A stretch of 63,870 nucleotides of DNA, filler included, from Chrysochromulina tobinii (lineage: Eukaryota), in NCBI GenBank assembly GCA_001275005.1. It is 8 parts of 8 records of this genome, joined end to end, with 100 filler letters (N's around TTAATTAATTAA, not from the genome) between each part and the next. Parts side by side here need not be neighbours in the genome. Positions count along the whole stretch, not along the records: positions 1 to 11,409 come from JWZX01000927.1; 7 more parts are not named here. The stretch is one strand, 5' to 3'. The position numbers were made by a program, and so were the translations under genes. Within the stretch, counting starts at the first letter, position 1. The number at the start of each line of letters is the position of its first letter. Below the pieces are notes generated by a model. The model was not told where the DNA came from, did not search any database, and worked only from the letters and a program-made list of their open reading frames with translations. This document shows positions 1-63,870 of the stretch, piece by piece.

Positions 1-316
1 CCGCGGTGACAGCGCCCGTCTGTCCTGTGTTTCGTGTGGTAGTGGCTGGTCGGTACCTTGTGTGTCGATTCAACTGACCCTTTCTCAATGTTTTGTACGT
101 GGAGACGTTTCTATTCCACATTTGTACCGTACTTTTTACCGGTGGTACGGTATGCTTGTCGTGTCAGCGTGTGAAGCGTGAGTGCCGGCTCTATTGAATC
201 AAAGCCTGGGCACACTGACACGGGAACACAGCACCTGAACTCCAGTTTATCCCACGCGAAAAACGGCCACTCAGGTCTCAGCACACAGCAACCATTCTGG
301 CCGGATCTGAGCGACT

Positions 317-934
317 CTATCGTCCATCCATATTTTGGGTCCTCTTCGCTCGTGCCCTAGCCGCCTCGAGGAGTCTCAGGCCTTCCTTGGTTTCGTCATC
401 AGGCTCAGCCGTCAGTCCGGTGGCCGGGTCGACGCCGCGTGCTCGCCAGTAGTCTTCTCCGTACGATGCCAAAATCTCTTCGCCAGCGCGCACGGCTCGC
501 GTAGCAACAGCCGTTGCGCGACGAAGGGCGGGATCCTTGACGAATTTGGCGTTGAGCTTCGACGCGTCAAAGCAATCATTGATGTAGCGGGCCGGACAGT
601 CGAGCTGCTGCGCAGCATCGACAAAGGCGTTCATCCCAAAGCCACCCATGATGTATTCCCGATTTTCTCGCAGCGCCATTCTTGCGAAGCTCAGCACCTC
701 CCCGTAATATGCCGCCACTACTGTACCCGACTCAAAGTCACGCCTCGCAAATAGACCCAGGCCTGCGCCTGGGATTGTACTCGTATGTACCGCCAGTCCA
801 AGCTCTGGCCACTGTAGATGCGCAACCTGGCTTCGTCGTCGGCGCCACAGTGCAAATCCGAGTGATATTGTGATCAGTGTGAGCGCCAATGGCGCCACCG
901 ACGGGCCGACAGGCGGCGAGCGCACAATCGCCAT
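317..934 (-). CDS. Small SET-domain protein with an N-terminal hydrophobic anchor
   Basis: SET motifs STIPGAGLGLFA, YYGE, ARYIND and GEEILASYGEDYW. Hydrophobic LALTLITISLGFALW followed by RRRR. First ATG at 934. Confidence 0.85.
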   Translation of the reverse strand: MAIVRSPPVGPSVAPLALTLITISLGFALWRRRRSQVAHLQWPELGLAVHTSTIPGAGLGLFARRDFESGTVVAAYYGEVLSFARMALRENREYIMGGFGMNAFVDAAQQLDCPARYINDCFDASKLNAKFVKDPALRRATAVATRAVRAGEEILASYGEDYWRARGVDPATGLTAEPDDETKEGLRLLEAARARAKRTQNMDGR

Positions 935-1086
935 GTGAACTCGGACAAAGCAGTTCCCGTGAGGAATTTTCTTGACTAAAGTACATGTAACCGGATAGAT
1001 CAGGAACACATTCTCCCAAATGTGTCTGTGTCCACTTCGAAAGTGGGGTAAACATCGTTCGTCTTTTTTGACGTTTCACCTCCAGA

Positions 1087-1703
1087 TGAGTTCAATGCCG
1101 GACGTGGTCGGTCGCGCAGTAACAGAGTGGGTGAGCGTCGGCCGTTCGCAGACGATTGCCGTGATCAAGGCTGGCCAGCCACAGGCCTCCATCAAAGGTG
1201 CTCGAGTGCAAGCGCAGCTGGCGCTCGAACTCAAAAAGACCAAGGAGTGCAAGGCGGCTGCCGCGAAGCTCTGGCGCAAATGCTACCGAGAGGCGGAGCA
1301 GGCCGGCTTCGAGCAGAACGGCGAGCTTGTGCACGGCTCCCCCTTTCAGCCCGCAAAGAGGGTCATGATGGCTGCGGCCAAGCTCGGTGAGATCGCCTTT
1401 GAGGCGCGCAAGGTCGGCGGCGCTTGCGCACCCGTGGAGCGCGAGGCTGTGAGGCTGTCTCACCGGGCGCTCGTGCACGCGAAGATGCTCGAGCGATCCG
1501 ACTTGCTCGAGCGCGAGTGGCATGCGCGTCAGCTTGCCATGCCGCCGCTGCTCTCGTCGGACGCCCCAGCAGCGGACCCGCAGCCGCCGAACAGCCTGCC
1601 GAGTCCGAGGACGAGATCCCAGCAAGAGGAGAAGGCCTTCCAAATCGCGTACAAGCTGACCCAAATCTTCAAGCCAAAGGCTCAGCTGATGAGCAAGCTG
1701 CAG

Positions 1704-1746
<43 letters not shown>

Positions 1747-3608
1747 AGTCGGAGATGTCAGCTCCGGTCGGAGCCAAGTCCGTTCAACAGACGACCTCGG
1801 GGGAGATGGAGTCCAAAAGTCCCAAGCGATGGAACATGGCAGCGGCGGCGGCCGCGGCCGGCTCGACGATGTACATCAACGCGACGGGCGCGCTGGCAAT
1901 CGAGCCGACGGCCTACCAGAACGCGCTGAAGGAGCTTCCTGTCACGCTGCCGGTAGCTCTGATGGTCTCTGATTGCATGCTGATTGCATCCCTCATCAGT
2001 GCAGCTCGCGTCGCTCCTTCTCGCCGATCGGCAGGTACCCGCCTCCACCGCGGCCGCCATCTGCGCGTCACTCGCCCCCGTCCTTGATGCGCTCATGCGA
2101 GGTGTCGATGTCAAGTCAGTGGACTTCCAGGCTGCGAAGAATGCGTACAACAGCTGGCTGGAGAGCAGCTGGCTCGATCCGCGGGGGGACACCCCCGCCG
2201 GCGCCGAGGGCGCCGTGCCGAGCGCCATGCCTACGAGCGCCGTGGCGAGCGCCTCGACGCCAGCTGGCAGTGGGACTGGGGGCGGCGGTCTCCTCGGCCC
2301 ACCCTCTGGCCCTCCGCCTTGCTTGCCGCGCCCGCCGATACGAAAGCCCAAACCGATCAACGGCTGGTCGATTGAGCAGTACGGCCTCTCGGGCTTCTCT
2401 GGCTTGTATGCGCAGGGCCTGCATGTGCCACGCGTCGCGACGATTCGCCAGGTCATGCTCTGATGGTCTCTGATTGCATGCTGATTGCCTCCCTCATTAG
2501 GTCATGCTCTGGCTCTTGATGGTCTCTGATTGCATGCTGATTGCCTCCCTCATCAGGTCATGCTCTGGCTCCTGCAGTCGGCGCCCGGCATGCCCACCGA
2601 CGGCCCGCTCTCCTTTGCGGACTTGGGCGCGGGCACGTGCGCGGCCTGCGTGGGAGCGCGCTTCGCGCTGCGTGATCACGTGGGCGGAGAGCATGCATTC
2701 AAGGTGTGATCACTAATGACCACTGATGACCACTGATGACCACTGATGACCATTGATGACCAGCATGCATTCAAGGTGTGGCCGATTGACCTGGCCATCA
2801 AGCCTCCTCCTCCGCCCGTGCTTGATGACCACTGATGACCACTAATGACCACTGATGACCACTGATAACCACTGATGACCATTGATGACTTTGCATGCAG
2901 GTGTGGCCGATCGACGTGGCTTCCTCCTCCGCCCGCTTCCGTGAAGCTTTCACAGCGATGATCGAGGTGGGCACCGTCCATCGTCGAGACTCACCCATTA
3001 TGCTCAGTGGCAGTCATACAAAGGCCGCTCTGCTGCCCGGGCAGCACCCTTCACAGTATCTGACCGAGGAGGTGGAGGGCGTCGCCCCCCTTGTCACCTC
3101 GCTCCTTCGGCAGCTTTCCGAGCGCAACGAGCGGCAGCCCCACGTGATTATCGCCTCCTTCTCGCTCCACTACCTTCGTAAGGGCGAGCGGAAGGACTTC
3201 TACGAGACACTAGCCAAGGCCGTCACGCGCCCGCTGCTGTTGCTGATCCTAAAAGGAGTCGATGCGCCCGAGACCAAGGGTAAGTGCGAGCCGATGGTGC
3301 CAGCGCACATCCCGTCGATCATCCTCGGGCTTCATTATTACATTGGGCGCAGCCCGAAGCCACGTGTCGCAGAGGCGCAGCTCGCCCTCATCCTCCCAGC
3401 GGCGCAGGCGCACGCTGGGGCCCAGTCCTTCGCACCGCCGGCCGCGGGCCAGAAAGATGCCGTGCCCGCATACGAGCGCTCGGATCCCGACAGCTGGGTG
3501 CTCAGCACGTTTGCCGCGGCCCAGAGGCACAGCCGACGGCATGGGATCTTCACCGGGGTGACGGTGCTCGCCGAGGAGAAACTCGCCGCAAGGGACCTGG
3601 GGTCGTAG
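1087..3608 (+). CDS. Multi-exon protein of unknown function; the last exon may encode a methyltransferase-like fold
   Basis: Successive long + strand ORFs are separated by GT..AG repeat-filled introns at about 1953-1999, 2452-2556 and 2705-2900. The last exon contains IIASFSLHYL. Start and exon joins are approximate. Confidence 0.55.
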
Positions 3609-3719
3609 TCGAGAGAGAGAGAGAGAGATGCCAATCGGGATGACCAATTTTTAGCTGATGGGTTTCTTTGGGCCTTATACTCACACAGTATGACGTGACT
3701 GTGTACAGTACGCCGCGTA

Positions 3720-3782
3720 CGGTAAAAAGACACCGGGGGAGCCGGGACACGTCGTACCGGCTCCCCCGGTGTCTTTTTACCG
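3720..3782. repeat. Perfect 26-bp inverted repeat with an 11-nt loop
   Basis: cggtaaaaagacaccgggggagccgg (3720-3745) and its exact reverse complement (3757-3782). Confidence 0.95.
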
Positions 3783-3880
3783 GTACCGCTGTAGTACCGG
3801 TAGGACAAACGAAACGCCCAAAAACCGATCGGTCGGGGTCTCTTGTGGCCTCGCCGCTGCTGGCGCGGGTTACGGGCCAT

Positions 3881-4987
3881 ATGCCCAATGCTTTACTGCT
3901 CAAGATGCCGGCTTGGGTCACAGCTCCCGTGCGCGAGCTGACCATGGAAGATGTGACGATGATCACAGACGGACCGAAGCCAGTGAAATCTACCACAGCC
4001 TTCGGTCCGGGCTTGGTGGCAGCGACCGTCCGGGAGCCCGCACACTTCACGATCGAGGTACCCTTGAATCCGGGCATGGATCCGGCAGATGATCGAGGTC
4101 CCTTGCAGCTGCCGTCAGACGACAATCTCTTCGTGACAATTCGTGGTGTCTCGCGTGTCCATCCGCACCTCACACCAAGGCCTATTGATTATGACCAAGA
4201 CACACTGGTGCGCACGTATGATGTTGAGTGGCGACCCGTTCTCTCTGGACACTACCAGATCGTAATCTTCCACGGTAGCCGTCAGCTGGAAGGCAGCCCG
4301 TTCGAAGTCGTGGCGGCGACTCCTCAACCGTGTCCAATGCAATGCCGGCTCCACGGCGATGCCTTGTGCCAAGCAGTCGCCCACAAGACCGAGACGTTCA
4401 GCATTGCGTATCGCGACAAGCTCGGCATCACGACGCACGCAACAGAGCTCGATGTGTTCGTCGAACCTGTGCAATCTGGCAGCCCACGGGGCCGTATCAC
4501 ACGTTGCCGCAAGATTCGCGTCAAGGTCGGCGGGCGACCGATCAGCGTCCGGGCTGAGCCCGACCTAGACTCCGAGGAGATCGGCGAGCTGCTCCCCGGC
4601 GCAATCATCACCATCGTCGAGGAGCGGATCGGGCGCGGCGGCAATGTGGAAGCGTGTATCGCGTTGGACTTTATGGAAAAGGTGGATCGGAACGGCAAGC
4701 CAATCATCTCGAGCCCGAGAAAGCCTGGCTTGCCGACCACGGATGCTAAGATCTTGAGCTTTCGGTCGACGCCGTCGCTTTCGGAGCGCCGCGCCGGACC
4801 TCCCGTTCTGCCTCTAGCATCCGCTCCTGCAGCTACAGTGCCCACGAGCACGCTCGGCTCGATCCCAGAGGACGATGCCGTTGAAGGTGGCCGACAACTG
4901 GCGGCTCCGAACAAACTCGGAGCTCGGCCGCTCTCCTCGATTCCCGAGGCGAGAGCAGCGGCAGCTTCATGGACCTCAGCGAGCGGT

Positions 4988-5024
<37 letters not shown>

Positions 5025-7663
5025 CGGCGATTGGCGCCCCTCTCAGCAAGCCCGAGCAGCAACAGCGCTTACGAGCAGCAGCAGCGCCGAGCGGCAGCAG
5101 CAGCGCGAGCGGTGCCCCGAGCTGCGGCAAGCTTGCAGCGAACGGCACCGTGCCCGGAGGGCAGGGCGGGAGCCAGGTGGCTCCAAGTTCGCCGAACTCA
5201 CACGTCAAGGTCCAGAAAAAGTTTGGGATGAAGCTGTCGGTGGCCGCCGCCGCTCAGCAGCAGGTAGCCGGAGCGCAGCAACAGTCCTCTCGCCGTTCGA
5301 GTCGTTCCAGTGGCACGGCACGGAGCGGTGGCAAACGGAGCTCGAGGAAGCTCGACTGGAGTGCGCAGCAAGCGGCGCGGACCGTGGGCTGGGCCACCAT
5401 CGTCAAGGATGGGACCAAGCTTGTCACCTCGCGGATGCGCTTGAATGTCGAGATGCGCCAGCAGTACCAGCAGCAGTGGGCACGGCGCTTAGCCACCGTC
5501 AAGTCCGCTGAGGGCTTGAAGAAGACCATGGGGGACGGTACGGCCAGCTCGAAGAGCCGGAGAAATGAAGCGATTACCGATCATTCTGTAATGCGCTCCA
5601 TCACTCTCGAGCTCGAATCCGCCAAAGCTGTGGCGAACACGGCCGCCTTTGCGTATGGTGGCATCTACCCGGGGGTGTTGCATTCGCACGGCAAGCTGCC
5701 CGACTCGCATCGAGTCAGTTACTCGATTGGGGTGGCTGGAGTGTACCTGCTCCACGTGCGCTTGCGCCAGCAAGGCGCGGCGCTTCCTAGCTCGCCGTTC
5801 ATGCTGACTGTGCGGCCCGGAGAGGCGCACGCGCTGTCCACGAAGCTACCCGCAGTGCTGCACGGCGAGGTGGGCGGGCGGTGCTCGTACACGATCTCCA
5901 CCGCGGATCAGGGTGGCAACCCGTGCCTCGAGGGGGGGGCAAAGCTCTCGTGTACCTGCGAATCGGAGGATGATCTCTGGCTTCGCACGGGCGGCTCGAG
6001 TAGCGACAATGGCAAGCTCAGCGCCAAGTCCACCGACCACGGGAATGGCAAGTACACCATCGTGTGGCACGGCGAGAGGACCGGCACCTTTCTCGTCTCC
6101 GTCACGATCGGCGGGCTGCACGTGGTCGGATCCCCCGTGTTCCTCAAGCTGGCCTCCTCCATTCCTGACCTGACTAAGTGCCTCACGGATGTGCAGCGCT
6201 CGATTCGTGCGATCAAGGGTCAGCTCACGATGTTTCGCATTTGCTTCCGAGATGTCTACGGAAACTCGCCCAACTGCAGCAGCGCCTTTCGCAGCACCCT
6301 CAAAGCGGGGCTGGCGATCGCCAATCCGGGCGTTAAGGTGCCTACCGCGAGGACTGAGTACGACTTCGAGGGCTCGTGGGTGGATGAGGAGAGCGACGAC
6401 GGCACCCAGATCGCATGGTACCAGATTGCGTTCACGCCGATGACAGCGGGCTCCTACTCGATGCATGCATGGGTCGAAAGCAACGCCCCTGTAACCAATC
6501 AGGTGCCTGGGGTGGTGCGCAACTACATTGAAGGTTCGCCATATATCCTGGACGTCCACGCGGATGCTGCCAACGTCCAAAGCGGAGTCCGAGAAGTGAT
6601 CGACGTGTCGGGGATCATGCCAGGCGACTACAAGATCTCTCGCGACGTTTTTGAGGAGACGACGAAGAGATGGGGCGACTGCACCATCGATGCGTTTGCC
6701 AGCGTGGCAACGGCCACGCTGCCCCGATTCTGGACTGAAACGCCGAAGTTGGGCGCGGAGGGCACCGATGCGTTGAAGCAGGAGTGGCGGTACGGAGAGC
6801 GCGTGTGGGCGCATCCGCCTCTCCACCTGCTCGACGCTCTGGCGGCTTTCTTGGTACAACCGGACCGAGGCGCCGAGGTGATCGTGTGCGCACCATTCCG
6901 ACCCAACGCGGACTGGTTCTTCAAGATCAAGAAGCTCTGTGATGACTCGACCAAGTACATGGCAGGCCGGCTGAGTAAGGTAGCCAACGACGCTCCGTCG
7001 CGCGTGCACGAGTGGCCCATTATTCTCTTTCGAATTCCAGGCCGCAATCCTGGTGCAGGAGGGCCAACGCGCCCTCTAGCTCAGCCGCAGCCTCAGTCGC
7101 AGCCGCAAGTTCTGCAGCTTCCAATCCAACCTGGTGCAGGGAAGCCACTGCTTCCGCCTTCGTCTCTGCCGCAGCCTCTGCCGGAAATTGCGGCGGTGGC
7201 CAAGAGCCCTCGATTCGCACTTTCGATGGTCAACATTGCCAAGATCATCCGGGAGCATCCTCACCTCAGGCCGCAGATTAAGGCGATCGTGTCGCGCAAA
7301 GATCTTGACCAGAAGCAAAGCATCCTCGAGATTCAACAGCTGCTTGTCACTGCGTTCGGCCCAGCGGCTGCGGAGCGGACGGACGCTCAAGCCGCCGAGG
7401 CGCCCGTTGGCGAGACGGCCCTCGTCACGGGCGCGAGTGTGCTCGGCGCTCTTTCACGGGGCGCGCCGAGGGCACCTGCGGCGGCCGTCTTGCCGGTGCA
7501 AGACCCGTTGAGCGCGTACAACGTGGCGGACGCCATAGCGCTCGGACCTCCAGCAGAAATCAGCATGGTAGCAGAGAGCGGTCTGCGACGCTCACGAGTA
7601 CAAGTACAAGTGAGCCTCAAGGGCCGGGCAGCCACCTCGAGCTTCGCGAGCACATGTAAGTAA
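3881..7663 (+). CDS. Filamin/ABP280-repeat protein with an SH3b-like insert and a C-terminal DIRS/phage-type N6-adenine DNA methyltransferase-like domain
   Basis: Filamin motifs AFGPGL..A, F.I, G.Y.I.V and GSPF.V occur about four times. SH3b-like VRAEPDLDSEEIGEL..GWA. MTase-like WG..TIDAFAS..LPRF..GAEGTDALKQEW..WAHPP at about 6620-6950. Start codon uncertain (3881 or 3905). Confidence 0.8.
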
Positions 7664-8890
7664 GTAAGTAAGTAACACACGCCAACATGCAGCGTACACG
7701 TGGCGAGGGGGATACCCAGGCATACAGAGCGTGTAACACTGACCGCGTGTACGGTGTTCAGCAGTCGAGTGTTGTTGCTGATGAAAGTCATCAGTCAACG
7801 CTCGCCCGCGGCTCAAGAGCGGAGGTGTCAACAATAGGGGGCGGGGCGCACGGTCGCGTAAAATTCACTCCTCCCCGTTTTTCCCACAAGGGAGTCGGCC
7901 CAGTGGCTCGGCCCTCGGCGTGGGTGCCCCCATTCACAATGAGAAAAGAGGGGCTGCGTTCTTGTAGATCGCTGCGAACAAGATGTAGGATCGGCGCGAT
8001 CCCGCGACGCGACTCGCGAGGATCCCCGCGCGACTCACTTACCCGCCGCGACTCACTTTGTGTGTCACACCTTCCTACAGCGATCTGTACAGCTTGGCGC
8101 CAAGGCTGTACGTCTCTTTCGCGCTCTTGTCGCTGCCGCGCCGCCACGCGACGAGTGGCCCGTCGACTCGCCGGTCCGGCCTGTGCGGCACGCGGACCGA
8201 AGAGCTCGGCTTCGAGCCTCCTCGCATCGGCGCGCAGATCCGCGGAGAGGTACGAGACGCTTACCCATGACTCTTCCCACATGTCTCCATCTGAATCCTC
8301 CCCCTCCCATTCGACCAGAACGTCTAATGGGCGACCACGCCGCCCGTCATGTCGTCGCATAGCCATGATGCGCCGTACTGCCCAGCGCCCGCCATCGTCG
8401 GCCTCCCGACCTGCGACCACGGGTGCCATTGCTACGCGCTGCCTAGCGTCCCGCCTACTTCGTGATACCTCTTGCCTCCTCCGTTTGCTTCGCTGAGGAT
8501 CCACACGCGGCTCGATCTCAATGTGCACAACGTCCCCCACCTCCTCCGCGGGTTGACTGCTAAGGGTATGGTGCTTCTCGACTTTTTCCGGACCGAAGAG
8601 GAGCGCAGCAGGCCCCTGTCAGTTCCCCTGTCCGACCCGCACAAAGTGCCCCATCCGGAGATTGCAGATGCCCAGTGTCCTCCATTCGCCCGCGCTCAGA
8701 GTCTGTTTGACCTCTAAGATCGCCCGGAGACCATCGTGTACGAGCTCAAACCGCTCCTCCACCTCCTCCGTGAAAATCTGCCAACGCAGGCCGTTGGCCA
8801 GGCAGGCCCACCGTCGCATGCCTTCCCGTTGCACAGCTAGCGCCCTATTGCGCGAAAGAGCACATGTACCGCGAGCACCACAAGCTATAT
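7657..8890 (-). mobile_element. Degenerate 3' end of a chromodomain-bearing retroelement with a (TTAC)n tail
   Basis: Chromodomain WAVRRIMAMRR..LDVLVEWEG..WEESWVSVSYL. ORFs 8619-8834 and 7791-8540 are in the same frame, separated by one premature TGA. The element ends in a (TTAC)n tail at 7657-7674. Confidence 0.6.
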
Positions 8891-9098
8891 CCTACCTATA
8901 TCTTAGGCGAGATCCGGACCGGTAGCCCTAATGACGAAACCCTCTGGTTGCCTAATAAAGAGATATAGTAAGGGTACTGTGGTGTCGTGTCGTCCTCTAA
9001 GTGACTTGTGTAAAGTGTCTGCCGCTGCGAAAAGTCTAACGAGTGAAACGACTCGACTCCGCGGACCGCGCGACCTAACTGTTCGCGTTGTCTGAACG

Positions 9099-9154
9099 TA
9101 TGGTTGTCTGTTGTTTTAATGTTTATGTATAGACTTGACTTAACTTGACTTGAC
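9099..9154 (+). repeat. Copy 1 of a short dispersed element (core cgtatggttgtctgttgt plus (ACTTG)n tail)
   Basis: The same core occurs at 22722-22822 (-), 31750-31845 (+) and 47420-47494 (-). Confidence 0.8.
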
Positions 9155-9339
9155 TCAAACAGCGGCGCTCATGCTCCAGGTGTGTGTGTGTGAATTTGAA
9201 ACAGGACCACACAGTACAGCGGCGCTCATGCAGGCGCGTCCCCGGGGGGGCGTGGGGGCGAGCTTACATGAGGTCATGACTGTGTGATGATTTCGTCAAG
9301 AAGCTCCGAACCATGAACCATCTGGTTCCATCCGGAAAA

Positions 9340-9810
9340 TCACACTCTCTGTGTTATCGCTTGAGCATGCACACGACCTTGCGACGTTTGTAAGGCTAAC
9401 CCTAACCGCCGATACCGTCTCATGTGCGCCATACAGACTGTACTGAACTGACCCGACATTACGTACGGAACAGGGAAACCGTGTAACCTGTACTTGACTG
9501 CTTGTTGAATGAAGTATGCAGCTTGCCAATATGCTCTATGTCGAAGTACTCTCCATTTCCTTTGAATGTCTACCAGAGCCTTAAGTGGGCCCCACAACTT
9601 TGGCCTTCCGAAGCCCTTAAAGATTGCCTGGAGCGAGAGTTTGGCTAAGTCGGGCACTTCTCCTACGTCCTCAGTACGTCGCACACGACGTAGAGCACGC
9701 TCACTGGGTGCAGCTGACCCCGCTCCAAGCTGTCGCTGTTGAAACTTGGGATTGAGCTCAAATGTGAAAGTTGAGACAAAAGACGAAAGTTTGGGCCTTC
9801 GAGGGTCCAT
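9340..9810 (-). CDS. Hypothetical ORF packed directly downstream of the YqaJ gene, possibly viral-derived
   Basis: 156-aa ORF starting 3 nt after the YqaJ stop, intronless, lower GC. No recognisable domain. Confidence 0.3.
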   Translation of the reverse strand: MDPRRPKLSSFVSTFTFELNPKFQQRQLGAGSAAPSERALRRVRRTEDVGEVPDLAKLSLQAIFKGFGRPKLWGPLKALVDIQRKWRVLRHRAYWQAAYFIQQAVKYRLHGFPVPYVMSGQFSTVCMAHMRRYRRLGLALQTSQGRVHAQAITQRV

Positions 9811-9813
9811 CCA

Positions 9814-10380
9814 TCATTCCAAATCTGGAAAATCCTCTAGAGTCGGCGGCAGTGCACGCGTTTCGACGCGGTCCCAGAACCCAGTGTCCATGTGCGCGTT
9901 CCGCGACTCCTCGACCATCTCGCGGATCATCTCCTTCTCGCCCTTTGCGAACTTCGGCGGTCCGTCGCCGTCGCACATCGCTCGGTAGAACTGAGCGTAG
10001 TGCGTGCTCGTGAGAACGCCGTGCAGATCACGGTCGCGCGTCACGCGGATGACCTTGTACGCTCCGGGCGTCCATGAGATGAAGTCGCACCACTCGCGGT
10101 CCGCGCACTCGAGGCACAGGTTGATCTGCAGGTAGTAATACAGCGGGATCGTCTGGTGCGGCGTCTTGCTCCAGTAGGGGCACTTGGCCTCGACGATGCC
10201 CTCGGTGCCAATCAGCCCGTCCGGCGAGCCCGCGAGCCAGTCTGCGTGCTTGTGCACGTACAGGCCGGTCGGCTCGACGAGGTTGCCCGTGTGCGCGCTG
10301 TAGGCGACGAGCGCGTTGGGCTCGTTCGCCGTGCCCCCCTTGCCGTGCCCCAGCGCGTCGCGTCGTTGCCCTCAAACGTG
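9814..10380 (-). pseudogene. YqaJ/lambda-exonuclease-like viral recombinase, 5'-truncated and frameshifted
   Basis: Motifs FEGNDATRWGT-NEP, WLAGSPDGLI, VEAKCPY, IPLYYYLQI and EWCDFISW. A 14-nt tandem duplication (ggggcacggc repeated, about 10328-10352) breaks the frame. Confidence 0.85.
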
Positions 10381-10462
10381 TCCGTGCCGGGTGTTGGCGG
10401 TGTCGAAGGCGTTGACGGCGTTGAGGGTGTTGAGCCAGAGATCATTGTGCACGACCGCGACG

Positions 10463-11322
10463 AGCTGCTTCTCGCGAAGCTTGTGTGTGGTGCTCGTGGT
10501 GGGGGTGGTGCGCAGTGACTCTGGGCTCGGCAGCTCGAGGGCGTCCGGCAGGTACGGATGGTAGTCGCTCTCGACGGAGCCGTCGACGCAGTGGTACTCG
10601 CGCGAGTCGAGCTCGGCGTGGCGCGCACGCACGCTATCGAGCGTGGAGGCGAGGGCGGCGCAGGCGGAGACGGCGGCGTTGGTAAGGTGGTGGCTGTCCG
10701 AGCAGGTAGCCCAACCTCGACCTCGTCGACCACATCCGCGACTTTGGCAAGGCGCGCAACGCCACCCAGCTGCGCTCGCACCTCATGCGCGTCATCGCCA
10801 GCGCCATCCCGGCACACTGGATGCGCATGATGATGCCACACGTCACCGCCGCCGCCGCCACCGCCGTGGACGCGCGCATCGAGGAATCCTTTGCGTCACT
10901 CGCTAACCTGGCGCACAGCCCGCCCGAGCGTCGCGCCCTGTCGCGCTCGGTCGCCAGCCTTCGCATCCGCGAGGGCGGCTTCGAGCTGGCGGCATTCAGC
11001 GCCACCCGCACCGCCCTCTTCCTCGCCGCCTACGTGAAGTCGCGACCTACGATCGCGCGCATCTTCCCGCCGTCGGCTACCTGCTCCGACAGCCACCACC
11101 TCGCCAACGCCGCCGTTGCCGCCTGCGCCGCCCTCTCCTCCACGCTCGATAGCGTGCGCGCGCGCCACGCCGTGCTCGACTCGCGCGAGTACCACTGCGT
11201 CGACGGCTCCGTCGAGAGCGACTACCACCCGTACCTGCCCGACGCCCTCGAGCTGCCGAGCCCAGAGTCACTACGCACCGCCCCCACCACGAGCACCACA
11301 CCCAAGCTTCGCGAGAAGCAGC
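10463..11322. repeat. ~250-bp imperfect inverted duplication (10463-10711 vs 11075-11322)
   Basis: Both arms encode ..RARHA(E/V)LDSREYHCVDGSVESDYHPYLPDALELPSPESLRT.. on opposite strands, with scattered mismatches. Confidence 0.9.
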
Positions 11323-12364
11323 GTCGCGCACGGCCACCACCTCCTTCTTCACGCACCACCTGCGACTCATCTCGCTCGCCGCCGTGATCGGCGCGGCGCT
11401 CCCCGTCGCNNNNNNNNNNNNNNNNNNNNNNNNNNNNNNNNNNNNNNNNNNNNTTAATTAATTAANNNNNNNNNNNNNNNNNNNNNNNNNNNNNNNNNNN
11501 NNNNNNNNNCCACTGATGCCGCCTGATGACCACTGATGCCGCCTCTCCATAGCGTCTGATGGCCTCCCTGAGTCGCCATGCTTTCTCGTCTGGAAAACGA
11601 GCGCGTTCAAAAGCGAACGCGGTTCGGGCGTTGAATCCAAATTTGGACACACACACACACACACACACGCGCGAAAAAAGGCTAAAGGGTCCGCCGGACC
11701 AAAACCTATCGGGTCGCGAATTGCAACGACTGCGGCCCCGGCTCGGAATTCCGCCCGGCTCCGGGCCGACGGCACGCGCACCATTGTGCATCGTCACAAG
11801 TGGAGTACTGGTAAGGTGAAAGCGGTTTGTACCTTGTAGGAACCCTTCATGTGTCTGAGTGACAACTGAGTCTAGAGAACTAATGTGTCTAAAGTAAGAA
11901 ACGAGAAACGACAAAAGGGGGTGGGGAAGCCAGCGGTAGCACTCTAAACATTTTCGCTGGTGAATTTTCGAAGTGTGAAACAGTAGTGTGAACAGAGTTT
12001 GGTTCGGACCCAAAAGCGGAGCACACAACTCATTGCCTAAACGAGCACTCTTTTCAGGCAAGTGGCCCTGCCAGTGCCTGTTCCAAACATCGCCGCTTGG
12101 CCGCTAGGATGGGGGATCCAATTGCGTTCCCGAGCCACTCCAGCTGCCCGTCGGCCACGCTCGAAGGCTGTCCCAAGCCGTCGCATCCGCGGAGACACTT
12201 CGGTTGTCCTTGCGCGTGGCAAAGCACGCGGCCTGTGCGATTCCTTGCTGGATGCTGCTGGCCTCTGCGCGCGTCGCATGGCACGCGGCCTGCGATCACG
12301 AAAAGCTAACACAATGCAGCATGGCTGACCATCGCGTGTTGCGTCCCGCTCGCTTGCAGATCAA

Positions 12365-12760
12365 ATGATTGCCGCTGCTGTCATCGCGCTTCAAGTCCTC
12401 GGCGTGCCGCAGGAGCATGTTGTCGATGCCCTTCGCCGCCCCGGAGAGCCCATCCACCAGGAGAACCTTGGCTCGCTCGGCCTGCCCGTCGATATTGAGT
12501 GGGTCTACGGCCCTCACCCTGATCTCAACCACTGCTACTACATCAAGTGCAAGAAGGGCGGCGGCCTGCACGAGCCGGGCCAGAAGTGCCAGGGTCAGAA
12601 GAAGGTGTCCCACTTGCCCCACGAGAACTGCATCGATGCGAAGTTCCCCCACTGCTACGATCTCGTGTGCAAGCTCGGCAACGGCCTCAATAAGGCCGGC
12701 CAGCAGTGCTCCCCCGACACTGACCACACTTCGCCCAACGGCGGCAAGTGCCGCAAGTAA
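12365..12760 (+). CDS. Small putatively secreted cysteine-rich protein with two internal repeats
   Basis: Hydrophobic N-terminus MIAAAVIALQVLG. Repeats HCYYIKCKKGGGLHEPGQKC and HCYDLVCKLGNGLNKAGQQC. Strong GC3 codon bias. Confidence 0.7.
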   Translation: MIAAAVIALQVLGVPQEHVVDALRRPGEPIHQENLGSLGLPVDIEWVYGPHPDLNHCYYIKCKKGGGLHEPGQKCQGQKKVSHLPHENCIDAKFPHCYDLVCKLGNGLNKAGQQCSPDTDHTSPNGGKCRK

Positions 12761-14329
12761 AAGCACCTTTTACGATGCCCAAGGACAATGGGCATGGGCG
12801 ATCGATGCGCATGACGCGGCATGCGCGTCGTTCGCACTCTCAGCCGGGCCGCGGTGCGAGGGCGAGGACGTGACGTCGGACAGTCTAAGGCAAACAACCA
12901 AAAACATGTGCGTACCTTCGTGTGGTGCGCCCGCCAGGCCACGACTTTCTGTGTAACGGCAGGCGCTTGAGCAGTACTTGTGTTGACCGAGGGGTGCGGA
13001 GCCGTCCTTTGAGACTGTGCGCGTGCACGTACTCCCCCACCCCTTTCCAAGCTATTTGTACTTGAGCCACCCCTCATATCACATTAGGGCGCGGAGTATG
13101 TGTACTTGAGGGTGCAGTATTCAGGGGGTGATTAGTGATTGGTTTTCAGTGTGACGACGGGCGTTTTTCCAAGTGAGTTGAGCTATCTACTCTGAGTCTC
13201 TGACTGCACTAACGGTACTGCGGGAGTAACTGCGGGAGAACGTTACTAGGACGGTAGGTCCCGCACAGTACCACAGTTATACTCACGGTTTGCTACTGGA
13301 AGCCGGCTACCGCAGCTAGACGTGCGTGGCTCAGATGCTTGCGCAGCCACGGGCGAGCTCGGCTGGATGTTTAACTGGATGTTTCGTGCTCCGGCCTTTG
13401 CCACGCAACAATTGGAGCGTCCATCAACTGAATGGTCGTCCAGTGCCTGGAGCACCTGTCACAGCTTGCCAGAAGCCTCATGAACACGGCCCGATGCGCC
13501 GACCGCAGAGCCGCGGCGATTCCAGGGAGAGTCACCGCACGCCGAAGTTAGGGAGCCGCTCCTTCCGGCTCGAACGTCCCGCTCGGCGCTGTCGCCGTCA
13601 TCTGGACGTCTTGAAACCAGATCACGTGGAAAAGAGCGTCGCGTCATCAGTCATGGGACGGGCGTGGGGAAGGCGACGCTCGGCGCCGTGATCGAGCGCG
13701 TCGCCGTGCTCGTCGACGGTGGGCACGGACGTGCTCGCACCGCTCCGGTCGCCTACAAGCGCGTTGCCGTGCGTGGGCACGTCTGCGTGCGTGTGGTAGT
13801 GCAGACAAAGGTGCTGACGCCGACGGCGTCTACGAACAGAAAAATCGAAACCGATCCATCAAATAGGTTCCAAAAAAGGGGTCTGAGGAATGAAATGCAT
13901 GCGACTTTGGAAGAGGGGCTACCGGCACCAGCGTGTCCCCAGACGCTCATCTTCGGCCGACCGAAGGCCACACACCGGCTCAAGGCAACGCACGCGTGAG
14001 CGCGTGCACGTACTCCCCCACCCCTTTCCGACGTATAGTTACGGGAGAGGTAGTGAACATGTGTGTGCCCCGGCGGTGTGAAAAATATTTTGAAACTTAT
14101 TTGAAGGTAGATACAAGTTTTTGTGTCGTTCTCACACGTGAAACGATCGAAAGGATCTAGTATACGTCCTTCCTATATCGACATCAACGAGTCAAGGCCC
14201 TTACAAACCAGCTGATGTGTGTTTCTAACTGTAACTTATGTTCTTCTGGTTCTGTTCCGGGTGTTGCTTCCGTGTTGATCGCGCGCCGCGCCCGTCGCGT
14301 TCACGTTTCAGTTGTGCATAGTGGTCTCA

Positions 14330-15169
14330 TCAACTTGCCTTTTTCGGCCGCTCAGGTACCACGAGCCTCTGCCGCTGTAACGCGCGCAGCTGACGTGCAA
14401 ACGTGGGACCACCCTCGGGGCATACATTGCCCGTGCGGAATATGCGCAGAAGCATTTGGTTCGTGTGGATCAGCTTCGCCGTGTGGACGCCGAGCTGGTC
14501 GTCGAAAGTGGCCGCGGCCACGACCATGTCCCGGGGTGCCGTGTGCACGAGCTCAAGCGGGCCTCGGGTCGCCGACTTGATCTTGTCACTCAACTTTCGC
14601 CACATTCGCCGCGCCCACGCAGCCGTGCGCTCGCTTCTGCTCTCCAGGTTAACCTTGGCACCCCTCACGTCGACTTCTTCGGGCTTCGGCTCCGGATGGA
14701 GCCAATTTCGGTACGCCTTGCCTCGCGCCTCGACGTTCAACTTGCGAATGCGATGGGCACCGCTCTCAACGTTCACTCGTTGGATCGTTTGTCCACCATC
14801 GATGTCTCCGTTCTGACAGAGCCAATCTTGGAAAGTCATTGTTATCGGCCACGGCGAGACACCAGCAAAACCTATGTGCTGCGCCTCCCTCTGTTTCAAC
14901 GTCGGCATTGATCTTGCATGGGTGTATCCCGGGCAGAGAGTTTTCAGATCTGTGTTGCCCTGCTGGAGGCTCCAGATCGTCATGCCTGCGTTCGGGTTCT
15001 GCCTCGGTGCGCTCTTGGCTGTCGCTTTCTCCTTCTTCTCCTCCTCCTTCTCCTCCTCCTTCTCCTCCTCCTTCTCCTCCTCTTGCTCCGACGACACGTT
15101 GCGCTCTTCGCGGTAGGCCATCTTCTGGCCGCCGCCACGCTTGTCCTTGCTTTTGCCACCCTTCGGCAT
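14330..15169 (-). CDS. Hypothetical basic/acidic protein with (EEEK)n
   Basis: Intronless ~280-aa ORF starting MPKGGKSKDKR. No recognised domain. Confidence 0.45.
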   Translation of the reverse strand: MPKGGKSKDKRGGGQKMAYREERNVSSEQEEEKEEEKEEEKEEEKKEKATAKSAPRQNPNAGMTIWSLQQGNTDLKTLCPGYTHARSMPTLKQREAQHIGFAGVSPWPITMTFQDWLCQNGDIDGGQTIQRVNVESGAHRIRKLNVEARGKAYRNWLHPEPKPEEVDVRGAKVNLESRSERTAAWARRMWRKLSDKIKSATRGPLELVHTAPRDMVVAAATFDDQLGVHTAKLIHTNQMLLRIFRTGNVCPEGGPTFARQLRALQRQRLVVPERPKKAS

Positions 15170-16198
15170 CGCGCGCTGGCCACACGCCATGCACACGCCT
15201 ACACTTTGAAACTTCGACCCATGGCGACAGCGAATGCATGCTCATGTTCCGCTGCGCAATACTCAAGCGTTGTGTCTCATCAGGTCATTCTCTGATTGCG
15301 TGCCCGGGTAAGTCAAAGTTCCATGGTAAGTAGTAAGTTACCACGGTCAAACCACGGTCACTTCCGAGCAAGGAGCATGCTTCCGATGACACATCGAACG
15401 AGCCTTTTCAGATACATTTCAGAAATGGCCCATTTCACAAGCGACACGGACTGCGGGCGGCCGAGCGGCCGACAGCGACAGCCGACACACATCTCTGTTA
15501 CATCTCTGTATGATCTCTCTCACATCCGAGATCTCGTACGCACGTCACGACACAACTCACAAGTGCGTAGGCGGAAAGGGAACCCTATGAACAAGCACCC
15601 GACCGACGCGAAACATCGGACCGTCCCCACAGCACCTCCATATTGTACCACAGCTGCGTTACAACTGCGTCCACAGCTAGACACGACCGTGCTATTAATT
15701 CCACGCCATTACGCCGTCGTTCCAGTAGGCCACGCCAGTCTCGTCGCGATCACTTAAGGCAAGACCATGCTCAGGCAACAGCCAGCTCACCATGCGCATG
15801 TAGGCCATGTAGTTCTCTTCAGGTGGCAGCGTCGGCAGGTGCGATCTCCAGTTGACGGCCACCAAGCGGCCAAGATGATCGACTGCGGCGCCGCCGCTGC
15901 CTCCGCTGTGCAGCACGACCGATGCATGCNNNNNNNNNNNNNNNNNNNNNNNNNNNNNNNNNNNNNNNNNNNNTTAATTAATTAANNNNNNNNNNNNNNN
16001 NNNNNNNNNNNNNNNNNNNNNNNNNNNNNCACCCCCTCTTAGTGAGGAAGAGCTCAGTGAGCTACCCGAGTGTGTGTTGTGTGAACGCCTGGTACGGCGC
16101 GCGGAGCGCGGCGTGAGCGATTTTTGGTGCAGATTTTGGCACTCCCTCCTACTTTCTATCGTGGTCGTCTACGTCTTCGATCCTGACTGAGCGCAGAG

Positions 16199-17620
16199 AT
16201 GTCAAAGCCGAGCAGCTTGCCGATTGTAGGGGCTGCACTAGCGCAAAAGAAGAAGCGAGACACGATTGCACTCATTGAGAAGTTGGACACGATGCAGATC
16301 ACTGCACAGTGGATCAATGAAGAATTTCTGTCGGCGCGTCTAAAGCTATCCAGCCAGCAGAAGACGAAGAAGACGAAGAAGACGAACATCTTCTTCTGCT
16401 GGCTTTCGGCATGTTGTGAAGAGCCGAAAAGCGATGAGTCGCCGTCGGAGCAGGACAAACAGCAGCGTATCGAGGAGCTGTCTGAGAACGTGTACGAGCG
16501 CCTGACCACTCAAAAAAATGAGGAGCTGTCTAAGAAGCTGTACGAGCGCCTGACCGATCACGCAATTTACTCTCACAAGCAGTTGGAGGACGTGGCGATG
16601 CAAAAGGGGGGGGTCGCACTACTGCACGAGATCCTGCATTGCAAGGGCGCAGCGGAGGCCATCTCCGAGTATTATGACAACCTCCTGGCTCTTCAGGAAA
16701 GCCTTGCGCCAAAGTTGGACTTGGTGGACATGTTGTTCTCGTGGGCGTTCACCGGTGAGCATATGGACGCGATTTTGACGAACTTCAGCGTTGCCGCTGC
16801 ACTCATCGCAGGTGCATCGATGGCAAACTTCGCTTCAATCACCAAGGAAGACTGGCTCGCGTACCTCACACATGCGTTGCGCGAAGAAGGGTGTCAGGCG
16901 AAGGCGACGGCGCTTTGCGGCCTTGAAGCGCTATCGCCCGATCATCTTGGATGGGCACCTCTCTACTGCCAAAAAGCCGTTGACCTACTTATCGAGACAC
17001 CGACAATGGATCTCACGAATGCCTCCACTTATCCAGATCATCCAGATCTCTCATGCTGCATGGAAGCCCTCGAGTGCGCCAAAAATTTACAGTGGAACCT
17101 GGAGTTTGCGTACACCGCTGGGTGCTGTTTTTCGTCAGCCGCCATGCTCCTTGTTATTGTCTTCAGCGCGTGGATTTACATCGCACTGAATTTATCGTCG
17201 GCCAACCGTGAGCGCATTCGAGAAGCAAAGCTACACAATGAACGTTTCCGAGGGGAGTTTTTGATTGTGTTCTTTCTTTTCCACTCTGGTGTTATCTTCG
17301 GATTAATTAATATATTTACCGTCATCTCGCTCAAGGTTGGGACGCGCGGCATGGAGTGGATCGCCTATGGTATCAACATGTACGCCGCGTTCATCGCCTT
17401 GGCCATCATCATCGTGATCCCTTTAAAGGTCTATCGGCTCAATCAAGCGATCGATGAAGAGCGAGGTTTCGACAAGGAAAACCTTGTTGTCAAATATAGG
17501 GAACTTCTTGACATCAAATATAAGAAGTTCCTCGCTGCTCATAACGCTGCTCAACAGGCTGAGGCGAAGGAGGCCGCCCAAAAGGCCCCAAAGGCGGATG
17601 AGAAGATGCTTGATGCTTGA
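16199..17620 (+). CDS. Multi-pass membrane protein with a Cys-rich loop, unknown function
   Basis: 473-aa ORF with about four hydrophobic helices (NFSVAAALIAGASM, AMLLVIVFSAWIYIAL, FLIVFFLFHSGVIFGLINIF, AAFIALAIIIVIPL). Confidence 0.75.
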   Translation: MSKPSSLPIVGAALAQKKKRDTIALIEKLDTMQITAQWINEEFLSARLKLSSQQKTKKTKKTNIFFCWLSACCEEPKSDESPSEQDKQQRIEELSENVYERLTTQKNEELSKKLYERLTDHAIYSHKQLEDVAMQKGGVALLHEILHCKGAAEAISEYYDNLLALQESLAPKLDLVDMLFSWAFTGEHMDAILTNFSVAAALIAGASMANFASITKEDWLAYLTHALREEGCQAKATALCGLEALSPDHLGWAPLYCQKAVDLLIETPTMDLTNASTYPDHPDLSCCMEALECAKNLQWNLEFAYTAGCCFSSAAMLLVIVFSAWIYIALNLSSANRERIREAKLHNERFRGEFLIVFFLFHSGVIFGLINIFTVISLKVGTRGMEWIAYGINMYAAFIALAIIIVIPLKVYRLNQAIDEERGFDKENLVVKYRELLDIKYKKFLAAHNAAQQAEAKEAAQKAPKADEKMLDA

Positions 17621-17872
17621 GAACCTTGAGAGGGCTGGGACGCCGCCAAAGGTTCGTTTACTGATCTCGCGCGAGATGCGCGCGGAGATCGCTAAACGAG
17701 ACCGAAGCGGAGGCGGCCCCCAAGGTGATGCACAGGCTGGGCAGGAGGCGGGGCGGATGGGATCGCTGTGGCGCGTAAGCGGCCGAGGCGGCTGAGGCGG
17801 CCACGCATCAAGGCGGCGGTCTCGTGGACGGTGACTGTATTGGGGATGCCTTCAGTAGCTGAACACCGCACG

Positions 17873-17970
17873 TTCCATGATGGGGGCGGCCGGTCATGTG
17901 AACGAAGTCGGCAGGGGGTCCTTCCATGATGGGGGCGGCCGGTCATGTGAACGAAGTCGGCAGGGGGTCC
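17873..17970. repeat. Two-copy ~49-bp tandem duplication
   Basis: ttccatgatgggggcggccggtcatgtgaacgaagtcggcagggggtcc occurs twice. Confidence 0.9.
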
Positions 17971-18313
17971 GCTTCGATGTAACGTGGTCTGGTTGGGGGT
18001 TGGCGTTGGGGGTCCGGACCTTGTAGACCGCCGGTGTGTTTGTCCACCGTGCGTCGCGATCGCTGCGTGGCAGTGTATCCGGTGTGTGCAAATTTCGTGT
18101 GGTAGTGTGGCGCCGGCGGTCGGTGGCTGCGGTGCGCGCTCGGACGGGACGCGGCGCGTCCGCACGCGCGTGTGTCGGATTCGATTGACTGGACGGCCTT
18201 CGAGATGCCATCCGGCAACTGCGAAGTGTTTTTGGTCTGAAAAAAACCCGCTCTCAACGCCGGACGATTATAACTGCAAGCACTCTTTCGTGTCCGTAGT
18301 CAAGACTCAGGAT

Positions 18314-20360
18314 TCAGCCCCCCGCATGATCCGTCACCATCTTGAGCAGCTCAGGCTGCCGATCCTTCACGGCCATCGCCACCTTGCGCGCATCGTCCAC
18401 GCGCCCGATCCGGAGCCAGATGGGCACCGCCTCCACGGGCGTCAGCTTCGGCGCATACTTGGCCGCTTCGTCACTCGCGCCTTGCTCGAGGCATGCATCA
18501 GCAAAGGGCTGGAACCCAATGGGCGAGCGGCGTGCGGAGCCGAGATCGGCCCACAACGTGGGCCAATCGCGCTTGTGGCTCAATCCCTTGAGCTTGAGAC
18601 GCCACCAGCGCTTCTCAGGCACCTGATGAGGTGGGCAATCAGACACGCATGAAGACCATCAGAGGCCATCAGAGGCCATCAGAGGCCATCAACGGCCATC
18701 AGAGGCCATCAGAGGCCATAAACGGACCTTGAGGTCATCAACGGCCATCAACGGCCATCAACGGCCATCAGAGGCCATCAAGTGACGTACCTTGAGATCA
18801 TTCTTCAGCTTCTCGGCCGCGCCAGGCTGCCCAAAGGCCCACGCCCGATACAGCGTCTCGTTGAGCGGTTGGTCGAGGAAGCGAAAGCCCTGATGAGGCA
18901 TGCAATCCGTGGCCCTCAGAGGGCAATCAGAGGTCATCAGCGGCCCACTCAGAGGCGCACTCAGAGGCGATCACGCGCACCGACTAAGAATCAAAGGCCG
19001 AGGGCGGAGCGCCGACGGGGGGCTTGTGCCCCAGCGTGTCACGCTCGAGCTGGCGCTGTACGTCGAGCAGTTTGAGCTGCTCCTCCGTCTGGCGCGCGAG
19101 AGCGGCGCATTGGGGCGAGGACGCGGCCGAGTGCTCATAGAACTGGAGCGCGATGGCAAGGCCTCGCATGCGTTGTGCCCATGTGGGAGCCTTGTACGCC
19201 TCGCGGATAGCCAGGGCGGCGGCGTCGACGGGGCGGTTGGTATGGTAGAAGAGCGCCTTGAGTGTCTCAGGCTCTCGTGCGCGGCAGTAGATGGCGAACA
19301 GGTGCTGCGCGTTTGGCTGTGGGCGCAGCGCAGGCAATAGGAGGGTCATCAGTAGCGATCAGGGGGTCATCAAGGGCGAACCAGGTGGTCATCAAGGAGC
19401 CATCGACCTGTGGAAGCAGCAGGAGGCCATCAGAGGCCATCAGAGGCCATCAGAGGCCGTCAGAAGCCATCAGAGGCCATCGTACCTGTGGAAGCAGCAG
19501 CTCGTAGAATTCGGCCTCGGCAAGCGTCGTCTTGGCATGCAAGAGGACCAGATGGACTAACTCCACGTCTGCGGAATGCGCCGCCTTCTCGAGCGCGAGA
19601 GGCAGCTCTCCCATGCGCAGGAGGAGGGGCACCTGCTGGGCCGGCCGAGGCTCCTGCTCGAGCACACATCAAGGGAGGTTAAGGGAGGTCAAGGGAGGTC
19701 AAGGGAGGTCATCAGAGGTCATCAGAGGTCATCAGAGGTCATATGAGGTCATCAGAGGTCGTCAGAGGCTCCTGCTCGAGCACACATGATAGAAAGGCGC
19801 TTACGTCAGTGAAACTATCACTCGCAGTCACTGAGGTCATCAATGAGGTCATCAGGGGCCATCAGCGCGCCTGCTCGAGCAGCTTATGAAGGAGGCAATC
19901 AGAGGTCATCCGAGGTCATCCGAGGCCATCAGCGCACCTGCTCGAGCAGCTTATGAAGGAGGCAATCAGAGGCCATCCGAGGTCATCCGAGGCCATTAGC
20001 GCACCTGCTCGAGCAGCATCGTGGCAAGGCGCTGCCGACCGACCCGATGCGCCTCCGCCGCAATCTCCGCCACGCAAGGCTTCGCAGCCTCCGAGGATCC
20101 CATTGTGAGCCGGGTGCGCAGCTTCTCGAGCAGCGCCTCGGCCTCTCCGCCTCAGACAGGCCCCGTCCTTCGTCCGAGAAGCCGCGTGTGGACACACACG
20201 CGGTGGAGGTGGTGCACAAAGGCGTCGACGCGCGTGGCAATCAGCCTTAAATCGAGACGCTCCTCCCCAAGCCGGCCCTCCTACCCGTCGATCTGGCTGA
20301 GCAACGTCTCACGCACCTGCAGCCGCCTGCACCGCGGATCGTCATTGAGAATGCCGATAA
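18314..20360 (-). CDS. VPS16: Vacuolar protein sorting 16 (HOPS/CORVET), C-terminal part, multi-exon, 5'-incomplete
   Basis: Exon peptides LLEQEPRPAQQVPLLLRMGELPLALEKA..DVELVHLVLLH and VPEKRWWRLKLKGL..DW..RSPIGFQPFADAC match Vps16_C. Introns contain (GATGGCCTCT)n. Confidence 0.85.
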
Positions 20361-21926
20361 GGAGGAGTCGATGGGCGGCAGGTGAGAGTGCTCGTGATGG
20401 CCTCTTGATTGCTCGTGCTTGCCGAGGAGTCGATGGGCGGCAGGAGAGTGCTCGCGGTAGCTCGCACGGGCACTGCCCTCTGAGCCCATTCACAGCCCGT
20501 TCACACCGCCCTCTGAACCTCTCTCGGAGTGCCTCGTGTCGCTGCTGAGTGCCCCTGATTGCCTCGCTCGTATCAGGAGTTGGATGCGAGATTCACGTGC
20601 GTATCTCGGGGCGAGCTGGGCTGGACCTCCGGTCACTAGTGCTCAACAGGGCGTGCATGTTGACACGGAAGGGACGACGTCGGGCCGGGGCTGGATACGC
20701 GATTCGCGAGCAATTGGCGAGTACCTTGGAGCNNNNNNNNNNNNNNNNNNNNNNNNNNNNNNNNNNNNNNNNNNNNTTAATTAATTAANNNNNNNNNNNN
20801 NNNNNNNNNNNNNNNNNNNNNNNNNNNNNNNNCTTATTTGCAAACTCGCTATATACCTATACCTTGGCTCAGATTCCAAATTCCAATCCTGGCCCCAAGG
20901 CCCCCAAGGCCAAGATGTGTAGGATTCCGAGAGTCCGAAGCTTGAAATTACATTTCCCCCCCTGTAATGTCACACAACCCATAAGCGACAACATTAACTA
21001 TTGTATTCACAAGATATTCACAAACTTACATGTATGGTCTATGGATACCCGCCGCTTTCACCGCCTTATGTTTCCCTTTCGATCATACCCATTAGCCGAT
21101 TTGGCTTTCAGAATCAGGTCATGCTCACAGCCCAGTGAATGCACCAGGCTCTTCTCCTTCTTGCCAAATGCTTGGCATGTGTCAGCGCAGAGCTTGCCAG
21201 TCGTCAGATTGTGCTGGAGCTGTCTAGTCTTTCCCCAATGGTAGGTGCGGTGATGAGGCATGATGCCAGCCAGATCAGGCTCACGGTACCCCTGCTCGTT
21301 GCACTGACGCTGCTCGTTGCACTGACGCTTGCTGCTCGAGTTGTTGGACTGCTCGCTCGGTCGCTTGCTGGGCGGGGCGTGCACCAGTGGCTGCATGTAC
21401 TCGGTGGCGGCAGCCTCTGCTGCTGACAAACGTGCTGCCCAGGTGAAGGGGTTGCCGCTGCTGCTGCTCTGACTGACCTGTCTGGGCACAGCGACTGCCA
21501 CATTCGCGTCCTCCATTGGCACCTTAAGCACTCTGACTCTCACAGCAGTATGACTAGAGGACCCACACATAAACCACCAAGCACCAACCAGTGAACCGCC
21601 CCCGCGACGCTGCTGGCTGACGCCCTCATCCACGTACAGCGCCTCGGGGTGGCTTTCGAGCGCTGCATCCTCGGGGGGCTTGACACGTCGCCCTGCAGCC
21701 TGCACGCCGTCGGTCGCACCTCGGGCGAGAGTCAAGCAGGCGGGGATGCGCCTCTTCCTGCTTGACCCCGCTCCGTTCCTGGTCATGGCGGCGGACCTAT
21801 ACCCGGTCACTCAGACGCCCCGGGCTCAATACCGTACCTGTACGAGAAGGGAGCACGCGCACGCGAAAGCGAGACCGTGCTGCTCCCGCGCGTGCTGCCT
21901 GCTGAGCGCGTGGCCCATCGCACAAG

Positions 21927-22075
21927 ATGCATTCACATGCATTATTTGTATGTTGCATTCTATACATGCCGCATCTTAACGCATTCCAACACATTCCAAC
22001 ACATTCTCAGCTTGGTGCATTTTGAATGTGCTGCATTCTACCTGTGATGCATTTATGTGCATTCTTGTGTATTTG
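21927..22075. repeat. AT-rich tract with repeated GCATT motifs, probably transposon-derived
   Basis: About ten (T)GCATT/ACATT motifs in 150 bp within a gene-poor region. Confidence 0.45.
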
Positions 22076-22721
22076 GCTGCAAACTCGCGCGCCGCCAAGC
22101 CACTATTGACCCAAGAAGGCATTTCCTGGGTCAATATTGTTTGTCCTCGTGGTCGCTTTCGCGTGCGCGTGCTCAGGTATGCGGCGCCGCTTGCGTCGCC
22201 GCCCGCGCATGCCCAGTATCTGTAGCGCGAGCATGTGGTCAATATCGGCCAGCGGCTCGAAAGTCCCGTCGCCCGAGACGAACCATAGCAGGCATGCAAC
22301 GGCCGCCTCGGGCGGTACGCACACGCACGTCACAGCCTGGGAGCCCGGCGCCACGACCGAGCCCGACCGTCAGTCGTCTGTCTCTCCGCTCCCTCAGGCC
22401 GGGAACGGGCTTCAGGCTTCCAGGGGCTGTCCATAAACGCTGTCCATCAGCCTGAGCCTCCAGGGCCTCCACCCTCTCGGCGTGGCACACTCTCGGCGCT
22501 GGCCCTGGTGGAACAGGAGGAAACCAGGAGGGCCGGCAGGCCCTGGGGGTCCTGAGGTCACTCGGGGTCGCTGGTGGTCACTGGTCTGGCCGTCTGGGTG
22601 AATAAGGGCACATTGAGGGATACGCAGGCCGTTAAAGTTGGTGGCGAAGTTTTCGTTTCTGTTGTCCCGTGTGTCGTGTGTGTGTGTGTCGCGGCTCCCC
22701 CCGGTGTTTTTGAACCGATCA

Positions 22722-22822
22722 CGTCAAGTCAAGTCTATACAGAAACAACAGACAACCATACGGAAGCCTATCAATGTGCTCCGGAAGCCAGCAGGGGAGG
22801 TCGACTTGACGCTTGACTTGAC
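22722..22822 (-). repeat. Copy 2 of the short dispersed element, bounded by inverted (CAAGT)n/(ACTTG)n
   Basis: gtcaagtcaagtc..acaacagacaaccatacggaagcctat..gacttgacgcttgacttgac. Confidence 0.8.
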
Positions 22823-22959
22823 TCGAATTTTGAACCGATACGGCGCTAGGGCCTCATTTCGTTCGCCTCTCCAACATGCTGCACATTAGGGCCTCAGCGC
22901 GCTCCGGCCCAGACTCGCCTGCAGACGCCCCCTCAGGCTCACTCTTAAAGCTCACTCTC

Positions 22960-25900
22960 TCATTTCAGATGGGCCGGGCGGACAACGCCCGCGCCCTTGC
23001 GCTCGATGTCGTTGACCCAGGTTGGCAGCTTGCCGAGGCTGGTGCAGCCTCGGAGGCTGAGCCCGGTCAGGTTGCTCAGCTTGCGGCTGAAACCCTCCTC
23101 GAGCTCGGTGAGCGCGGAGCACCCATCGAGGCTTAGCGATTCGAGCTGGCTGGGGATGAGCGGGAACTGCACCTTGATCCTGGACAGCCTCTTGCAGTCG
23201 GAGACGTTGAGCGTGCGGAGCGAGGTCATCTCGAAGAGGTTCCACGGGATCTCCTCGAGAGTAGGCCAGCCCTGGAGGTCGACCGTCTCGAGCTGCTCCG
23301 CACGGAAGAGCGCCGACTCGTGCGCGTACCCGACGAGCCGGCCAATCACCATCTCGGGCGACTGCAGATGGCGCGCCAACTGGGACAACTTCTCGGTCTC
23401 CTCATCCGAGAGCGCGCGCTGGCGGAGCTTGAGATGGGTCATGTCGGGGAAGACTTTGACATTATCCCACGAGGAAGCATCTGCCTCGTCGCGCTTCTTC
23501 GGCTTCACCTTGTACAACACGTCGGGGAGCTCAAGCTCGAGGATGCGCAACGTCTCTGGCAGGCACTTGAGCGCCTCCTCGAACTGCGCCGTGTTCTTGG
23601 CGTCGCGCATCGAGATACGTAGGACCGTCAGGGGCGCCGTGCGCACCTCCTTGATCACCTTCTCGAGTGTCGACTGTCCTTCGCGGAACGCTCGCTGCAG
23701 CGCCTCGGCAGCGAGCCTCGCCTGCAGCAACCCATTGTACACGTCATACCCCTCGTGCTCCGCCGGCGGTTCCGCACTGAGGGCCTCCATAGTAATGCTG
23801 ATACTCCTCACGTCGAGGAGTGAGGCTGTGCGCTTCAAGTGCCACGCGCCCGCCGCGACCGCGCCCGCTACCCGGGCCTGCGACTGCGTGTACAGGTTCA
23901 CGAGCGCGTTGAGGATGTGCTTGCGATCGGCGTCGATGGTGGCCTCCGCCTTCTGTAGTTTGGATGAGAGCCCCGCGATGAGAGCATTGCTAGGGAAGAA
24001 GGTCTGCCGATAGTCGCGCTGCTCCTCGCTTTCGTAATGCTTGTAGTCACGCGTCGACACGGGGAGCTCGAGCGGCGCGGACGGATCGGTCATGCCTACC
24101 GCCTGCCGCTTCTCGTAACCGTCGCCCTTTGGATGGACGATGAAGAGGGGAGGCTCGTCCAGGCCGAATGCCGGGTACACGAGGTTGCCAGTGATGTTGT
24201 GGCTGCGCGCCGTGTACATGTCGAAGATGTACCCCTTCTCGACGGCTCTCTGGAGAGCGACTGCGATCTCGAAGCACACCCACAGCCTGCTGAACGCCTT
24301 CGCGCCCTTGTACGGCGCATTCGTGTCCAGGCTCTGCTTCGAGCGGTCGCGGTCGACGACGACGACACAACCCTTGGTGGCCTCGAGGGCGCGGAAAAAG
24401 GGCGAGCTGAACGGGTCGGCGGCGAGATGCTCTGAAACGTCCCATGGCGACATGGCGAGTGCACTCACCCAGTAGGTCGTCGTGTTCAGGTCGAGATTCC
24501 GGTCCTTTGCATGGCGCTCAAGGCACGCGAGGGTATCCACAAGCGGCTCGCCCCATCGATGCACCACATACCATTCCGGCCGCTGCGCGTCCTTGGCAAC
24601 GAGCTCTACAAACGAGCAGCGGCGCGCGCGCGTCGCCGGCTGGACGACATACGCGAGCACATCGTACATGGAGCACCTGTCCCACTCAAGCGGCGTGGAC
24701 GTACCGGTCTCGAGGCCAAGCTCGGCATTGACCTCCTCGTCGGTGGTGACCCAGCCCTCACTATTGCATCGGCGCTTGAGATGCACGATCAGCGAGCGCA
24801 GTTGCTGCAGCTGGATGCCGCGCATCGTCTGGTCTTGGATGGTGCACCCCTCGGGAGCCACCTTGGCTGCCTGTGCCATTGCGGACCGAGAACTCTGGTA
24901 GGGCACCTTGCCATCCGGCCCGATCCAAGTGGGGTGGAGAGCATCGACGAAGAGGTCCGAATGGGGCGCGTCGATGGGTTCCGTCAGTGCGAGGAGGGGC
25001 GATGCGCCTGAAGCCGACTCGAACGACTCCGCGAGCTTGCTCACGCCCGCCTTCCACTCGTCCTCCGTCAGAGTACCGTCGCCGTCCTTGTCGAGGATCT
25101 TCATGAGCTCGTCTACCGCTGCGGCGTCGTAGCCCTCGGCGAGGAGGAAAGCAAGCACCTCCTTGATGCTAGCCGAGCCGTCACCGTCCGTGTCGATGGC
25201 CTTGAGGCGTGCGAGGGCGCCTTCCATCTGCATGTGGCCCTTGCGGGTGTAGCTGGCCTTGTGATCGGCCTTGGTGTAGCCGGTGACCGCACCCACCTGC
25301 ATCTTCGTGCCCAGCTGCGAAGGGCCGCGGCCCGCCTTGATCATGGTCGCAAGCTCATCCATATCTAGTGATCCAGACGAGTCCGCGTCGTACGACTCAA
25401 AGACCTTTCGCGCCTCGAAGCGAGGGACGTCGTGGAGACCGAGCTCGACGAGCGCCGCCTCGAACTCGAACTGATCAATTGCTCCCGAGCCGTCCGAGTC
25501 GAACTTTTTGAACACGTCCATCATCTTGAGGTGGTTCTTGGCGGCCATCTGCTGCAGCAGGCGCGGGATGCGGAACTCCCAAGACAGATCCTCTACAGCG
25601 ACCTCCTCGACCTCGGCCTTCTTCTTGCGCAGCTTCTTGCGCACGGGCTTCTTCTTGGGCGGGCGCGGGGGAGGCTCGGCGGGCCCCGTGAGCCGCCGCC
25701 AGATCTCCATCTGAAAGTGCCCCCACACCTCCTCATGAGACACGGTCACGTATGGCACCGACCGCGCCGGTAACTCCTCGGCGAGTGGCTCCTCGGCGGA
25801 TAGCCCGGGCGGCGACAGCCTCCCTGTGAGTGCCCGTCGGGTGTAACGTCGGGTGCCGTTGGGCGCCATCACATTTCTGATGCCTTGACTCGCCGGCCGC

Positions 25901-26499
25901 GGCGCGCCGGCAGAAGCTAAGCTCGCGCCGGGCATCATCGGCGGCATCGCGTGAGCCTGCATGATCTGCACAAGCTCCGCGCAGGGCACCTCGCGCGCCG
26001 CCCGCACACGGTGCGAACCCGGCCGAGGAGACGGAGGCACCGGCACAAAGGTGCTCGGGTGCAGGTGCTCGAGCAGCGGCCGCGGCGCCGGCGGCGGCAC
26101 GTTGGCCAGGATGGCTGTGACTGGACGTGGCGGGTGCGCATCGATGAGGGCGGCGGTCGCGATGCGCACCTGGGCGGCGCTCATCATCATCGGGATGAGC
26201 GGCGGTGGCGGGTGCGACCCACGAGCGGCCTGAGAGGAGGCCGTGCGCGGCAACAGCGTGCGCGGCGGTAGCAATGATCCGGCATGCCCTCGTGCAGAGG
26301 CCGGCGATGATTGACTGCTCGGCGATGAGACAGGATGCTGCTGATGCTGGTGCTGCTGCCGGCTGTAAGCTTCTGCGTATTGGCGAGCAGCGCTGGGTCC
26401 AAACGTCGAAGTCAGACTGGTGAATGGTCGGTCGACGTCGTGGCGCTCGCGGCCCCAATCCGCTTTATAGATCATATTCTTGGATCTCAGGAACGCCAT
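22960..26499 (-). CDS. EF-hand + HET/TIR-like + LRR protein
   Basis: Four EF-hands (DSDGSGAIDQFE, DADSSGSLDMDE, DTDGDGSASIKE, DKDGDGTLTEDE). HET-like VVHRWG..YWVSALAMSPW..FSRLWVCFEI. C-terminal LRRs LxxLxLxGCxxLxxL. Confidence 0.85.
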   Translation of the reverse strand: MAFLRSKNMIYKADWGRERHDVDRPFTSLTSTFGPSAARQYAEAYSRQQHQHQQHPVSSPSSQSSPASARGHAGSLLPPRTLLPRTASSQAARGSHPPPPLIPMMMSAAQVRIATAALIDAHPPRPVTAILANVPPPAPRPLLEHLHPSTFVPVPPSPRPGSHRVRAAREVPCAELVQIMQAHAMPPMMPGASLASAGAPRPASQGIRNVMAPNGTRRYTRRALTGRLSPPGLSAEEPLAEELPARSVPYVTVSHEEVWGHFQMEIWRRLTGPAEPPPRPPKKKPVRKKLRKKKAEVEEVAVEDLSWEFRIPRLLQQMAAKNHLKMMDVFKKFDSDGSGAIDQFEFEAALVELGLHDVPRFEARKVFESYDADSSGSLDMDELATMIKAGRGPSQLGTKMQVGAVTGYTKADHKASYTRKGHMQMEGALARLKAIDTDGDGSASIKEVLAFLLAEGYDAAAVDELMKILDKDGDGTLTEDEWKAGVSKLAESFESASGASPLLALTEPIDAPHSDLFVDALHPTWIGPDGKVPYQSSRSAMAQAAKVAPEGCTIQDQTMRGIQLQQLRSLIVHLKRRCNSEGWVTTDEEVNAELGLETGTSTPLEWDRCSMYDVLAYVVQPATRARRCSFVELVAKDAQRPEWYVVHRWGEPLVDTLACLERHAKDRNLDLNTTTYWVSALAMSPWDVSEHLAADPFSSPFFRALEATKGCVVVVDRDRSKQSLDTNAPYKGAKAFSRLWVCFEIAVALQRAVEKGYIFDMYTARSHNITGNLVYPAFGLDEPPLFIVHPKGDGYEKRQAVGMTDPSAPLELPVSTRDYKHYESEEQRDYRQTFFPSNALIAGLSSKLQKAEATIDADRKHILNALVNLYTQSQARVAGAVAAGAWHLKRTASLLDVRSISITMEALSAEPPAEHEGYDVYNGLLQARLAAEALQRAFREGQSTLEKVIKEVRTAPLTVLRISMRDAKNTAQFEEALKCLPETLRILELELPDVLYKVKPKKRDEADASSWDNVKVFPDMTHLKLRQRALSDEETEKLSQLARHLQSPEMVIGRLVGYAHESALFRAEQLETVDLQGWPTLEEIPWNLFEMTSLRTLNVSDCKRLSRIKVQFPLIPSQLESLSLDGCSALTELEEGFSRKLSNLTGLSLRGCTSLGKLPTWVNDIERKGAGVVRPAHLK

Positions 26500-26789
26500 C
26501 TAGCAGATGGCCGTCCGCTTGTGCGGCACCATGCGTTGCTTGCAGGCACTGTAACGGGAGCTTCAAGTTTGACGGGCAAATCAGCATGCAATTTGTTTGA
26601 TGATTTCTCGAACCGCGTTCACCACCCAAAACGTCATCTCCTCCACTCCTACACAGCAAAAAAGTTTGACGAGTGTTTGCTAACAATTTGACTGCAATAT
26701 GAAAAAAATTCGTTTGAAAATTTGTCTGTCGCGCATAACAGACGGTTACAGACGGTTCAGCAACGGTTCAGCGGCAACGACTATAGCTC

Positions 26790-27536
26790 ATCGCGCGTTT
26801 GCCGCGGATCGCGCGGCGTGTCCCTAACCACGTGGCGCGAGCGTCAGCCGACCGTCGCTCGAGCGTTTTCCATGCGTTCGCCGCGGGCTGCGCGGCAATC
26901 CCCATCCGTGGCGCGAGCGTCAGCCGACCGTCGCTCGAGCGTTTTCCATGCGTTCGCCGCGGGCTGCGCGGCAATCCCAATCCGTGGCGCGAGCGTCAGC
27001 CGACCGTCGCTCGAGCGTTTTCCATGCGTTCGCCGCGGGCTGCGCGGCAATCCCCATCCGTGGCGCGAGCGTCAGCCGACCATCGCTCGAGCGTTTTCCA
27101 TGCGTTTGCCGCGGGCCGCGCGGCATCCCTAACCCCCCCCATCCGTGGCGCGAGCGTCAGCCGACCGTCGCTCGAGCGTTTGCCATGCGTTTGCCGCGGG
27201 CCGCGCGGCAATCCCCATCCGTGGCGCGAGCGTCAGCCGACCGTTGCTCGAGCGTTTGCCATGTGCGCGTTTGCCGCGGGCCGCGCGGCATCCCTAACCC
27301 CCCCCATCCGTGGCGCGAGCGTCAGCCGACCGTCGCTCGAGCGTTTTCCATGCGTTTGCCGCGGGCCGCGCGGCATCCCTAACCCCCCCCATCCGTGGCG
27401 CGAGCGTCAGCCGACCGTCGCTCGAGCGTTTGCCATGCGTTTGCCGCGGGCCGCGCGGCAATCCCCATCCGTGGCGCGAGCGTCAGCCGACCGTTGCTCG
27501 AGCGTTTGCCATGTGCGTTTGCCGCGGGCCGCGCGC
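26790..27536. repeat. GC-rich minisatellite of 9 units of 76-89 bp
   Basis: The unit core cgtggcgcgagcgtcagccgacc starts at 26831, 26907, 26983, 27059, 27144, 27220, 27309, 27394 and 27470. Confidence 0.95.
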
Positions 27537-27964
27537 GCTGTGAAGAAGCACCGCTGGCAGCGAGCTGGAGACCCGATCATTGGACTACTCTCGAGGTGCT
27601 AAAACACCTCGAAAGCTCCTTGCCGTGCTACATCCATCTCACCACAAGCAGCGCTCCTTCACAGCGCCGCTCTCTTGCCGCTCTGCTCTGCAGTTCTCGA
27701 CCGCTTAGACCGATCTGTTTGGGCCATCTTCATCAGGGTCTCGACGCAGGAGTCGATATCAACGCACTTGTAGCCGCCTGGAACATTCTTTGCGTAGCCT
27801 TCGAGGATACTGCCAGACAAGGTGAGAGGAGTGAGAGGAAGCAGAGACAAGGAGAGGAAGCAGAGAGGAAGCGCGCACTCAAGCTCATGGACAGGGTGGA
27901 AGCATTTCTCGCAGCTGCCCAGGAGAAGACCATAAGGACCTGAGCTTAGGAGGCGAGTCACCCT

Positions 27965-28059
27965 GGCTGGCTGGGCCGGCGGAGGCGCGGGCGCCGGCTG
28001 GGCCGGCGGCGGGGGCGCGGGCGCCGGCTGGGCCGTCGGCAGGGGCGCGGGCGCCGGCT
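27965..28059. repeat. GC-rich ~31-bp tandem repeat at the contig end
   Basis: ggcgcgggcgccggct(gggccg) occurs three times. Confidence 0.7.
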
Positions 28060-28159
28060 NNNNNNNNNNNNNNNNNNNNNNNNNNNNNNNNNNNNNNNNN
28101 NNNTTAATTAATTAANNNNNNNNNNNNNNNNNNNNNNNNNNNNNNNNNNNNNNNNNNNN

Positions 28160-31100
28160 GAGAGCTGCCGAGCATCAGGCCCTCGACTATCGACTGAGCG
28201 CCCTCCGCACAGACGTGATTGCTTTGCATGCGCAGTGCGCGGATGGGAAGCCTGCCGGCGCTGATAGCGCGGCCGAGGGCGTTCGCGCCATCGTCACCGA
28301 TGGCATTCTTCTTGAGATGGATGAGGGGTTGAGCAAGAGGAGCTCGGAAAGGAGCATGAGCTCGGCATCTCCGAAGAACTCGTGGCACATCTCGAGCATC
28401 GAGCGCACCTGTGTGGAGGCGCGGGGCGCCGTGGTGAGCACTCGCATGCAGGGCTCGTGGCGCATCTCGAGCAATCAAGAGCGTACCTCATGAACCTTAA
28501 TGGAGTAGTGCTCGGTGGTCGCGACCGTCTTGCGGCTGCCCGATTTGGATTCCTTTGACGAGCTCGTCATCGACGCCCATCCAACCATCATTGGCAAAGA
28601 GTGGCCACCAGAGGCAAACAAGAAGGCAAACAAGAGAGAGCAATCAGAGAGCAATCAGAGAGCAATCAGAGAGCAATCAGAGAGCAACCAGAGAGCAACC
28701 AGAGAGCATCGGTGGCCATCGGTGACACTCACTTTGACGAGCTTGCCAATGCCTTCATCGTAAATATGGTTGTTCGAGACGGAGAGCGAGACCCACTTGG
28801 CCGCCTCGCCTCACAACTGCTTCTCAAGCCGGTCGACGTCGTCAGGTCTAGCTCACGCAATCCGTGCCACTCCTCGCCCCAGCTGCCTGGCGGCTTCCAC
28901 ACCTTGACCATCTTGTCGATGCCGCTCGAGAAGAGCGTTCCTTCGGGCGTGAGGCACAGGTTGGCCACCGTCTCGCGGTGGCCGCCCGATCTCCTCGTCG
29001 TACTGGAGCATCCAGATGGCCCCTTTATGACCGACCAGAGTCCCCCTGCACTGATGTTGGTCCTCGCCCGGACCCACCTGATCAGGGATGCAATCATCGG
29101 TCAGTCGTGCCCTGCCATGGCCGTCTACGGCCATGGGCAGCCCCAACCGTCCACAGCTTGATCTCGCCCGTGCGGCAATCAACAGCAATCAACGACCATC
29201 AACGGCAATCAACGGCACCTTCCAAGGCTTGATCTCGCCCTTGCGGTCGCCCTCTAGAGCATTTCGCCGAGCAGCTTGAGCGAGAGTACGCCCATCTCGT
29301 GCCCCTTGAGCACCGCCTCACAGCGAAGGTCGGAGCGGCGCCACTTGCGGATCGTCTGATCCTGCGAGCCCGAGTACATGTACTTCTCATCGTGTAGCAG
29401 CGTCTCACCCCAATTCGTGTGCGCGTTGAGCGTCGCACCGCACCGCAGCCGTTGCGGCATGTGCTCCACCGTGCATGCATCGGTGGCCGCCGCAAGCAGC
29501 GCCTCGATTGCGTCACTCCCCATTTCATTCCAGCGCATGTCGAGCATGTCAAGCGGCGCCGCTGATGGCCACTGATTACAGCTCGCAATCGCCATGGCGA
29601 GCTTGTGAGCGTCTTTGTTGCCCCAGCAGTTGCCAAAGATGCGCAGGTCCTTGAGCATGCATGCGGGCTTCGTGAGCGCCTCACACAGCGCCTCGACCGC
29701 GACCGAGGTGTACTCACCCCACCCCTTCCAATTCACGCCGCATCTGAGAGGCAGCCCAGAGAGCATCAGTGGTGGCGATCGGGGGCACTCAGGCGCACTC
29801 AGCCCCTGCACTTGTTTGGGCTTGGGGGGCGCACAGTTGGTTTTGGCCGAGCTTGAGGGAGCGCAGTGGGCTGCCTGCGGTCGTAAGCCACTTGCACACG
29901 ACCGCCACAGCAACCATCGAGTACTTGCACATCGCCTTCGGCGGTCAGCCCGCAGATCTGCGGCAAACAGCGACCATCAACAGCCATCAACAACCATCAA
30001 TAGCACTCAGCGGCCCTCAGCGGCACTCAGTGGCCTTAAGTGGGCCTCAGCGGCACTCAGCGCACCTGGTTGTCGCTCAGGTCCAGTAGCGAGGTCGGGC
30101 TGTGCGCCACCATGAGCCCTTCGAGGAGCGCGACAGCGCCGTCGCGTCCAATCTTATTGCCGCGCAGATTGAGCCGTTGGATACACACCCGCCCCGAGGA
30201 GATTGATCTCGCAAGGAGGCTGGCACCTTTCTCGGTGATGGCATTGTACCCGATGGACATGCTCGGGATCATGACGGTCATCTGCTTGAGGGGAGAGACG
30301 GCGGGGCTGGCTACGGGGCTGGGCGTGTACGAGACGTAGCCACTCGAAGCTTTACAGCCAGCGCCGCCATCGCCGCCAGCGCCGCCAGCGCCGCCAGCGA
30401 CGCCAACGCAGCTTCCCTTCGGCACGCCGACCCTGCCGCCGAGTGCGCTGCCCACCACGACCACCTCGCTGCCAGTTTCGTCATCGAGCGCATCAGGCCT
30501 CTGGGCATTCGAGACGACGACCTCGAGGATCAGCTGCAGGTCGAAGTCAGTGAGCTTCTGGCCGTCGATCTCGATGTCACCTCCCGCCATGAGCTGCTAG
30601 ATCGGGAGCGGGTGAGAGGCGAGCTGTACGAATTGGATCGAGTCCGAGGCGACCAGCGCACGCGCGAGCTCGGAGATGCCGCTCTCTTCGAGCGCGTTGC
30701 CCGAGATGTCGAACCGCTCGAGCGCCATGACGGGCACCTGACGAGGAAAGGAATCAGACGTTTCTAAAGGAAGGGGTGATACGCTGCAATCAAGTGACAA
30801 TCAAGTGACAATCAAGGCCAATCAAGGCCAATCAAGGCCAATCAAGGCCAATCAAGGCCAATCAAGGTCCAGAGCCCATCAGAGCCCATCCATGACAATG
30901 AAGGGCCCTTAATCAAGGGCCCATGATTGTGCCAAGAGCTCACCGAGAAGATTTTGGTGAGCTCTACCAGCCCCTCATCCGCAATCTTATTGCCCGACAG
31001 ATCGAGCTCTTTCAAGCGGATGGGCGAGCTCTGGATCTCGACCACCAGCGGCAGCAGGGGCGCGACTTGAGCCCGCAGCTCGCGAGCTGCACAGAGACGA

Positions 31101-31203
31101 GCGACGGTGAATCGCGGAGCACGGCGGAGAGGCCGCGGAGCACGGCGGAGAGGCCGTGCAGCCCCGCGTGTTCCGCCGCGGGCGTAGCCGAAGTGAGCAC
31201 CAT
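28160..31203 (-). CDS. Multi-exon RI-type LRR + WD40 protein, 3'-incomplete, with apparent frameshifts
   Basis: LRRs LKELDLSGNKIADEG, LNLRGNKIGRDGA and KKNAIGDDGA. WD40 units MYSGSQDQTIRKW and LFSSGIDKMVKVW. Repeat-filled introns. Confidence 0.65.
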
Positions 31204-31277
31204 GCGACGTAGTGAGAGGCGCTGCAGCGTCGGGTGTCCGGCGATGCCCGCTCAAAGCTGTTGTAACCACTCCGCGC

Positions 31278-31680
31278 TCACGTACGACTTACCGTCGCCG
31301 ATCTCGAGAGCTGTCGCACGAGTGAGTATCGAGGGCGGTGGGCGGAGAGTGAGGGCGTCGAGATGCGATGCAGCACATCCTGATGCATCAGCACGCAGCG
31401 TGCCGGCTGCGGCTGGACGAGCAGCCCGACGACCGTGTCGGCGTCCCAGAAGAGCGTCTCTGCGTCCCACTCGGGCCACCACTCTTGATCGAGGTACACG
31501 AGCAGCGACACGAGCAGCGGCTTGCCTCGCGTACCATTCTCGTACAGCCCATACGTGCTCAGCCAGTGACTCCCTGCGGGGAAGCTGGCTGGGTCGGCAT
31601 CCACGTGCCATTGGAATGCATCGCCCCAGACTGGTGCGTTCGCGACAAAGGAAGTGGCGTGGTACGAGGCGGACCCAGCA
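31278..31680 (-). CDS. 2OG-Fe(II) oxygenase (prolyl-hydroxylase-like) fragment
   Basis: FQWHVDADP (HxD), VSLLVYLD..W..AETLF, P.PARCVLM.QDVLHR and RPRYSLV. The frame is closed upstream by an in-frame TGA at about 31684. Confidence 0.7.
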
Positions 31681-31749
31681 GCTCAGAAACACTCCACGTG
31701 GAGCTCAACATGGCGCTGCTGCACAAGGTGAAGGATGAGGAGGCGGCGG

Positions 31750-31845
31750 TTCAGGTTCAACAGTTCAGGTCGAGACTCGAGAGCACATTCAATAGGCTTC
31801 CGTTAGGTTGTCTGTTGTTTATGTAGTACATGTAACTGAACTGAA
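31750..31845 (+). repeat. Copy 3 of the short dispersed element, with TTCAG/CTGAA flanks
   Basis: ttcaggttcaacagttcagg..gagcacattcaataggcttccgttaggttgtctgttgt..actgaactgaac. Confidence 0.7.
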
Positions 31846-32219
31846 CAACTCTCCTATCAGATGCCAAAAACTCCGCTCAGCACGTACCGACACCAGAAAG
31901 TCCCCTTGTGTCCAAAGACGCACACGCTCATGTTCTCGAATCATGTTCGTCTAGAACGGACGTCCTCGGGCGGCCCCCGGACCGCGAAGCCCCGCGGAAT
32001 CGCGCGCCCGCCGACTCACACCCTTTTGAGCGCGTGCGCGCTTACATCCCCCCTCCCGAAACAGTCTCTTCTCGTCTTATGTTCACGTTTTGCTTCGGGG
32101 TCCCATACTCGGACAAGTTTTGACATACACCCGGATCGGGGCAATAAGCCCAGGTCCCGAAGGTCGAGCAAGGTGCAACTGGAGCCGGAGTAGCAGGTTC
32201 AGTGCCTCGTTCCACTCCT

Positions 32220-33821
32220 TCCATGTGGCGCGCTCGCATCGGAACCAAAGACCTTGCCTGCACACGCTGCACGACATGCGAGCCGAAAAGCGTCCCAGGG
32301 TACAAGGTTTGGACCCTTGAAGGAAATGCAACGCCGCTGGAATTGGAGCTGGAACGTGTTCGCGGCATTTGTGCCAAGGTGGCGCTCGAGAACGCAGCGA
32401 TCTGTTCACTAATCCCAAAGCTGCGCAAGGACTTTGCGAGTGTGAAGGCCTCGGCTGCAGACGCGCAGATCAAGTGCGCCAGGGATGCGAGAGAGACGGC
32501 TGAGAGATGCATTCTGATGCGAGCTGAGCTCGATCGCCTCAGGACAATCAGACTTGAGGGAGAGGATGTAATGGTCGAGTCACTGGTCAAGCCGCTGCTG
32601 GAAAACTTGAGTCAAAACTTGCGACTCGAGCTGGAATCGAAGCTTTCCATTTCTGAGGGATCAAATCGGACCTCCCTGGCCGATACGGTGCAGCACATGC
32701 GAAATGAGCAAAAGTCGTTCCAGGACTCGTTCCTGGCTTCGCTCCAGGCGCTCCAGGCGCAGCAAGATGAACAGATTACCAAGCAGAAGCTCCACCTGGA
32801 AAGGCTCACGTCGAGGCTCAAGGCTTTCGAAGGCGTGGCCGAAGAAGAGAGCAAAGCTCTCGCAAGCAAGCTTGCGGCTGAGAAAGAGGAGCGCGACGAG
32901 CTGCAGAACCGCGTGGCCAGACTCGAAAGCCGTCTGGCAGCGCAGGACCAATTGATCGCGAGTCAAGCCGAGCAGCTTCGAGTTCAAGCCGAGCAGACCC
33001 CTCGCCTGCCCGGGCGTGAGATGCACGACCACGTCTTGGGTGGCGACTATTACCAGCCGGCGTTCCCACGGGAGTTCTACAGCCGGGCCCACGCAACGCA
33101 GAACATTCATCGCATGGGAGGAGGCACTAACCGGTTCCAACAGCCGCCGCCTGAGCCAGTGCGGGTGCCCATGTCCTTTGCCGATGACGACGAAGTCTTT
33201 CTTGACGACGTCCGCTGCTCGTCCTCTCTCGATGATCAGCACACCCCCAGGGCTGGGGCGGCCAGCCAGGCCTTGAAGCGCCACAGCCCTTTAGGCTTTG
33301 CACCGGTGATTATAAAACCGAGTCCAAGAGCGCTCGCACGTTCGGGCGAGCTGCCCCCAGTCGGGCAGCTCCAGCAGCAGTTGGCAGCAGCACAGCAGCA
33401 ACTGGCAGATGCAGTGGCAGCAGCTTCGACCATGGCTTCGACGCACTCGCCACAGCCGCCGCCGTCGCCGCCAGTGGCTGCGTGGCCCACCACGTCCGCC
33501 TCTCGATCACCCCCCCAACGAAGCTTCGATGACGATGACTCCCAGCAAGGCTCCGCAGCGGGACCTGCGAGGGGCGGCTCGAGGGATGACTTCGGATCAT
33601 CAGTGGGGCTTGCGAGGGGTGACTCTGGAGGGCGACGCGGAACAAGTTCAGCTTCAGGTCTTTACCCAGGCCGCGCTTCTGATGATCACCGTCCAGCGCG
33701 CACCGTTGTTCCAATCGATGAGATTCTCGCCCTCGTCTCGCCAGAAGGCAGGACCTCTGCTGCTGGTTGGCAGGGCAAGACCTCATCACGGCCACCTAGC
33801 AGGTCGTCGCGTAGTCAGTAG
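32220..33821 (+). CDS. Coiled-coil protein with a disordered C-terminus
   Basis: Long ORF with heptad-like E/Q/L/K-rich middle and S/P/G-rich tail. Start uncertain. Confidence 0.65.
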   Translation, partial: SMWRARIGTKDLACTRCTTCEPKSVPGYKVWTLEGNATPLELELERVRGICAKVALENAAICSLIPKLRKDFASVKASAADAQIKCARDARETAERCILMRAELDRLRTIRLEGEDVMVESLVKPLLENLSQNLRLELESKLSISEGSNRTSLADTVQHMRNEQKSFQDSFLASLQALQAQQDEQITKQKLHLERLTSRLKAFEGVAEEESKALASKLAAEKEERDELQNRVARLESRLAAQDQLIASQAEQLRVQAEQTPRLPGREMHDHVLGGDYYQPAFPREFYSRAHATQNIHRMGGGTNRFQQPPPEPVRVPMSFADDDEVFLDDVRCSSSLDDQHTPRAGAASQALKRHSPLGFAPVIIKPSPRALARSGELPPVGQLQQQLAAAQQQLADAVAAASTMASTHSPQPPPSPPVAAWPTTSASRSPPQRSFDDDDSQQGSAAGPARGGSRDDFGSSVGLARGDSGGRRGTSSASGLYPGRASDDHRPARTVVPIDEILALVSPEGRTSAAGWQGKTSSRPPSRSSRSQ

Positions 33822-34023
33822 CGCGCCATGGCGCCGATGCGCGATGGGCATGGCGTACCGATGCCATCCGTAGCGACGCGAGCGCCGAGCGCGCGGGCGG
33901 CGTGTGGATGCAGTGGATGCCATCAACGCACGCGTCATGCAATGCCATGATTTTCGAATACGCGTGATAAACATGGACGCACACAGAAAACGAAAGACAC
34001 CGCAGCACGCTTCGCGCTGCGAT

Positions 34024-34932
34024 TCAGCGAGATAGTCGACCAGTCACACCCACCTTCGTTGTGGTGTCATCGGGGTCGGCTCGTCGCTCCTCCATCGTTT
34101 CGGTAGCCGCTGGCGGCTGGAGCCGGAGCGGCGGGGGTTCGACGTCGACGTGGCGGCTCACGTCGAGCGCGGGCGGAGCGCCAAAGCTCGGCACTATTGT
34201 GGACACGAAGGCGTCAAGCGCTGTGATCGACCACGCCTCTGTGTGGCTGACGATCAGCCCCGTCTCAGGCGAGACTTCGTAGAGCGTGCAGCCGGCGTAC
34301 GGCTTGATGGCGGGGCGCCAGGGCAGCTTGAGGTGGCCGCTCAGGCGCCAATGCGCGACGAACGCGCTCGCGCCGTGCGGCTCCATGCGCGCGAGCTCGA
34401 TGGTCGAGCGATGCGGGTCAAACAGGCCGCGTAGTGCGTCGGTAAACCGGCCAAGCGAACGGACAGGCATGTCCGGGTCGGGCGAGTCAAAGTAGCATGC
34501 GTCATCGTACAGCTGTTGTGACAGGCGGCCGCTGACGTAGTACTGATTCTCGACGATGTCACGCTCTACACCGCGCATCACAGTTGCGAGCGGCAGGTGG
34601 CACGTCTTGGTACCCATCGGCCGCGCCGGCAAGAGATCGTCGAGGCCGAGCTCGTCCCAGAGCGACGAGTCGGACGTCGGCAGCCACGGCCGGTCCAATA
34701 TCGACTTGTGCCGTGCCGCGATGAAGGTCACTACGCTGACGAGCCCCTCGACTGCCTCTCCCGCACGACGGCGGAAAAAGGGGCACGGAATCTGGCGGCC
34801 TCGCGCATCCAAGTTGGCGATAAACTTGCCGAGCGATTGCGGCGTTGCGGTGAGAGCATCAGCGGGCGAGAGCAGCAAGCAGCAGCAGCAAACGCCAGGC
34901 ACGGGCGAGGAGCGACCCCGCCGTGCCGGCAT
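34024..34932 (-). CDS. DUF2358/SnoaL-like protein with a putative signal/plastid-targeting N-terminus
   Basis: YYVSGRLS..LY...C.F.SPDP, WRLSGHLKLPWRP and GLIVSHTEAW. Confidence 0.8.
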   Translation of the reverse strand: MPARRGRSSPVPGVCCCCLLLSPADALTATPQSLGKFIANLDARGRQIPCPFFRRRAGEAVEGLVSVVTFIAARHKSILDRPWLPTSDSSLWDELGLDDLLPARPMGTKTCHLPLATVMRGVERDIVENQYYVSGRLSQQLYDDACYFDSPDPDMPVRSLGRFTDALRGLFDPHRSTIELARMEPHGASAFVAHWRLSGHLKLPWRPAIKPYAGCTLYEVSPETGLIVSHTEAWSITALDAFVSTIVPSFGAPPALDVSRHVDVEPPPLRLQPPAATETMEERRADPDDTTTKVGVTGRLSR

Positions 34933-35720
34933 TTTTGCTCTCGTCTGAAGATGGATCTCTGAAGGCTAATTAGCGCCATCAGTCTGTGCACTGGACAGTT
35001 CTAGTTAAAGTTCAGTGGCAGGCGCCCCCCTCACACCTGGAGTGTCATCATCATCAGAGTGACGCAGAAAGTGTGACAAGGATCATAGAGTTTCAAGAAA
35101 CTTCAGGATTTCGTCAATGATATCAACGTGTTTCGTCTTTAGTTCTTTCGTATAGGTCCTTGATTCTTTAGAGGCACTGGTCCCTGGAAGAAATCTCCGT
35201 AAATACAACGCATATCTCTGGGGTCTGTGCCAAATTGAATCGAAAGTTGTTTGCATCAACATGTTGCCGAGCATGCGCTTCCAAGTTCTCCACAAAACTC
35301 TGACCTCCCTTCATGCATCCCCCCCGGCCGCCGACCGGATCCCCACATGCCCTTCCCGTAGTCACCGGCTGTATACAATCGGAACCCGCCACGACAGCAC
35401 GATGTGGCCTCCAATGTACATCAAGTCAAAGAAACTCCGATTCCTCCCCACCCGCGGCTTGCGTGGGCGAGGGCACGCCCATCCGCTCATCAACCGCCGC
35501 CTCGTCAGCCAGCAAGCCATTCGAGAGGGCCGCCTCGTCCAGTGGCGGCTCGGATCGCGCGGTCGGAGAGGCGTCCATCATGACCTCCCCATCCAAAGGG
35601 TCCTCATCGACCCGGATCGAATCGATGAGACCCTCTACAGTGTCCTTGGAGTCTAGACCCACGTCGGCGGCGGCAAAGCGCGCGGAAAGGTCCTGGCTCA
35701 CGCCTAATGGGTCTTGGTCC

Positions 35721-35777
<57 letters not shown>

Positions 35778-35877
35778 NNNNNNNNNNNNNNNNNNNNNNN
35801 NNNNNNNNNNNNNNNNNNNNNTTAATTAATTAANNNNNNNNNNNNNNNNNNNNNNNNNNNNNNNNNNNNNNNNNNNN

Positions 35878-38800
35878 GGCAGCAGCGGCGCCGGCGCCGG
35901 CGCCAGCGCCAGCGCCGCTGCCGCACCGGCCGCTGCACCGCCCGCTGGAGCCGAGCCTCTCCCACCGACGCCCCGGCAGCTCGCCAAGCTGAGTGAAGAT
36001 CAGTTGGTGCACCTGTGGGGTCTGGTGACGGCTGAGGTGCCCCCCGATGAGCGCCACGTGTACCGCAACACGGCCATCGAGGCACTGTGCGAACTTCTCG
36101 AGGAGCCGACTTCGAAGCTCGCGTATCTCGACCTGAGTGCCACAGCGCTCTGCGGCGTCGATGCGACGGGGAAACCACTGCTCGGGTGCGAGTATACGTC
36201 CGAAGCAGTGGAGCGGCTCTGCTTCGCGTTGCGCTCCGAGCACTGTCGATTGACCACTCTTAAGCTGACCAAGTGCCAGATGCGCACGGCGGAGGCGGCG
36301 GCGCTCGCGCTGGCCGTCAAAGCTTGCTCCGCCCACGGGCCAATGGTGCAGACGCTCGTGCTGGAGGGTTCGTCACTACCCGTGCCGCAGCTGCTCGGCC
36401 TGCGTGAGCTCTCGCAGGGGCTGCACAAGCGCTTCTCGTCCGAGTGCTCCAAATTGCATGGGTCGGAGGTGACGCTCATCGCACAGCTCCTCTCCGAGAA
36501 CACGAGCCTAGAGCTGCTCGATCTCAACTCGAGTGGCCTCAGCGGCGGGCTCTCCGAGATTGCGAGCGCCATCGCCGCTCGCGCGATGCCGCTCACCGCA
36601 CTACACCTCGGCGAGAATGGGCTTTCGGCCGCGCACACGATCGAGCTCGTGCACGCGCTGCGCACAGGCGCGCCACAATTGACGGACCTCGACTTATCGG
36701 GCAACCCGCTCTGCGGTGTCGAAGAGGGCGGCAAGGATGAGTACTCGACCGAAGCGATCGAGACGCTCTGCAGCTGGATCGCCGATGGCGCGGCGCTGCT
36801 CTCGCTCTCGCTCGTCGACGTGGCCCTCTGCGGACTCGCGCGCGATGGCAACGGCTCTTACCAGTCGCGGGGCATTGCGGTGCTCAACGAGACGCTCTCC
36901 TCCGGCCGCGCCGCCCAGAAGCATATCTCGCTCAAGTCGCTCAATATCTCCGGCTGCAAGATTCGCGAAGACGACGCGCACCATCTGGGCAAGGGGCTCT
37001 CGCGCAACCGGACGCTCGAGAAACTCGTGCTCGACAAGACGCCTCTCATGGTGCAGCAGCTCCTGCGTGGCGAGCGGCTCAGCTTGCATTCAGTCGACTT
37101 CAGCGAGGTGGACGCGACACTGATGGCGCAGCTGCTGCAGCAAGATCTGGCGCTCACATGCATCGACCTGGGCGGCGCCAAGCCGTTACCCAAGGAGATC
37201 AAGGTGCTCTCCGACGCGTTTGCACGGCTGCATGGGCGCGCCTCGGTCCGCGAGCTCTCGGTGAGCGGCCGTTGTCTCGGGCTCGAGGCCCTGCACGTGG
37301 CTGCATGCAAGTGCTCACCACGGCGCCCCCACCCTTTCCCCACAGGTGAGCGGCCGTTGTCTCGGGCTCGAGGGTTCGGCCTCGCTCCTCGACGCGCTCA
37401 AGGATTGCCCACTCGAGGTGCTCGACTTGACCGGCAACGAGATCTGCGGCATCAAGGCCACTGGCACCGACCCGTTCAACCCGTTCGTGCTCAAGATGGT
37501 GTGCGCACTCATCATCAAGGAGGGGTGCGCGCTGCGCCGGTTACGCCTCAAGGGCAACCATATGATCGGCAACGACGTGTACACCAGCGAGGCGGTGTTC
37601 CTTTTCTCGGAGGCGCTGCGATCGCCGCGCTGTCGGCTCGAGGAGCTCCAGCTCGGTCTTGTCAACAAGAGCAGCGGCCTGCGCGAGGAGGACGGCATGG
37701 TGCTCGGCACGGCGGTGCAGGCATGCGCGAGCCTCATCAAGCTCTCGGTCACGCGCGCCGAGCTGCCGATGACCGAGCTGCTACACGGCTCAATCTCACT
37801 CGATCTCGAGGGCAAGGGACTCGGGCGCACCGAGATGGGCATCGCCGCACAGATCTTGCGCTCGAACGGCACGCTGCGCACGCTCAAGCTCACCGACAAC
37901 TGCATGGGACCCCACGGCCTACTCGCTCTCGCCGACGCGGTGCGCCACGCCCGCCCCCCACTCGAAGAAGTCTTCATGGGCAATCTGGGCATCTCCTCTT
38001 GCGAGGAGATCTATGTCTTCTTGCGTGCGCTGCGCGAGGGCGGCGCGCCGCTGCGCGTTCTCGACATCCACGGCAACCCGCTGTGCGTCGCCGAGGGCGG
38101 CGCCACCGCCAGCGCGCCGCCGCCGGGCAGCAGCGGCACCCAGCACGGTGGCGCGCCCGACGAGCAGCGCTGCTTGCGAGCCCTTGCCGAGGTATGCGAC
38201 TGGATCACTTCTCCGGGCAATCAGCTGAGCGTGCTCAACCTGCGCGAGGTGATGAAGGAGGAGCTGCCCGCGGAGATCCACCAAGCCGCGCTCACCATGC
38301 TCTGCGCCGCGGTCGGGCATGAGCACTGCGTGCTGCGTGAGCTCAATGTGCACGGCTTTGGCTTCAAGCCCGCATCGGTCACGCTGCTTGCCGAGGCGCT
38401 CCTCCGATGCCCTACGCCGCTCGAGACCCTGGTGCTCGCACGCTGGGCGGTGCCTGTTCGCCGACTCGGGGTCGAGGCTGGACGTCTCACGTTTGGGGGC
38501 GCCAACGGCTGCCAGGAGGATGTGGTGCTTGTCTCACACCTGCTCGGCTCCGACATGCGCCGCGCCTCGCTCCTTTCCCACTCGTCGAGCCCGAACGCGC
38601 CCTCGACGAGCCCTCTTGGCGCCATCCTGCCACTCGTCGGCGCCCCCGCCGCGCCGTCCTTCACAGCGATGGTGCCCAACACAGCGCGCAGGCCCAGAGC
38701 CAATCCGGAGTTGCCCTTCTCGGTGCCCAGCGTCGACGCGGCTGGCAGGGCCGATCGTGCCGCGTTCAAAGGCAGTGGTGGTGACGGCGGCGGTGGCGGC

Positions 38801-41800
38801 GGCGGCGGCAGCAGCAGCGACGATGCGCTCGAGGGCGGCGGTGGCGCGGGCGGCGCCGCGAGCGACGGCATTGTGCGCTGCCTCGACCTCTCTGAGATCG
38901 GAGCCAATGTTGGGAGCGCGGGGCTGTCCGCGATAGCGAGTGTCATCCGCAAGGGGCAGCTGCCGCACCTGTGCAGCGTGATCCTCAAGGACACCTCGTT
39001 GAAGAAGGCGCAGCTCGAGCAGCTGCTGCGGGCGCTGCTCGACGGGGGCTGCGCTGTGGAGGACCTCGAGCTCTGTGGAACTGAGCTCTGCCTCTCGGCG
39101 CCGGGGCGTTTCTGCCTGGATGCTCTCCGGATCGTCTGTGCACTCATCACGCGCGCAGGGAGCACGCTGCGTCGGCTCGGGCTGCGCGGCACGCACCTGT
39201 GCGGCCTGCCACCCGGGAGCGATGTGGGCGACAAGTACAATCTGGAGGGCATCGCCCTCTTGTGTGCGGCGCTGTGCTCGGAACACTGCATGCTCGAGGA
39301 GCTCGACGTCTCCGACAATGGTCTCCGGGCGGAGCGCGAGCCCCAACCGCCCTCGCGCCTGCCCGCTCGCCTGTACGGGCTCACGCGCCAGGACGGGCCG
39401 CAGCTAAGCGCTCTTGTACCTGCGGTGCGCGCGCGAGTGCTGCGCGAGCTGCCGTACCCAGCCATTTTCGCCCGTGCGAGCGCGCGAGGCTTTGAACTGC
39501 CTCCGCTCGAGACGGTGGCGAACCTCGAGGCAAGTGCCTTCCTCGAGCTGTGGGGACAGGCCAACGAGGCCGAGCGACTCGCCGGGAGCCCAGCCAGCGC
39601 CGCGCCCGCCCGCGCGGGGCCGCCAACCTGCGCCGTCCCGGGAGCACCTGGCGCAGGAAACGATGAGGTGGGCCACCTGCAGAGTCACAGCAGCGGCAGC
39701 AGCAGGAGCAGCAGCGTGCTGGCAGAAGGGATCGTGGTGCCGTTGGCCACGCTGGGCTCGGCCGTGGCCGCCGCCGCCTCTGCCGCCGCCGCCGCCGCCG
39801 CAGCCGCGATGAGCCGCGAGCATGCGCCGAGCACGCCATCGCCCCCGATCCCGTCGATGCCCTCGGCGCCCTCGCCCGTTCTGATGAACTTCACCGAGGG
39901 CAGCGGTGTGAATGTGAATGTGAACTTTGCCGAGGGCAGCGGCAGCGTGGGCACGGCGAGCGCACGCGTACGTGTGCCATCAACGGAAATGGGCGCGCAC
40001 ACGGCGCACTATCCCGAGTTCTCAGCCGCCCACACGTCACTCATGGCCAAGCACCTGACACGCGACGCGTATTTATCCATGTGCGAGGTGCGCAGCGGGA
40101 TGGCTGCCTTCACACTCGATCAATCGATCTCGCCCGGCCGGCTGCGCCCGCACGCGGTCATTGGCGCCGTTGCCGCCGACGTCGACTGCTACGACCGTTT
40201 CGTCGCACTTTTCGACAAGATCATCGAGGAGTGGCATTTGCTTCCGGGCTCTCGGCCGGGCAAGCTCGCGCACAACTCGGAGATCGACGCGAACAAACTC
40301 GAGCTCAACGCCGAGCTCAATGCCGAGCTCAACGCCTTCTTGAATGCCGAGCTCAACGCTGCGGGCAGTGCCGCGGGCAGAAGCAGCAGCAGCAGCGTCG
40401 ACGACGGGGAAGGTAGCGAAGGCGGCGGATCGGCGAAGGTTCCAATTGTGACCGCAATTAAGGCTCCAATTGTGACCGTGAGCAGCGGCAGCGCCGAGGC
40501 GAGTGGCGGCGGCGCCGGTCGGGCGGGGTCCCTCCTCGAGGGGGTGCTTGTGCGCGTGGCCGTGAGCCGCAACCTCGCCGAGCATGCATTCACACCGGCC
40601 ATGTCGAGTGAAGACTTTGCGGAGGTCGAGAGGGTGCTCCTTATCGCACTGCGTGCTCTGCCTCAGTGTGAAGGCGGCGCGGGCACGTACACGCCCTTCA
40701 GCAGCCTCGACGAGGCCGCGATGGCGCAGCTGCATGCTGAGGGTCTGCTCGTCGAGCCGGTGGACCCGATGGTCGCCGCGAGCCGAGACGCGGAGAGGCA
40801 TCGCGGCCTATTCCGTACTCCACGCGGCGAACTCGCCGCGTGGATCAACGGCCCCGATCACCTTCAGCTCCTAGCCGTGCAACGAGTGGGTGTGGGCGTG
40901 GACGGCGCAGGTGCCGCCGCCGCCACCGCAGCCGCCGCCTCCCAGTCCCTCGTGCGGACCGTGTTTGAGCTGGTGCACAGCGCACTCGCCTCTGTGGAGA
41001 AGACGATTCGCGAGTCGAACAAGACGTTCGCGCTGCATCGGCGGCTCGGGTACGTGGGCTCGTGCCCGTCCGTGCTCGGTACAGCGCAGCAGGTGGCCAT
41101 CCGACTGCCGTTGCCGCGGCTCGCACAGCTCCCGCCAGGCTCCCTCGAGGAGGTCGCGAGCGAGTTCTCATTGCGCGCGTCGCGCGTCGTGCCGGGCACA
41201 TTCCCGCCCAACGTGGGCCTGCCGCGGGGCGACGCCGACGGCGGCGAGGGGGGCGCCGGGCGCGAGAACTCGGTCGCGAAGCTTCGGGGAAGGTTCCGAG
41301 CACCATCGAGACGGATGCAGTTCGATGGTCGCTCCGATCTCCTCCAATCTGAGCCGATCTCCTCCAATCTGCGGATGCAGCTCGATGGTCGCTCCGGCCG
41401 GGAAGAGCCGTTGGCGCCGCTCTCCGACACGTCGGCGACCAGCACCGCCACCAGCGCTGCTGCCGCCGCCAGCGCTACTGTCGCCGCCAGCGCCGCTGTC
41501 GCCACCAGCGCCGCCGTCGCCGCCAGCGCCGCTCCCACCGCCGCGCCTGCAGCCGGCCCCGAGTTGTGGGAGTTGAGCAACCGCCCATGCATCGGGCGGA
41601 CGGAGGTGCAGCTCGCTCAGCTGGTCTTCGACAGCGCCGCGCTGCTGATGGCCGTGGATCGCCGAATCGGCGCGGGGGAGACGCTGCACGCGGCGATGAC
41701 GCCGCCGCCGCCACCCGAATCCGCCTCGATGCAGCTCGCGCAAGCAGTGCACCGCGGGCGGCCGCACGCGAGGCTGCGCCTGCTCACGCTCTCATCGACG

Positions 41801-44800
41801 CCGCTGCCCGTGCTCGACTGGGCGGGGCGCGCGACGCGACTCTCGCTTGCGGGGCTGCGCGTGTACGACCGTGACGCGGTGCTGCTCTCTGAGCTGCTCG
41901 CACTCAACACGGTGCTCGGCTCGCTGATGACCTCTGATTGCCTCCCTCATCAGGTGCTCGGCTCGCTGATGACCTCTGATCGCCTCCCTCATCAGGTGCT
42001 CGGCTCGCTCGACCTCTCGCAGTGTCGCATGACCGAGGCGGGCACGCTCGCAATCGCTCGCGCGCTGAGCACCTCGATGCCACGTGGCCTGACCGAGTTA
42101 CGCCTGCCGGACAACCGGCTACGCGTCTCGGGCGCGCACGCACTGCTCGACGCGCTCGACGCGGCGCGTTGCCGCCTCGAGTGCCTCGACCTCTCCGCCA
42201 ACGAGCTGTGCGGCGGCACGGTAGCCGAGGATCATTCGTTTGGGCTGCTCAAGGGGTCGGCCGCTCGCCTCTCCGAGCACGGGCAGCTCTGCCGGCTCGA
42301 GTCTGATGGACTCTGCTCCGCTGGGCCGCGCATGGAGCCCTTCTCGGGATGCTACCGCATTGAGTTCGAAGTGCTCCAGGCGACCGACGGCGATGGCGCG
42401 TACGTTGGCGTCATCAAGCCTGACGCGAACAAGTCGTCGTACCCGGGCTCGGATGACAAGGGCGTCGGCTGGCGTGCCAAAGGTGACGTGCGCCACCTAC
42501 ACAACGCCGTAGACATGGGGGGCGCCATCGCGGGCTGGGGGCAAGGTGACAGGGTGGGGCTCATGCTTGACACACACACGTGCGAGCTCACGTTCCTCAA
42601 GAATGGCAAAGCCTTCGAGCAGCGGTACACGGTCTCAATGGACGGTGGCATGTACTTTGCCGTCGGGCGCTACTACGGCTCCTACGTCGTGCGCTGCCTC
42701 TACGTGCACCAGCAGGGCGGCAACGAGGACATGGACTACTCGGCCCTCGAGCGGCTGTGTACGTTCGTGCACGCGCCGGGCAATCGGATGCGCGAGCTGC
42801 GCGTGGCGAGCAACCAGCTCATCGGCGTCTCCAAGTTCCATGGCGGTAGGCGCAACGAGCGAGGGCTGCATCGGCTCATTGCCGCTTTTGGGAGCGAGGC
42901 ATGCGCGCTCACGCATCTCGATGTGAGCGGCAACGGCTTCTCAGCCGAGGACGCGGCCGCTATGCTCGCGGTCGCCATGCGACCGTCCGCGTCCATCCTG
43001 CTGCTCAAGGTGCACCTGTGGCTTGTACCTGTCAAGCAGCTCGCCGCCGATACGGCGCTCGACCTGCGCGGTCAGGGGATGTCGGACGAGGACGCGGCGC
43101 TCCTCGCGCGGCTGCTCGAGAGCCGCTCGCAGCTGACGCGGCTCGACCTGCACGACAACCGTCTGGGCACCAGCGGAGTGGCCGCCCTCGCCAGGGCGAT
43201 CGCCGCCTCTGGAACGCCCTTGGAGTCCCTCGTCCTCTCCGCGAATCGGCTGGGCGCGAGCGCCGCCGCGGCCCTCGTCGACGGACTCGCGGCCATCCAG
43301 CCGCCCACGCTGACGGCGCTCGACTTGTCGGACAACCCACTGACCGAGGGCGCCGCCGCATACGACACACGCGCGATCGGCGCCCTCGAAGCGCTGCTGG
43401 TCGCGCCGGGATGTGTGCTCACGACCCTGGGCCTTTCTGCCACGCAGCTGTGCGGGCGCGATGGCGACACGAGCTACGTGGGCGAGGGCATCGCGCTGCT
43501 CGCGTCCGCGCTGCGTCGCTCGCGTGCGCCGCTCGCCTCGCTCCGTCTCGCAGGCAACCTGATGCGCGACGCCGAGGCCACGCTGCTCTGCACAGCTCTC
43601 TCGGAGCGAGAGGGCGCGGGCTGCGCGCGCCTGTCGCTCGACCTCTCGACCAACTCGCTCTCGTCCGCGCGACTCGCCGAGGTTGGCGGGCTGTGCACTC
43701 TCGTGGCCGCCTTCCAGAAGCCGCTGTGTGAACGCGTCTTCGTGGGCGTGGACAAGTGCGTGTACAGCGCCGTCGCGAGCGAGCATGCCATCTACATGGC
43801 GCACGGCTCGGGACCCATCATTAAGGTGTCGCTCACTGAATGGAAGGAGCTCGGCCGCTTCGAAGGGCATGCCGACGACACCAACTGCCTCGCGCTGCAC
43901 CGTGACCACCTTCTGTCTGGCTCGGATGACTACACGGTCAAGCTATGGCGCACGACCACTTCCGCTGCGGGCGAGGGCTGCTGTGTCGTCACGCTGACCG
44001 GCCACGAGGCACGCGTCTGGTGCGTGCTCGCCACGGACGAGTTCATCTACTCGTGCTCGGCTGACAAGACCATCCTCGTCTGGTCGATGGCCGATGCGCA
44101 GCGCGGCATCGCGACCCTCAAGGGACGGCTCACCGCGCACACGGACGTGGTGTACGCGGTGCGCCTCGCCTTTGGCTCTCTCTTCTCGTCGAGCGCCGAC
44201 AAGACCATCAAGCGATACGCGCTCGACACGCATCGGGTCACGATCTCATGGGAGGCGCACGCGCACTCGATTACATGCCTCGCGGCGGCTGAGCGGCTGC
44301 AGTTGCTCTGCTCGGGCGCCGAGGACGGGCGCATCTGCCTCTGGCATGTAGGCGCGACGACGGCCACTTGCGCCGGCACGCTGAGCGTACGCCCCCACGG
44401 ATCCCGCGCCGCCTCGTCGAACTTGGCTATCTACGCTCTCGCAGTGAGCCCGACGGGCACCGTGCTCTTCTCGGGCGGTGCAGACTACCGCGTGCACATG
44501 TTTGACTTGACGGAGCGCACACTGCTCCACACGCTGACCGGCCACGCTAGTACCGTGCGAGCGCTCTGCTTCACCGCCGCGGGCGATAAGCTGTGCAGCT
44601 CCGGCGGCGATTTCAACCTCCTCGTGTGGGCCCTACACGAAGATCAGAGAGCCGAGGAGGAGCTGCGCGTCAGGGAGGAGGCTGCCACCGCCGTCGCCGT
44701 GGCCGCTGCCGGCGGAGGCGTCGGAGGCGCAGGCCTCCACATATCTCGAGCGGGAGGCGCAGGCGGAGCGGGAGCGGATGGAGTCAGCGCGTCGAGCAAC

Positions 44801-44857
44801 AGTCGAGCAGCCGAGGAGGAGGAGGAGGAGGAGGAGGAGGAGGAGAAGCCGAAATAG
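35878..44857 (+). CDS. Giant LRR - phosphagen-kinase-like - SPRY - LRR - WD40 protein (5'-incomplete)
   Basis: ORF 36004-37260 splices in phase (intron 37261-37345) to ORF 37346-44857. Many RI-type LRRs. ATP:guanido phosphotransferase-like region at about 40000-41670, SPRY at about 42340-42700, WD40 repeats at about 43760-44640. Confidence 0.85.
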
Positions 44858-45330
44858 AAGCCGAAATAGAAGCCGACGCGAAGGAAGAGCCGGAGAAGCG
44901 CCAGGGTACGACTCACGTGCCCCGCGTCATTGAGTATGTATCGCCCACTACGAAGGATCGATCGTGGCTCAAGGACTTGAGCGGGTATTCTGGGTCTGTC
45001 CACACTCCACAGATGGCGGATCGAATTTCGTGTTGCGTCCACCTGTAGCGGGGAAATTGAGCGTTTCCATTTGACCGTTTGATGACTTCTACGGGGTTAG
45101 AATGGAAGTCGGATTCGAGAGTGTCATCCGCGTACCGCGAAGCAACCCACCGGCACTTTAATTCCCCGCACGGGGCCATCACGCACATCCGTCGCGCACA
45201 CCTCTGCCCCGGCGGTCGGCCCACAGTGACACGCGGTCCAGAGCTCTGGCAGTCTCTCTCGGCGGCTCACAAGCTCACAACTCCCCGGACCGGACGAATG
45301 GCCGGACGCGGACCCGTGCGCGTTCCCGGC

Positions 45331-46005
45331 TCACAGAATCGAGGTGACGCCCGGCTCCCACGGCGTGCACCGCGGGATCCAGGCACCCACGCCGGCCCAG
45401 TAGGCCCCATACGGCCCACCAAAGCGCCGCTTCAGATCCGTCTCCTCCCAGCCCATCACCATTATCATCGAGACCCAATAGATGCCGCCGAACACGAGGA
45501 TTCCGATTTCGCCGCTGAGGACGCCCTCACCAACGATGAGCAGGACTATGGAATATGTGACTGGATTACGAATGTATGCGTAGGGACCACTAGTCACGAG
45601 CGCCTTCGGTGGGTCGTGTGATGAGATCGTTCCGTCCGCCTCAGAAAGCTTGGCCGCGGAGGCCGTGAGAAGCCAGAAGCCCAGTAGCATGAAAAGCACA
45701 CCAGCGCCAAGCACGGAGAGGCCAGTGATGGAGACTATGCTATGCCCAAAGAGTGGTGACTGCGGCAGCCAGTGCGAGTGGTGATGGATCGCGTGCGGTA
45801 GAAACGCCGGGAAGAAAAGAGCAAAGTTCACGGGCCCGGTGAGCGAGAAAGCCGCCTTGATTTGCCGCAGATAGTGCACAGGCTTATGGGTGACCTTGGC
45901 CACCGGGGGTTCCAAAACTCGAGAGCTGGCCACAACTCTCGAGCTGGCCAACATGTTTTTGCTGGTGCTGACCTTTGCTGCGAGGGGCTCCTTCTTGGGT
46001 GCCAT
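45331..46005 (-). CDS. Isoprenylcysteine carboxyl methyltransferase / PEMT-family membrane protein
   Basis: LVTSGPYAYIRNP and EE.DLKRRFG..Y.AY...V..WIP, plus transmembrane helices. Confidence 0.85.
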   Translation of the reverse strand: MAPKKEPLAAKVSTSKNMLASSRVVASSRVLEPPVAKVTHKPVHYLRQIKAAFSLTGPVNFALFFPAFLPHAIHHHSHWLPQSPLFGHSIVSITGLSVLGAGVLFMLLGFWLLTASAAKLSEADGTISSHDPPKALVTSGPYAYIRNPVTYSIVLLIVGEGVLSGEIGILVFGGIYWVSMIMVMGWEETDLKRRFGGPYGAYWAGVGAWIPRCTPWEPGVTSIL

Positions 46006-46480
46006 CGAGATTGATGAGCGCGGTGTGAGGGTGCGCCGCCGCGTAGGGTCAGCAACCCCAGAGAGCGATCGATGTGAGCGTAGTTTCAACTTGGTCAAAC
46101 TTCTCGAAGGAGAAGCGAGTTCGAGATAGTTTGAGGTGAGAGTCGAGGATGACGCGCAGAGATGCGTATCTCGCTACCTAAAAACGCCGATGGTCGCTCA
46201 ATTTTCATCAAAAGTTCCGTTCTATGGTCACTGTGCTCACTGGGTCTTCTTCAGTATCTCAGAACTGGAGATCAACTCAGATCTCACATGGTCGGGAGTT
46301 TTCTCGGAAATATCGCCTCAGACCCAACCCGACTTTAAGGTCAATGCACAATGGTTGCGGGTTCTTGGGGTTTATCCAATTGACCCCGGTCAGAGACATT
46401 AACAAGACATCGGATTTCTACTCTCTGTTCAAATTGCAATGTAGTGGCAGACTCGCGCCCGCTGCAACCCACACCTCGAG

Positions 46481-47263
46481 CTAGTCATCAGTCATGCTGT
46501 CGTTGAAGACACTGGGCCGTGCACCTTCTGCCCCATTTATTGGGCCCCCTTCGTCCCCTGAAGATGCCACAAAGCGATGGTGCAGCACCTCGGCTACCAC
46601 AGCAGAGCCGAGACCCTGATCATCGTCGCCCTCTAGCCTCCAAAATGGTGTCGCGTCAGCTAGGACGCCACCGGGCATCGGAAGTTTGCACGCGTGCGCG
46701 ATGGCGAGCAGCGCCACGCGGCTGACGACGGCATCCTCGAGAATGCGGCTGCGCGCGCCCTTGGCGAGCGTAAGCGCGAGCTCGTGGGTGCCCGTCGCCG
46801 TACGCACAGCGATGAAGGCCCGGTGTCGGCCGCGCTTCATCGGTTCACTGCGCAGCGCGGCCGTGCAACCCATTCCAACAATCGGCAGCCCTTGGGCTCC
46901 GCCTTCGCTCGCCGTCAGCTTGAGAGCCCTCTCAAAGGCGGCTGCCGCAAGATCGGACGCGACCTGAGGCGAGCAAAATTTGGCTGGCTCGTGGCCGAGC
47001 AGCTCGGCGAGGCTGTGCCGCGAGTACGGGACCTGTACATCGAGCACCGAGCGCGAAGCCCCTGCAGTTGCGAGTAGCCATGGCACGAGCTGCGTGCCGC
47101 CGCCGGTGACGAACGCGACAAGCTGCGGCGGCTGTGGCGCCTCGTACAGCGTGCGCACGAAAGCGAGCGCGTCTGAGCTAGCCGGCAGGCCGGTTGTCAC
47201 GCTCGCGCCGGCGGTGCTCGCCGCGCGCAGCAGCTGAAGCAAAGAAGCCCGACGAAGCACCAT
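46481..47263 (-). CDS. CinA-like domain protein (stand-alone)
   Basis: VTGGG..WLL..GASRSVL..VPYS, A..LA..A and G.GCTAAL..KRG.HRAFIAV. Confidence 0.75.
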   Translation of the reverse strand: MVLRRASLLQLLRAASTAGASVTTGLPASSDALAFVRTLYEAPQPPQLVAFVTGGGTQLVPWLLATAGASRSVLDVQVPYSRHSLAELLGHEPAKFCSPQVASDLAAAAFERALKLTASEGGAQGLPIVGMGCTAALRSEPMKRGRHRAFIAVRTATGTHELALTLAKGARSRILEDAVVSRVALLAIAHACKLPMPGGVLADATPFWRLEGDDDQGLGSAVVAEVLHHRFVASSGDEGGPINGAEGARPSVFNDSMTDD

Positions 47264-47419
47264 CGCAGTTTGTATCGTTTCCCAGGATTCCTCAGGTGTG
47301 AAGTTCAAAGGAATGGGGCCCTAATCCCCAGAGTGCCCCAAAGGGTCCTGGCTGCACCGCTCAGGCTCAGGGCTCAGGCTCACTCACCTCTGACTCCTGT
47401 ACATGTACGTGTACAGACT

Positions 47420-47494
47420 AGTCAAGTCAAGTCTCTATACATACACAACAGACAACCATACGGAAGCCTGACATGACTTGACTTGACTTGACTT
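47420..47494 (-). repeat. Copy 4 of the short dispersed element, bounded by inverted (CAAGT)n/(ACTTG)n
   Basis: agtcaagtcaagtc..acaacagacaaccatacggaagcctgacat-gacttgacttgacttgactt. Confidence 0.8.
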
Positions 47495-48003
47495 AGGACA
47501 GAGTACGGACTACGGCACGCTTGACGCTCTGACTCCGTGCGGGTGGCGGGCTGGCGGGCTCTGGCGGCTGGGTGCCTGCGGCGTGAGGCTTTAAGTGAGG
47601 CTGCGGCCTGCGGCGGGTCCGCAGACGCACCGCACGGTCCGCTGTCGGGTCCCTGGGTCGACTCGCACCGCCGCGGTTCGGAAATCGACAAGAGACATCT
47701 TTCTATTAACTATTAACTATTATATGATCCACGATCAATACGTTCTTATCAATACGTCTTATAACGACATCTAAGTAACGGTCGCACCCGCTCTCGCGGT
47801 TGACACCCTCTTCCGGCAGTGTCTATATAAACCGGAATACAGCCGTCGTGTCAATCCTCCACTGTCCGGCACCTCGATCGCGACGCCAAGTCGCCAAAAC
47901 ACGCAAAACACAGCGCACGCCGCGCAGACGCTGCGGCTCTCACAAATTCAACCTTTTCATTGTGGACTCGCCCGGCGGCGCGCTGCCAGTCGGGCCACGC
48001 CCC

Positions 48004-49716
48004 TCAGCCCTCACGTGGCACATGCACTTGAAACGGTGGCGCCGCCTGCGCGTTCGCTTTGGGCGGCTGCGGCACCATCGACCTCATCCCTGGACCCCTG
48101 ATGCATGCCGTCGAACCGTCCCGTACGCTCGCACCACTGCCTACGAAAAGCCCGACGCCATCGCGCACAGGAGCGCTGCCGTGTCGGTCTCCTCGCCCCC
48201 CCCCTTGGCCGGCCTTGGCTCGAACGCGAGACGCGGCATGTTGAGCGCCTGCTCGTGCTGCGTCCCCTCTCCATCCTCTGAACGGCCCGAGTCGCCGCTG
48301 CACCCTGCGGCGGTGGCCTCCTCGCGCGCGGTGAGCGGCATCGGCCGGCCGCGCGAGCGAGCGTACTGCGTACGCCGATAGTTCTGCGACGCGAGGACGG
48401 CACGGGGTCAGCAAGGGGTCGATCGGGGCGCAATGTCGATCGGTGGCTCCAAGGGAGGCGAGGCAGGCACAGGGCAGCGGCGAGGGTGCGGCACCTTCTC
48501 CTCAATAGGAAGCATGTGGAAGGAGTTGCGCACGACAAGCGGCGTGGCCATGTGCTGCCACGTCACGTACGACTGCGTCGCCGTGTTCCACACGGAGAAG
48601 AGCAGTCGGTATCGATTGTTGCCAATCTCAGCGTCTACACCGCGCCGCTTTGCGAGCGACGGTGGCTTGGTGAGCACGGTGATCTCAGTGAACGCGAGCC
48701 GCTGCTCGCCCTCGAGGGGCTTGATAGAGCGTGTATGGCCTCGCAGCCCGTCCGGGATCAGCGAGCCCGTCGCCGCGTGCAAAAGGCAGCCGTGGACCTC
48801 GTACTCGTTGCCTGCGAGCGCAACGGCAGGGTGGGGATGGGCGTGTGAACGTCGTTCACGCGGTCCGTGGGGACGACTTGGAGGTGGCCGGCGCGGCCGG
48901 TGGCCACGCAAAACGTGTGCGCCCGCGAGCGGAGGTGCCGGGCGAGCGGCGGCGCCGGGCTGGGCGTGGCGGGAGGCGGGGGCGGCGACGTTTGCTCAGA
49001 GGGGGAAAACGGGCGTTCGTGGGGGGGGTGTGCGTACCGGTGTTGGAGTTGCCGCCGACAGTCGAGACGACGGGCGAAGGCTGCAGCGACTTTTTCCAGA
49101 CCTGCTCTGTGTGAGAGTCACGCACGAGCCAGAGTACCATCATGACCGAGGTGAGCTCCTGGATCATGCCGCCCTCAAAGGCGAGGTCGGTGCGCCCAAA
49201 GCATGCAGTTCCCACGCAGGTGTGGCTGTCCTCCTCGTACACGGCGTGCGTCTGGCCGGCAATGGCGACGGCGCACTCCTTGTCCTTGAGGCCCTCGAGG
49301 GTGAATGTCCCCGTGCACAGGTGCCCAAGCAGCAGCGATCGCACCAGCCGCACATCGGTACGCACTTCCTCAGGCACTTGCGCGAACGCATCGTCGGTAG
49401 GTGCGAGGATCGTCACCCCGGCCGCCGAGTATCGAAGCAGCTCCTCGCGCAGGCCCGCAAACGCGAGCGCATCGCAAAAGGCGACGAGGCCCAGGCTGCG
49501 CATGCGCTCCTCAGCCGCGTATTGGGCTGGGGCCGCGGCATGAGCACCGTCTGTGAACTGTGAAATGTTCGGGTCGACCGGCGTGGACGGGCACTCGTCC
49601 TTGGCGGTAGCCACCTTGGCCGAGGTGAGTGACTCCACTTGTGACAACATGGGCAGCGTCGCTTGGCGCTTGGCCGAAGGCTCGTCCTCCGCATCGGGGT
49701 TGTGAAGTGCGGTCAT
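48004..49716 (-). CDS. Fasciclin (FAS1) domain protein with an additional C-terminal domain, three exons likely
   Basis: FAS1 H1 motif VTILAPTDDAF, LL.H and GMIQELTSVM. Probable introns at about 48813-49036 and 48385-48494. Confidence 0.7.
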
Positions 49717-49966
49717 GGGCTGCTTTTGTAGTGAAGAGGAGCTGGACCCGTTGAGGAGAGAAGGGGCTCCCCCAAAACCGTTCCCCCTTTTTTCTCATTG
49801 TGAAATTGGCGTGCCACTTACCAAATTGAGGAGCGGTGGTCGTCGCATTTTGGGCGGACCATTTCAGGGAGTTCTAGTGCGCCGCAATGTCTAAATTGCA
49901 AGTCAGTCTAGTTCCTACATTTCTACACAATCGCGCACTTCACTCTAAGAGACAGTGCACGAGTCT

Positions 49967-51337
49967 CTACACCGTAGTGCTATAGGTCGTGCCCGTCGCG
50001 TCAAGATTGGGCGGCGCAGCCGGCGCGGCTGATGGCGCCCCCCCGCTGATGCCCTCCGCCCACGACAGTGCCGAGTGCGACGTCGTCGACCGTTGTATAC
50101 GGTACGTTGGCTGCTCGGGTGCCGCGCCGTAGAGCAACTTCGTCGACTCCGACGGAAGCCGCTCCACGCCCGAGCCTCCGCCAAGGCCGCCGCCAAGGCC
50201 GCCGCCGGTGCCGCCGCCGCCACCACCGCCGTGTTCGGCCACGGCTGCGGCGAAGCGCTGCCAGAAGCTCCATCCGCCGACGAGTCGGCGGGCCTTGCGC
50301 AGGCAGCCCATCAGCGCCGGACAGCACCGCTCGGCGTCCGCGCCAGTGCCGTCGAGGCGCGCCTCGATGCAGGCCATGTCGATTCCGCTGTTCGACATAT
50401 CGAGGCACACGCGCTCGCCGTCACCGAAGATGCGAGTCGGCCACGCAGCGAGCAGCAAGAGCCCGACCATGATGGGCAGCACGCCCGTCGCGTAGAAGAT
50501 GAACAATCGGTTGGCGCTCATGCCCGTATACTCGGAGAGCACTAGGGCCGACGAGAGGGCCGAGGTGAGCAGCGAGAACGCCTCGTAGGTGGTTACCAGC
50601 TGGAGCGCCGAGCCCGTGCGGAGCGCGTACGCGAGCAGCGCGAGCGAGACGAGGTGGATGGACACTGTCACGAGCAGCAGCCCTGCTGTGGACATGAGGA
50701 CGCTGAGCGCGCAGCCCGTGGCGCGCGTGGTGCACTCGAGCAGCTCCATGGCGACCTTCGTGACCCACATGTTGCCCGAGCAGCTGCCTCCGAGCGCGGC
50801 CATCAGAACCGGCCGGAGTGACACGTCCAGCACCTGGCTGCCGCGCCGCGTGAGCAGCGCCCACGCCGAGAAGGAGAGCCAACCTCCGAGCCCCGCGTAG
50901 TACACGATTGCCGACGGCTGCAGCAGCAGGTTCCAGTAGTCGGCCGCGCTGTAGTTGTACTGCAGGTGGTTGCCAAAGGCCACAGACGCCGCCGAGCCCA
51001 TCACGATTACGAGCACTCCACACGCGCGGCTCACAGTGAGCGTCTCATGCAGCAGGATCGTGGCACCGAGCACGTTGAACGAGATGATGTAGCCTGACGA
51101 TGCAGATAAGATCTGCTGTGAGGTGAAGATGTACGCGGTCGTGTCGAGAACCGGGTAGAACACCATCGAGAGCAGGCTGCCCATGGCGTACCACTTGACC
51201 GGATCACGGCTCATGGCGGCATACCGCCACATCAGCTTGCCCGATGCGGACAGGCCCGCGCCAAAGCCCTCGAGCAGCACGCCCACCCACCACGAATTGT
51301 CGATGGTAGGGGTGAGGGTGAGGGCTCGCAGCGCCAT
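49967..51337 (-). CDS. NIPA-like (DMT superfamily) Mg2+ transporter
   Basis: Multiple TM helices with GVLL..GAGLSASG, W..G.LL..LD..AY.F.SQ.IL and LLHETLT...G. Confidence 0.75.
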   Translation of the reverse strand: MALRALTLTPTIDNSWWVGVLLEGFGAGLSASGKLMWRYAAMSRDPVKWYAMGSLLSMVFYPVLDTTAYIFTSQQILSASSGYIISFNVLGATILLHETLTVSRACGVLVIVMGSAASVAFGNHLQYNYSAADYWNLLLQPSAIVYYAGLGGWLSFSAWALLTRRGSQVLDVSLRPVLMAALGGSCSGNMWVTKVAMELLECTTRATGCALSVLMSTAGLLLVTVSIHLVSLALLAYALRTGSALQLVTTYEAFSLLTSALSSALVLSEYTGMSANRLFIFYATGVLPIMVGLLLLAAWPTRIFGDGERVCLDMSNSGIDMACIEARLDGTGADAERCCPALMGCLRKARRLVGGWSFWQRFAAAVAEHGGGGGGGTGGGLGGGLGGGSGVERLPSESTKLLYGAAPEQPTYRIQRSTTSHSALSWAEGISGGAPSAAPAAPPNLDATGTTYSTTV

Positions 51338-51494
51338 GCGGCGGGGCCGCCAAGAGGGATTTCCTTTTTTGTCATAGTTCTTTCCAAGGGTACCAACCTG
51401 CACTGACACCTGGCAGATGTCGCGTGAGACGCGTGAAATTTGATGTTGACGTTTGAAGTGATTGCATTCGAAAACGCATTCTGCGATCGAGAAA

Positions 51495-53568
51495 TGCGAG
51501 CGACGTCGGCCGAGAAGCAGGAGGAGGCGCCCACGGCAAAGAAGGCCAAAGACGAGGAGCCACGTGCGAGCGCGAGACGGAGAGGTGGCCACGTTGTCGC
51601 GCGATGCAGCCCGACTCATGGGCACCTTGAGGGATCTGATGGACCTCGCCACCTCCGAGGATGGCATCTATCCCATGCCCACGATCATGGCCTCGACGCT
51701 TCAGATGGTGTGCAAGCTGAATGCCCCAGACTACACGTGGCCGAGCTCTGACGAGCCTTTGCTCTACCAGCTCATCCAGCTCATCGAGGACACCCTCTTT
51801 CTCGACGCCCCCATCGCGCTCAAGCACATCCAGCGCGTGATCGCCTCCCGACTCAACAGCAAGCGCGCTCCCGAACTAGGCGCGCTGCTCAGCGCGGGTG
51901 GTGACTTTGGCAGCGCGGAGGAGCACGCGTCGCATCACGCTGCGCCCGTCGACGGGCAGCGTGCTGACGAGCTTCGTAAGCGTTACAGTCGGATGCGCGT
52001 TCAGGAGCTGCGCTGGAAGCTGCGCAAGCTTGGCCTCACGACCGACGGCACCAAGCCCGTGCTCATCGGGCGCCTCATCGAGATGGCGAATGCAGCGGCG
52101 TCAATCGCCGAGCCGGCTTTTGTACCGGAAGACGTTCTGGAGGCGCCGCAGCAGCCGGCCAGCTCCACGTTACCGCCCGAGCCGCTGCAGCAGCCCTCGT
52201 TCTCGGCGGACGCCATGGAGGCTGCTCTGGGCCTGGTGGACGTGGCCACGTTGGTGGAGCTCAAGGGCGTGAGTCGATCTTGGCGGGCGCTGGCGCAAGG
52301 TGTCCTCTGCTCGCGCCTGTGCCGCCGCGACGGGCAGCCAGTACCCACACGTCTGGATGAGATCACCGACCTTGACGTGGAGCAGCTCATCGAGGCCGGC
52401 CGCCCCGGGGACGCGTCCGTAGCGGGGCGGATGCTGCCTGGGCTTGCGCGCCTCCATGGCTACGGTCATGTGGTGGACGTGGCCGCCGTTCGGGCCGCGG
52501 ATCTGCAATGCGGGATGGGCGACTGGCGCCGCCCTTCCTTGCTACATGGTGCTGCTAAGGATGCTCTCAACAGCTGCATCTCAGGCGAGGGAGAGCCACC
52601 GTTGAGGCTGACGATCGCAGCCGTTGCCTGTGCGGGCTCAGGAGTCATTTGCGGCATTCCTGTGCAGCAACTGCGCGAGGACAGCGTCACGGAGCTCAAC
52701 TTGTCCGATAGGGGGCTCCATGTGCCTGCGGCCATGCTTGTCGCCTATCTCATTCCTGCTACGTCGGTGCTCAAGAGCTGCAACTTGCTCAAGAACAGGT
52801 TCGACGTTGAGTTGGCCAAGAATCTCGCCAAGATGGGTGCGGAGATGGGCATCATGCTCTCGGGCATGACGCGCAACCAGACGGCGGCCGACTTCTGGGG
52901 CCAGAGCCTACAACCCGCCGACGCCATCCTGATCGCGTCTGACCTGCAGTTCATGGCGGTGGTGACCACCCTGCACCTGGGCGTGAACCAGATCCGTGCA
53001 GAGGGAGCCATCGCGATTGCGGAGGCGCTGAAGGTCAACGCAGTCTTGACCCGCTTGGACTTGGCCTCCGACAACATCGGGGTCGAGGGTGCCAAGGCGA
53101 TCGCGGAGGCGCTGAAGGTCAACGCCGTTGTGACCACCCTCGAACTCGAGAACAACAAGATCGGGGATGAGGGTGCCATCGCAATCGCGGAGGCGCTGAA
53201 GGTCAACGCGGCCGTGACCGAGCTATTGCTCGACGTCAACGAGATCGGTGACGAGGGAGCCATCGCGATCGCGGAGGCGCTGAAGGTCAACGCGGTGGTG
53301 ACCACCCTCTCCCTCAGCGGCAACAAGATCGGCGATGAGGGTGCCGATTGCGATCGCGGAGGCGCTGAAGGTCAACGCGGTCCTTACCGTTCTCTGGCTT
53401 TCGGGCAACGAGATCGGGGACGAGGGCGCTAAGGCAATCGCGGAGGCGCTGAAGGTCAACGCGGTCCTGACCAAATTGGACATCCGGTACAACAGCATGG
53501 GAGATGCAGGTGGAAAAGCGGTGCGAGATGCGGTGAAGGGCCGGAGTGGATTTGTGTTGGAGCTGTAG
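51495..53568 (+). CDS. Skp1-like + SAP + F-box-like + NLRC3-type LRR protein with two apparent frameshifts
   Basis: Skp1-like RARDGE..LSRDAARLMGTLRDLM..PMPTI.ASTL. SAP motif MRVQELRWKLRKLGLTTDGTKPVLIGRL. F-box-like VATLVELKGVSRSWRALA. 28-aa repeats IGDEGA.AIAEALKVNAV. Frame changes at about 51560 and 53346. Confidence 0.75.
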
Positions 53569-53840
53569 GAAATGATTGTGCGAGCATTGTGAACATGTGT
53601 GGATCGCTGCTGTGGGTGCTGTGTAGTTATCTCCTAATTTGGCAGTAGGCGTTTTCAGATAATATGGTGCGGCTGAATTTTTTGCAACGCTTAAGCAGGC
53701 AGTCTAACGCGTTTTGGGTGGTCGGGGTAGGGTCGGTGAATCCATGCGTCCAAATTAGCGCACGCTCTCACATACCCGACCCACCTCAATGTACCTCAAT
53801 GACCCACGACCCGAGCGACCTGTGACTGCTACAAACGCGC

Positions 53841-54749
53841 TCACGGGCAGCTCCTCGAGAAGACGGACGCTCGCAGCACCTGCTCCTTTGTCGGTTGCAC
53901 CCCTGTGTACAGCTCGAACTGCTTCGCTGCCTGCAGCGCAATCACCTCGGCTCCCGTCACCAGCGCCTTGCCGAACGCGCGCGCCCGGCGGACCAGAGGT
54001 GTCTCCGACGGGAAGGCGACCACGTCGAAGATGACACGCGCACGCTCGATCGCATCATCCCGGAAGGCGATCTCGCTCTCCTCGGGCGAGCCGGCCATTC
54101 CGATTGGAGTCACATTAACCAGGATCTCAGCAGCGATGCCATCCACCGACGCCGTCCAGACATAGCCGAGCTCGGCCGCCAGCGCCGGGCCGCTGGTCGT
54201 GTTGCGAGCAATGACAGTGCCCTTCATGAATCCGGCGTCTCGAAAGGCCGCCCCCACCGCCTTGGCCATTCCGCCGCTACCTCGAATCGCCACCGATTCA
54301 GACGAGCGCAGACCGTGGCTCGCGATCAAGGCGACTATGGCGCCGTAGTCCGTGTTGTACGCCCTGAGGGTGCCGCCCGTATTGACTATCGTGTTCACCG
54401 ATTGGATGGCCAACGCCGATGCGTCCATCTCGTCGACCAACGCAATGACCGCCTCTTTGAAGGGCATTGATACCGAGCAACCTCGCAAGCCAAGTGCTCG
54501 TACTCCTCCGATGGCTGCTTTGATGTCCGAGGTCGTGCACGCCTTGTAAATGAAGTCAATGCCGAGCTCTTCGTACAGATAATTGTGGAAGCGCGTGCCG
54601 ATGTTGCTGGGACGCTTGGCGAGCGAGATGCAAATCTGCGTGTCTTTGTTGAGCAGCGGCCGTTTCGGCCGCTTGCGTCGGCTCATGTATGCGATGCCCA
54701 GCCCGACGCCAAGCATGGCCAGAAGAGTGATCCTTGGAGGAACGGCCAT
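53841..54749 (-). CDS. Shikimate dehydrogenase-like protein (SdhL/HI0607 subclass) with an N-terminal hydrophobic anchor
   Basis: NKDTQICISLAKRPSNIGTRFHNYLY, SVSMPFKE, SVNTIVN, YNTDY, GSGGMAKAV, NVTPIGM and ALQA..QF..YTG. Confidence 0.92.
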   Translation of the reverse strand: MAVPPRITLLAMLGVGLGIAYMSRRKRPKRPLLNKDTQICISLAKRPSNIGTRFHNYLYEELGIDFIYKACTTSDIKAAIGGVRALGLRGCSVSMPFKEAVIALVDEMDASALAIQSVNTIVNTGGTLRAYNTDYGAIVALIASHGLRSSESVAIRGSGGMAKAVGAAFRDAGFMKGTVIARNTTSGPALAAELGYVWTASVDGIAAEILVNVTPIGMAGSPEESEIAFRDDAIERARVIFDVVAFPSETPLVRRARAFGKALVTGAEVIALQAAKQFELYTGVQPTKEQVLRASVFSRSCP

Positions 54750-54919
54750 CTTCGCGCCGTGAGGGGTTTCCGCGGGCTGTGAAGGATTCCTATTGCGTTT
54801 ATCAGCTTTTAATCGACGTGATGTTTTGCTCATGAATTCATATCTCCTGGCAGATCTCGCTCCTCCGTGGCCCCGGGGGTGGATGGTGAGGCCCAACATA
54901 GCACTGCGGTGGGCGTGCT

Positions 54920-56281
54920 ATGTTGGGGTGGATTGGCACCCTGCTCATCACCTCGGCACGCTGCTATAACATTGGTACGCTTGCCTCGCCGTTTCACAGC
55001 ACGCAGCCAACACGGCTGCGTCCGCCTCAGCTCTTTGGAGAAGGGCGGCCGCAGCTAGTGCAGGAAGAAATTCAGGCGCTTGCTGGCTTGTGGAAAGTGG
55101 ACCTTGGTTTTGAGAAACGATACGCAGCAGCAATATCACTGTACCTCGAGGCTAGTGGCCGCGTCATCCCCATGGACGAAAAGCTCCCCTACAACCTTGG
55201 CGAAGATTGCCGCGCATGGGCCTGGTGGAGCGCCGACAGAGCAGTCGTTGCAGGTGCCGTCGGCGATGACGAGCTGTCCTTCACGCTGCAGCTAGGCAAT
55301 TTGAGGCTCGAAGGTCAAGGCAAAAGAAAGGACTTTCGGTGCAACAAGTTTGTTGGCAAGGCAATCTACGAGGGCGCCAACGATGATCCGGTCGGTAGCT
55401 TTACCATGCGGCTCGCCTTGCCGGCGAAGACGAACGTGGCCGCTCTTAAGGAGAAGTACCAGAAGCGCATCGCTGAGCGTCCCCCGCCCAGGCCCGAATT
55501 CGCCTTCTCCGACTTTGTCGGCCGATGGATCATGGGGCTCTCTGAAGACACGACTCCGAGGAATGCCGTCTTCTTTCCAGCGGTGCTGGCTGCCAACGGC
55601 ACCTGGTCGAGTGAGAAGGCCTTGCCCCAGCTGAGCGGCACCTGGGGCATGTGCTCAGGCGATGACTCGCACGGCGCCGGCCCAGACGCGCATCCGACCG
55701 GTTCGAATGTGTGGCTCATTATTCAGAGTACGATCGGGATGCCGAACGTCCACCTGCAAGGCCGCCCCGGGCAGCTGGCGGCGCTCACGTCGCCCCTGCT
55801 CGAGGGTTACAACTCGGGTTCGGGTCGCCTCGCGCCCAACAGGACGAAACCCTCTGTCGCCGACCAGGTCGACGGGAAGATGTGGGAGCCCTCCCACAAA
55901 GGCAAAGCAGGGCGAGAATACTTTGGCGAATTTCGGCTGCTGCGAGAGAGTGCCCTCGTCGAGATCATCGAAGCGGCCAAGAAGGAGGCCCGCGCACAGC
56001 TGCAGAAGGCGATGAAGGAGCGAGCCGAGCGAGCCGCGGCGATGAGGGAGCAAGCGGTGGCGGAAGCGGCCGCGGGCATGCACGGTGTGGATGAGTCCAT
56101 GCGACGCGAGGCACAGCAGCGCGCGGAGGCGGAGGCTCGCGGCAGACGTGCAGCTGCAGACACGGAGGCTACGAGAGACGCGTCTCCCACGAGGGATGCG
56201 TCGCCCACGAGGGACGCTTCTCCACCTGCCACTCCACCTGATATTCCGCCTGATGATCAGCTTGAAGGCCCTTTCAGCTAA
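54920..56281 (+). CDS. Hypothetical protein with a signal-like N-terminus and two similar beta-rich units
   Basis: 453-aa intronless ORF. LAGLWKVDL and FVGRWIMGL repeats. Helical C-terminal tail. Confidence 0.55.
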   Translation: MLGWIGTLLITSARCYNIGTLASPFHSTQPTRLRPPQLFGEGRPQLVQEEIQALAGLWKVDLGFEKRYAAAISLYLEASGRVIPMDEKLPYNLGEDCRAWAWWSADRAVVAGAVGDDELSFTLQLGNLRLEGQGKRKDFRCNKFVGKAIYEGANDDPVGSFTMRLALPAKTNVAALKEKYQKRIAERPPPRPEFAFSDFVGRWIMGLSEDTTPRNAVFFPAVLAANGTWSSEKALPQLSGTWGMCSGDDSHGAGPDAHPTGSNVWLIIQSTIGMPNVHLQGRPGQLAALTSPLLEGYNSGSGRLAPNRTKPSVADQVDGKMWEPSHKGKAGREYFGEFRLLRESALVEIIEAAKKEARAQLQKAMKERAERAAAMREQAVAEAAAGMHGVDESMRREAQQRAEAEARGRRAAADTEATRDASPTRDASPTRDASPPATPPDIPPDDQLEGPFS

Positions 56282-56503
56282 CTGTGAATTTAACTTGACT
56301 CTGCTGTTACATGTAGAGACATCCCGAGTGAGAGGGTCCCGCCCTGGACCCTCTAGACCCCTTTTCTGGACCCTCTGGACCCCTGGACCCCTGGACCCTC
56401 TGGNNNNNNNNNNNNNNNNNNNNNNNNNNNNNNNNNNNNNNNNNNNNTTAATTAATTAANNNNNNNNNNNNNNNNNNNNNNNNNNNNNNNNNNNNNNNNN
56501 NNN

Positions 56504-57216
56504 CTCGCCACCTCCGCCCTCGCCGCCTCCATCGCCGCCGCCCCCCTCGCCACCCCCCTCGCCCGCCCGCCCGCCCAAGCCCGCCGCCGCCCTCGCCACC
56601 GCCCTCGCCACCGCCCTCGCCACCACCGCCCTCGCCGCCGCCCTCCCCACCGCCCCCTCCCTCCCCTCCTTTCATGTCTCCGCCCCCTCCGCTTCCGATT
56701 ACTTTCTCTTCGGCGCTCGGTGGCGGAGGCGAAGGGCTTTCGACGGGCGGCGCGATCGCGATAGGAGTCGTCCTGGGCTCAATCGTACTCCTGGCATCGT
56801 GCATATACCTCTATGCCAAGCGCGGCGGGACTGTGGATGTTCCCAAACCTTTGCCAGCAAAGAAAACTGAGAAGGAGACTCTCTCCGCTGACAAGGAAAG
56901 CAAGGATGTGGTCAGCACGGTCATCTCATCTTCGGCTGTCGATATCGAGATGGCGGACGGACGGACGGCTACCAATCTCGACGGCAAGCCAAAGGACGAC
57001 GTGCCTGGTTTTATCCCGTCTTCGTCGTCGACCTCCGAAGAAGGCGCACCCGCGGATAACCTCACCGAACACAAGCCTCCTACCGGACTGCCCCTCCCCG
57101 CCGCCCAATCTGCGGCCGACGTCTCCTCCGATATCTCGAACAGATTGGCCTCCTTCTTCTCGCCATTCTCACCGAAGTCGCCGGCCACGGGGCGAGGCGA
57201 GGACCTCGTCGCCTGA
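56504..57216 (+). CDS. C-terminal part of a proline-rich single-pass membrane protein
   Basis: (PPPSPP)n followed by TM GAIAIGVVLGSIVLLASCIYLY and KR. Confidence 0.7.
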
Positions 57217-58348
57217 GCTGAGTCACATGCGTTTTCAGCGAGCAAGCAAGCAGCGAACGAGCTATGCACCCACATCAATGATGATGAAGCTAAGATCAGG
57301 CGAAGGACTGCGCTGGATGAGGCCTCGCGATGGTCTCTGGGCTGGTAGAAAGAAGTGGGGCGTGAAGGCCGCCTCAAAGGTAAAGCCGTACCAAGGCTGT
57401 GGCTGACGGTGATGATGCAACGGGTGCTCCATGGCTGATCTTGGAAGGGAAGGGTGAGGTCAGGGAAGGGTGAGGCTCAGGGAAGGGCGAGGGCGAACGC
57501 CGGTCTATTCCCAGCTCTGTGTGAAACGGCTGTGAGCCGTTTCTCGGGGACTGAGAAGGCACCAACTCACAGTACTTGAAAAGGTCGTGCCTGATCTATT
57601 CCTTCGAACACTCGTTGATAAACTCGGGGAGGATTCTGTGTGTTCTAATGTGTGTTCCGGTACACGACTGTGACTAGCGATGTCGGAGAGTTCCATGGAG
57701 AGTTCTCAGGGGCGGAGTGAATTTCCCACATCTTTCAAATATCATACTACACACACCTCACACATCAGTGGGTCAAACGTGCATGACGCATTATGGAAAT
57801 ATGACATATGAGCAACCACCACATCGCTGTCTCGACTATGTGTAGACACGCGCGCGTGGCACACCGAAGCGCGCATCGAGGGGCGTGCACCGACCGCACT
57901 GTCTATGGCGCCTCTCGCACGGCCACACCACATCCCTCTTCACCCACACCACCTGCGCCTCATCTCGCTCGCCGCAAGTTTCGATTGAGATTTAGCACTG
58001 AGCAGGCAGGTTAGTCAGGCCTGGAGCTCAGCTGCGTGACGACATCGCTATCGGCCTAGCTGCGGAGAGCTGCGTCTCTGCCATGAGGAGGCGAGGCCTG
58101 ATCGTTTGAGTTGAGTTTGTTTCATCGCCGACGTTTTCGCCTCGTTTCTTGTCGACGTTTCGTTAGATAGTAGAGATGCGCACGCGTCCATAGATACGAG
58201 AGATGCTGTAACACCCTGCATCCCGTGTCAGCGCGGGCTCTGTGTCTCCGCCGTCGAGTATCGAGTTCCACAAGGGGCGTTTGGCGGGAGGCACGGACAG
58301 CGGCCCCCTCGCAATGGGTAGGTACCACTAGTCGCGCGCTTGCCTCTT

Positions 58349-58762
58349 AGCCCGCCGCAGGCGCGAAAATTTTGGCGATATTGACTGTTAATCACTACTT
58401 TTAGGCCCTGAAATTGATGCCACTCACACACTATTGACTGCGACGTACATGTATGTACCGACTACTACGATGACACACTAGCCCACAAGAACAAAAGCAA
58501 CTGTCTCGCTCCCTTATCCGCCCGCTCTCTCGACTGCATGGCCGGGATCCATAGCGAACTCGAGCCTGAAGTCAAGATATCTTTGACCGAAAGCTGGATT
58601 GTAGCTTCACACCACCCTGCGGAGCACACGAGAGCCAGCAACGAGCACAAGCTGAGTCATCATCTGCGTGGAGTCAGTCGAGGCTCACAAGGCGGGCATT
58701 ACACTGTTTGCAGCTGATTGCTGGTCGACTGCTGCTCATCACTGTGCTTGGCCCACTGCTTC
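58349..58762. repeat. Copy A of a ~430-bp dispersed repeat
   Basis: Aligns collinearly with 61174-61631, from agcccgccgcaggcgcgaaaattttggcgata to gcttggcccactgctt. Confidence 0.9.
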
Positions 58763-59505
58763 CAGCGGCTGGTGGCCGCCGCCTTTGCTGCCTCTTCCTC
58801 TAGCGATTCTTTCGCTTTTGCTGCAGCCTTTGCTGCGGCTGCTGCGGCGCGACCACCCTTCTCCTGCCAGTAGCCGGCAGGCAGGCCAGCCTTGCTGCGG
58901 TCACCGCCATGGCCACCCTTGCGGATGTATGTCCTCACCATTGAGACGGAGAGAGGGGCGGCAGCCAAGGTGCTGGGTCGCACCGGAAAAGCGAAGGTGT
59001 GCGCGAGGGGTTTCGTGAACAAAGTTGGAAAGGCCGTTTGTAGGCTTCGTTATGATAATTCTGAGCGGATTATTGCGGATCTGGGGCCTACGTTCCGAGA
59101 TCTGTCGATTGGTACCCTTGCATTATGTGCATTATTTGACTGCCTTTTAGACTGCCTTGCAGCTTGCTGCTGCCTAGTTCGCCTAATCAAGTTGCCGCCC
59201 ACGAGGGAACGCGCGCCCCCCCGCCGTCGGTCCGCGACTAGTGGTGCCGACCCATTGAATGCGACCCGACGGGCGAAAGTGCCGATGCGAGCGGGCGCGG
59301 CGCGCGTTCGCGCGCCGCCGGGCGGCCGCTCCCGGTAGATTGTCCCCGGGTAAAACTTTGGTCACTGCAGTACCAAACAGATCTTTCAACCTCTCTATCA
59401 TTCTGCTCTCCGTGAGCAAGGTGCGGCCGCAGGCCACTGCTCGAGGGTCGCTCACGCTCGCAGCACCCTGAAGCTTCGCGAACGCGCTCGTACGCACGTC
59501 TGCCT

Positions 59506-60819
59506 TCAGCACCACTCGCGCGGGTTCTTGAAGGCGTCCATGATGTCCGCCTCGGGCGATCCCTCCTGCACCTTATGGCAGTACTCCCAGCGCGCCGTCT
59601 CAGGCAGAGACATGAGGATCGACTCGATGCGCCCACCCGTCTTGAGGCCGAAGACGGTGCCACGGTCGTACACGAGGTTGAACTCGACGTACCGGCCGCG
59701 GCGCATCTGCTGCCACTCCTTCTGCTGCTCCGTGAACGCGTCATCCTTGTGCTTGGCCACCAGGGGCAGGTATGCCGGCACGACCGAGTCGAGGCACTCC
59801 TTGGAGAAGGCGAAGAGGGTCTCGGGCTCCTTCTCGTTGAGGTCGTCGAAGAAGATGCCGCCGAGGCCGCGCGTCTCGCCGCGGTGCTTGATCACAAAGT
59901 ACTCGTCCGCCCACTTTTTGAAGCGCGCATAATACGTGGGATCATGCTTGTCGCACACCTTCTTGTAGGTGCCGTGGAAGTGCTTCACGTCCTCTTCGAA
60001 AAGGTACGAGGGCGTCAGGTCGGTGCCACCGCCAAACCACCACACGCCGCCCTCGGTCTCGAAGTAGCGGTAGTTGAAGTGCATCGTCGGCGCATTCGGG
60101 TTCCGCGGGTGCATCACCGAGCTCAGGCCGCATGCGAAAAAGGGCACGCGCTCGCCCGGCGCGTAGCCCTTGGCGCGATCGGCGCCGCGCGAGGTGGCCG
60201 ACTGAAGGGCCTCCTGCGGCATCGAGCCGTAGACGACCGAGAGCGAGCAGCCGGCCTTCTCGAAGACGTTGCCGCCCGCAAGCACGCGCGAGATGCCGCC
60301 GCCGCCGCCCTCGCGCGTCCAGACATCCTCTTGGAACTTGCAGCCGTCGAGCTCCTCCACCGCCTTGCAGATGGCGTTCTGCGCCCTCCTGCAGTTGGCC
60401 TCGAAGCGGCGGCGCATGTCCATGTTCGCGCCGCTCAGGTCATCGTCGCGCACCAGCGTCTCGGGCGCCTCGCTCACATACTTATGCGAGTCCCAGGTGA
60501 TCGGTGCGGGCATCGATGGCGCCGGCTTCACTGGCGCCTCGGCCATGTGGATCGCGCCAGGACGCGCATTGGCAGCTGCAGCGTTGGCTCCTGCGAGGGT
60601 GCGCGAAGACGACCACCAGCGCTCAGCGGACGGTGCGACAGGACGCTCCTGCGCACGCAGATTATCCTTCGACGCTGATTGCGCACCGCTAGACAGCCCG
60701 ACGCCCAGCACGTAGGCGGCCGACTGCAGGTTGCACGCTGCGGTGCAGAAGAGGGAGCACAGCGAGCTGTCAGGCGTTGATGCCGATGCGTTGCTCTGGT
60801 GGGCGATGGCTCGGCGCAC
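59506..60819 (-). CDS. hemF: Oxygen-dependent coproporphyrinogen III oxidase with an N-terminal targeting extension
   Basis: [76 protein letters not shown] and [10 protein letters not shown]. True start uncertain. Confidence 0.97.
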
Positions 60820-61173
60820 CGAGGAGGAAGACTGCAGTCATAATTGCACCTCGAGGTGACTGATGAGGTTTCGAAGCTCGTCTGTGCGGAATTTTCAATT
60901 GGAGCAACGTTCACGATCACGTTAGATTGCCATCTCGGCAAGACGCACGACCACCGGTCCCGTGGAGACACATCGTGGAGGGCGCAGAGTGCGGTGCACC
61001 CACCCACACAAACAAACAAGGCGCCACACACACACACATGGACACCGGATCGGACAAACACACGAAGAAGAGGCGGGGGTCCCGGGGTATCGACGGCCTC
61101 TTGGGAAGTGACGGGGGTGCTCTAAAGAGGGGGGGTAATCAAGTTGCCCCGCGCGCGTAGCGCGCGGGTTTTC

Positions 61174-61631
61174 AGCCCGCCGCAGGCGCGAAAATTTTGG
61201 CGATATTGACTGTAAATCACTACATGTAGGCGATATTGATGCCACTCACACCCCTGACTCACACACTATTGACTGCGACGTACATGTATGTACCGACTAC
61301 TACGATGACACGCTAGCCACAAATGACAAAAGCAACTGTCTAGCTCACTCATCCGCCCGCTCTCTCGACTGCATGGCCGGGATCCATAACGAGCCCCTGT
61401 AACGAGCTTATAACGAGCTTGAGCCTGAAGTCAAGATATAATCCTTGACTGAAAGCTGGATTGTAGCCTCACACCACCCTGCAGAGCACACGAGAGTCAG
61501 CAACGAGCACAAGCTGAGTCGTCATCTGCGTGTGGAGTCAGTCGAGGCTCACAAGGCGGGCATTACACTGTTTGCAGCTGATTGCTGGTCGACTGCTCGT
61601 GCTCATCACTGTGCTTGGCCCACTGCTTTCC
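61174..61631. repeat. Copy B of the ~430-bp dispersed repeat
   Basis: Direct-orientation match to 58349-58762 with small indels. Confidence 0.9.
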
Positions 61632-62118
61632 GCCATGAAGTTGTCTGCTGCCTCGCGCGCAGCCCTAGCTTTTTCGCACCGTTGGGCATGGGCCGCCGCT
61701 CGCGCCGCCTTAGCCTCTTGTTTGCGTTGGCGGGCTAGAAGGGCCGCCTGTTGGGCTGCCTCCACTCGTTTACGCCGCTCAATGGTACTATGGTAGGGCG
61801 CACGTTGTGAGGGCGTCAAGGAGGGCGTGCCATCGAGATTGAGGGGCTCTCGCCGGGAGAGGTCTCCAGAGACCAGCAACTGTGATGTCACGTGCCATGA
61901 AGCAGCCTTGACAGGGGCACGGTGCGTGCACCTGACACCAGCACCATTCCCAACCCCCCTTTTGCGCTCCATATTCGCGAGCGCGTTCTATTTGCGCCGG
62001 ACCGCCGGTCCGGGTAGAACGCGCTCACACGGCTACACATGAGTACAGGAGCGGAAATAGAAACTGCGCTGTGTATTCTGGAATTTGCTCTCTACGTACG
62101 TAAGCCCTAGGTATTACA

Positions 62119-62310
62119 CTCGGAAACTCGGAATCTGGGAATTTGCGAGTCCCTCTTGCTGCGACCCAAGTGCCAAGAGGGGTCCTCGGAAACTCGGAAT
62201 TCGGAAACTCGGAATCTGGAATTTGGGGGGATTTGGGAGTCCCTCTGCCTTGGATAGACCGAAGAGGGAACCTCGGAAACTCGGAAACTCGGAATCTGGA
62301 ATTTGGGGGT
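62119..62310. repeat. Clustered cggaaactcggaatctgg(g)aatttg repeats, possibly transposon subterminal repeats
   Basis: Three clusters at about 62120, 62187 and 62273. Confidence 0.6.
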
Positions 62311-62444
62311 GGTGCTCCTTAGGTGCTCCCTTGGGCTTGGACCCNNNNNNNNNNNNNNNNNNNNNNNNNNNNNNNNNNNNNNNNNNNNTTAATTAATTAA
62401 NNNNNNNNNNNNNNNNNNNNNNNNNNNNNNNNNNNNNNNNNNNN

Positions 62445-63460
62445 ACGACGTAGAGACGCTCCTGAGCACGTTGCTCGTCTGCCGGCGTGCGACCGCGCGC
62501 AGGTGCGCGGCGTCGAAGCGCTGCTCGCGCCGCGCGCCAGCGCTCGGCCGACGGCCGCACGTCCACAGGCAGCATGCTCTCGGCGGCGTCCATATCCTCT
62601 CGCAACAAGTGCAGCAGCGCTTCGCTGAAGCGTTGGGCGATGTTGGACGAGGGGCGCGCCCCAAAGCCGAGCCGCCGCTCGGAGACGAAGAAGAGACGCT
62701 CACCCGCCGAGCGCGGCGCGGTGATCTCGTCGGCGTGGATGAACACCACCCCGAATTTCCACCAGTCCTCTGATGCGATCGCGAGCTGGTTGAAATAGTC
62801 CTTCGCGTCGTCACCGAAGATGTAGAGGGGCTCTTCGAGGCGGCGGGCGGCGGCAAGCAGGATCGACAGGTCGCGCATGACCATCGACAGCGTGGGCTTG
62901 ATCTCTGGCGGCCGCCGAGAGGGCATGCCCCACTCGAGCGGGTCGGCAAGCTCGCGCTCCTGCATGTACTGGAGCCATGGCGGGTCGTGCCGGTGCTTGT
63001 ACCACGCAGGCATGTGGCGCACGCTCGCGGCCTCGTTGATCGACAGCGCGCGTAGACCGCTGCCATCAAGCGTAGGCCGCCTCGGCCCGCCGCATTCGGT
63101 GGTGCGCCGATAGCGGGTTTCTAATTTTCGCGCCGTCGCGCCCTGCCCGTTGAGGTAGATGGGCCAGAAGGGCAGGTGGTCGAAAAAGCGGTACCAGCCA
63201 AGCGTCTGCAGGCGATAGAGCTCGTTCCTGACCGAGGTGAAGCCTTTCGGCAACGAGATCAGATGAGGAACGAGGACAGCCTGGAGCTCGACGTCGGCTT
63301 CGAAGCGAATCCCCTCCAGCAGGTTCGCGAGGAGGTTCTGGTCGGGGTAGTTCGTAAGCCGCTTGCGCAAGAAGGGCAGGTTGAGGTGCGTCTCGATGGG
63401 CAGCGTGACGTCGAGGGGCTCGCTCGTCTACGACACGGCCAAGATCGCGAAGCACTACTC
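62445..63460 (-). mobile_element. Reverse transcriptase of a DIRS/tyrosine-recombinase-type retrotransposon (partial)
   Basis: RT motif A DDAKDYFNQL and motif B RLGFGARPSSNIAQRFS. Motif C YTDD is seen in the inverted copy. Confidence 0.75.
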
Positions 63461-63470
63461 GCTAGACGAC

Positions 63471-63870
63471 CACGCCGACGATATCACCGCGCCGCGCTCG
63501 GCGGGTGAGCGTCTCTTCTTCGTCTCCGAGCGGCGGCTCGGCTTTGGGGCGCGCCCCTCGTCCAACATCGCCCAACGCTTCAGCGAAGCGCTGCTACACT
63601 TGTTGCGAGAAGATATGGACGCCGCCGAGAGCATGCTGCCTGTGGACGTGCGGCCGTCGGCCGAGCGCTGGCGCACGGCGCGAGCAGCGCTTCGACGCCG
63701 CGCACCTGCGCACGGTCGCACGCCGGCAGACGAGCAACGTGCTCAGGAGCGTCTCTACGTCGTCCACATGTACACCGACGACACGACCCCATCATGGCCG
63801 TGGTCGGTGTAGATCGGGCCATTCGCCTGCTCCGCCTCTGGGCGCGCCTCACCGTCGAACTCGGCCTCAT
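63471..63870 (+). mobile_element. Second, inverted fragment of the same RT
   Basis: Near-identical to the reverse complement of 62445-62737 with several SNPs. Contains VHMYTDD. Confidence 0.75.

Follow-up and report, generated by a model that had tools for sequence, protein, structure and literature searches.

A filamin-repeat protein of Chrysochromulina tobinii ends in a methyltransferase-fold domain that is very probably of DIRS-type retrotransposon origin

The window analysed here, a stretch of 63,870 nucleotides of C. tobinii DNA that joins eight parts of the assembly GCA_001275005.1, contains on its plus strand an ORF of 1334 aa from stop to stop (3659-7663), in which the residues quoted by an earlier note on this DNA lie in frame. 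The features of the gene are collected in Table 1. Its 1260-aa product has the domain order Ig1, Ig2 (split), SH3b-like domain (split), Ig3, Ig4, methyltransferase (MT)-like domain and low-complexity tail. The repeats were recognized by Pfam (Filamin, E 7.6e-24) and had the Dictyostelium filamin rod as top Foldseek match (E 2.8e-11), while the bacterial-type SH3 family SH3_3 matched weakly and under its cut-off (E 2e-4). The alignments suggest a nested layout for 4316-5815, with Ig2 split by the SH3b-like domain and this domain itself split by a low-complexity insert of ~215 aa; the N-terminal half of Ig2 would then pair with 5648-5815, and the conserved GW strand is presumably the closing strand of the SH3b-like domain. 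This layout is kept in most long homologs (22-member alignment). As the earlier note had claimed, the MT-like segment directly follows the filamin repeats without interruption of the ORF; the location it gave (6620-6960) was correct, and the domain proved longer at both ends. Separately, a 29-nt inverted repeat (hairpin) lies at 3720-3782, 100 bases before the ATG, and recurs in many unrelated RNA contigs as a small dispersed repeat.

Table 1. Features of the filamin-MT gene and its 3' end, in coordinates of the window
Feature	Position	Strand	Details
Single-ORF gene	3881..7663	+	1260 aa from first ATG at 3881
Filamin-type Ig repeat 1	3992..4315	+	aa 38-145, boundaries approximate; Pfam Filamin / Ig_GEX2_N; median identity 31% (15 homologs)
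Ig repeat 2, N-terminal half	4316..4480	+	aa 146-200; alignments, median identity 47%
SH3b-like domain, first part	4502..4675	+	aa 208-265; Pfam SH3_3 below cut-off; SH3_3 match in 6/41 members; median identity 55%
Ser/Ala/Gln low-complexity insert	4718..5365	+	aa 280-495; median identity 16%; AGC repeats
Conserved GW strand	5378..5425	+	GW in 22/22 aligned proteins
Ig2 C-terminal half, then Ig3 and Ig4	5648..6565	+	aa 590-895; Pfam Filamin; AlphaFold beta-sandwiches
DIRS-type, PCIF1-like N6-adenine methyltransferase-fold domain	6608..7045	+	aa 910-1055, 146 aa; Pfam Dam, pLDDT, CAPAM match, trees
DAFAS motif	6689..6703	+	after strand 1, probably on the cofactor-pocket side; D937, F939, S941 invariant in 41/41 fused proteins
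Motif IV position	6812..6823	+	HPPL instead of (N/D/S)PP(Y/F/W)
~1.2-kb insertion	7648..8868	-	11-bp target-site duplication (7648-7658, 8858-8868), GTAA-repeat end, chromodomain fragment

Expression of the gene was apparent in six RNA runs, which contain 92-100% of sampled words from it. RNA cover began at 3837-3848 and ended at 7319-7381 in 4/4 runs, leaving 7382-7654 without cover in the runs examined, and the flanks of the gene held only short repeat pieces in the RNA runs whereas the DNA contigs continue. Gapless single contigs bridge the repeats and the MT domain in three of four runs (5042-7360, 5072-7381 and 5420-7357); in the fourth, X15, contigs break at 6586/6591, just ahead of the domain. 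Thus the MT segment is co-transcribed with the filamin repeats in so far as RNA contigs cross their junction, support that is good but not final because it consists of assembled contigs, perhaps from a single campaign.

Pfam scans detected no RT, RNase H or recombinase in ORF 3659-7663 or in 72 ORFs of the window (28 + 44), including no integrase match that would mark a tyrosine recombinase, and a donor-pol profile had no match on any of the six frames of the window, which bears out the earlier statement that none of these genes flanks the domain. A search of 3500-12500 for terminal inverted or split direct repeats bounding the gene returned only the 29-nt hairpin and an unrelated 248-nt inverted pair (10.5-11.3 kb). 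Membership of an element requires RT and RNase H upstream of the MT; here, filamin repeats precede the domain. GC3 is 0.76 in the MT domain and 0.79 in the adjacent repeats. The insertion at 7648-8868 takes the place of the final ~13 codons present in other alleles but leaves the MT domain untouched; it is polymorphic, since the gene end is uninterrupted in 8/9 same-cluster proteins shown. The wider window encodes a shikimate dehydrogenase that falls into one 90% cluster with a EukProt protein of Chrysochromulina parva, in line with a haptophyte of the Chrysochromulina type. Two further observations concern the wider window: a YqaJ-like viral recombinase domain (E 3e-10; 9817-10371, minus strand) adjoins the 248-nt inverted duplication (10464-11322), and a very long gene at 35830-44854 (plus strand) combines LRR, ATP:guanido phosphotransferase (phosphagen kinase), SPRY, LRR and WD40 in one 2530-aa frame, an unusual fusion.

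The earlier note had also reported a DIRS-like RT elsewhere in the window as evidence that the donor class exists in this genome. We could not confirm this for ORF 62447-63427 (minus strand), which contains RT-like motif text, has no Pfam match, reaches only E 0.39 against the donor pol in hhalign and has no match to the six-frame donor-pol profile at E<=0.5; it was rejected as donor evidence. The RT-like fragment (62447-63870, minus strand) is cut by an assembly gap and has a rearranged, inverted piece upstream. Stronger evidence of a donor comes from DNA run X1, from the same culture, which includes a 191-base contig (depth 152) that matches 6671-6733 and whose flanks translate to P0136, a near-clade RT-RNaseH-MT protein. 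A donor-type element is therefore present in the DNA of this culture.

The MT-like domain matched a methyltransferase fold. With an 85-sequence alignment AlphaFold gave a pLDDT of 97.6 and pTM of 0.91; in a model from a 9-sequence alignment including the repeats, linker pLDDT was under 50 and overall pTM 0.45. Foldseek ranked zebrafish and human CAPAM/PCIF1 first (E 2.8e-5, TM 0.69), and structural alignment to CAPAM (6IRZ/6IRY) gave Z 12.8 and rmsd 2.5-2.8 over 130-131 aligned residues at 15% identity, taking in the 146-aa core only, ahead of Erm38 (Z 11.0), KsgA (10.2), E. coli Dam (9.6) and T4 Dam (9.3). With the domain alone, an atlas search returned clusters without a name at 0.92, in one of which 14% of the members have Dam, and PCIF1_WW at 0.84, which we regard as a lead only; the repeat-plus-domain piece gave no usable match, and a PDB sequence search with the single domain or a profile gave none below E 0.2. 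Pfam Dam (PF05869) matched the isolated segment at E 6e-5 and 23.2 bits, below the gathering cut-off of 28.1, which some fused homologs exceed (P0095, 36.9; P0081, 32.8), and was matched at E<=0.01 in 30/41 fused proteins. The Dam-like label of the earlier note thus needs amending: the DIRS-type family stands, but among solved folds PCIF1/CAPAM is nearer than the Dam of phage or E. coli. Iyer et al. likewise assign DIRS1 MTs to the PCIF1 clade (PMC4738411).

Motif IV reads HPPL in frame, as had been noted. Among 47 labelled fused proteins, the first residue is His in 47/47, the fourth is never aromatic (0/47) and the canonical motif is absent (0/47). At the fourth position non-aromatic residues interchange freely (P 26%, I 19%, V 12%); one unlabelled fragment, P0215, reads HPPF. 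Retroelement rows have His in 27/55 and the canonical motif in 14/55. The earlier suggestion that HPPL hints at repurposing after capture did not survive, because 16/16 of the nearest retroelement MTs already read HPP. These alignments indicate instead that HPP was inherited from the donor lineage and that the change is older than the capture.

Ten residues (D916, Y917, D937, F939, S941, W969, W976, H978, P979 and P1005) are invariant in 41/41 fused proteins, and most of them probably lie on the cofactor side, pocket residues being assigned from motif position rather than residue-level superposition. R996 and E999 are fixed in the fused clade only, while a C-terminal stretch, L-x-x-V-A-x-D-A-P-x-R-x-x-x-W, is a donor-clade signature that the fused domain has retained. 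The net charge of 37 fused domains is not basic (median -2), and the linker from the last repeat is fixed at ~22 aa (median of 46 rows). Median identity to the window protein is 52% for the MT domain (20 homologs), as compared with 35% and 21% for the pair of repeats ahead of it; the linker has 16%, the best-kept half-repeat 71%; the MT domain is thus better conserved than the flanking repeat (52% vs 21%).

A HMMER search of 1.84 billion representatives yielded 1005 matches with E<=0.001, of which 54 reach E<=1e-30, a number of close matches that argues against chance resemblance of the domain. The best 150 of these 1005 matches, together with six from other homolog searches, were labelled by the type of sequence upstream of the MT domain, using for the RNase H-type a profile seeded on Pfam RT/RNase H positives. 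Of the 156 rows, 48 have a filamin scaffold (the window protein and two near-copies of it among them), 55 have RNase H-type and 5 TPR-type sequence, and 48 are fragments without context; fused rows need not be one per species and may include paralogs. A region search among long proteins found nine full-length filamin-plus-domain homologs with 49-99% identity over the region, and the fused domain is common to proteins down to 37% pairwise identity within the domain, so that the fusion is kept in diverged homologs, the conservation that the earlier note had asked about. A near-relative homolog search added four fragments, and a search for longer homologs only filamin-type proteins of 2362-5000 aa, which is uninformative on the MT domain because its profile contained repeat columns.

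Filamin/ABP280 repeats were detected in 36/41 members, a calponin-homology (CH) domain in none of the 41 scanned and an N-terminal signal-like peak in none of 22 members by a crude hydropathy scan. EF-hands are also carried by fused-family members P0080, P0126 and P0132, hinting at calcium regulation of the scaffold. A metagenome scan gave four loci, two identical to the window (L001, L002) and two MT-less relatives (L003, L004), the latter with an EF-hand and the same filamin repeats but stopping after Ig3, before repeat 4; the scaffold family therefore exists without the MT domain. L003 is without a stretch that L004 has, as expected of a spliced intron. DNA contigs L001, L002 and run X1 span the fusion, and in X1 another contig, of 9.4 kb, carries a paralogous piece of the scaffold (window 5723-5770) at depth 78, indicating a second scaffold copy, as compared with 84 for the gene's own contig and 152 for the donor-type element. 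Three freshwater DNA runs at 80% gave short pieces with five differences, none within the MT domain.

The MT domain is homologous to the MTs of RT-RNaseH-MT polyproteins, of which P0085 matches it at E 3.7e-43 and 57%. A tree of 99 rows (quick search only; 5 TPR rows, 45 fused and 49 from retroelements, with 9 short labelled and 48 unlabelled rows excluded) has the 45 fused rows as one side of a branch with an SH-aLRT of 99. A more careful 47-row tree (15 fused, 10 near, 14 far and 3 TPR rows, with 5 phage Dam as distant outgroup; LG+G4, no mixture model) recovered the fused clade (99/96) nested within a clade of His-motif retroelement MTs (100/100), with P0085 as its sister (95/80). AU tests, for groups picked after the first tree, rejected monophyly of all retroelement rows (p 0.0068) and, only marginally, a single origin of the filamin and TPR fusions (p 0.045), while monophyly of the 10 near donor rows was not rejected (p 0.06). 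The nearest donor elements are represented by their pol proteins, whose RT-RH-MT order fits DIRS1/PAT (PMC3266345); two farther retroelement rows carry an integrase SAM-like domain. The nesting of the fused clade inside retroelement MTs in a rooted tree supports the proposed origin from a DIRS-type pol MT.

Two other fusions emerged from the same searches. Five proteins (P0147, P0145, P0139, P0149 and P0152), of which P0147 has 1276 aa and a 9-member cluster, make up a host-like fusion in which TPR repeats are followed, at the C-terminal end, by this MT-like domain, its motif reading HAP; the TPR-fused rows form their own clade (99; 100/99) inside the His-motif group, and the trees point to this fusion as probably a second, independent capture. 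In P0186, a Dam domain with NPPF closes a polyprotein of Gypsy type that has RT, RNase H and integrase, as in the DAM-LTRs described in bioRxiv 10.64898/2026.05.21.726589.

The gene has the attributes of a domesticated transposon, being conserved, intact, free of mobility genes and within a host transcript (observed in RNA as contigs only). Fold, RNA contigs over the junction, conservation and the nested clade all support the earlier reading of a domesticated transposon methyltransferase, and we hold it highly probable that the MT-like domain is domesticated and of transposon origin. A single, ancient capture from a DIRS/PAT-type retrotransposon onto a pre-existing host scaffold is likely. Alternatively, the fusion may be an assembly chimera, stem from a neutral insertion of recent date or belong to a mobile element with host repeats that it took up. 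The locus does accept insertions, as the one at its 3' end attests, but this alternative is largely refuted, and hardly credible, given proteins with the fusion down to 37% pairwise domain identity, the DNA contigs that span it, the lack of RT/YR or terminal repeats around the gene and a GC3 resembling that of the adjacent repeats.

As to function, we lean towards the view that the domain, captured by the host long ago, serves as a binding module without catalysis: it would cap a cytoplasmic adaptor and bind a cofactor, another ligand or a protein. Given domestication, we consider a non-catalytic role fairly probable. The filamin/SH3 scaffold would act as the adaptor and the MT-like domain as its terminal cap, with a pocket that may still bind SAM or another ligand without methyl transfer. 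A pseudoenzyme that binds SAM/ligand or protein appears most likely because motif IV retains neither of its catalytic positions and there is no target-recognition domain; nor is the core basic. According to PMC8287941, mutation of the NPPF residues inactivates CAPAM, METTL16 and METTL5, all of which need an extra domain or partner, and CAPAM requires for its substrate a helical domain, which the window protein lacks. DIRS1 MTs were judged likely inactive (PMC4738411) and TE DAMs expressed in E. coli produced no 6mA (bioRxiv 10.64898/2026.05.21.726589). Against a non-catalytic role stands the motif IV His, which does not vary among the fused proteins or their 16 nearest retroelement MTs and could be a sign of chemistry instead of decay. 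In another reading with the same origin, the domain may be a SAM-dependent methyltransferase whose His-type motif IV is active and whose substrate, a protein side chain, small molecule or cytoplasmic RNA, is delivered by the Ig/SH3 scaffold. Such an enzyme would explain why H978, P979, D937, F939, S941, W969 and W976 are invariant in 41/41, why the predicted Rossmann core is intact and confidently folded and why the domain is conserved above the neighbouring repeats, and NPPY-type folds methylate protein amides and amines too. We nevertheless think it unlikely, as the fourth motif position is free among non-aromatic residues, a target-recognition domain is absent and we know of no characterised HPP enzyme.

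The captured domain may also serve as a transposon-control decoy that binds the pol protein or RNP of the donor family and tethers it to the cytoplasmic scaffold, in keeping with the retained donor-clade signatures, including the C-terminal stretch, the donor-clade element P0136 in same-culture DNA and the second capture, onto a TPR protein, from the same clade. However, steady conservation would suit a housekeeping contact more than an arms race, and the scaffold family also exists without the domain, making a decoy improbable. The domain could instead be a structural cap or spacer only, which stabilises or dimerises the last repeat and whose pocket binds nothing: filamins dimerise via their last domain, the linker to the last repeat is fixed and R996/E999 are clade-specific. 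This we find very improbable, for the invariant residues are pocket-side ones and the 9-sequence model has a low linker pLDDT and a low overall pTM. The binding-module reading therefore remains our preferred one.

Transposon domestication is known as a kind, including that of DIRS1 GAG (PMC4495291), and this MT domain is not known to have been domesticated before. PMC3266345 describes DIRS pol as RT-RH-MT and calls the MT function unknown. A survey from 2026, covering 10,030 eukaryotic DAM proteins, takes most orphans for degenerated TE remnants and makes no mention of filamin, TPR or domestication in the available main text (bioRxiv 10.64898/2026.05.21.726589). In the supplement of Iyer et al. 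(PMC4738411), 'filamin' does not occur, and among 30 of its 38 haptophyte mentions there is one Emiliania entry in the DIRS1-like list, of 232 aa with Dam only. A literature search, mostly without subscription papers, found no report of a filamin-MT or TPR-MT fusion. The DIRS MT domain has here given rise to a host family that is conserved, and probably to another as well; this is a counter-example to the remnant reading, and a transposon enzyme fold is here reused on a cytoplasmic-type scaffold instead of in chromatin. It is conceivable, though we rate it as rather unlikely, that the His-motif DIRS-type MT lineage was domesticated at least twice in haptophyte algae, on the filamin/SH3 scaffold and a TPR protein, because it brings to a cytoskeletal adaptor a portable activity, either the sensing of SAM or a SAM-dependent chemistry that is new. 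If so, these host proteins would be the first stable single-gene handle on the role of the DIRS MT domain. This small, selectively kept domain, predicted to be well folded, lets the question of DIRS MT function be tested.

Comparison with known systems places the protein between several families. Tandem filamin-type Ig repeats are shared with filamin and the rod of the Dictyostelium gelation factor but, unlike filamin actin cross-linkers, the protein has no CH actin-binding domain (41/41) and four repeats only, one of them split by a large insert. PCIF1/CAPAM has the same core fold and is the best structural match, whereas the window protein is without WW and helical domains and has HPPL rather than NPPF. 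Phage Dam proteins (PF05869) have alignable motifs and a sub-threshold Pfam match; in contrast, they retain NPPY and form the outgroup, and a direct phage match to the MT-like domain was not found. The MT of DIRS1/PAT pol, the Group-2 clade 1 DIRS1-like N6-MTase of Iyer et al. (PMC4738411) or 'eukaryotic DAM family' (bioRxiv 10.64898/2026.05.21.726589), belongs to the same sequence family and tree position, sharing the DxFA strand-1 motif, a degenerate motif IV and the terminal place in the polypeptide, whereas the window domain follows filamin-type repeats rather than RT-RNase H, lacks element context and is conserved over a diverged clade. Finally, in the LAP2alpha domains of TMPO and ZNF451, too, DIRS1-like sequence has joined host domains, through two independent captures (PMC4495291), but those derive from the first ORF (GAG) and occur in mammals, while here an MT domain is found in an alga.

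What the first reader, a model, noticed from the sequence alone, without database searches (positions are those of the whole stretch)
40000..41670. Degenerate phosphagen kinase embedded in a ~2,900-aa LRR-SPRY-WD40 protein
Seen: YPEFSAAHTSLMAKHLT..FTLDQSI..G..A.D.DCY..F..LFD.IIEEWH, RV.VSRNL..F.P, RGLF..AWINGPDHLQL, LGYVGSCPSVLGT and WELSNR..IGRTEVQL. Established: these are arginine/creatine kinase motifs, in which NEEDH and CP(T/S)NLGT are catalytic or substrate-binding. Here NEEDH has become NGPDH, losing both glutamates. The domain sits between RI-type LRR arrays and is followed by SPRY and a WD40 propeller. Inference: a pseudo-enzyme acting as a nucleotide or phosphagen sensor, or as an integrated decoy in an immune-like scaffold. 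I do not recognise this architecture.
Basis: partly seen in the sequence, partly recalled or inferred. Interest (0 to 1): 0.75.

Follow-up and report, generated by a model that had tools for sequence, protein, structure and literature searches.

The report
Algal NLR carrying dead phosphagen kinase
A haptophyte alga expresses a giant protein of at least 4,850 amino acids built like an NLR immune receptor, and it carries a phosphagen-kinase domain that has lost most catalytic residues yet stays conserved, likely as a binding or bait surface rather than an enzyme.

Summary
The window cuts it at an assembly joint. Matching contigs (L001/2/4) and spliced RNA contigs extend it 5' through another LRR block, a WD40 propeller and a NACHT NTPase with intact Walker A/B motifs. 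The order is NACHT-LRR-WD40-LRR-pseudo-phosphagen kinase (PK)-LRR-SPRY-LRR-WD40, at least 4,850 aa. The PK fold is confirmed by sequence and by model, but only 2 of 8 core active-site residues remain, including just one of five phosphate-binding arginines. That makes catalysis and ATP sensing unlikely. A paralog (type B, L008) has the same architecture with different lesions: it keeps NEEDH and loses the cysteine and R126. Of the top 150 library hits, 37 are fragments of this family. The PK domain is conserved far above its linkers, and the codon-tested C-terminal half is under purifying selection (dN/dS 0.01-0.14). Best reading: an NLR-type switch whose sensor arm displays a dead PK as a binding module. 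An immune decoy role is plausible but untested, and a non-immune scaffold role is the main rival. My literature searches found no description of this architecture.

The parts
35778..35877 (.). Assembly joint (N44-linker-N44). The true upstream DNA is L001:1-5877 and encodes, 5' to 3': an unidentified beta-rich region, NACHT (about L001 1190-1655), helical/winged-helix region, LRR block, intron (L001 3863-3999), WD40 propeller, LRR block, helical insert. The transcript runs at least 1,260-1,316 nt further 5' than L001:1.
35878..37260 (+). Exon part: RI-type LRR block
   Evidence: RNA contigs
37261..37345 (+). 85-nt GT-AG intron; 29 nt fit on either side of the joint
   Evidence: spliced out in RNA contigs of 3 of 4 runs laid
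37346..39334 (+). RI-type LRR blocks with a low-complexity insert
   Evidence: 41-54% identity to paralog B
39335..40006 (+). Conserved helical motif, then an Ala/Ser/Pro-rich linker leading to the PK domain
   Evidence: motif kept in P0053, P0018, P0012; no Pfam family
40007..41680 (+). Pseudo-phosphagen kinase: complete N- and C-lobes with three low-complexity inserts; keeps R124, R129, W221, D226, C271, N327; lacks R126, E224, E225, R229, N274, R280, H284, R309, R330 and the 309-320 lid loop
41717..42214 (+). LRR block resuming after the PK domain
41912..41995 (+). Probable 84-nt in-frame GT-AG intron
   Evidence: 28 aa absent in P0004; RNA contigs stop at 41925 and restart at 41995, but no joint was listed and one contig keeps 41928-41994
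42218..42709 (+). SPRY domain, the most conserved part tested (dN/dS 0.01)
   Evidence: Pfam PF00622 above cut-off
42731..43650 (+). RI-type LRR block
43727..44629 (+). C-terminal WD40 propeller; stop codon at 44855-44857
   Evidence: RNA depth falls after about 44800
28160..31320 (-). Broken partial copy (LRR-WD40 part) of paralog B, with stops, frameshifts and deletions, on the neighbouring contig
   Evidence: 93.8% nucleotide identity to L008 over 2,343 aligned bases

Best explanation
This is one spliced, expressed gene for a NACHT-LRR-WD40-LRR-phosphagen kinase-LRR-SPRY-LRR-WD40 protein of at least 4,850 aa; the kinase domain lacks six of eight core active-site residues and is likely a non-catalytic binding or bait surface on the sensor arm of a predicted NLR-type switch. 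Shown: architecture, expression and splicing, PK homology, loss of catalytic residues, conservation of the dead domain, intact NACHT motifs, and a second paralog with the same layout. Inferred from how STAND/NLR proteins work (established knowledge): the NACHT rests ADP-bound and is held shut by the repeat arm. When a partner binds, or modifies, a displayed module (pseudo-PK, SPRY, WD40), the arm would release the NACHT to exchange for ATP and oligomerise, activating an N-terminal output that I could not identify. Read by eye from the translation, the helical motif plus PK, and the SPRY, each interrupt a single LRR repeat, so they would hang as loop inserts on a continuous solenoid. The slow evolution suggests the ligand is a conserved host protein or surface (guard- or decoy-type surveillance) rather than a fast-changing pathogen molecule.
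For: NACHT PF05729 36.1 bits against cut-off 26.7; ESM Atlas top hits for the region are NACHT clusters, 0.94-0.96; Walker A, Walker B and sensor-1 motifs are intact in the translation. The intron joining the NACHT-LRR exon to the WD40 exon is spliced in 4 of 4 runs laid. The model has no stop over 4,850 aa. Paralog B in L008 aligns from NACHT to the last WD40; P0012/P0013 carry WD40-LRR-PK-SPRY-LRR in one chain. Core residues kept: window 2 of 8, P0004 3 of 7, type B 4-5, against 7-8 of 8 in ten reference PKs. PK identity is 68-77% among three close B members against 31-35% in the adjacent linker (50-59% against 33% for the more distant P0018), and 60-62% between A members against 22% in the insert. 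dN/dS is 0.135 for the PK C-terminal 39 codons. NACHT, LRR and TIR genes are up-regulated in virus-resistant Gephyrocapsa huxleyi (PMC12489294, passages).
Against: No functional data. The N-terminal output domain is unseen (5' end not held) and the part upstream of NACHT matched no family. Pfam NOD2_WH and NLRC4_HD2 did not hit, and the NACHT region had no PDB sequence match. SPRY, LRR and WD40 are under purifying selection (dN/dS 0.01-0.14), unlike fish NLR-B30.2. Only two paralogs and one broken copy were found, and the gene is transcribed in all 4 culture runs laid, which fits a housekeeping scaffold equally well. Degenerate PK domains are common elsewhere: only 14 of 142 domains in tandem multi-PK proteins keep all eight residues (gaps counted as losses), so a dead PK is not itself a sign of immunity. 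No RNA contig spans the repeat gaps at L001 5772-5930 or window 39753-39813.
Confidence: 0.55

Rival explanations
1. A non-immune, constitutive scaffold or signalling protein, for example of the flagellum, haptonema or cytoskeleton. The dead PK serves as a structural or docking module, as dead nucleotide-transfer domains do in axonemal proteins (recalled).
For: Purifying selection and few copies; transcription in all 4 runs laid; degenerate PKs fused to PH, C2 and Ras domains in other proteins point to a general signalling module; NB-WD40 and NB-TPR proteins have roles from signal transduction to apoptosis (PMC7145615, passages).
Against: NACHT followed directly by LRR is the NLR layout, and NACHT-LRR-SPRY recurs in fish immune receptors (PMC4852459, abstract). 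No localisation evidence was obtained.
Confidence: 0.28
2. The PK pocket is a metabolite sensor that binds ATP/ADP, arginine or phosphoarginine without turning over, and couples energy status to the NACHT switch.
For: The fold is complete. Type B keeps R124, NEEDH, R229, N274 and R280. The N-lobe is well conserved within each type.
Against: The window copy keeps one of five phosphate-binding arginines, and its lid loop is replaced by a 127-aa low-complexity insert. Type B has an acidic residue at R126 in 4 of 4 rows and lacks W221, H185, N327 and R330. A and B lose different residues, so no shared binding set is preserved.
Confidence: 0.1
3. The domain is still a weak or re-specified guanidino kinase.
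For: C271 and R124 remain in type A, and NEEDH remains in type B. Single mutants of E225 or C271 keep low activity (recalled, not from a call).
Against: E225, E314 and C271 polarise the guanidinium, and R126, R229, R309 and R330 hold the phosphoryl group (PMC11075012, passages). Neither paralog has a full set. R126 is replaced in 4 of 4 type-A rows covering it and R229 is Q in 4 of 4.
Confidence: 0.05
4. The fusion is an assembly or gene-model artefact of neighbouring genes.
For: No single RNA contig spans the gene. The RNA runs may be one campaign, and L001/2/4 may be one strain.
Against: One ORF runs across LRR-PK-SPRY-WD40. Fifteen database proteins link PK to flanking sequence, including members at 42-67% identity (P0005/12/13 and P0006/17 are near-copies). 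Paralog B repeats the whole order.
Confidence: 0.02

Closest known systems
Fish NLR-B30.2 proteins (FISNA-NACHT-LRR-B30.2/SPRY; PMC4852459, abstract seen)
   Same: NACHT, RI-type LRRs and a SPRY domain in one chain; fish NACHT-LRR proteins were among the LRR-driven hits.
   Different: Here the SPRY is internal and under purifying selection. There are two WD40 propellers and a pseudo-PK, no FISNA hit in the part held, and two paralogs found rather than about 400. Probably convergent (inference).
Plant NLRs with integrated domains / integrated decoys (PMC7145615, passages; kinase-decoy examples recalled)
   Same: An NLR core with a foreign host-protein domain that has lost its catalytic residues.
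   Different: NACHT rather than NB-ARC; a unicellular alga; the insert is a metabolic phosphagen kinase, conserved across divergent lineages; no effector known; no head-to-head partner seen.
Arginine/creatine/taurocyamine kinases (ATP:guanido phosphotransferases)
   Same: Both Pfam domains and the full two-lobe fold.
   Different: 2 of 8 core residues, lid loop replaced, embedded in a repeat protein. The donor lineage is not resolved.
Tandem multi-domain degenerate PK proteins with PH, C2 or Ras domains (unnamed hits such as P0044, P0049, P0063, P0112)
   Same: PK folds with eroded active sites in multidomain proteins; they group near A and B in trees, possibly through long branches.
   Different: No LRR, SPRY, WD40 or NACHT in the PK-bearing proteins scanned.
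NACHT-WD40 STAND proteins (fungal HET-E type, NWD1/2, TEP1; recalled) and choanoflagellate NACHT-LRR proteins (PMC6040629, passages)
   Same: A STAND switch with C-terminal repeat arms; NACHT-LRR proteins are reported outside animals.
   Different: LRR and WD40 arms are combined and interleaved with inserted globular domains.

Membership tests
Phosphagen kinase (ATP:guanido phosphotransferase) | N-terminal helical lobe and C-terminal alpha/beta lobe | tested here: met
   Pfam PF02807 and PF00217 above cut-off; model and Foldseek E 4e-24
Phosphagen kinase (ATP:guanido phosphotransferase) | Core active-site residues R124, R126, E225, R229, C271, R280, R309, E314 | tested here: not met
   Window keeps 2 of 8; ten references keep 7-8 of 8. 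Residue list from PMC11282998 and PMC11075012; numbering transferred by motif from P0027, with the motif-to-number mapping recalled
Phosphagen kinase (ATP:guanido phosphotransferase) | Phosphoryl transfer to a guanidino substrate | not testable with these tools
   needs an enzyme assay
NLR (NACHT-LRR STAND protein) | NACHT NTPase with Walker A, Walker B and sensor-1 | tested here: met
   PF05729 E 7e-9, above cut-off; motifs at model residues 403, 480, 512; Atlas hits
NLR (NACHT-LRR STAND protein) | Winged-helix and helical domains after the NTPase | tested here: inconclusive
   a winged-helix-type motif is at residue 697 (recognised from recall), but no Pfam NOD2_WH or HD2 hit
NLR (NACHT-LRR STAND protein) | LRRs C-terminal to the NACHT in the same chain | tested here: met
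   same ORF, L001:2-3892
NLR (NACHT-LRR STAND protein) | N-terminal signalling domain (TIR, death fold, HeLo, CC or similar) | tested here: inconclusive
   at least 1,260 nt of 5' transcript not held; the 385 aa held before NACHT match no family above cut-off; single-sequence model pLDDT 42, best Z 5.5
NLR (NACHT-LRR STAND protein) | Ligand-triggered nucleotide exchange and oligomerisation | not testable with these tools
   needs biochemistry
NLR with integrated decoy | Non-canonical domain homologous to a host protein, often catalytically dead | tested here: met
NLR with integrated decoy | Domain is hit by a pathogen effector that also targets the free host protein | not testable with these tools
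   no effector known
NLR with integrated decoy | Genomically linked helper/sensor pair | tested here: inconclusive
   no second copy within 8.6 kb downstream of A (L001) or 7 kb downstream of B (L008); upstream DNA not held
Fish NLR-B30.2 | C-terminal B30.2/SPRY under positive selection in a large expanded family | tested here: not met
   SPRY is internal, dN/dS 0.01 in the one pair tested; two paralogs found

The most novel reading that the evidence does not exclude
Haptophytes have an ancient pair of giant NLR immune receptors that use dead phosphagen kinases as integrated decoys. They bait virus or bacterial factors that attack the cell's phosphagen energy buffer, and the two paralogs present complementary halves of the active-site surface. 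This would be an integrated-decoy receptor in a unicellular alga, and one that guards energy metabolism.
Probability: 0.22. Interest if true: 0.92.

Novelty: new variant of a known kind. Interest (0 to 1): 0.74.

Why it matters
How bloom-forming haptophytes sense viruses and bacteria inside the cell is open. Transcript data implicate NACHT, LRR and TIR genes, but the TIR genes reported there carry no NBS or LRR domain (PMC12489294, passages). This gives a concrete, conserved, expressed NACHT-LRR receptor candidate with built-in modules whose partners can be pulled down. It also shows the phosphagen-kinase fold reused as a pseudoenzyme inside a signalling protein, and points to a wider, apparently undescribed class of degenerate PK fusions. 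Short-contig gene calls split the protein into fragments, which may be why it has been missed (inference).

Tried and rejected
No whole genome was held for the window and the loci's records were not held, so the true 5' end stays unseen. The pre-NACHT region gave no family, a poor all-beta single-sequence model (pLDDT 42) and only background fold matches (best Z 5.5). The Atlas did not answer for the PK domain or the pre-NACHT region. The PDB sequence search with the NACHT region found nothing. A single origin of the A and B kinase domains scored 100/99 in a 16-row tree, was unresolved in a 204-row FastTree, and in a 52-row tree two unrelated long-branch domains fell inside the group (9 rows, 96/80). 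I ran no AU test, so I name no donor; single insertion rests on the shared position in the chain. My first idea that P0024/P0026-type enzymes are the donor was not supported by these trees. dN/dS for L008 against L010 is uninformative (99% identical), and the A-against-B value of 0.5 is unreliable at 37% identity. The scan for viral PKs did not run, so whether algal viruses carry or target PKs is open. No complex prediction was obtained, so whether A and B bind each other is open. The loop-insertion reading was not checked by computation. The earlier-findings index returned nothing. Flagellar-PK and degenerate-PK literature searches gave nothing usable (listings only).

Full report
Observation. 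The interval 40007-41680 lies in one 2,530-codon frame, 37265-44857. Both phosphagen-kinase (PK) Pfam domains pass their cut-offs, with SPRY, WD40 and LRR_6 in the same ORF. A PDB sequence search gave 43 matches, all arginine, creatine, taurocyamine, lombricine or glycocyamine kinases, best E 8e-34. An AlphaFold model on a 16-row alignment has a confident two-lobe core and disordered inserts at residues 133-174 and 399-514. Foldseek matches it to PKs (E 3.9e-24, TM 0.80 on the target). The alignment contained active PKs, so the model is not independent of them.

The gene is cut by the window. The window is a series of contigs joined by N-linker-N blocks (7 joints), one at 35778-35877. L001, L002 and L004 match the window from 35878 onward (L001 is identical over 35878-44860) and add 5.9 kb upstream. 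That DNA encodes a WD40-LRR frame and, before it, a 5'-open frame with a NACHT domain (36.1 bits, cut-off 26.7), LRRs and the first WD40 blades. The ESM Atlas places the region among NACHT clusters. Walker A, Walker B and sensor-1 are intact by inspection.

Expression. Of 18 runs listed, 14 are RNA and hold 84-92% of the sampled words of 39000-43000; they may be one campaign. I laid 4 of the 14. The intron L001 3863-3999, which joins the NACHT-LRR exon to the WD40 exon, is spliced in 4 of 4 runs, and 37261-37345 in 3 of 4. One contig covers 39814-41532 colinearly, so the inserts within that stretch are in the RNA; another runs from the PK C-terminal helix into the next LRR (41558-41925). Contigs of three runs continue 1,260-1,316 nt beyond L001:1. 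No contig spans the whole gene: breaks include the repeats at L001 5772-5930 and window 39753-39813. A third intron at 41912-41995 is probable, not shown. The spliced model is 4,850 aa without a stop and is still 5'-open, so up to about 5,300 aa is likely.

A family with two paralogs. Protein searches found P0004 (67% identical over 1,087 columns; PK C-lobe to WD40), and P0005 and P0006 (42% over the region searched). Cluster members P0012/P0013 hold WD40-LRR-PK-SPRY-LRR in about 3,030 aa. L008 encodes a second paralog (type B) that aligns from NACHT to the last WD40. L001 and L008 come from the same assembly by contig name, so they are probably the same organism (inference). Of the best 150 hits in 1.84 billion representatives, 37 are family fragments, 27 nearer A and 10 nearer B by best BLAST score, and 7 of the 37 link PK to flanking sequence. 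These hits carry no taxon labels. A gene on another contig of the window clusters at 90% with a Chrysochromulina parva protein, so the host is likely a Chrysochromulina. That the wider family is haptophyte is inferred, not shown.

The kinase is dead, in two different ways. Core residues were taken from PMC11282998 and PMC11075012 (passages) and transferred by motif. The window keeps R124 and C271 only, 2 of 8; ten reference PKs keep 7-8. It also lacks E224, H185, N274, H284 and R330, and the lid loop is replaced by a 127-aa insert. Other type-A rows read NASDH, NAADH and NGEDH; R229 is Q in 4 of 4 rows covering it and R126 is A or S in 4 of 4. Type B keeps E225, D226, R229, N274 and R280, but has C271S and an acidic residue at R126 in 4 of 4 rows and lacks W221, N327 and R330; R309 is ambiguous between alignments. 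With one of five phosphate-binding arginines left, the window copy is unlikely to bind ATP in the usual way (inference).

The dead domain is kept. PK identity is 68-77% among three close B members against 31-35% in the adjoining linker, and 60-62% between the window and P0004 against 22% in the insert. That is somewhat below the flanking LRR, SPRY and WD40 (66-86%). Between A and B the PK C-lobe is the most diverged folded part (30%), while the first WD40 is 83% identical. For L001 against L003, dN/dS is 0.135 (PK last 39 codons), 0.14 and 0.09 (LRRs), 0.01 (SPRY; dS near saturation) and 0.05 (WD40). This is one pair, and the PK core could not be tested at codon level.

Mechanism. I commit to an NLR-type switch (0.55). 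The NACHT would rest closed under its repeat arm and open when a partner engages a displayed module. Read by eye, the LRR strand at 39302-39334 is separated from its helix, which resumes at 41717, by the helical motif, linker and PK; the strand at 42185-42214 is separated from its helix at 42731 by the SPRY. This suggests inserts on a continuous solenoid; it was not tested by computation. Conservation argues for a conserved ligand, which fits guard or decoy surveillance but also a non-immune scaffold (0.28). Metabolite sensing (0.10), residual catalysis (0.05) and artefact (0.02) rank lower.

Results against novelty of the dead PK itself. In 97 other hit proteins I extracted 185 PK domains. 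Only 14 of the 142 in tandem multi-PK proteins keep all eight residues, against 18 of 43 in proteins with one extracted domain (gaps counted as losses). Some carry PH, C2 or Ras domains (26 proteins scanned). Degenerate PKs are therefore a recurring module, and the new element is the placement inside a NACHT-LRR protein. Trees do not fix the donor.

Literature. 'guanido phosphotransferase' with NACHT: 0 papers. NACHT, WD40, SPRY and arginine kinase: 0. 'phosphagen kinase' with haptophyte: 0. NACHT, haptophyte and NLR: 1, unrelated by its listing. One search surfaced PMC12489294, whose passages report NACHT, LRR and TIR genes up-regulated in virus-resistant G. huxleyi. One search gave PMC6040629 (passages: NACHT-LRR proteins in choanoflagellates) and PMC7145615 (passages). 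For PMC4852459 I saw the abstract and outline. The library lacks most subscription papers and I read no supplements, so annotation tables of haptophyte genomes could list this gene.

Verdict. A real, expressed, conserved gene and a new variant of a known kind: an NLR-architecture protein with an integrated pseudo-phosphagen kinase. Interest 0.74.

Noticed in passing
window 28160-31320 (-): Broken, partly deleted copy of the LRR-WD40 part of paralog B (93.8% nucleotide identity to L008), on the contig placed just before the gene; similarity to the gene's own WD40 region may explain why the contigs are neighbours.
   Followed up: partly
P0044, P0063, P0049, P0112, P0150, P0157 and other hits: A large set of proteins with two to four tandem, mostly degenerate PK domains, and PK proteins fused to PH, C2, Ras, ankyrin or Dpy-30 domains; looks like an undescribed pseudoenzyme class.
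   Followed up: partly
window 37261-37345 and 41912-41995; L001 3863-3999: The introns begin with a copy of nearby exon sequence (29 nt fit either side of the first), and their 3' parts recur at many other loci (loose ends): possibly a spreading intron family.
   Followed up: no
L001 4000-4900 against L008 3383-4389: The first WD40 propeller is 85-92% identical between paralogs A and B, while the PK is 30-42%: gene conversion or a shared, strongly constrained partner.
   Followed up: no
L001 2-300 and 674-1186: Two non-low-complexity stretches before the NACHT match no family above cut-off; the second is predicted all-beta at low confidence.
   Followed up: partly
L001 about 5360-5990 and window 39335-39580: Two similar two-part helical motifs, each following an LRR strand, conserved in both paralogs; no Pfam family above cut-off.
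   Followed up: partly
window 51462-53432 (+), 3659-7663 (+), 22960-26499 (-): Other multidomain genes, read by eye: a SAP-like plus RI-type LRR protein, a filamin-repeat-like protein, and an EF-hand protein with C-terminal LRRs (EF-hand name).
   Followed up: no
window 59506-60837 (-), 53841-54917 (-), 45331-46173 (-): Look like coproporphyrinogen III oxidase, shikimate dehydrogenase and a membrane methyltransferase (recalled, not tested).
   Followed up: no

Follow-up and report, generated by a model that had tools for sequence, protein, structure and literature searches.

Introner-like introns with exon-start duplications of variable length in Chrysochromulina tobinii, and existing introns as their likely templates

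The 84-nt sequence at 41912-41995 of the DNA analysed here (the window: 63,870 nt of assembly GCA_001275005.1 of Chrysochromulina tobinii, eight pieces joined by N spacers, with a GC content of ~62%) is a spliced stack of two units and one case of a process that is widespread in this prymnesiophyte alga. The feature is real and introner-like with a duplication of variable length, and it does not belong with MITEs, retroposons copied from one master or transposition by clean reverse splicing. A variable 8-55-nt duplication is combined with intron donors that can be traced, and the sequences suggest that new introns likely arise by patching of a broken gene with an existing intron as the template. 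The source of new spliceosomal intron sequence is a long-standing question and is unknown for most gains that do not involve transposons; here, donor, recipient, direction and junction homology can be read directly, and the organism is in culture and has both DNA and RNA runs.

The stack and its host gene have the following features in the window:
37261..37345, plus strand: family-B intron of the host gene, in which a 28-nt copy of its own exon is followed by 62 nt that exactly match the 3' portion of an L045 intron
37346..44854, plus strand: host coding region with LRR, phosphagen kinase, SPRY and WD40 domains
41912..41953, plus strand: unit 1, a 14-nt exon-start copy, which gives the GT donor, and a 28-nt family-A body ending in an acceptor
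41954..41995, plus strand: unit 2, the same as unit 1 except for one base, with the AG that is the acceptor seen in RNA contigs
41996..42009, plus strand: exonic original of the duplicated 14 nt

As the preliminary description had stated, the stack consists of two 42-nt units, each of which has 14 nt copied from the start of the following exon; the units differ from each other by a single T/C difference, and RNA contigs join across them. Contigs from two of three RNA runs (X12 and X15) start at 41995, and their 15 loose letters are those of 41896-41910, i.e. the spliced junction; an intronless allele is a less likely source of this 15-nt joint. In the third RNA run (X14), a contig matches 41928-42511 without a difference and holds the junction from the acceptor to the second unit. 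The stretch is present in DNA and RNA runs of mixed cultures (17 of the 21 rows listed), where the RNA and DNA evidence consists of assembled contigs and RNA libraries can hold DNA. The spliced stack itself is real, and the count of two units is provisional and based on contigs.

Removal of 41912-41995 restores an LRR, and the unspliced 84 nt are likewise in frame and stop-free. The ORFs P0006 and P0008 of relatives encode this LRR and read through the 41912 site without an insert; the end of P0006 seems to extend into an intron, suggesting that this ORF was called on genomic DNA. Because RNA contigs join across the stack and relatives are without it, 41912-41995 is likely a recent intron gain. 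Moreover, since the two duplications are equal in length and the units differ by one base, the second unit would probably have been formed by duplication of the first rather than by an independent insertion, although the body of the 41912 units is the commonest of all, its exact 30-mer recurring in 13 other loci.

Several observations were made in and around this gene. The host coding region is an unusual fusion that joins LRR, phosphagen kinase, SPRY and WD40 domains within a single frame. Position 41922, inside the first exon copy, has C>T in DNA run X8 (depth 30.5) and in RNA run X15, possibly reflecting a second allele. At 41313-41396, a 24-nt duplication surrounds a 10-nt-periodic filler (60 nt, in frame) and is kept in RNA contigs of three runs; it is an insertion built like these introns that has turned coding. 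Among relatives, the ORF P0003 contains a Pro-Asn repeat that would correspond to intronic repeats of the telomere type, which suggests that other haptophytes fill introns with a different repeat.

The 20-nt family-A acceptor end has 10 matches in the window at ≤3 mismatches and none in each of 100 shuffles; these matches include 1999 as well as 18623, 18890 and 29078, at which related minus-strand acceptor ends had been noted before. Besides the host gene of the 41912 stack, the window contains the following introns and intron ends:
1953..2034, plus strand: intron seen in RNA (one contig joint, 1 of 4 runs) that keeps the frame
2452..2556, plus strand: two-unit intron (49 + 56 nt) with exon copies of 10-11 and 15 nt
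2704..2900, plus strand: intron that contains two distinct decamer arrays and sequence copied from the exons on both sides
18623..18790, minus strand: VPS16 intron with a family-A acceptor
18890..18998, minus strand: VPS16 intron with a probable GC donor and a family-A-like acceptor
19317..19485, minus strand: VPS16 intron in which the end of the upstream exon is copied
19654..20004, minus strand: VPS16 intron with several nested insertions and copies of the upstream exon end and of the donor
29078..29097, minus strand: diverged family-A acceptor end, with 3 mismatches

One RNA contig, from 1 of 4 runs and with a depth of 3, omits the entire intron at 2452-2556, and contigs from 2 of the 4 RNA runs omit that at 2704-2900. 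The two units at 2452 carry exon copies of different lengths, as had been reported. The suggestion that this difference favours independent events is not supported, as the units share a rare body and a 7-nt indel explains the difference equally well. A 17-mer of this body is present in three copies within this one gene and in one copy in all other loci; because both 2452 units share the body, which is also found at 1953, they are local copies. The unit described at 1953-1999 exists, but it is not a free-standing intron: splicing to 1999 would break the frame, and the only RNA joint seen is 1953-2034. The first 47 nt of this intron are likely a copy of the 2452 body that is one base out of register, so that the downstream AG is used.

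The VPS16 gene (18316-20150) contains four array-containing introns in ~300 codons. All four are absent from the five relatives examined, in which the sequence is contiguous and one of which is on a 56.7-kb contig; the relatives with empty sites, here and at 41912, are 49-85% identical and are not sister strains. The VPS16 introns and the 41912 stack are therefore likely gains, and loss in all relatives is a possible but less simple explanation.

For counts beyond the window, a metagenome pattern scan for the 20-nt acceptor end yielded at least 136 stretches, giving 131 loci. The statistics are based on loci that add up to ~0.57 Mb, selected with a single motif among the matches listed and pooled from several records, probably of several strains; 22 of the 131 loci were left out of the counts as duplicates or subsets, and L036 was additionally left out of the counts for family B, private 12-mers and unit lengths. 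Sufficient flanking sequence is present at 124 distinct sites, of which 49 have more than one unit and 106 are followed by GT or GC. A copy of the site's own downstream exon start, 8-55 nt long, was detected upstream of the acceptor at 46 of these 124 sites at a score of at least 10 (56 at a score of 8), compared with 0.7% when another site was used and 2.4% when the position was shifted; at 78 sites, no copy was found at the score-10 threshold. Family B, which has a different 3' end and was found in the flanks, i.e. was not chosen by the search pattern, has 95 hits in the fetched loci; here, the exon-start copy is present at 29 of 69 sites as opposed to 0.3% in the control, with duplications of 10-40 nt. 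Thus, the earlier claim that a dispersed family makes introns by insertion with a variable exon-start duplication is borne out, and the comparison of intron starts with exon starts against controls gave a large excess on these ~0.57 Mb of loci. In some family-B copies, a donor-side body of ~55 nt is conserved, and the duplicated sequence is the end of the upstream exon.

Of 268 direct-repeat events recorded near decamer arrays, 190 were retained after filtering, with a median duplication of 21-27 nt; 53 start at the donor, 27 end at the acceptor, 33 span both and 77 are out of register. Isolated events are in exact splice register in 58 of 80 cases as opposed to 20% under the null, and in 30 of 47 cases when events with the searched motif are set aside. 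The donor-carrying and array-only classes mirror the acceptor-carrying class. Before the first copy, the bases are exon-like, with G at -1 in 35 of 41 cases and near-random sequence beyond -3, and no decayed acceptor is present. Junction microhomology of at least 2 nt was found on the 3' side in 88 of 177 events (null 14%), a count that is inflated for acceptor-carrying events, and on the 5' side in 53 of 177 (null 13%). The intronic copy did not drift faster towards the donor consensus, with 11 of 205 differences at +2 to +6 and 27 of 592 beyond. Presence/absence polymorphism was not found among the few overlapping loci, which differed only by repeat-length changes and one exonic tandem gain; between L015 and L018, one record has gained 180 nt as tandem copies of a 60-nt unit, without decamer filler.

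The arrays are also strongly oriented. For 164 arrays, a crude self-trained codon model called both flanks sense in 37 cases, both antisense in none and both non-coding in 6, as opposed to 10%, 8% and 11%, respectively, for background flanks, and the two members of an adjacent pair lie on opposite strands in only 4 of 273 cases. Selection accounts for part of this sense and genic bias, and transcription coupling may account for the rest.

Altogether, these introns resemble introners in that many dispersed introns of related sequence are present at non-homologous sites, are spliced out so that the reading frame is regained, with RNA contig joints at 41912-41995, 2452-2556 and 2704-2900, and occupy sites that are empty in relatives. 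They differ from introners in that they are not similar from end to end: most pairs share just the 3' 20-60 nt, and the 5' parts are copied from the local exon. With a 5' half that is unique to each intron, this class of gains would likely escape screens for whole-intron similarity.

As each intron holds a copy of its birth site, the direction of copying can be read, and we found four directional donor-recipient cases, within and between unrelated genes, as well as one inverted local copy. In L026, in a gene that we take from its motifs to encode an AAA-ATPase, the whole intron 6513-6613 reappears at 3645-3745 and still has the exon copy of the first site. The L105 intron, in a gene that is presumably C2-like, reappears whole in an unrelated gene of L048, with 12 exon-start bases shared. 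The second unit of L129 has a body derived from L069 and continues into the L069 exon copy via a 7-nt homology, and the first L129 unit is different. The 62 bases of 37261-37345 that are identical to L045 include a piece of the L045 intron's own exon copy, and 7 nt of exon start are shared with this donor; judging by the frame, 37261-37345 would be spliced. Finally, L103 301-365 is an inverted copy of the 3' end of the neighbouring intron inside an open frame, for which we infer the direction of copying from position alone; the reverse complement of the decamer itself contains acceptor-like ends. The flanks of donor-recipient pairs are not homologous (local scores 8-10), and the trans pairs are likely from one strain.

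The sequences also suggest that local templates are favoured. Same-strand neighbours within 3 kb share at least 15 body bases in 5 of 128 pairs, compared with 44 of 19,861 other pairs, and array similarity exceeds 0.5 in 10 of 100 pairs at 200-500 nt, 1 of 64 beyond 4 kb and 1.5% of pairs between loci. Among 297 acceptors, 7 pairs share at least 8 private 12-mers; 5 of these 7 have at least 4 exon-start bases in common (background 9.1% of 43,873 pairs) and 3 have at least 6 (background 1.2%; p ~1e-4). The private-12-mer threshold was picked after the data had been seen, and at the loosest threshold 15 of 55 pairs share at least 4 bases. The truncated copies at 37345 and in L103 each have 7 bases in common with the exon of the donor and, by our reading, just 2-3 with the donor intron starts. 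With the donor exon thus included in the homology, DNA or unspliced pre-mRNA is a more likely template than a lariat or circle, and the template seems to extend past the AG. Whole-intron transfers do not separate the template types, because in these the intron start equals the exon start. As donor, recipient, direction and junction are visible, the question of a DNA versus an RNA template is testable by counting in one assembly.

Acceptors are repeated at 65 sites, 18 of which have two or more units carrying an exon copy. By our reading, ~14 of these 18 stacks share a body and ~4 (L053, L069, L077 and L129) do not, so that copying of a unit and independent re-insertion both occur. Thus, repeated insertion and unit duplication, which had been offered as alternatives, are both at work; independent insertion applies to some stacks, such as L129, but probably to neither 41912 nor 2452. 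In a recursive or nested (stwintron-like) intron, each unit is excised in its own step. Units of at most 60 nt make up 1 of 40 single introns as opposed to 10 of 19 stacked ones (p ~1e-5); short units are therefore almost only found in stacks, which argues against the nested or recursive splicing that had been envisaged. A lone 42-nt unit is likely too short to be spliced, and the pair is likely removed as one intron; a single stop-free, in-frame unit could have been tolerated prior to doubling. Except in the 30-nt core at 41924-41953, no stable RNA structure of the units beyond that of shuffles was found.

We consider it probable, on the pattern of copies and junctions, that the 84-nt stack arose by microhomology-primed copying of the 3' end of an existing intron, followed by doubling in place. 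A staggered break or, alternatively, a double template switch at the target would be the trigger. A free 3' end at the target would pair with a few bases at the acceptor-exon junction of the donor, copying would run back through the donor acceptor and the decamer array, and a second microhomology would rejoin the ends, the overhang thereby becoming duplicated. The template would be genomic DNA or unspliced pre-mRNA, including the downstream exon of the donor in the informative truncated cases. In exons, the survivors would be insertions that are in splice register and reach ~60 nt; each surviving intron would be a new template, and the 41912 pair would be excised as one intron via the distal AG. 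Whether intron gain as a whole is self-feeding and free of a transposase, with repair using unspliced pre-mRNA or transcribed DNA of introns as patch templates for gain on a mass scale, we put forward more tentatively, as a possibility slightly weaker than its opposite. If true, every new intron would be a donor with a barcode of its birth exon, and a genealogy of thousands of introns could be read from one genome.

A purely DNA-based process does not obviously predict the near-constant sense and genic placement of the arrays, which fits with excised intron RNA (lariat, linear or circle) as the template, inserted by first-step reverse splicing into R-loop DNA or by target-primed reverse transcription; models of this kind are described in the available parts of PMC4540971 and PMC10996645. 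Such a template would give an AG-fixed 3' end, a variable duplication and truncation at the 5' end, and identical stacks would result if an intron circle were copied by the rolling-circle route; the fixed 3' end, the variable 5' end, bodies from 20 nt up, local enrichment and whole-intron transfers are in line with it. However, the 7 donor exon-start bases at 37345 and in L103 are held by neither a lariat nor a circle of the donors, the donor-carrying and array-only classes mirror the class that carries an acceptor and, as a weak argument, a search for reverse transcriptase motifs in the window and loci (~0.6 Mb) found none, and we regard excised RNA as an unlikely template. The acceptor-carrying class shares variable duplication, a fixed 3' end and 5' truncation with microhomology with retroposons (non-LTR/Penelope-type); a master-copy retroposon was rejected, as the bodies trace to different donor introns and are not truncations of one master. 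Similarly, reverse-splicing transposition, which is clean and leaves no duplication, was rejected on the long duplications and the donor-exon homology in the two truncated copies.

Local tandem duplication or slippage at old introns, with the shared ends reflecting an extended splice-signal consensus, would explain that most stacks consist of near-identical units, that array lengths differ between overlapping records and that some duplications span an existing donor. It accounts for the doubling at 41912 but not for the first unit; moreover, exon and not a decayed acceptor precedes the first copy, the introns are absent from relatives and foreign exon pieces move between unrelated genes, all of which make it improbable; as a complete explanation, it is contradicted by the donor-recipient pairs unless these are assembly chimeras. 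A MITE-type introner of the classical kind, with terminal inverted repeats of 7 bp and a DNA transposase, is suggested by the 30-nt core at 41924-41953, the one place where 7-bp inverted ends were seen, which has a weak fold (z -1.97; 10 of 200 shuffles as good), and by the recurrence of exactly this 30-mer. Elsewhere, 5' ends and bodies vary, duplications of 8-55 nt do not have one value, even among recent, identical copies, and the same footprint is found in family B, which is without these ends; thus, we consider a MITE very improbable. The ranges of duplication in families A and B also led us to reject a fixed-duplication transposon. Replitrons (PMC10288648, as described in its available part) were rejected since the element showed no direct repeat at its termini, and telomere-repeat insertion (PMC13518057, likewise) since the repeat unit is not TTAGGG. 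Finally, DNA contigs break inside the 41912 stack and the motif is very deep (10871 as opposed to ~43), as would be seen if stacks were assembly artefacts of a repeated k-mer. The exact match of the RNA-run contig to 41928-42511, the base that distinguishes the two units, a six-unit stack that is identical over 1101 nt in two assemblies and other stacks that match at 100% render an artefact hardly credible.

The comparison with known systems covers the available parts of the cited papers. In Symbiodinium and Polarella glacialis, introner classes 4, 5, 6, 8 and 10 obtain the 5' site from a duplication and carry the 3' site (bioRxiv 10.1101/2020.10.14.339549). The introns described here are like these classes in geometry, GT/GC donors derived from the duplication, GH-like exon starts and several insertion registers; unlike these classes, which have a fixed 3-8-nt duplication and a defined element, they have duplications of 8-55 nt and variable bodies, and private sequence of neighbours is copied. 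Haptophyte introners (Gozashti et al. 2022, 10.1101/2022.06.06.494994; 2025, PMC12130899) are from the same lineage. They include an unclassified family of 5 copies, Emiliania huxleyi fam24, which has terminal direct repeats of 10 bp, a co-opted 5' site and a carried 3' site (PMC12130899), and an example from Chrysochromulina sp. with a 4-bp duplication that carries the 5' site (10.1101/2022.06.06.494994, PMC12130899); C. tobinii is listed with 0 families in the 2025 survey (PMC12130899). In the available text of these two papers, we found neither a variable long duplication nor donor tracing described.

In Daphnia pulex, intron gain via repair of staggered double-strand breaks leaves 4-12 bp repeats, and the sources of most inserts are stated to be unknown (PMC4202315). 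Both systems show flanking repeats of the adjacent exon at new introns, recurrent events at young introns and rescue by cryptic sites; the introns described here differ from those in D. pulex in their longer repeats and in that the source is other introns. Intron transfer between paralogs has been described (PMC3443670), and R-loop reverse splicing predicts clean insertion (PMC4540971). As in intron transposition or transfer, existing intron sequence is found at a new site in sense orientation; unlike there, the genes are unrelated and truncation, microhomology and long duplication are observed. In mammalian cells, repair of breaks with 3' overhangs by NHEJ or polymerase-theta end joining gives tandem duplications (PMC8355091). 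The duplicated overhang and, for the theta route, the junction microhomology are alike; a link to intron creation was not found in the part of PMC8355091 available. Repeats of 4-30 bp near intron borders are reported in general (PMC11782384); the available parts of PMC4580454 and PMC12480563 yielded nothing on intron repeats, and that of PMC11282704 no class with a variable long duplication. A literature search limited to open papers found no published report of this combination of features.

Searches of a viral collection with the motif and with the host protein gave no match to either, and the ESM Atlas gave only matches below 0.8. An Rfam search of the window had 0 matches, so that interpreting the decamer as a hammerhead or snoRNA is unsupported. 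Elsewhere in the window, a family-B intron end is present at 28412-28480 (minus strand) and at 37303, and a minisatellite at 26795-27535 consists of 76-85-nt units with telomere-like runs. The coproporphyrinogen oxidase encoded on one piece has its best match among entries with a species name in Haptolina ericina (89%), which places the source among the prymnesiophyte haptophytes. A dispersed non-coding repeat, also found in L071, flanks the coproporphyrinogen oxidase gene at 58349-58807 and 61082-61628.
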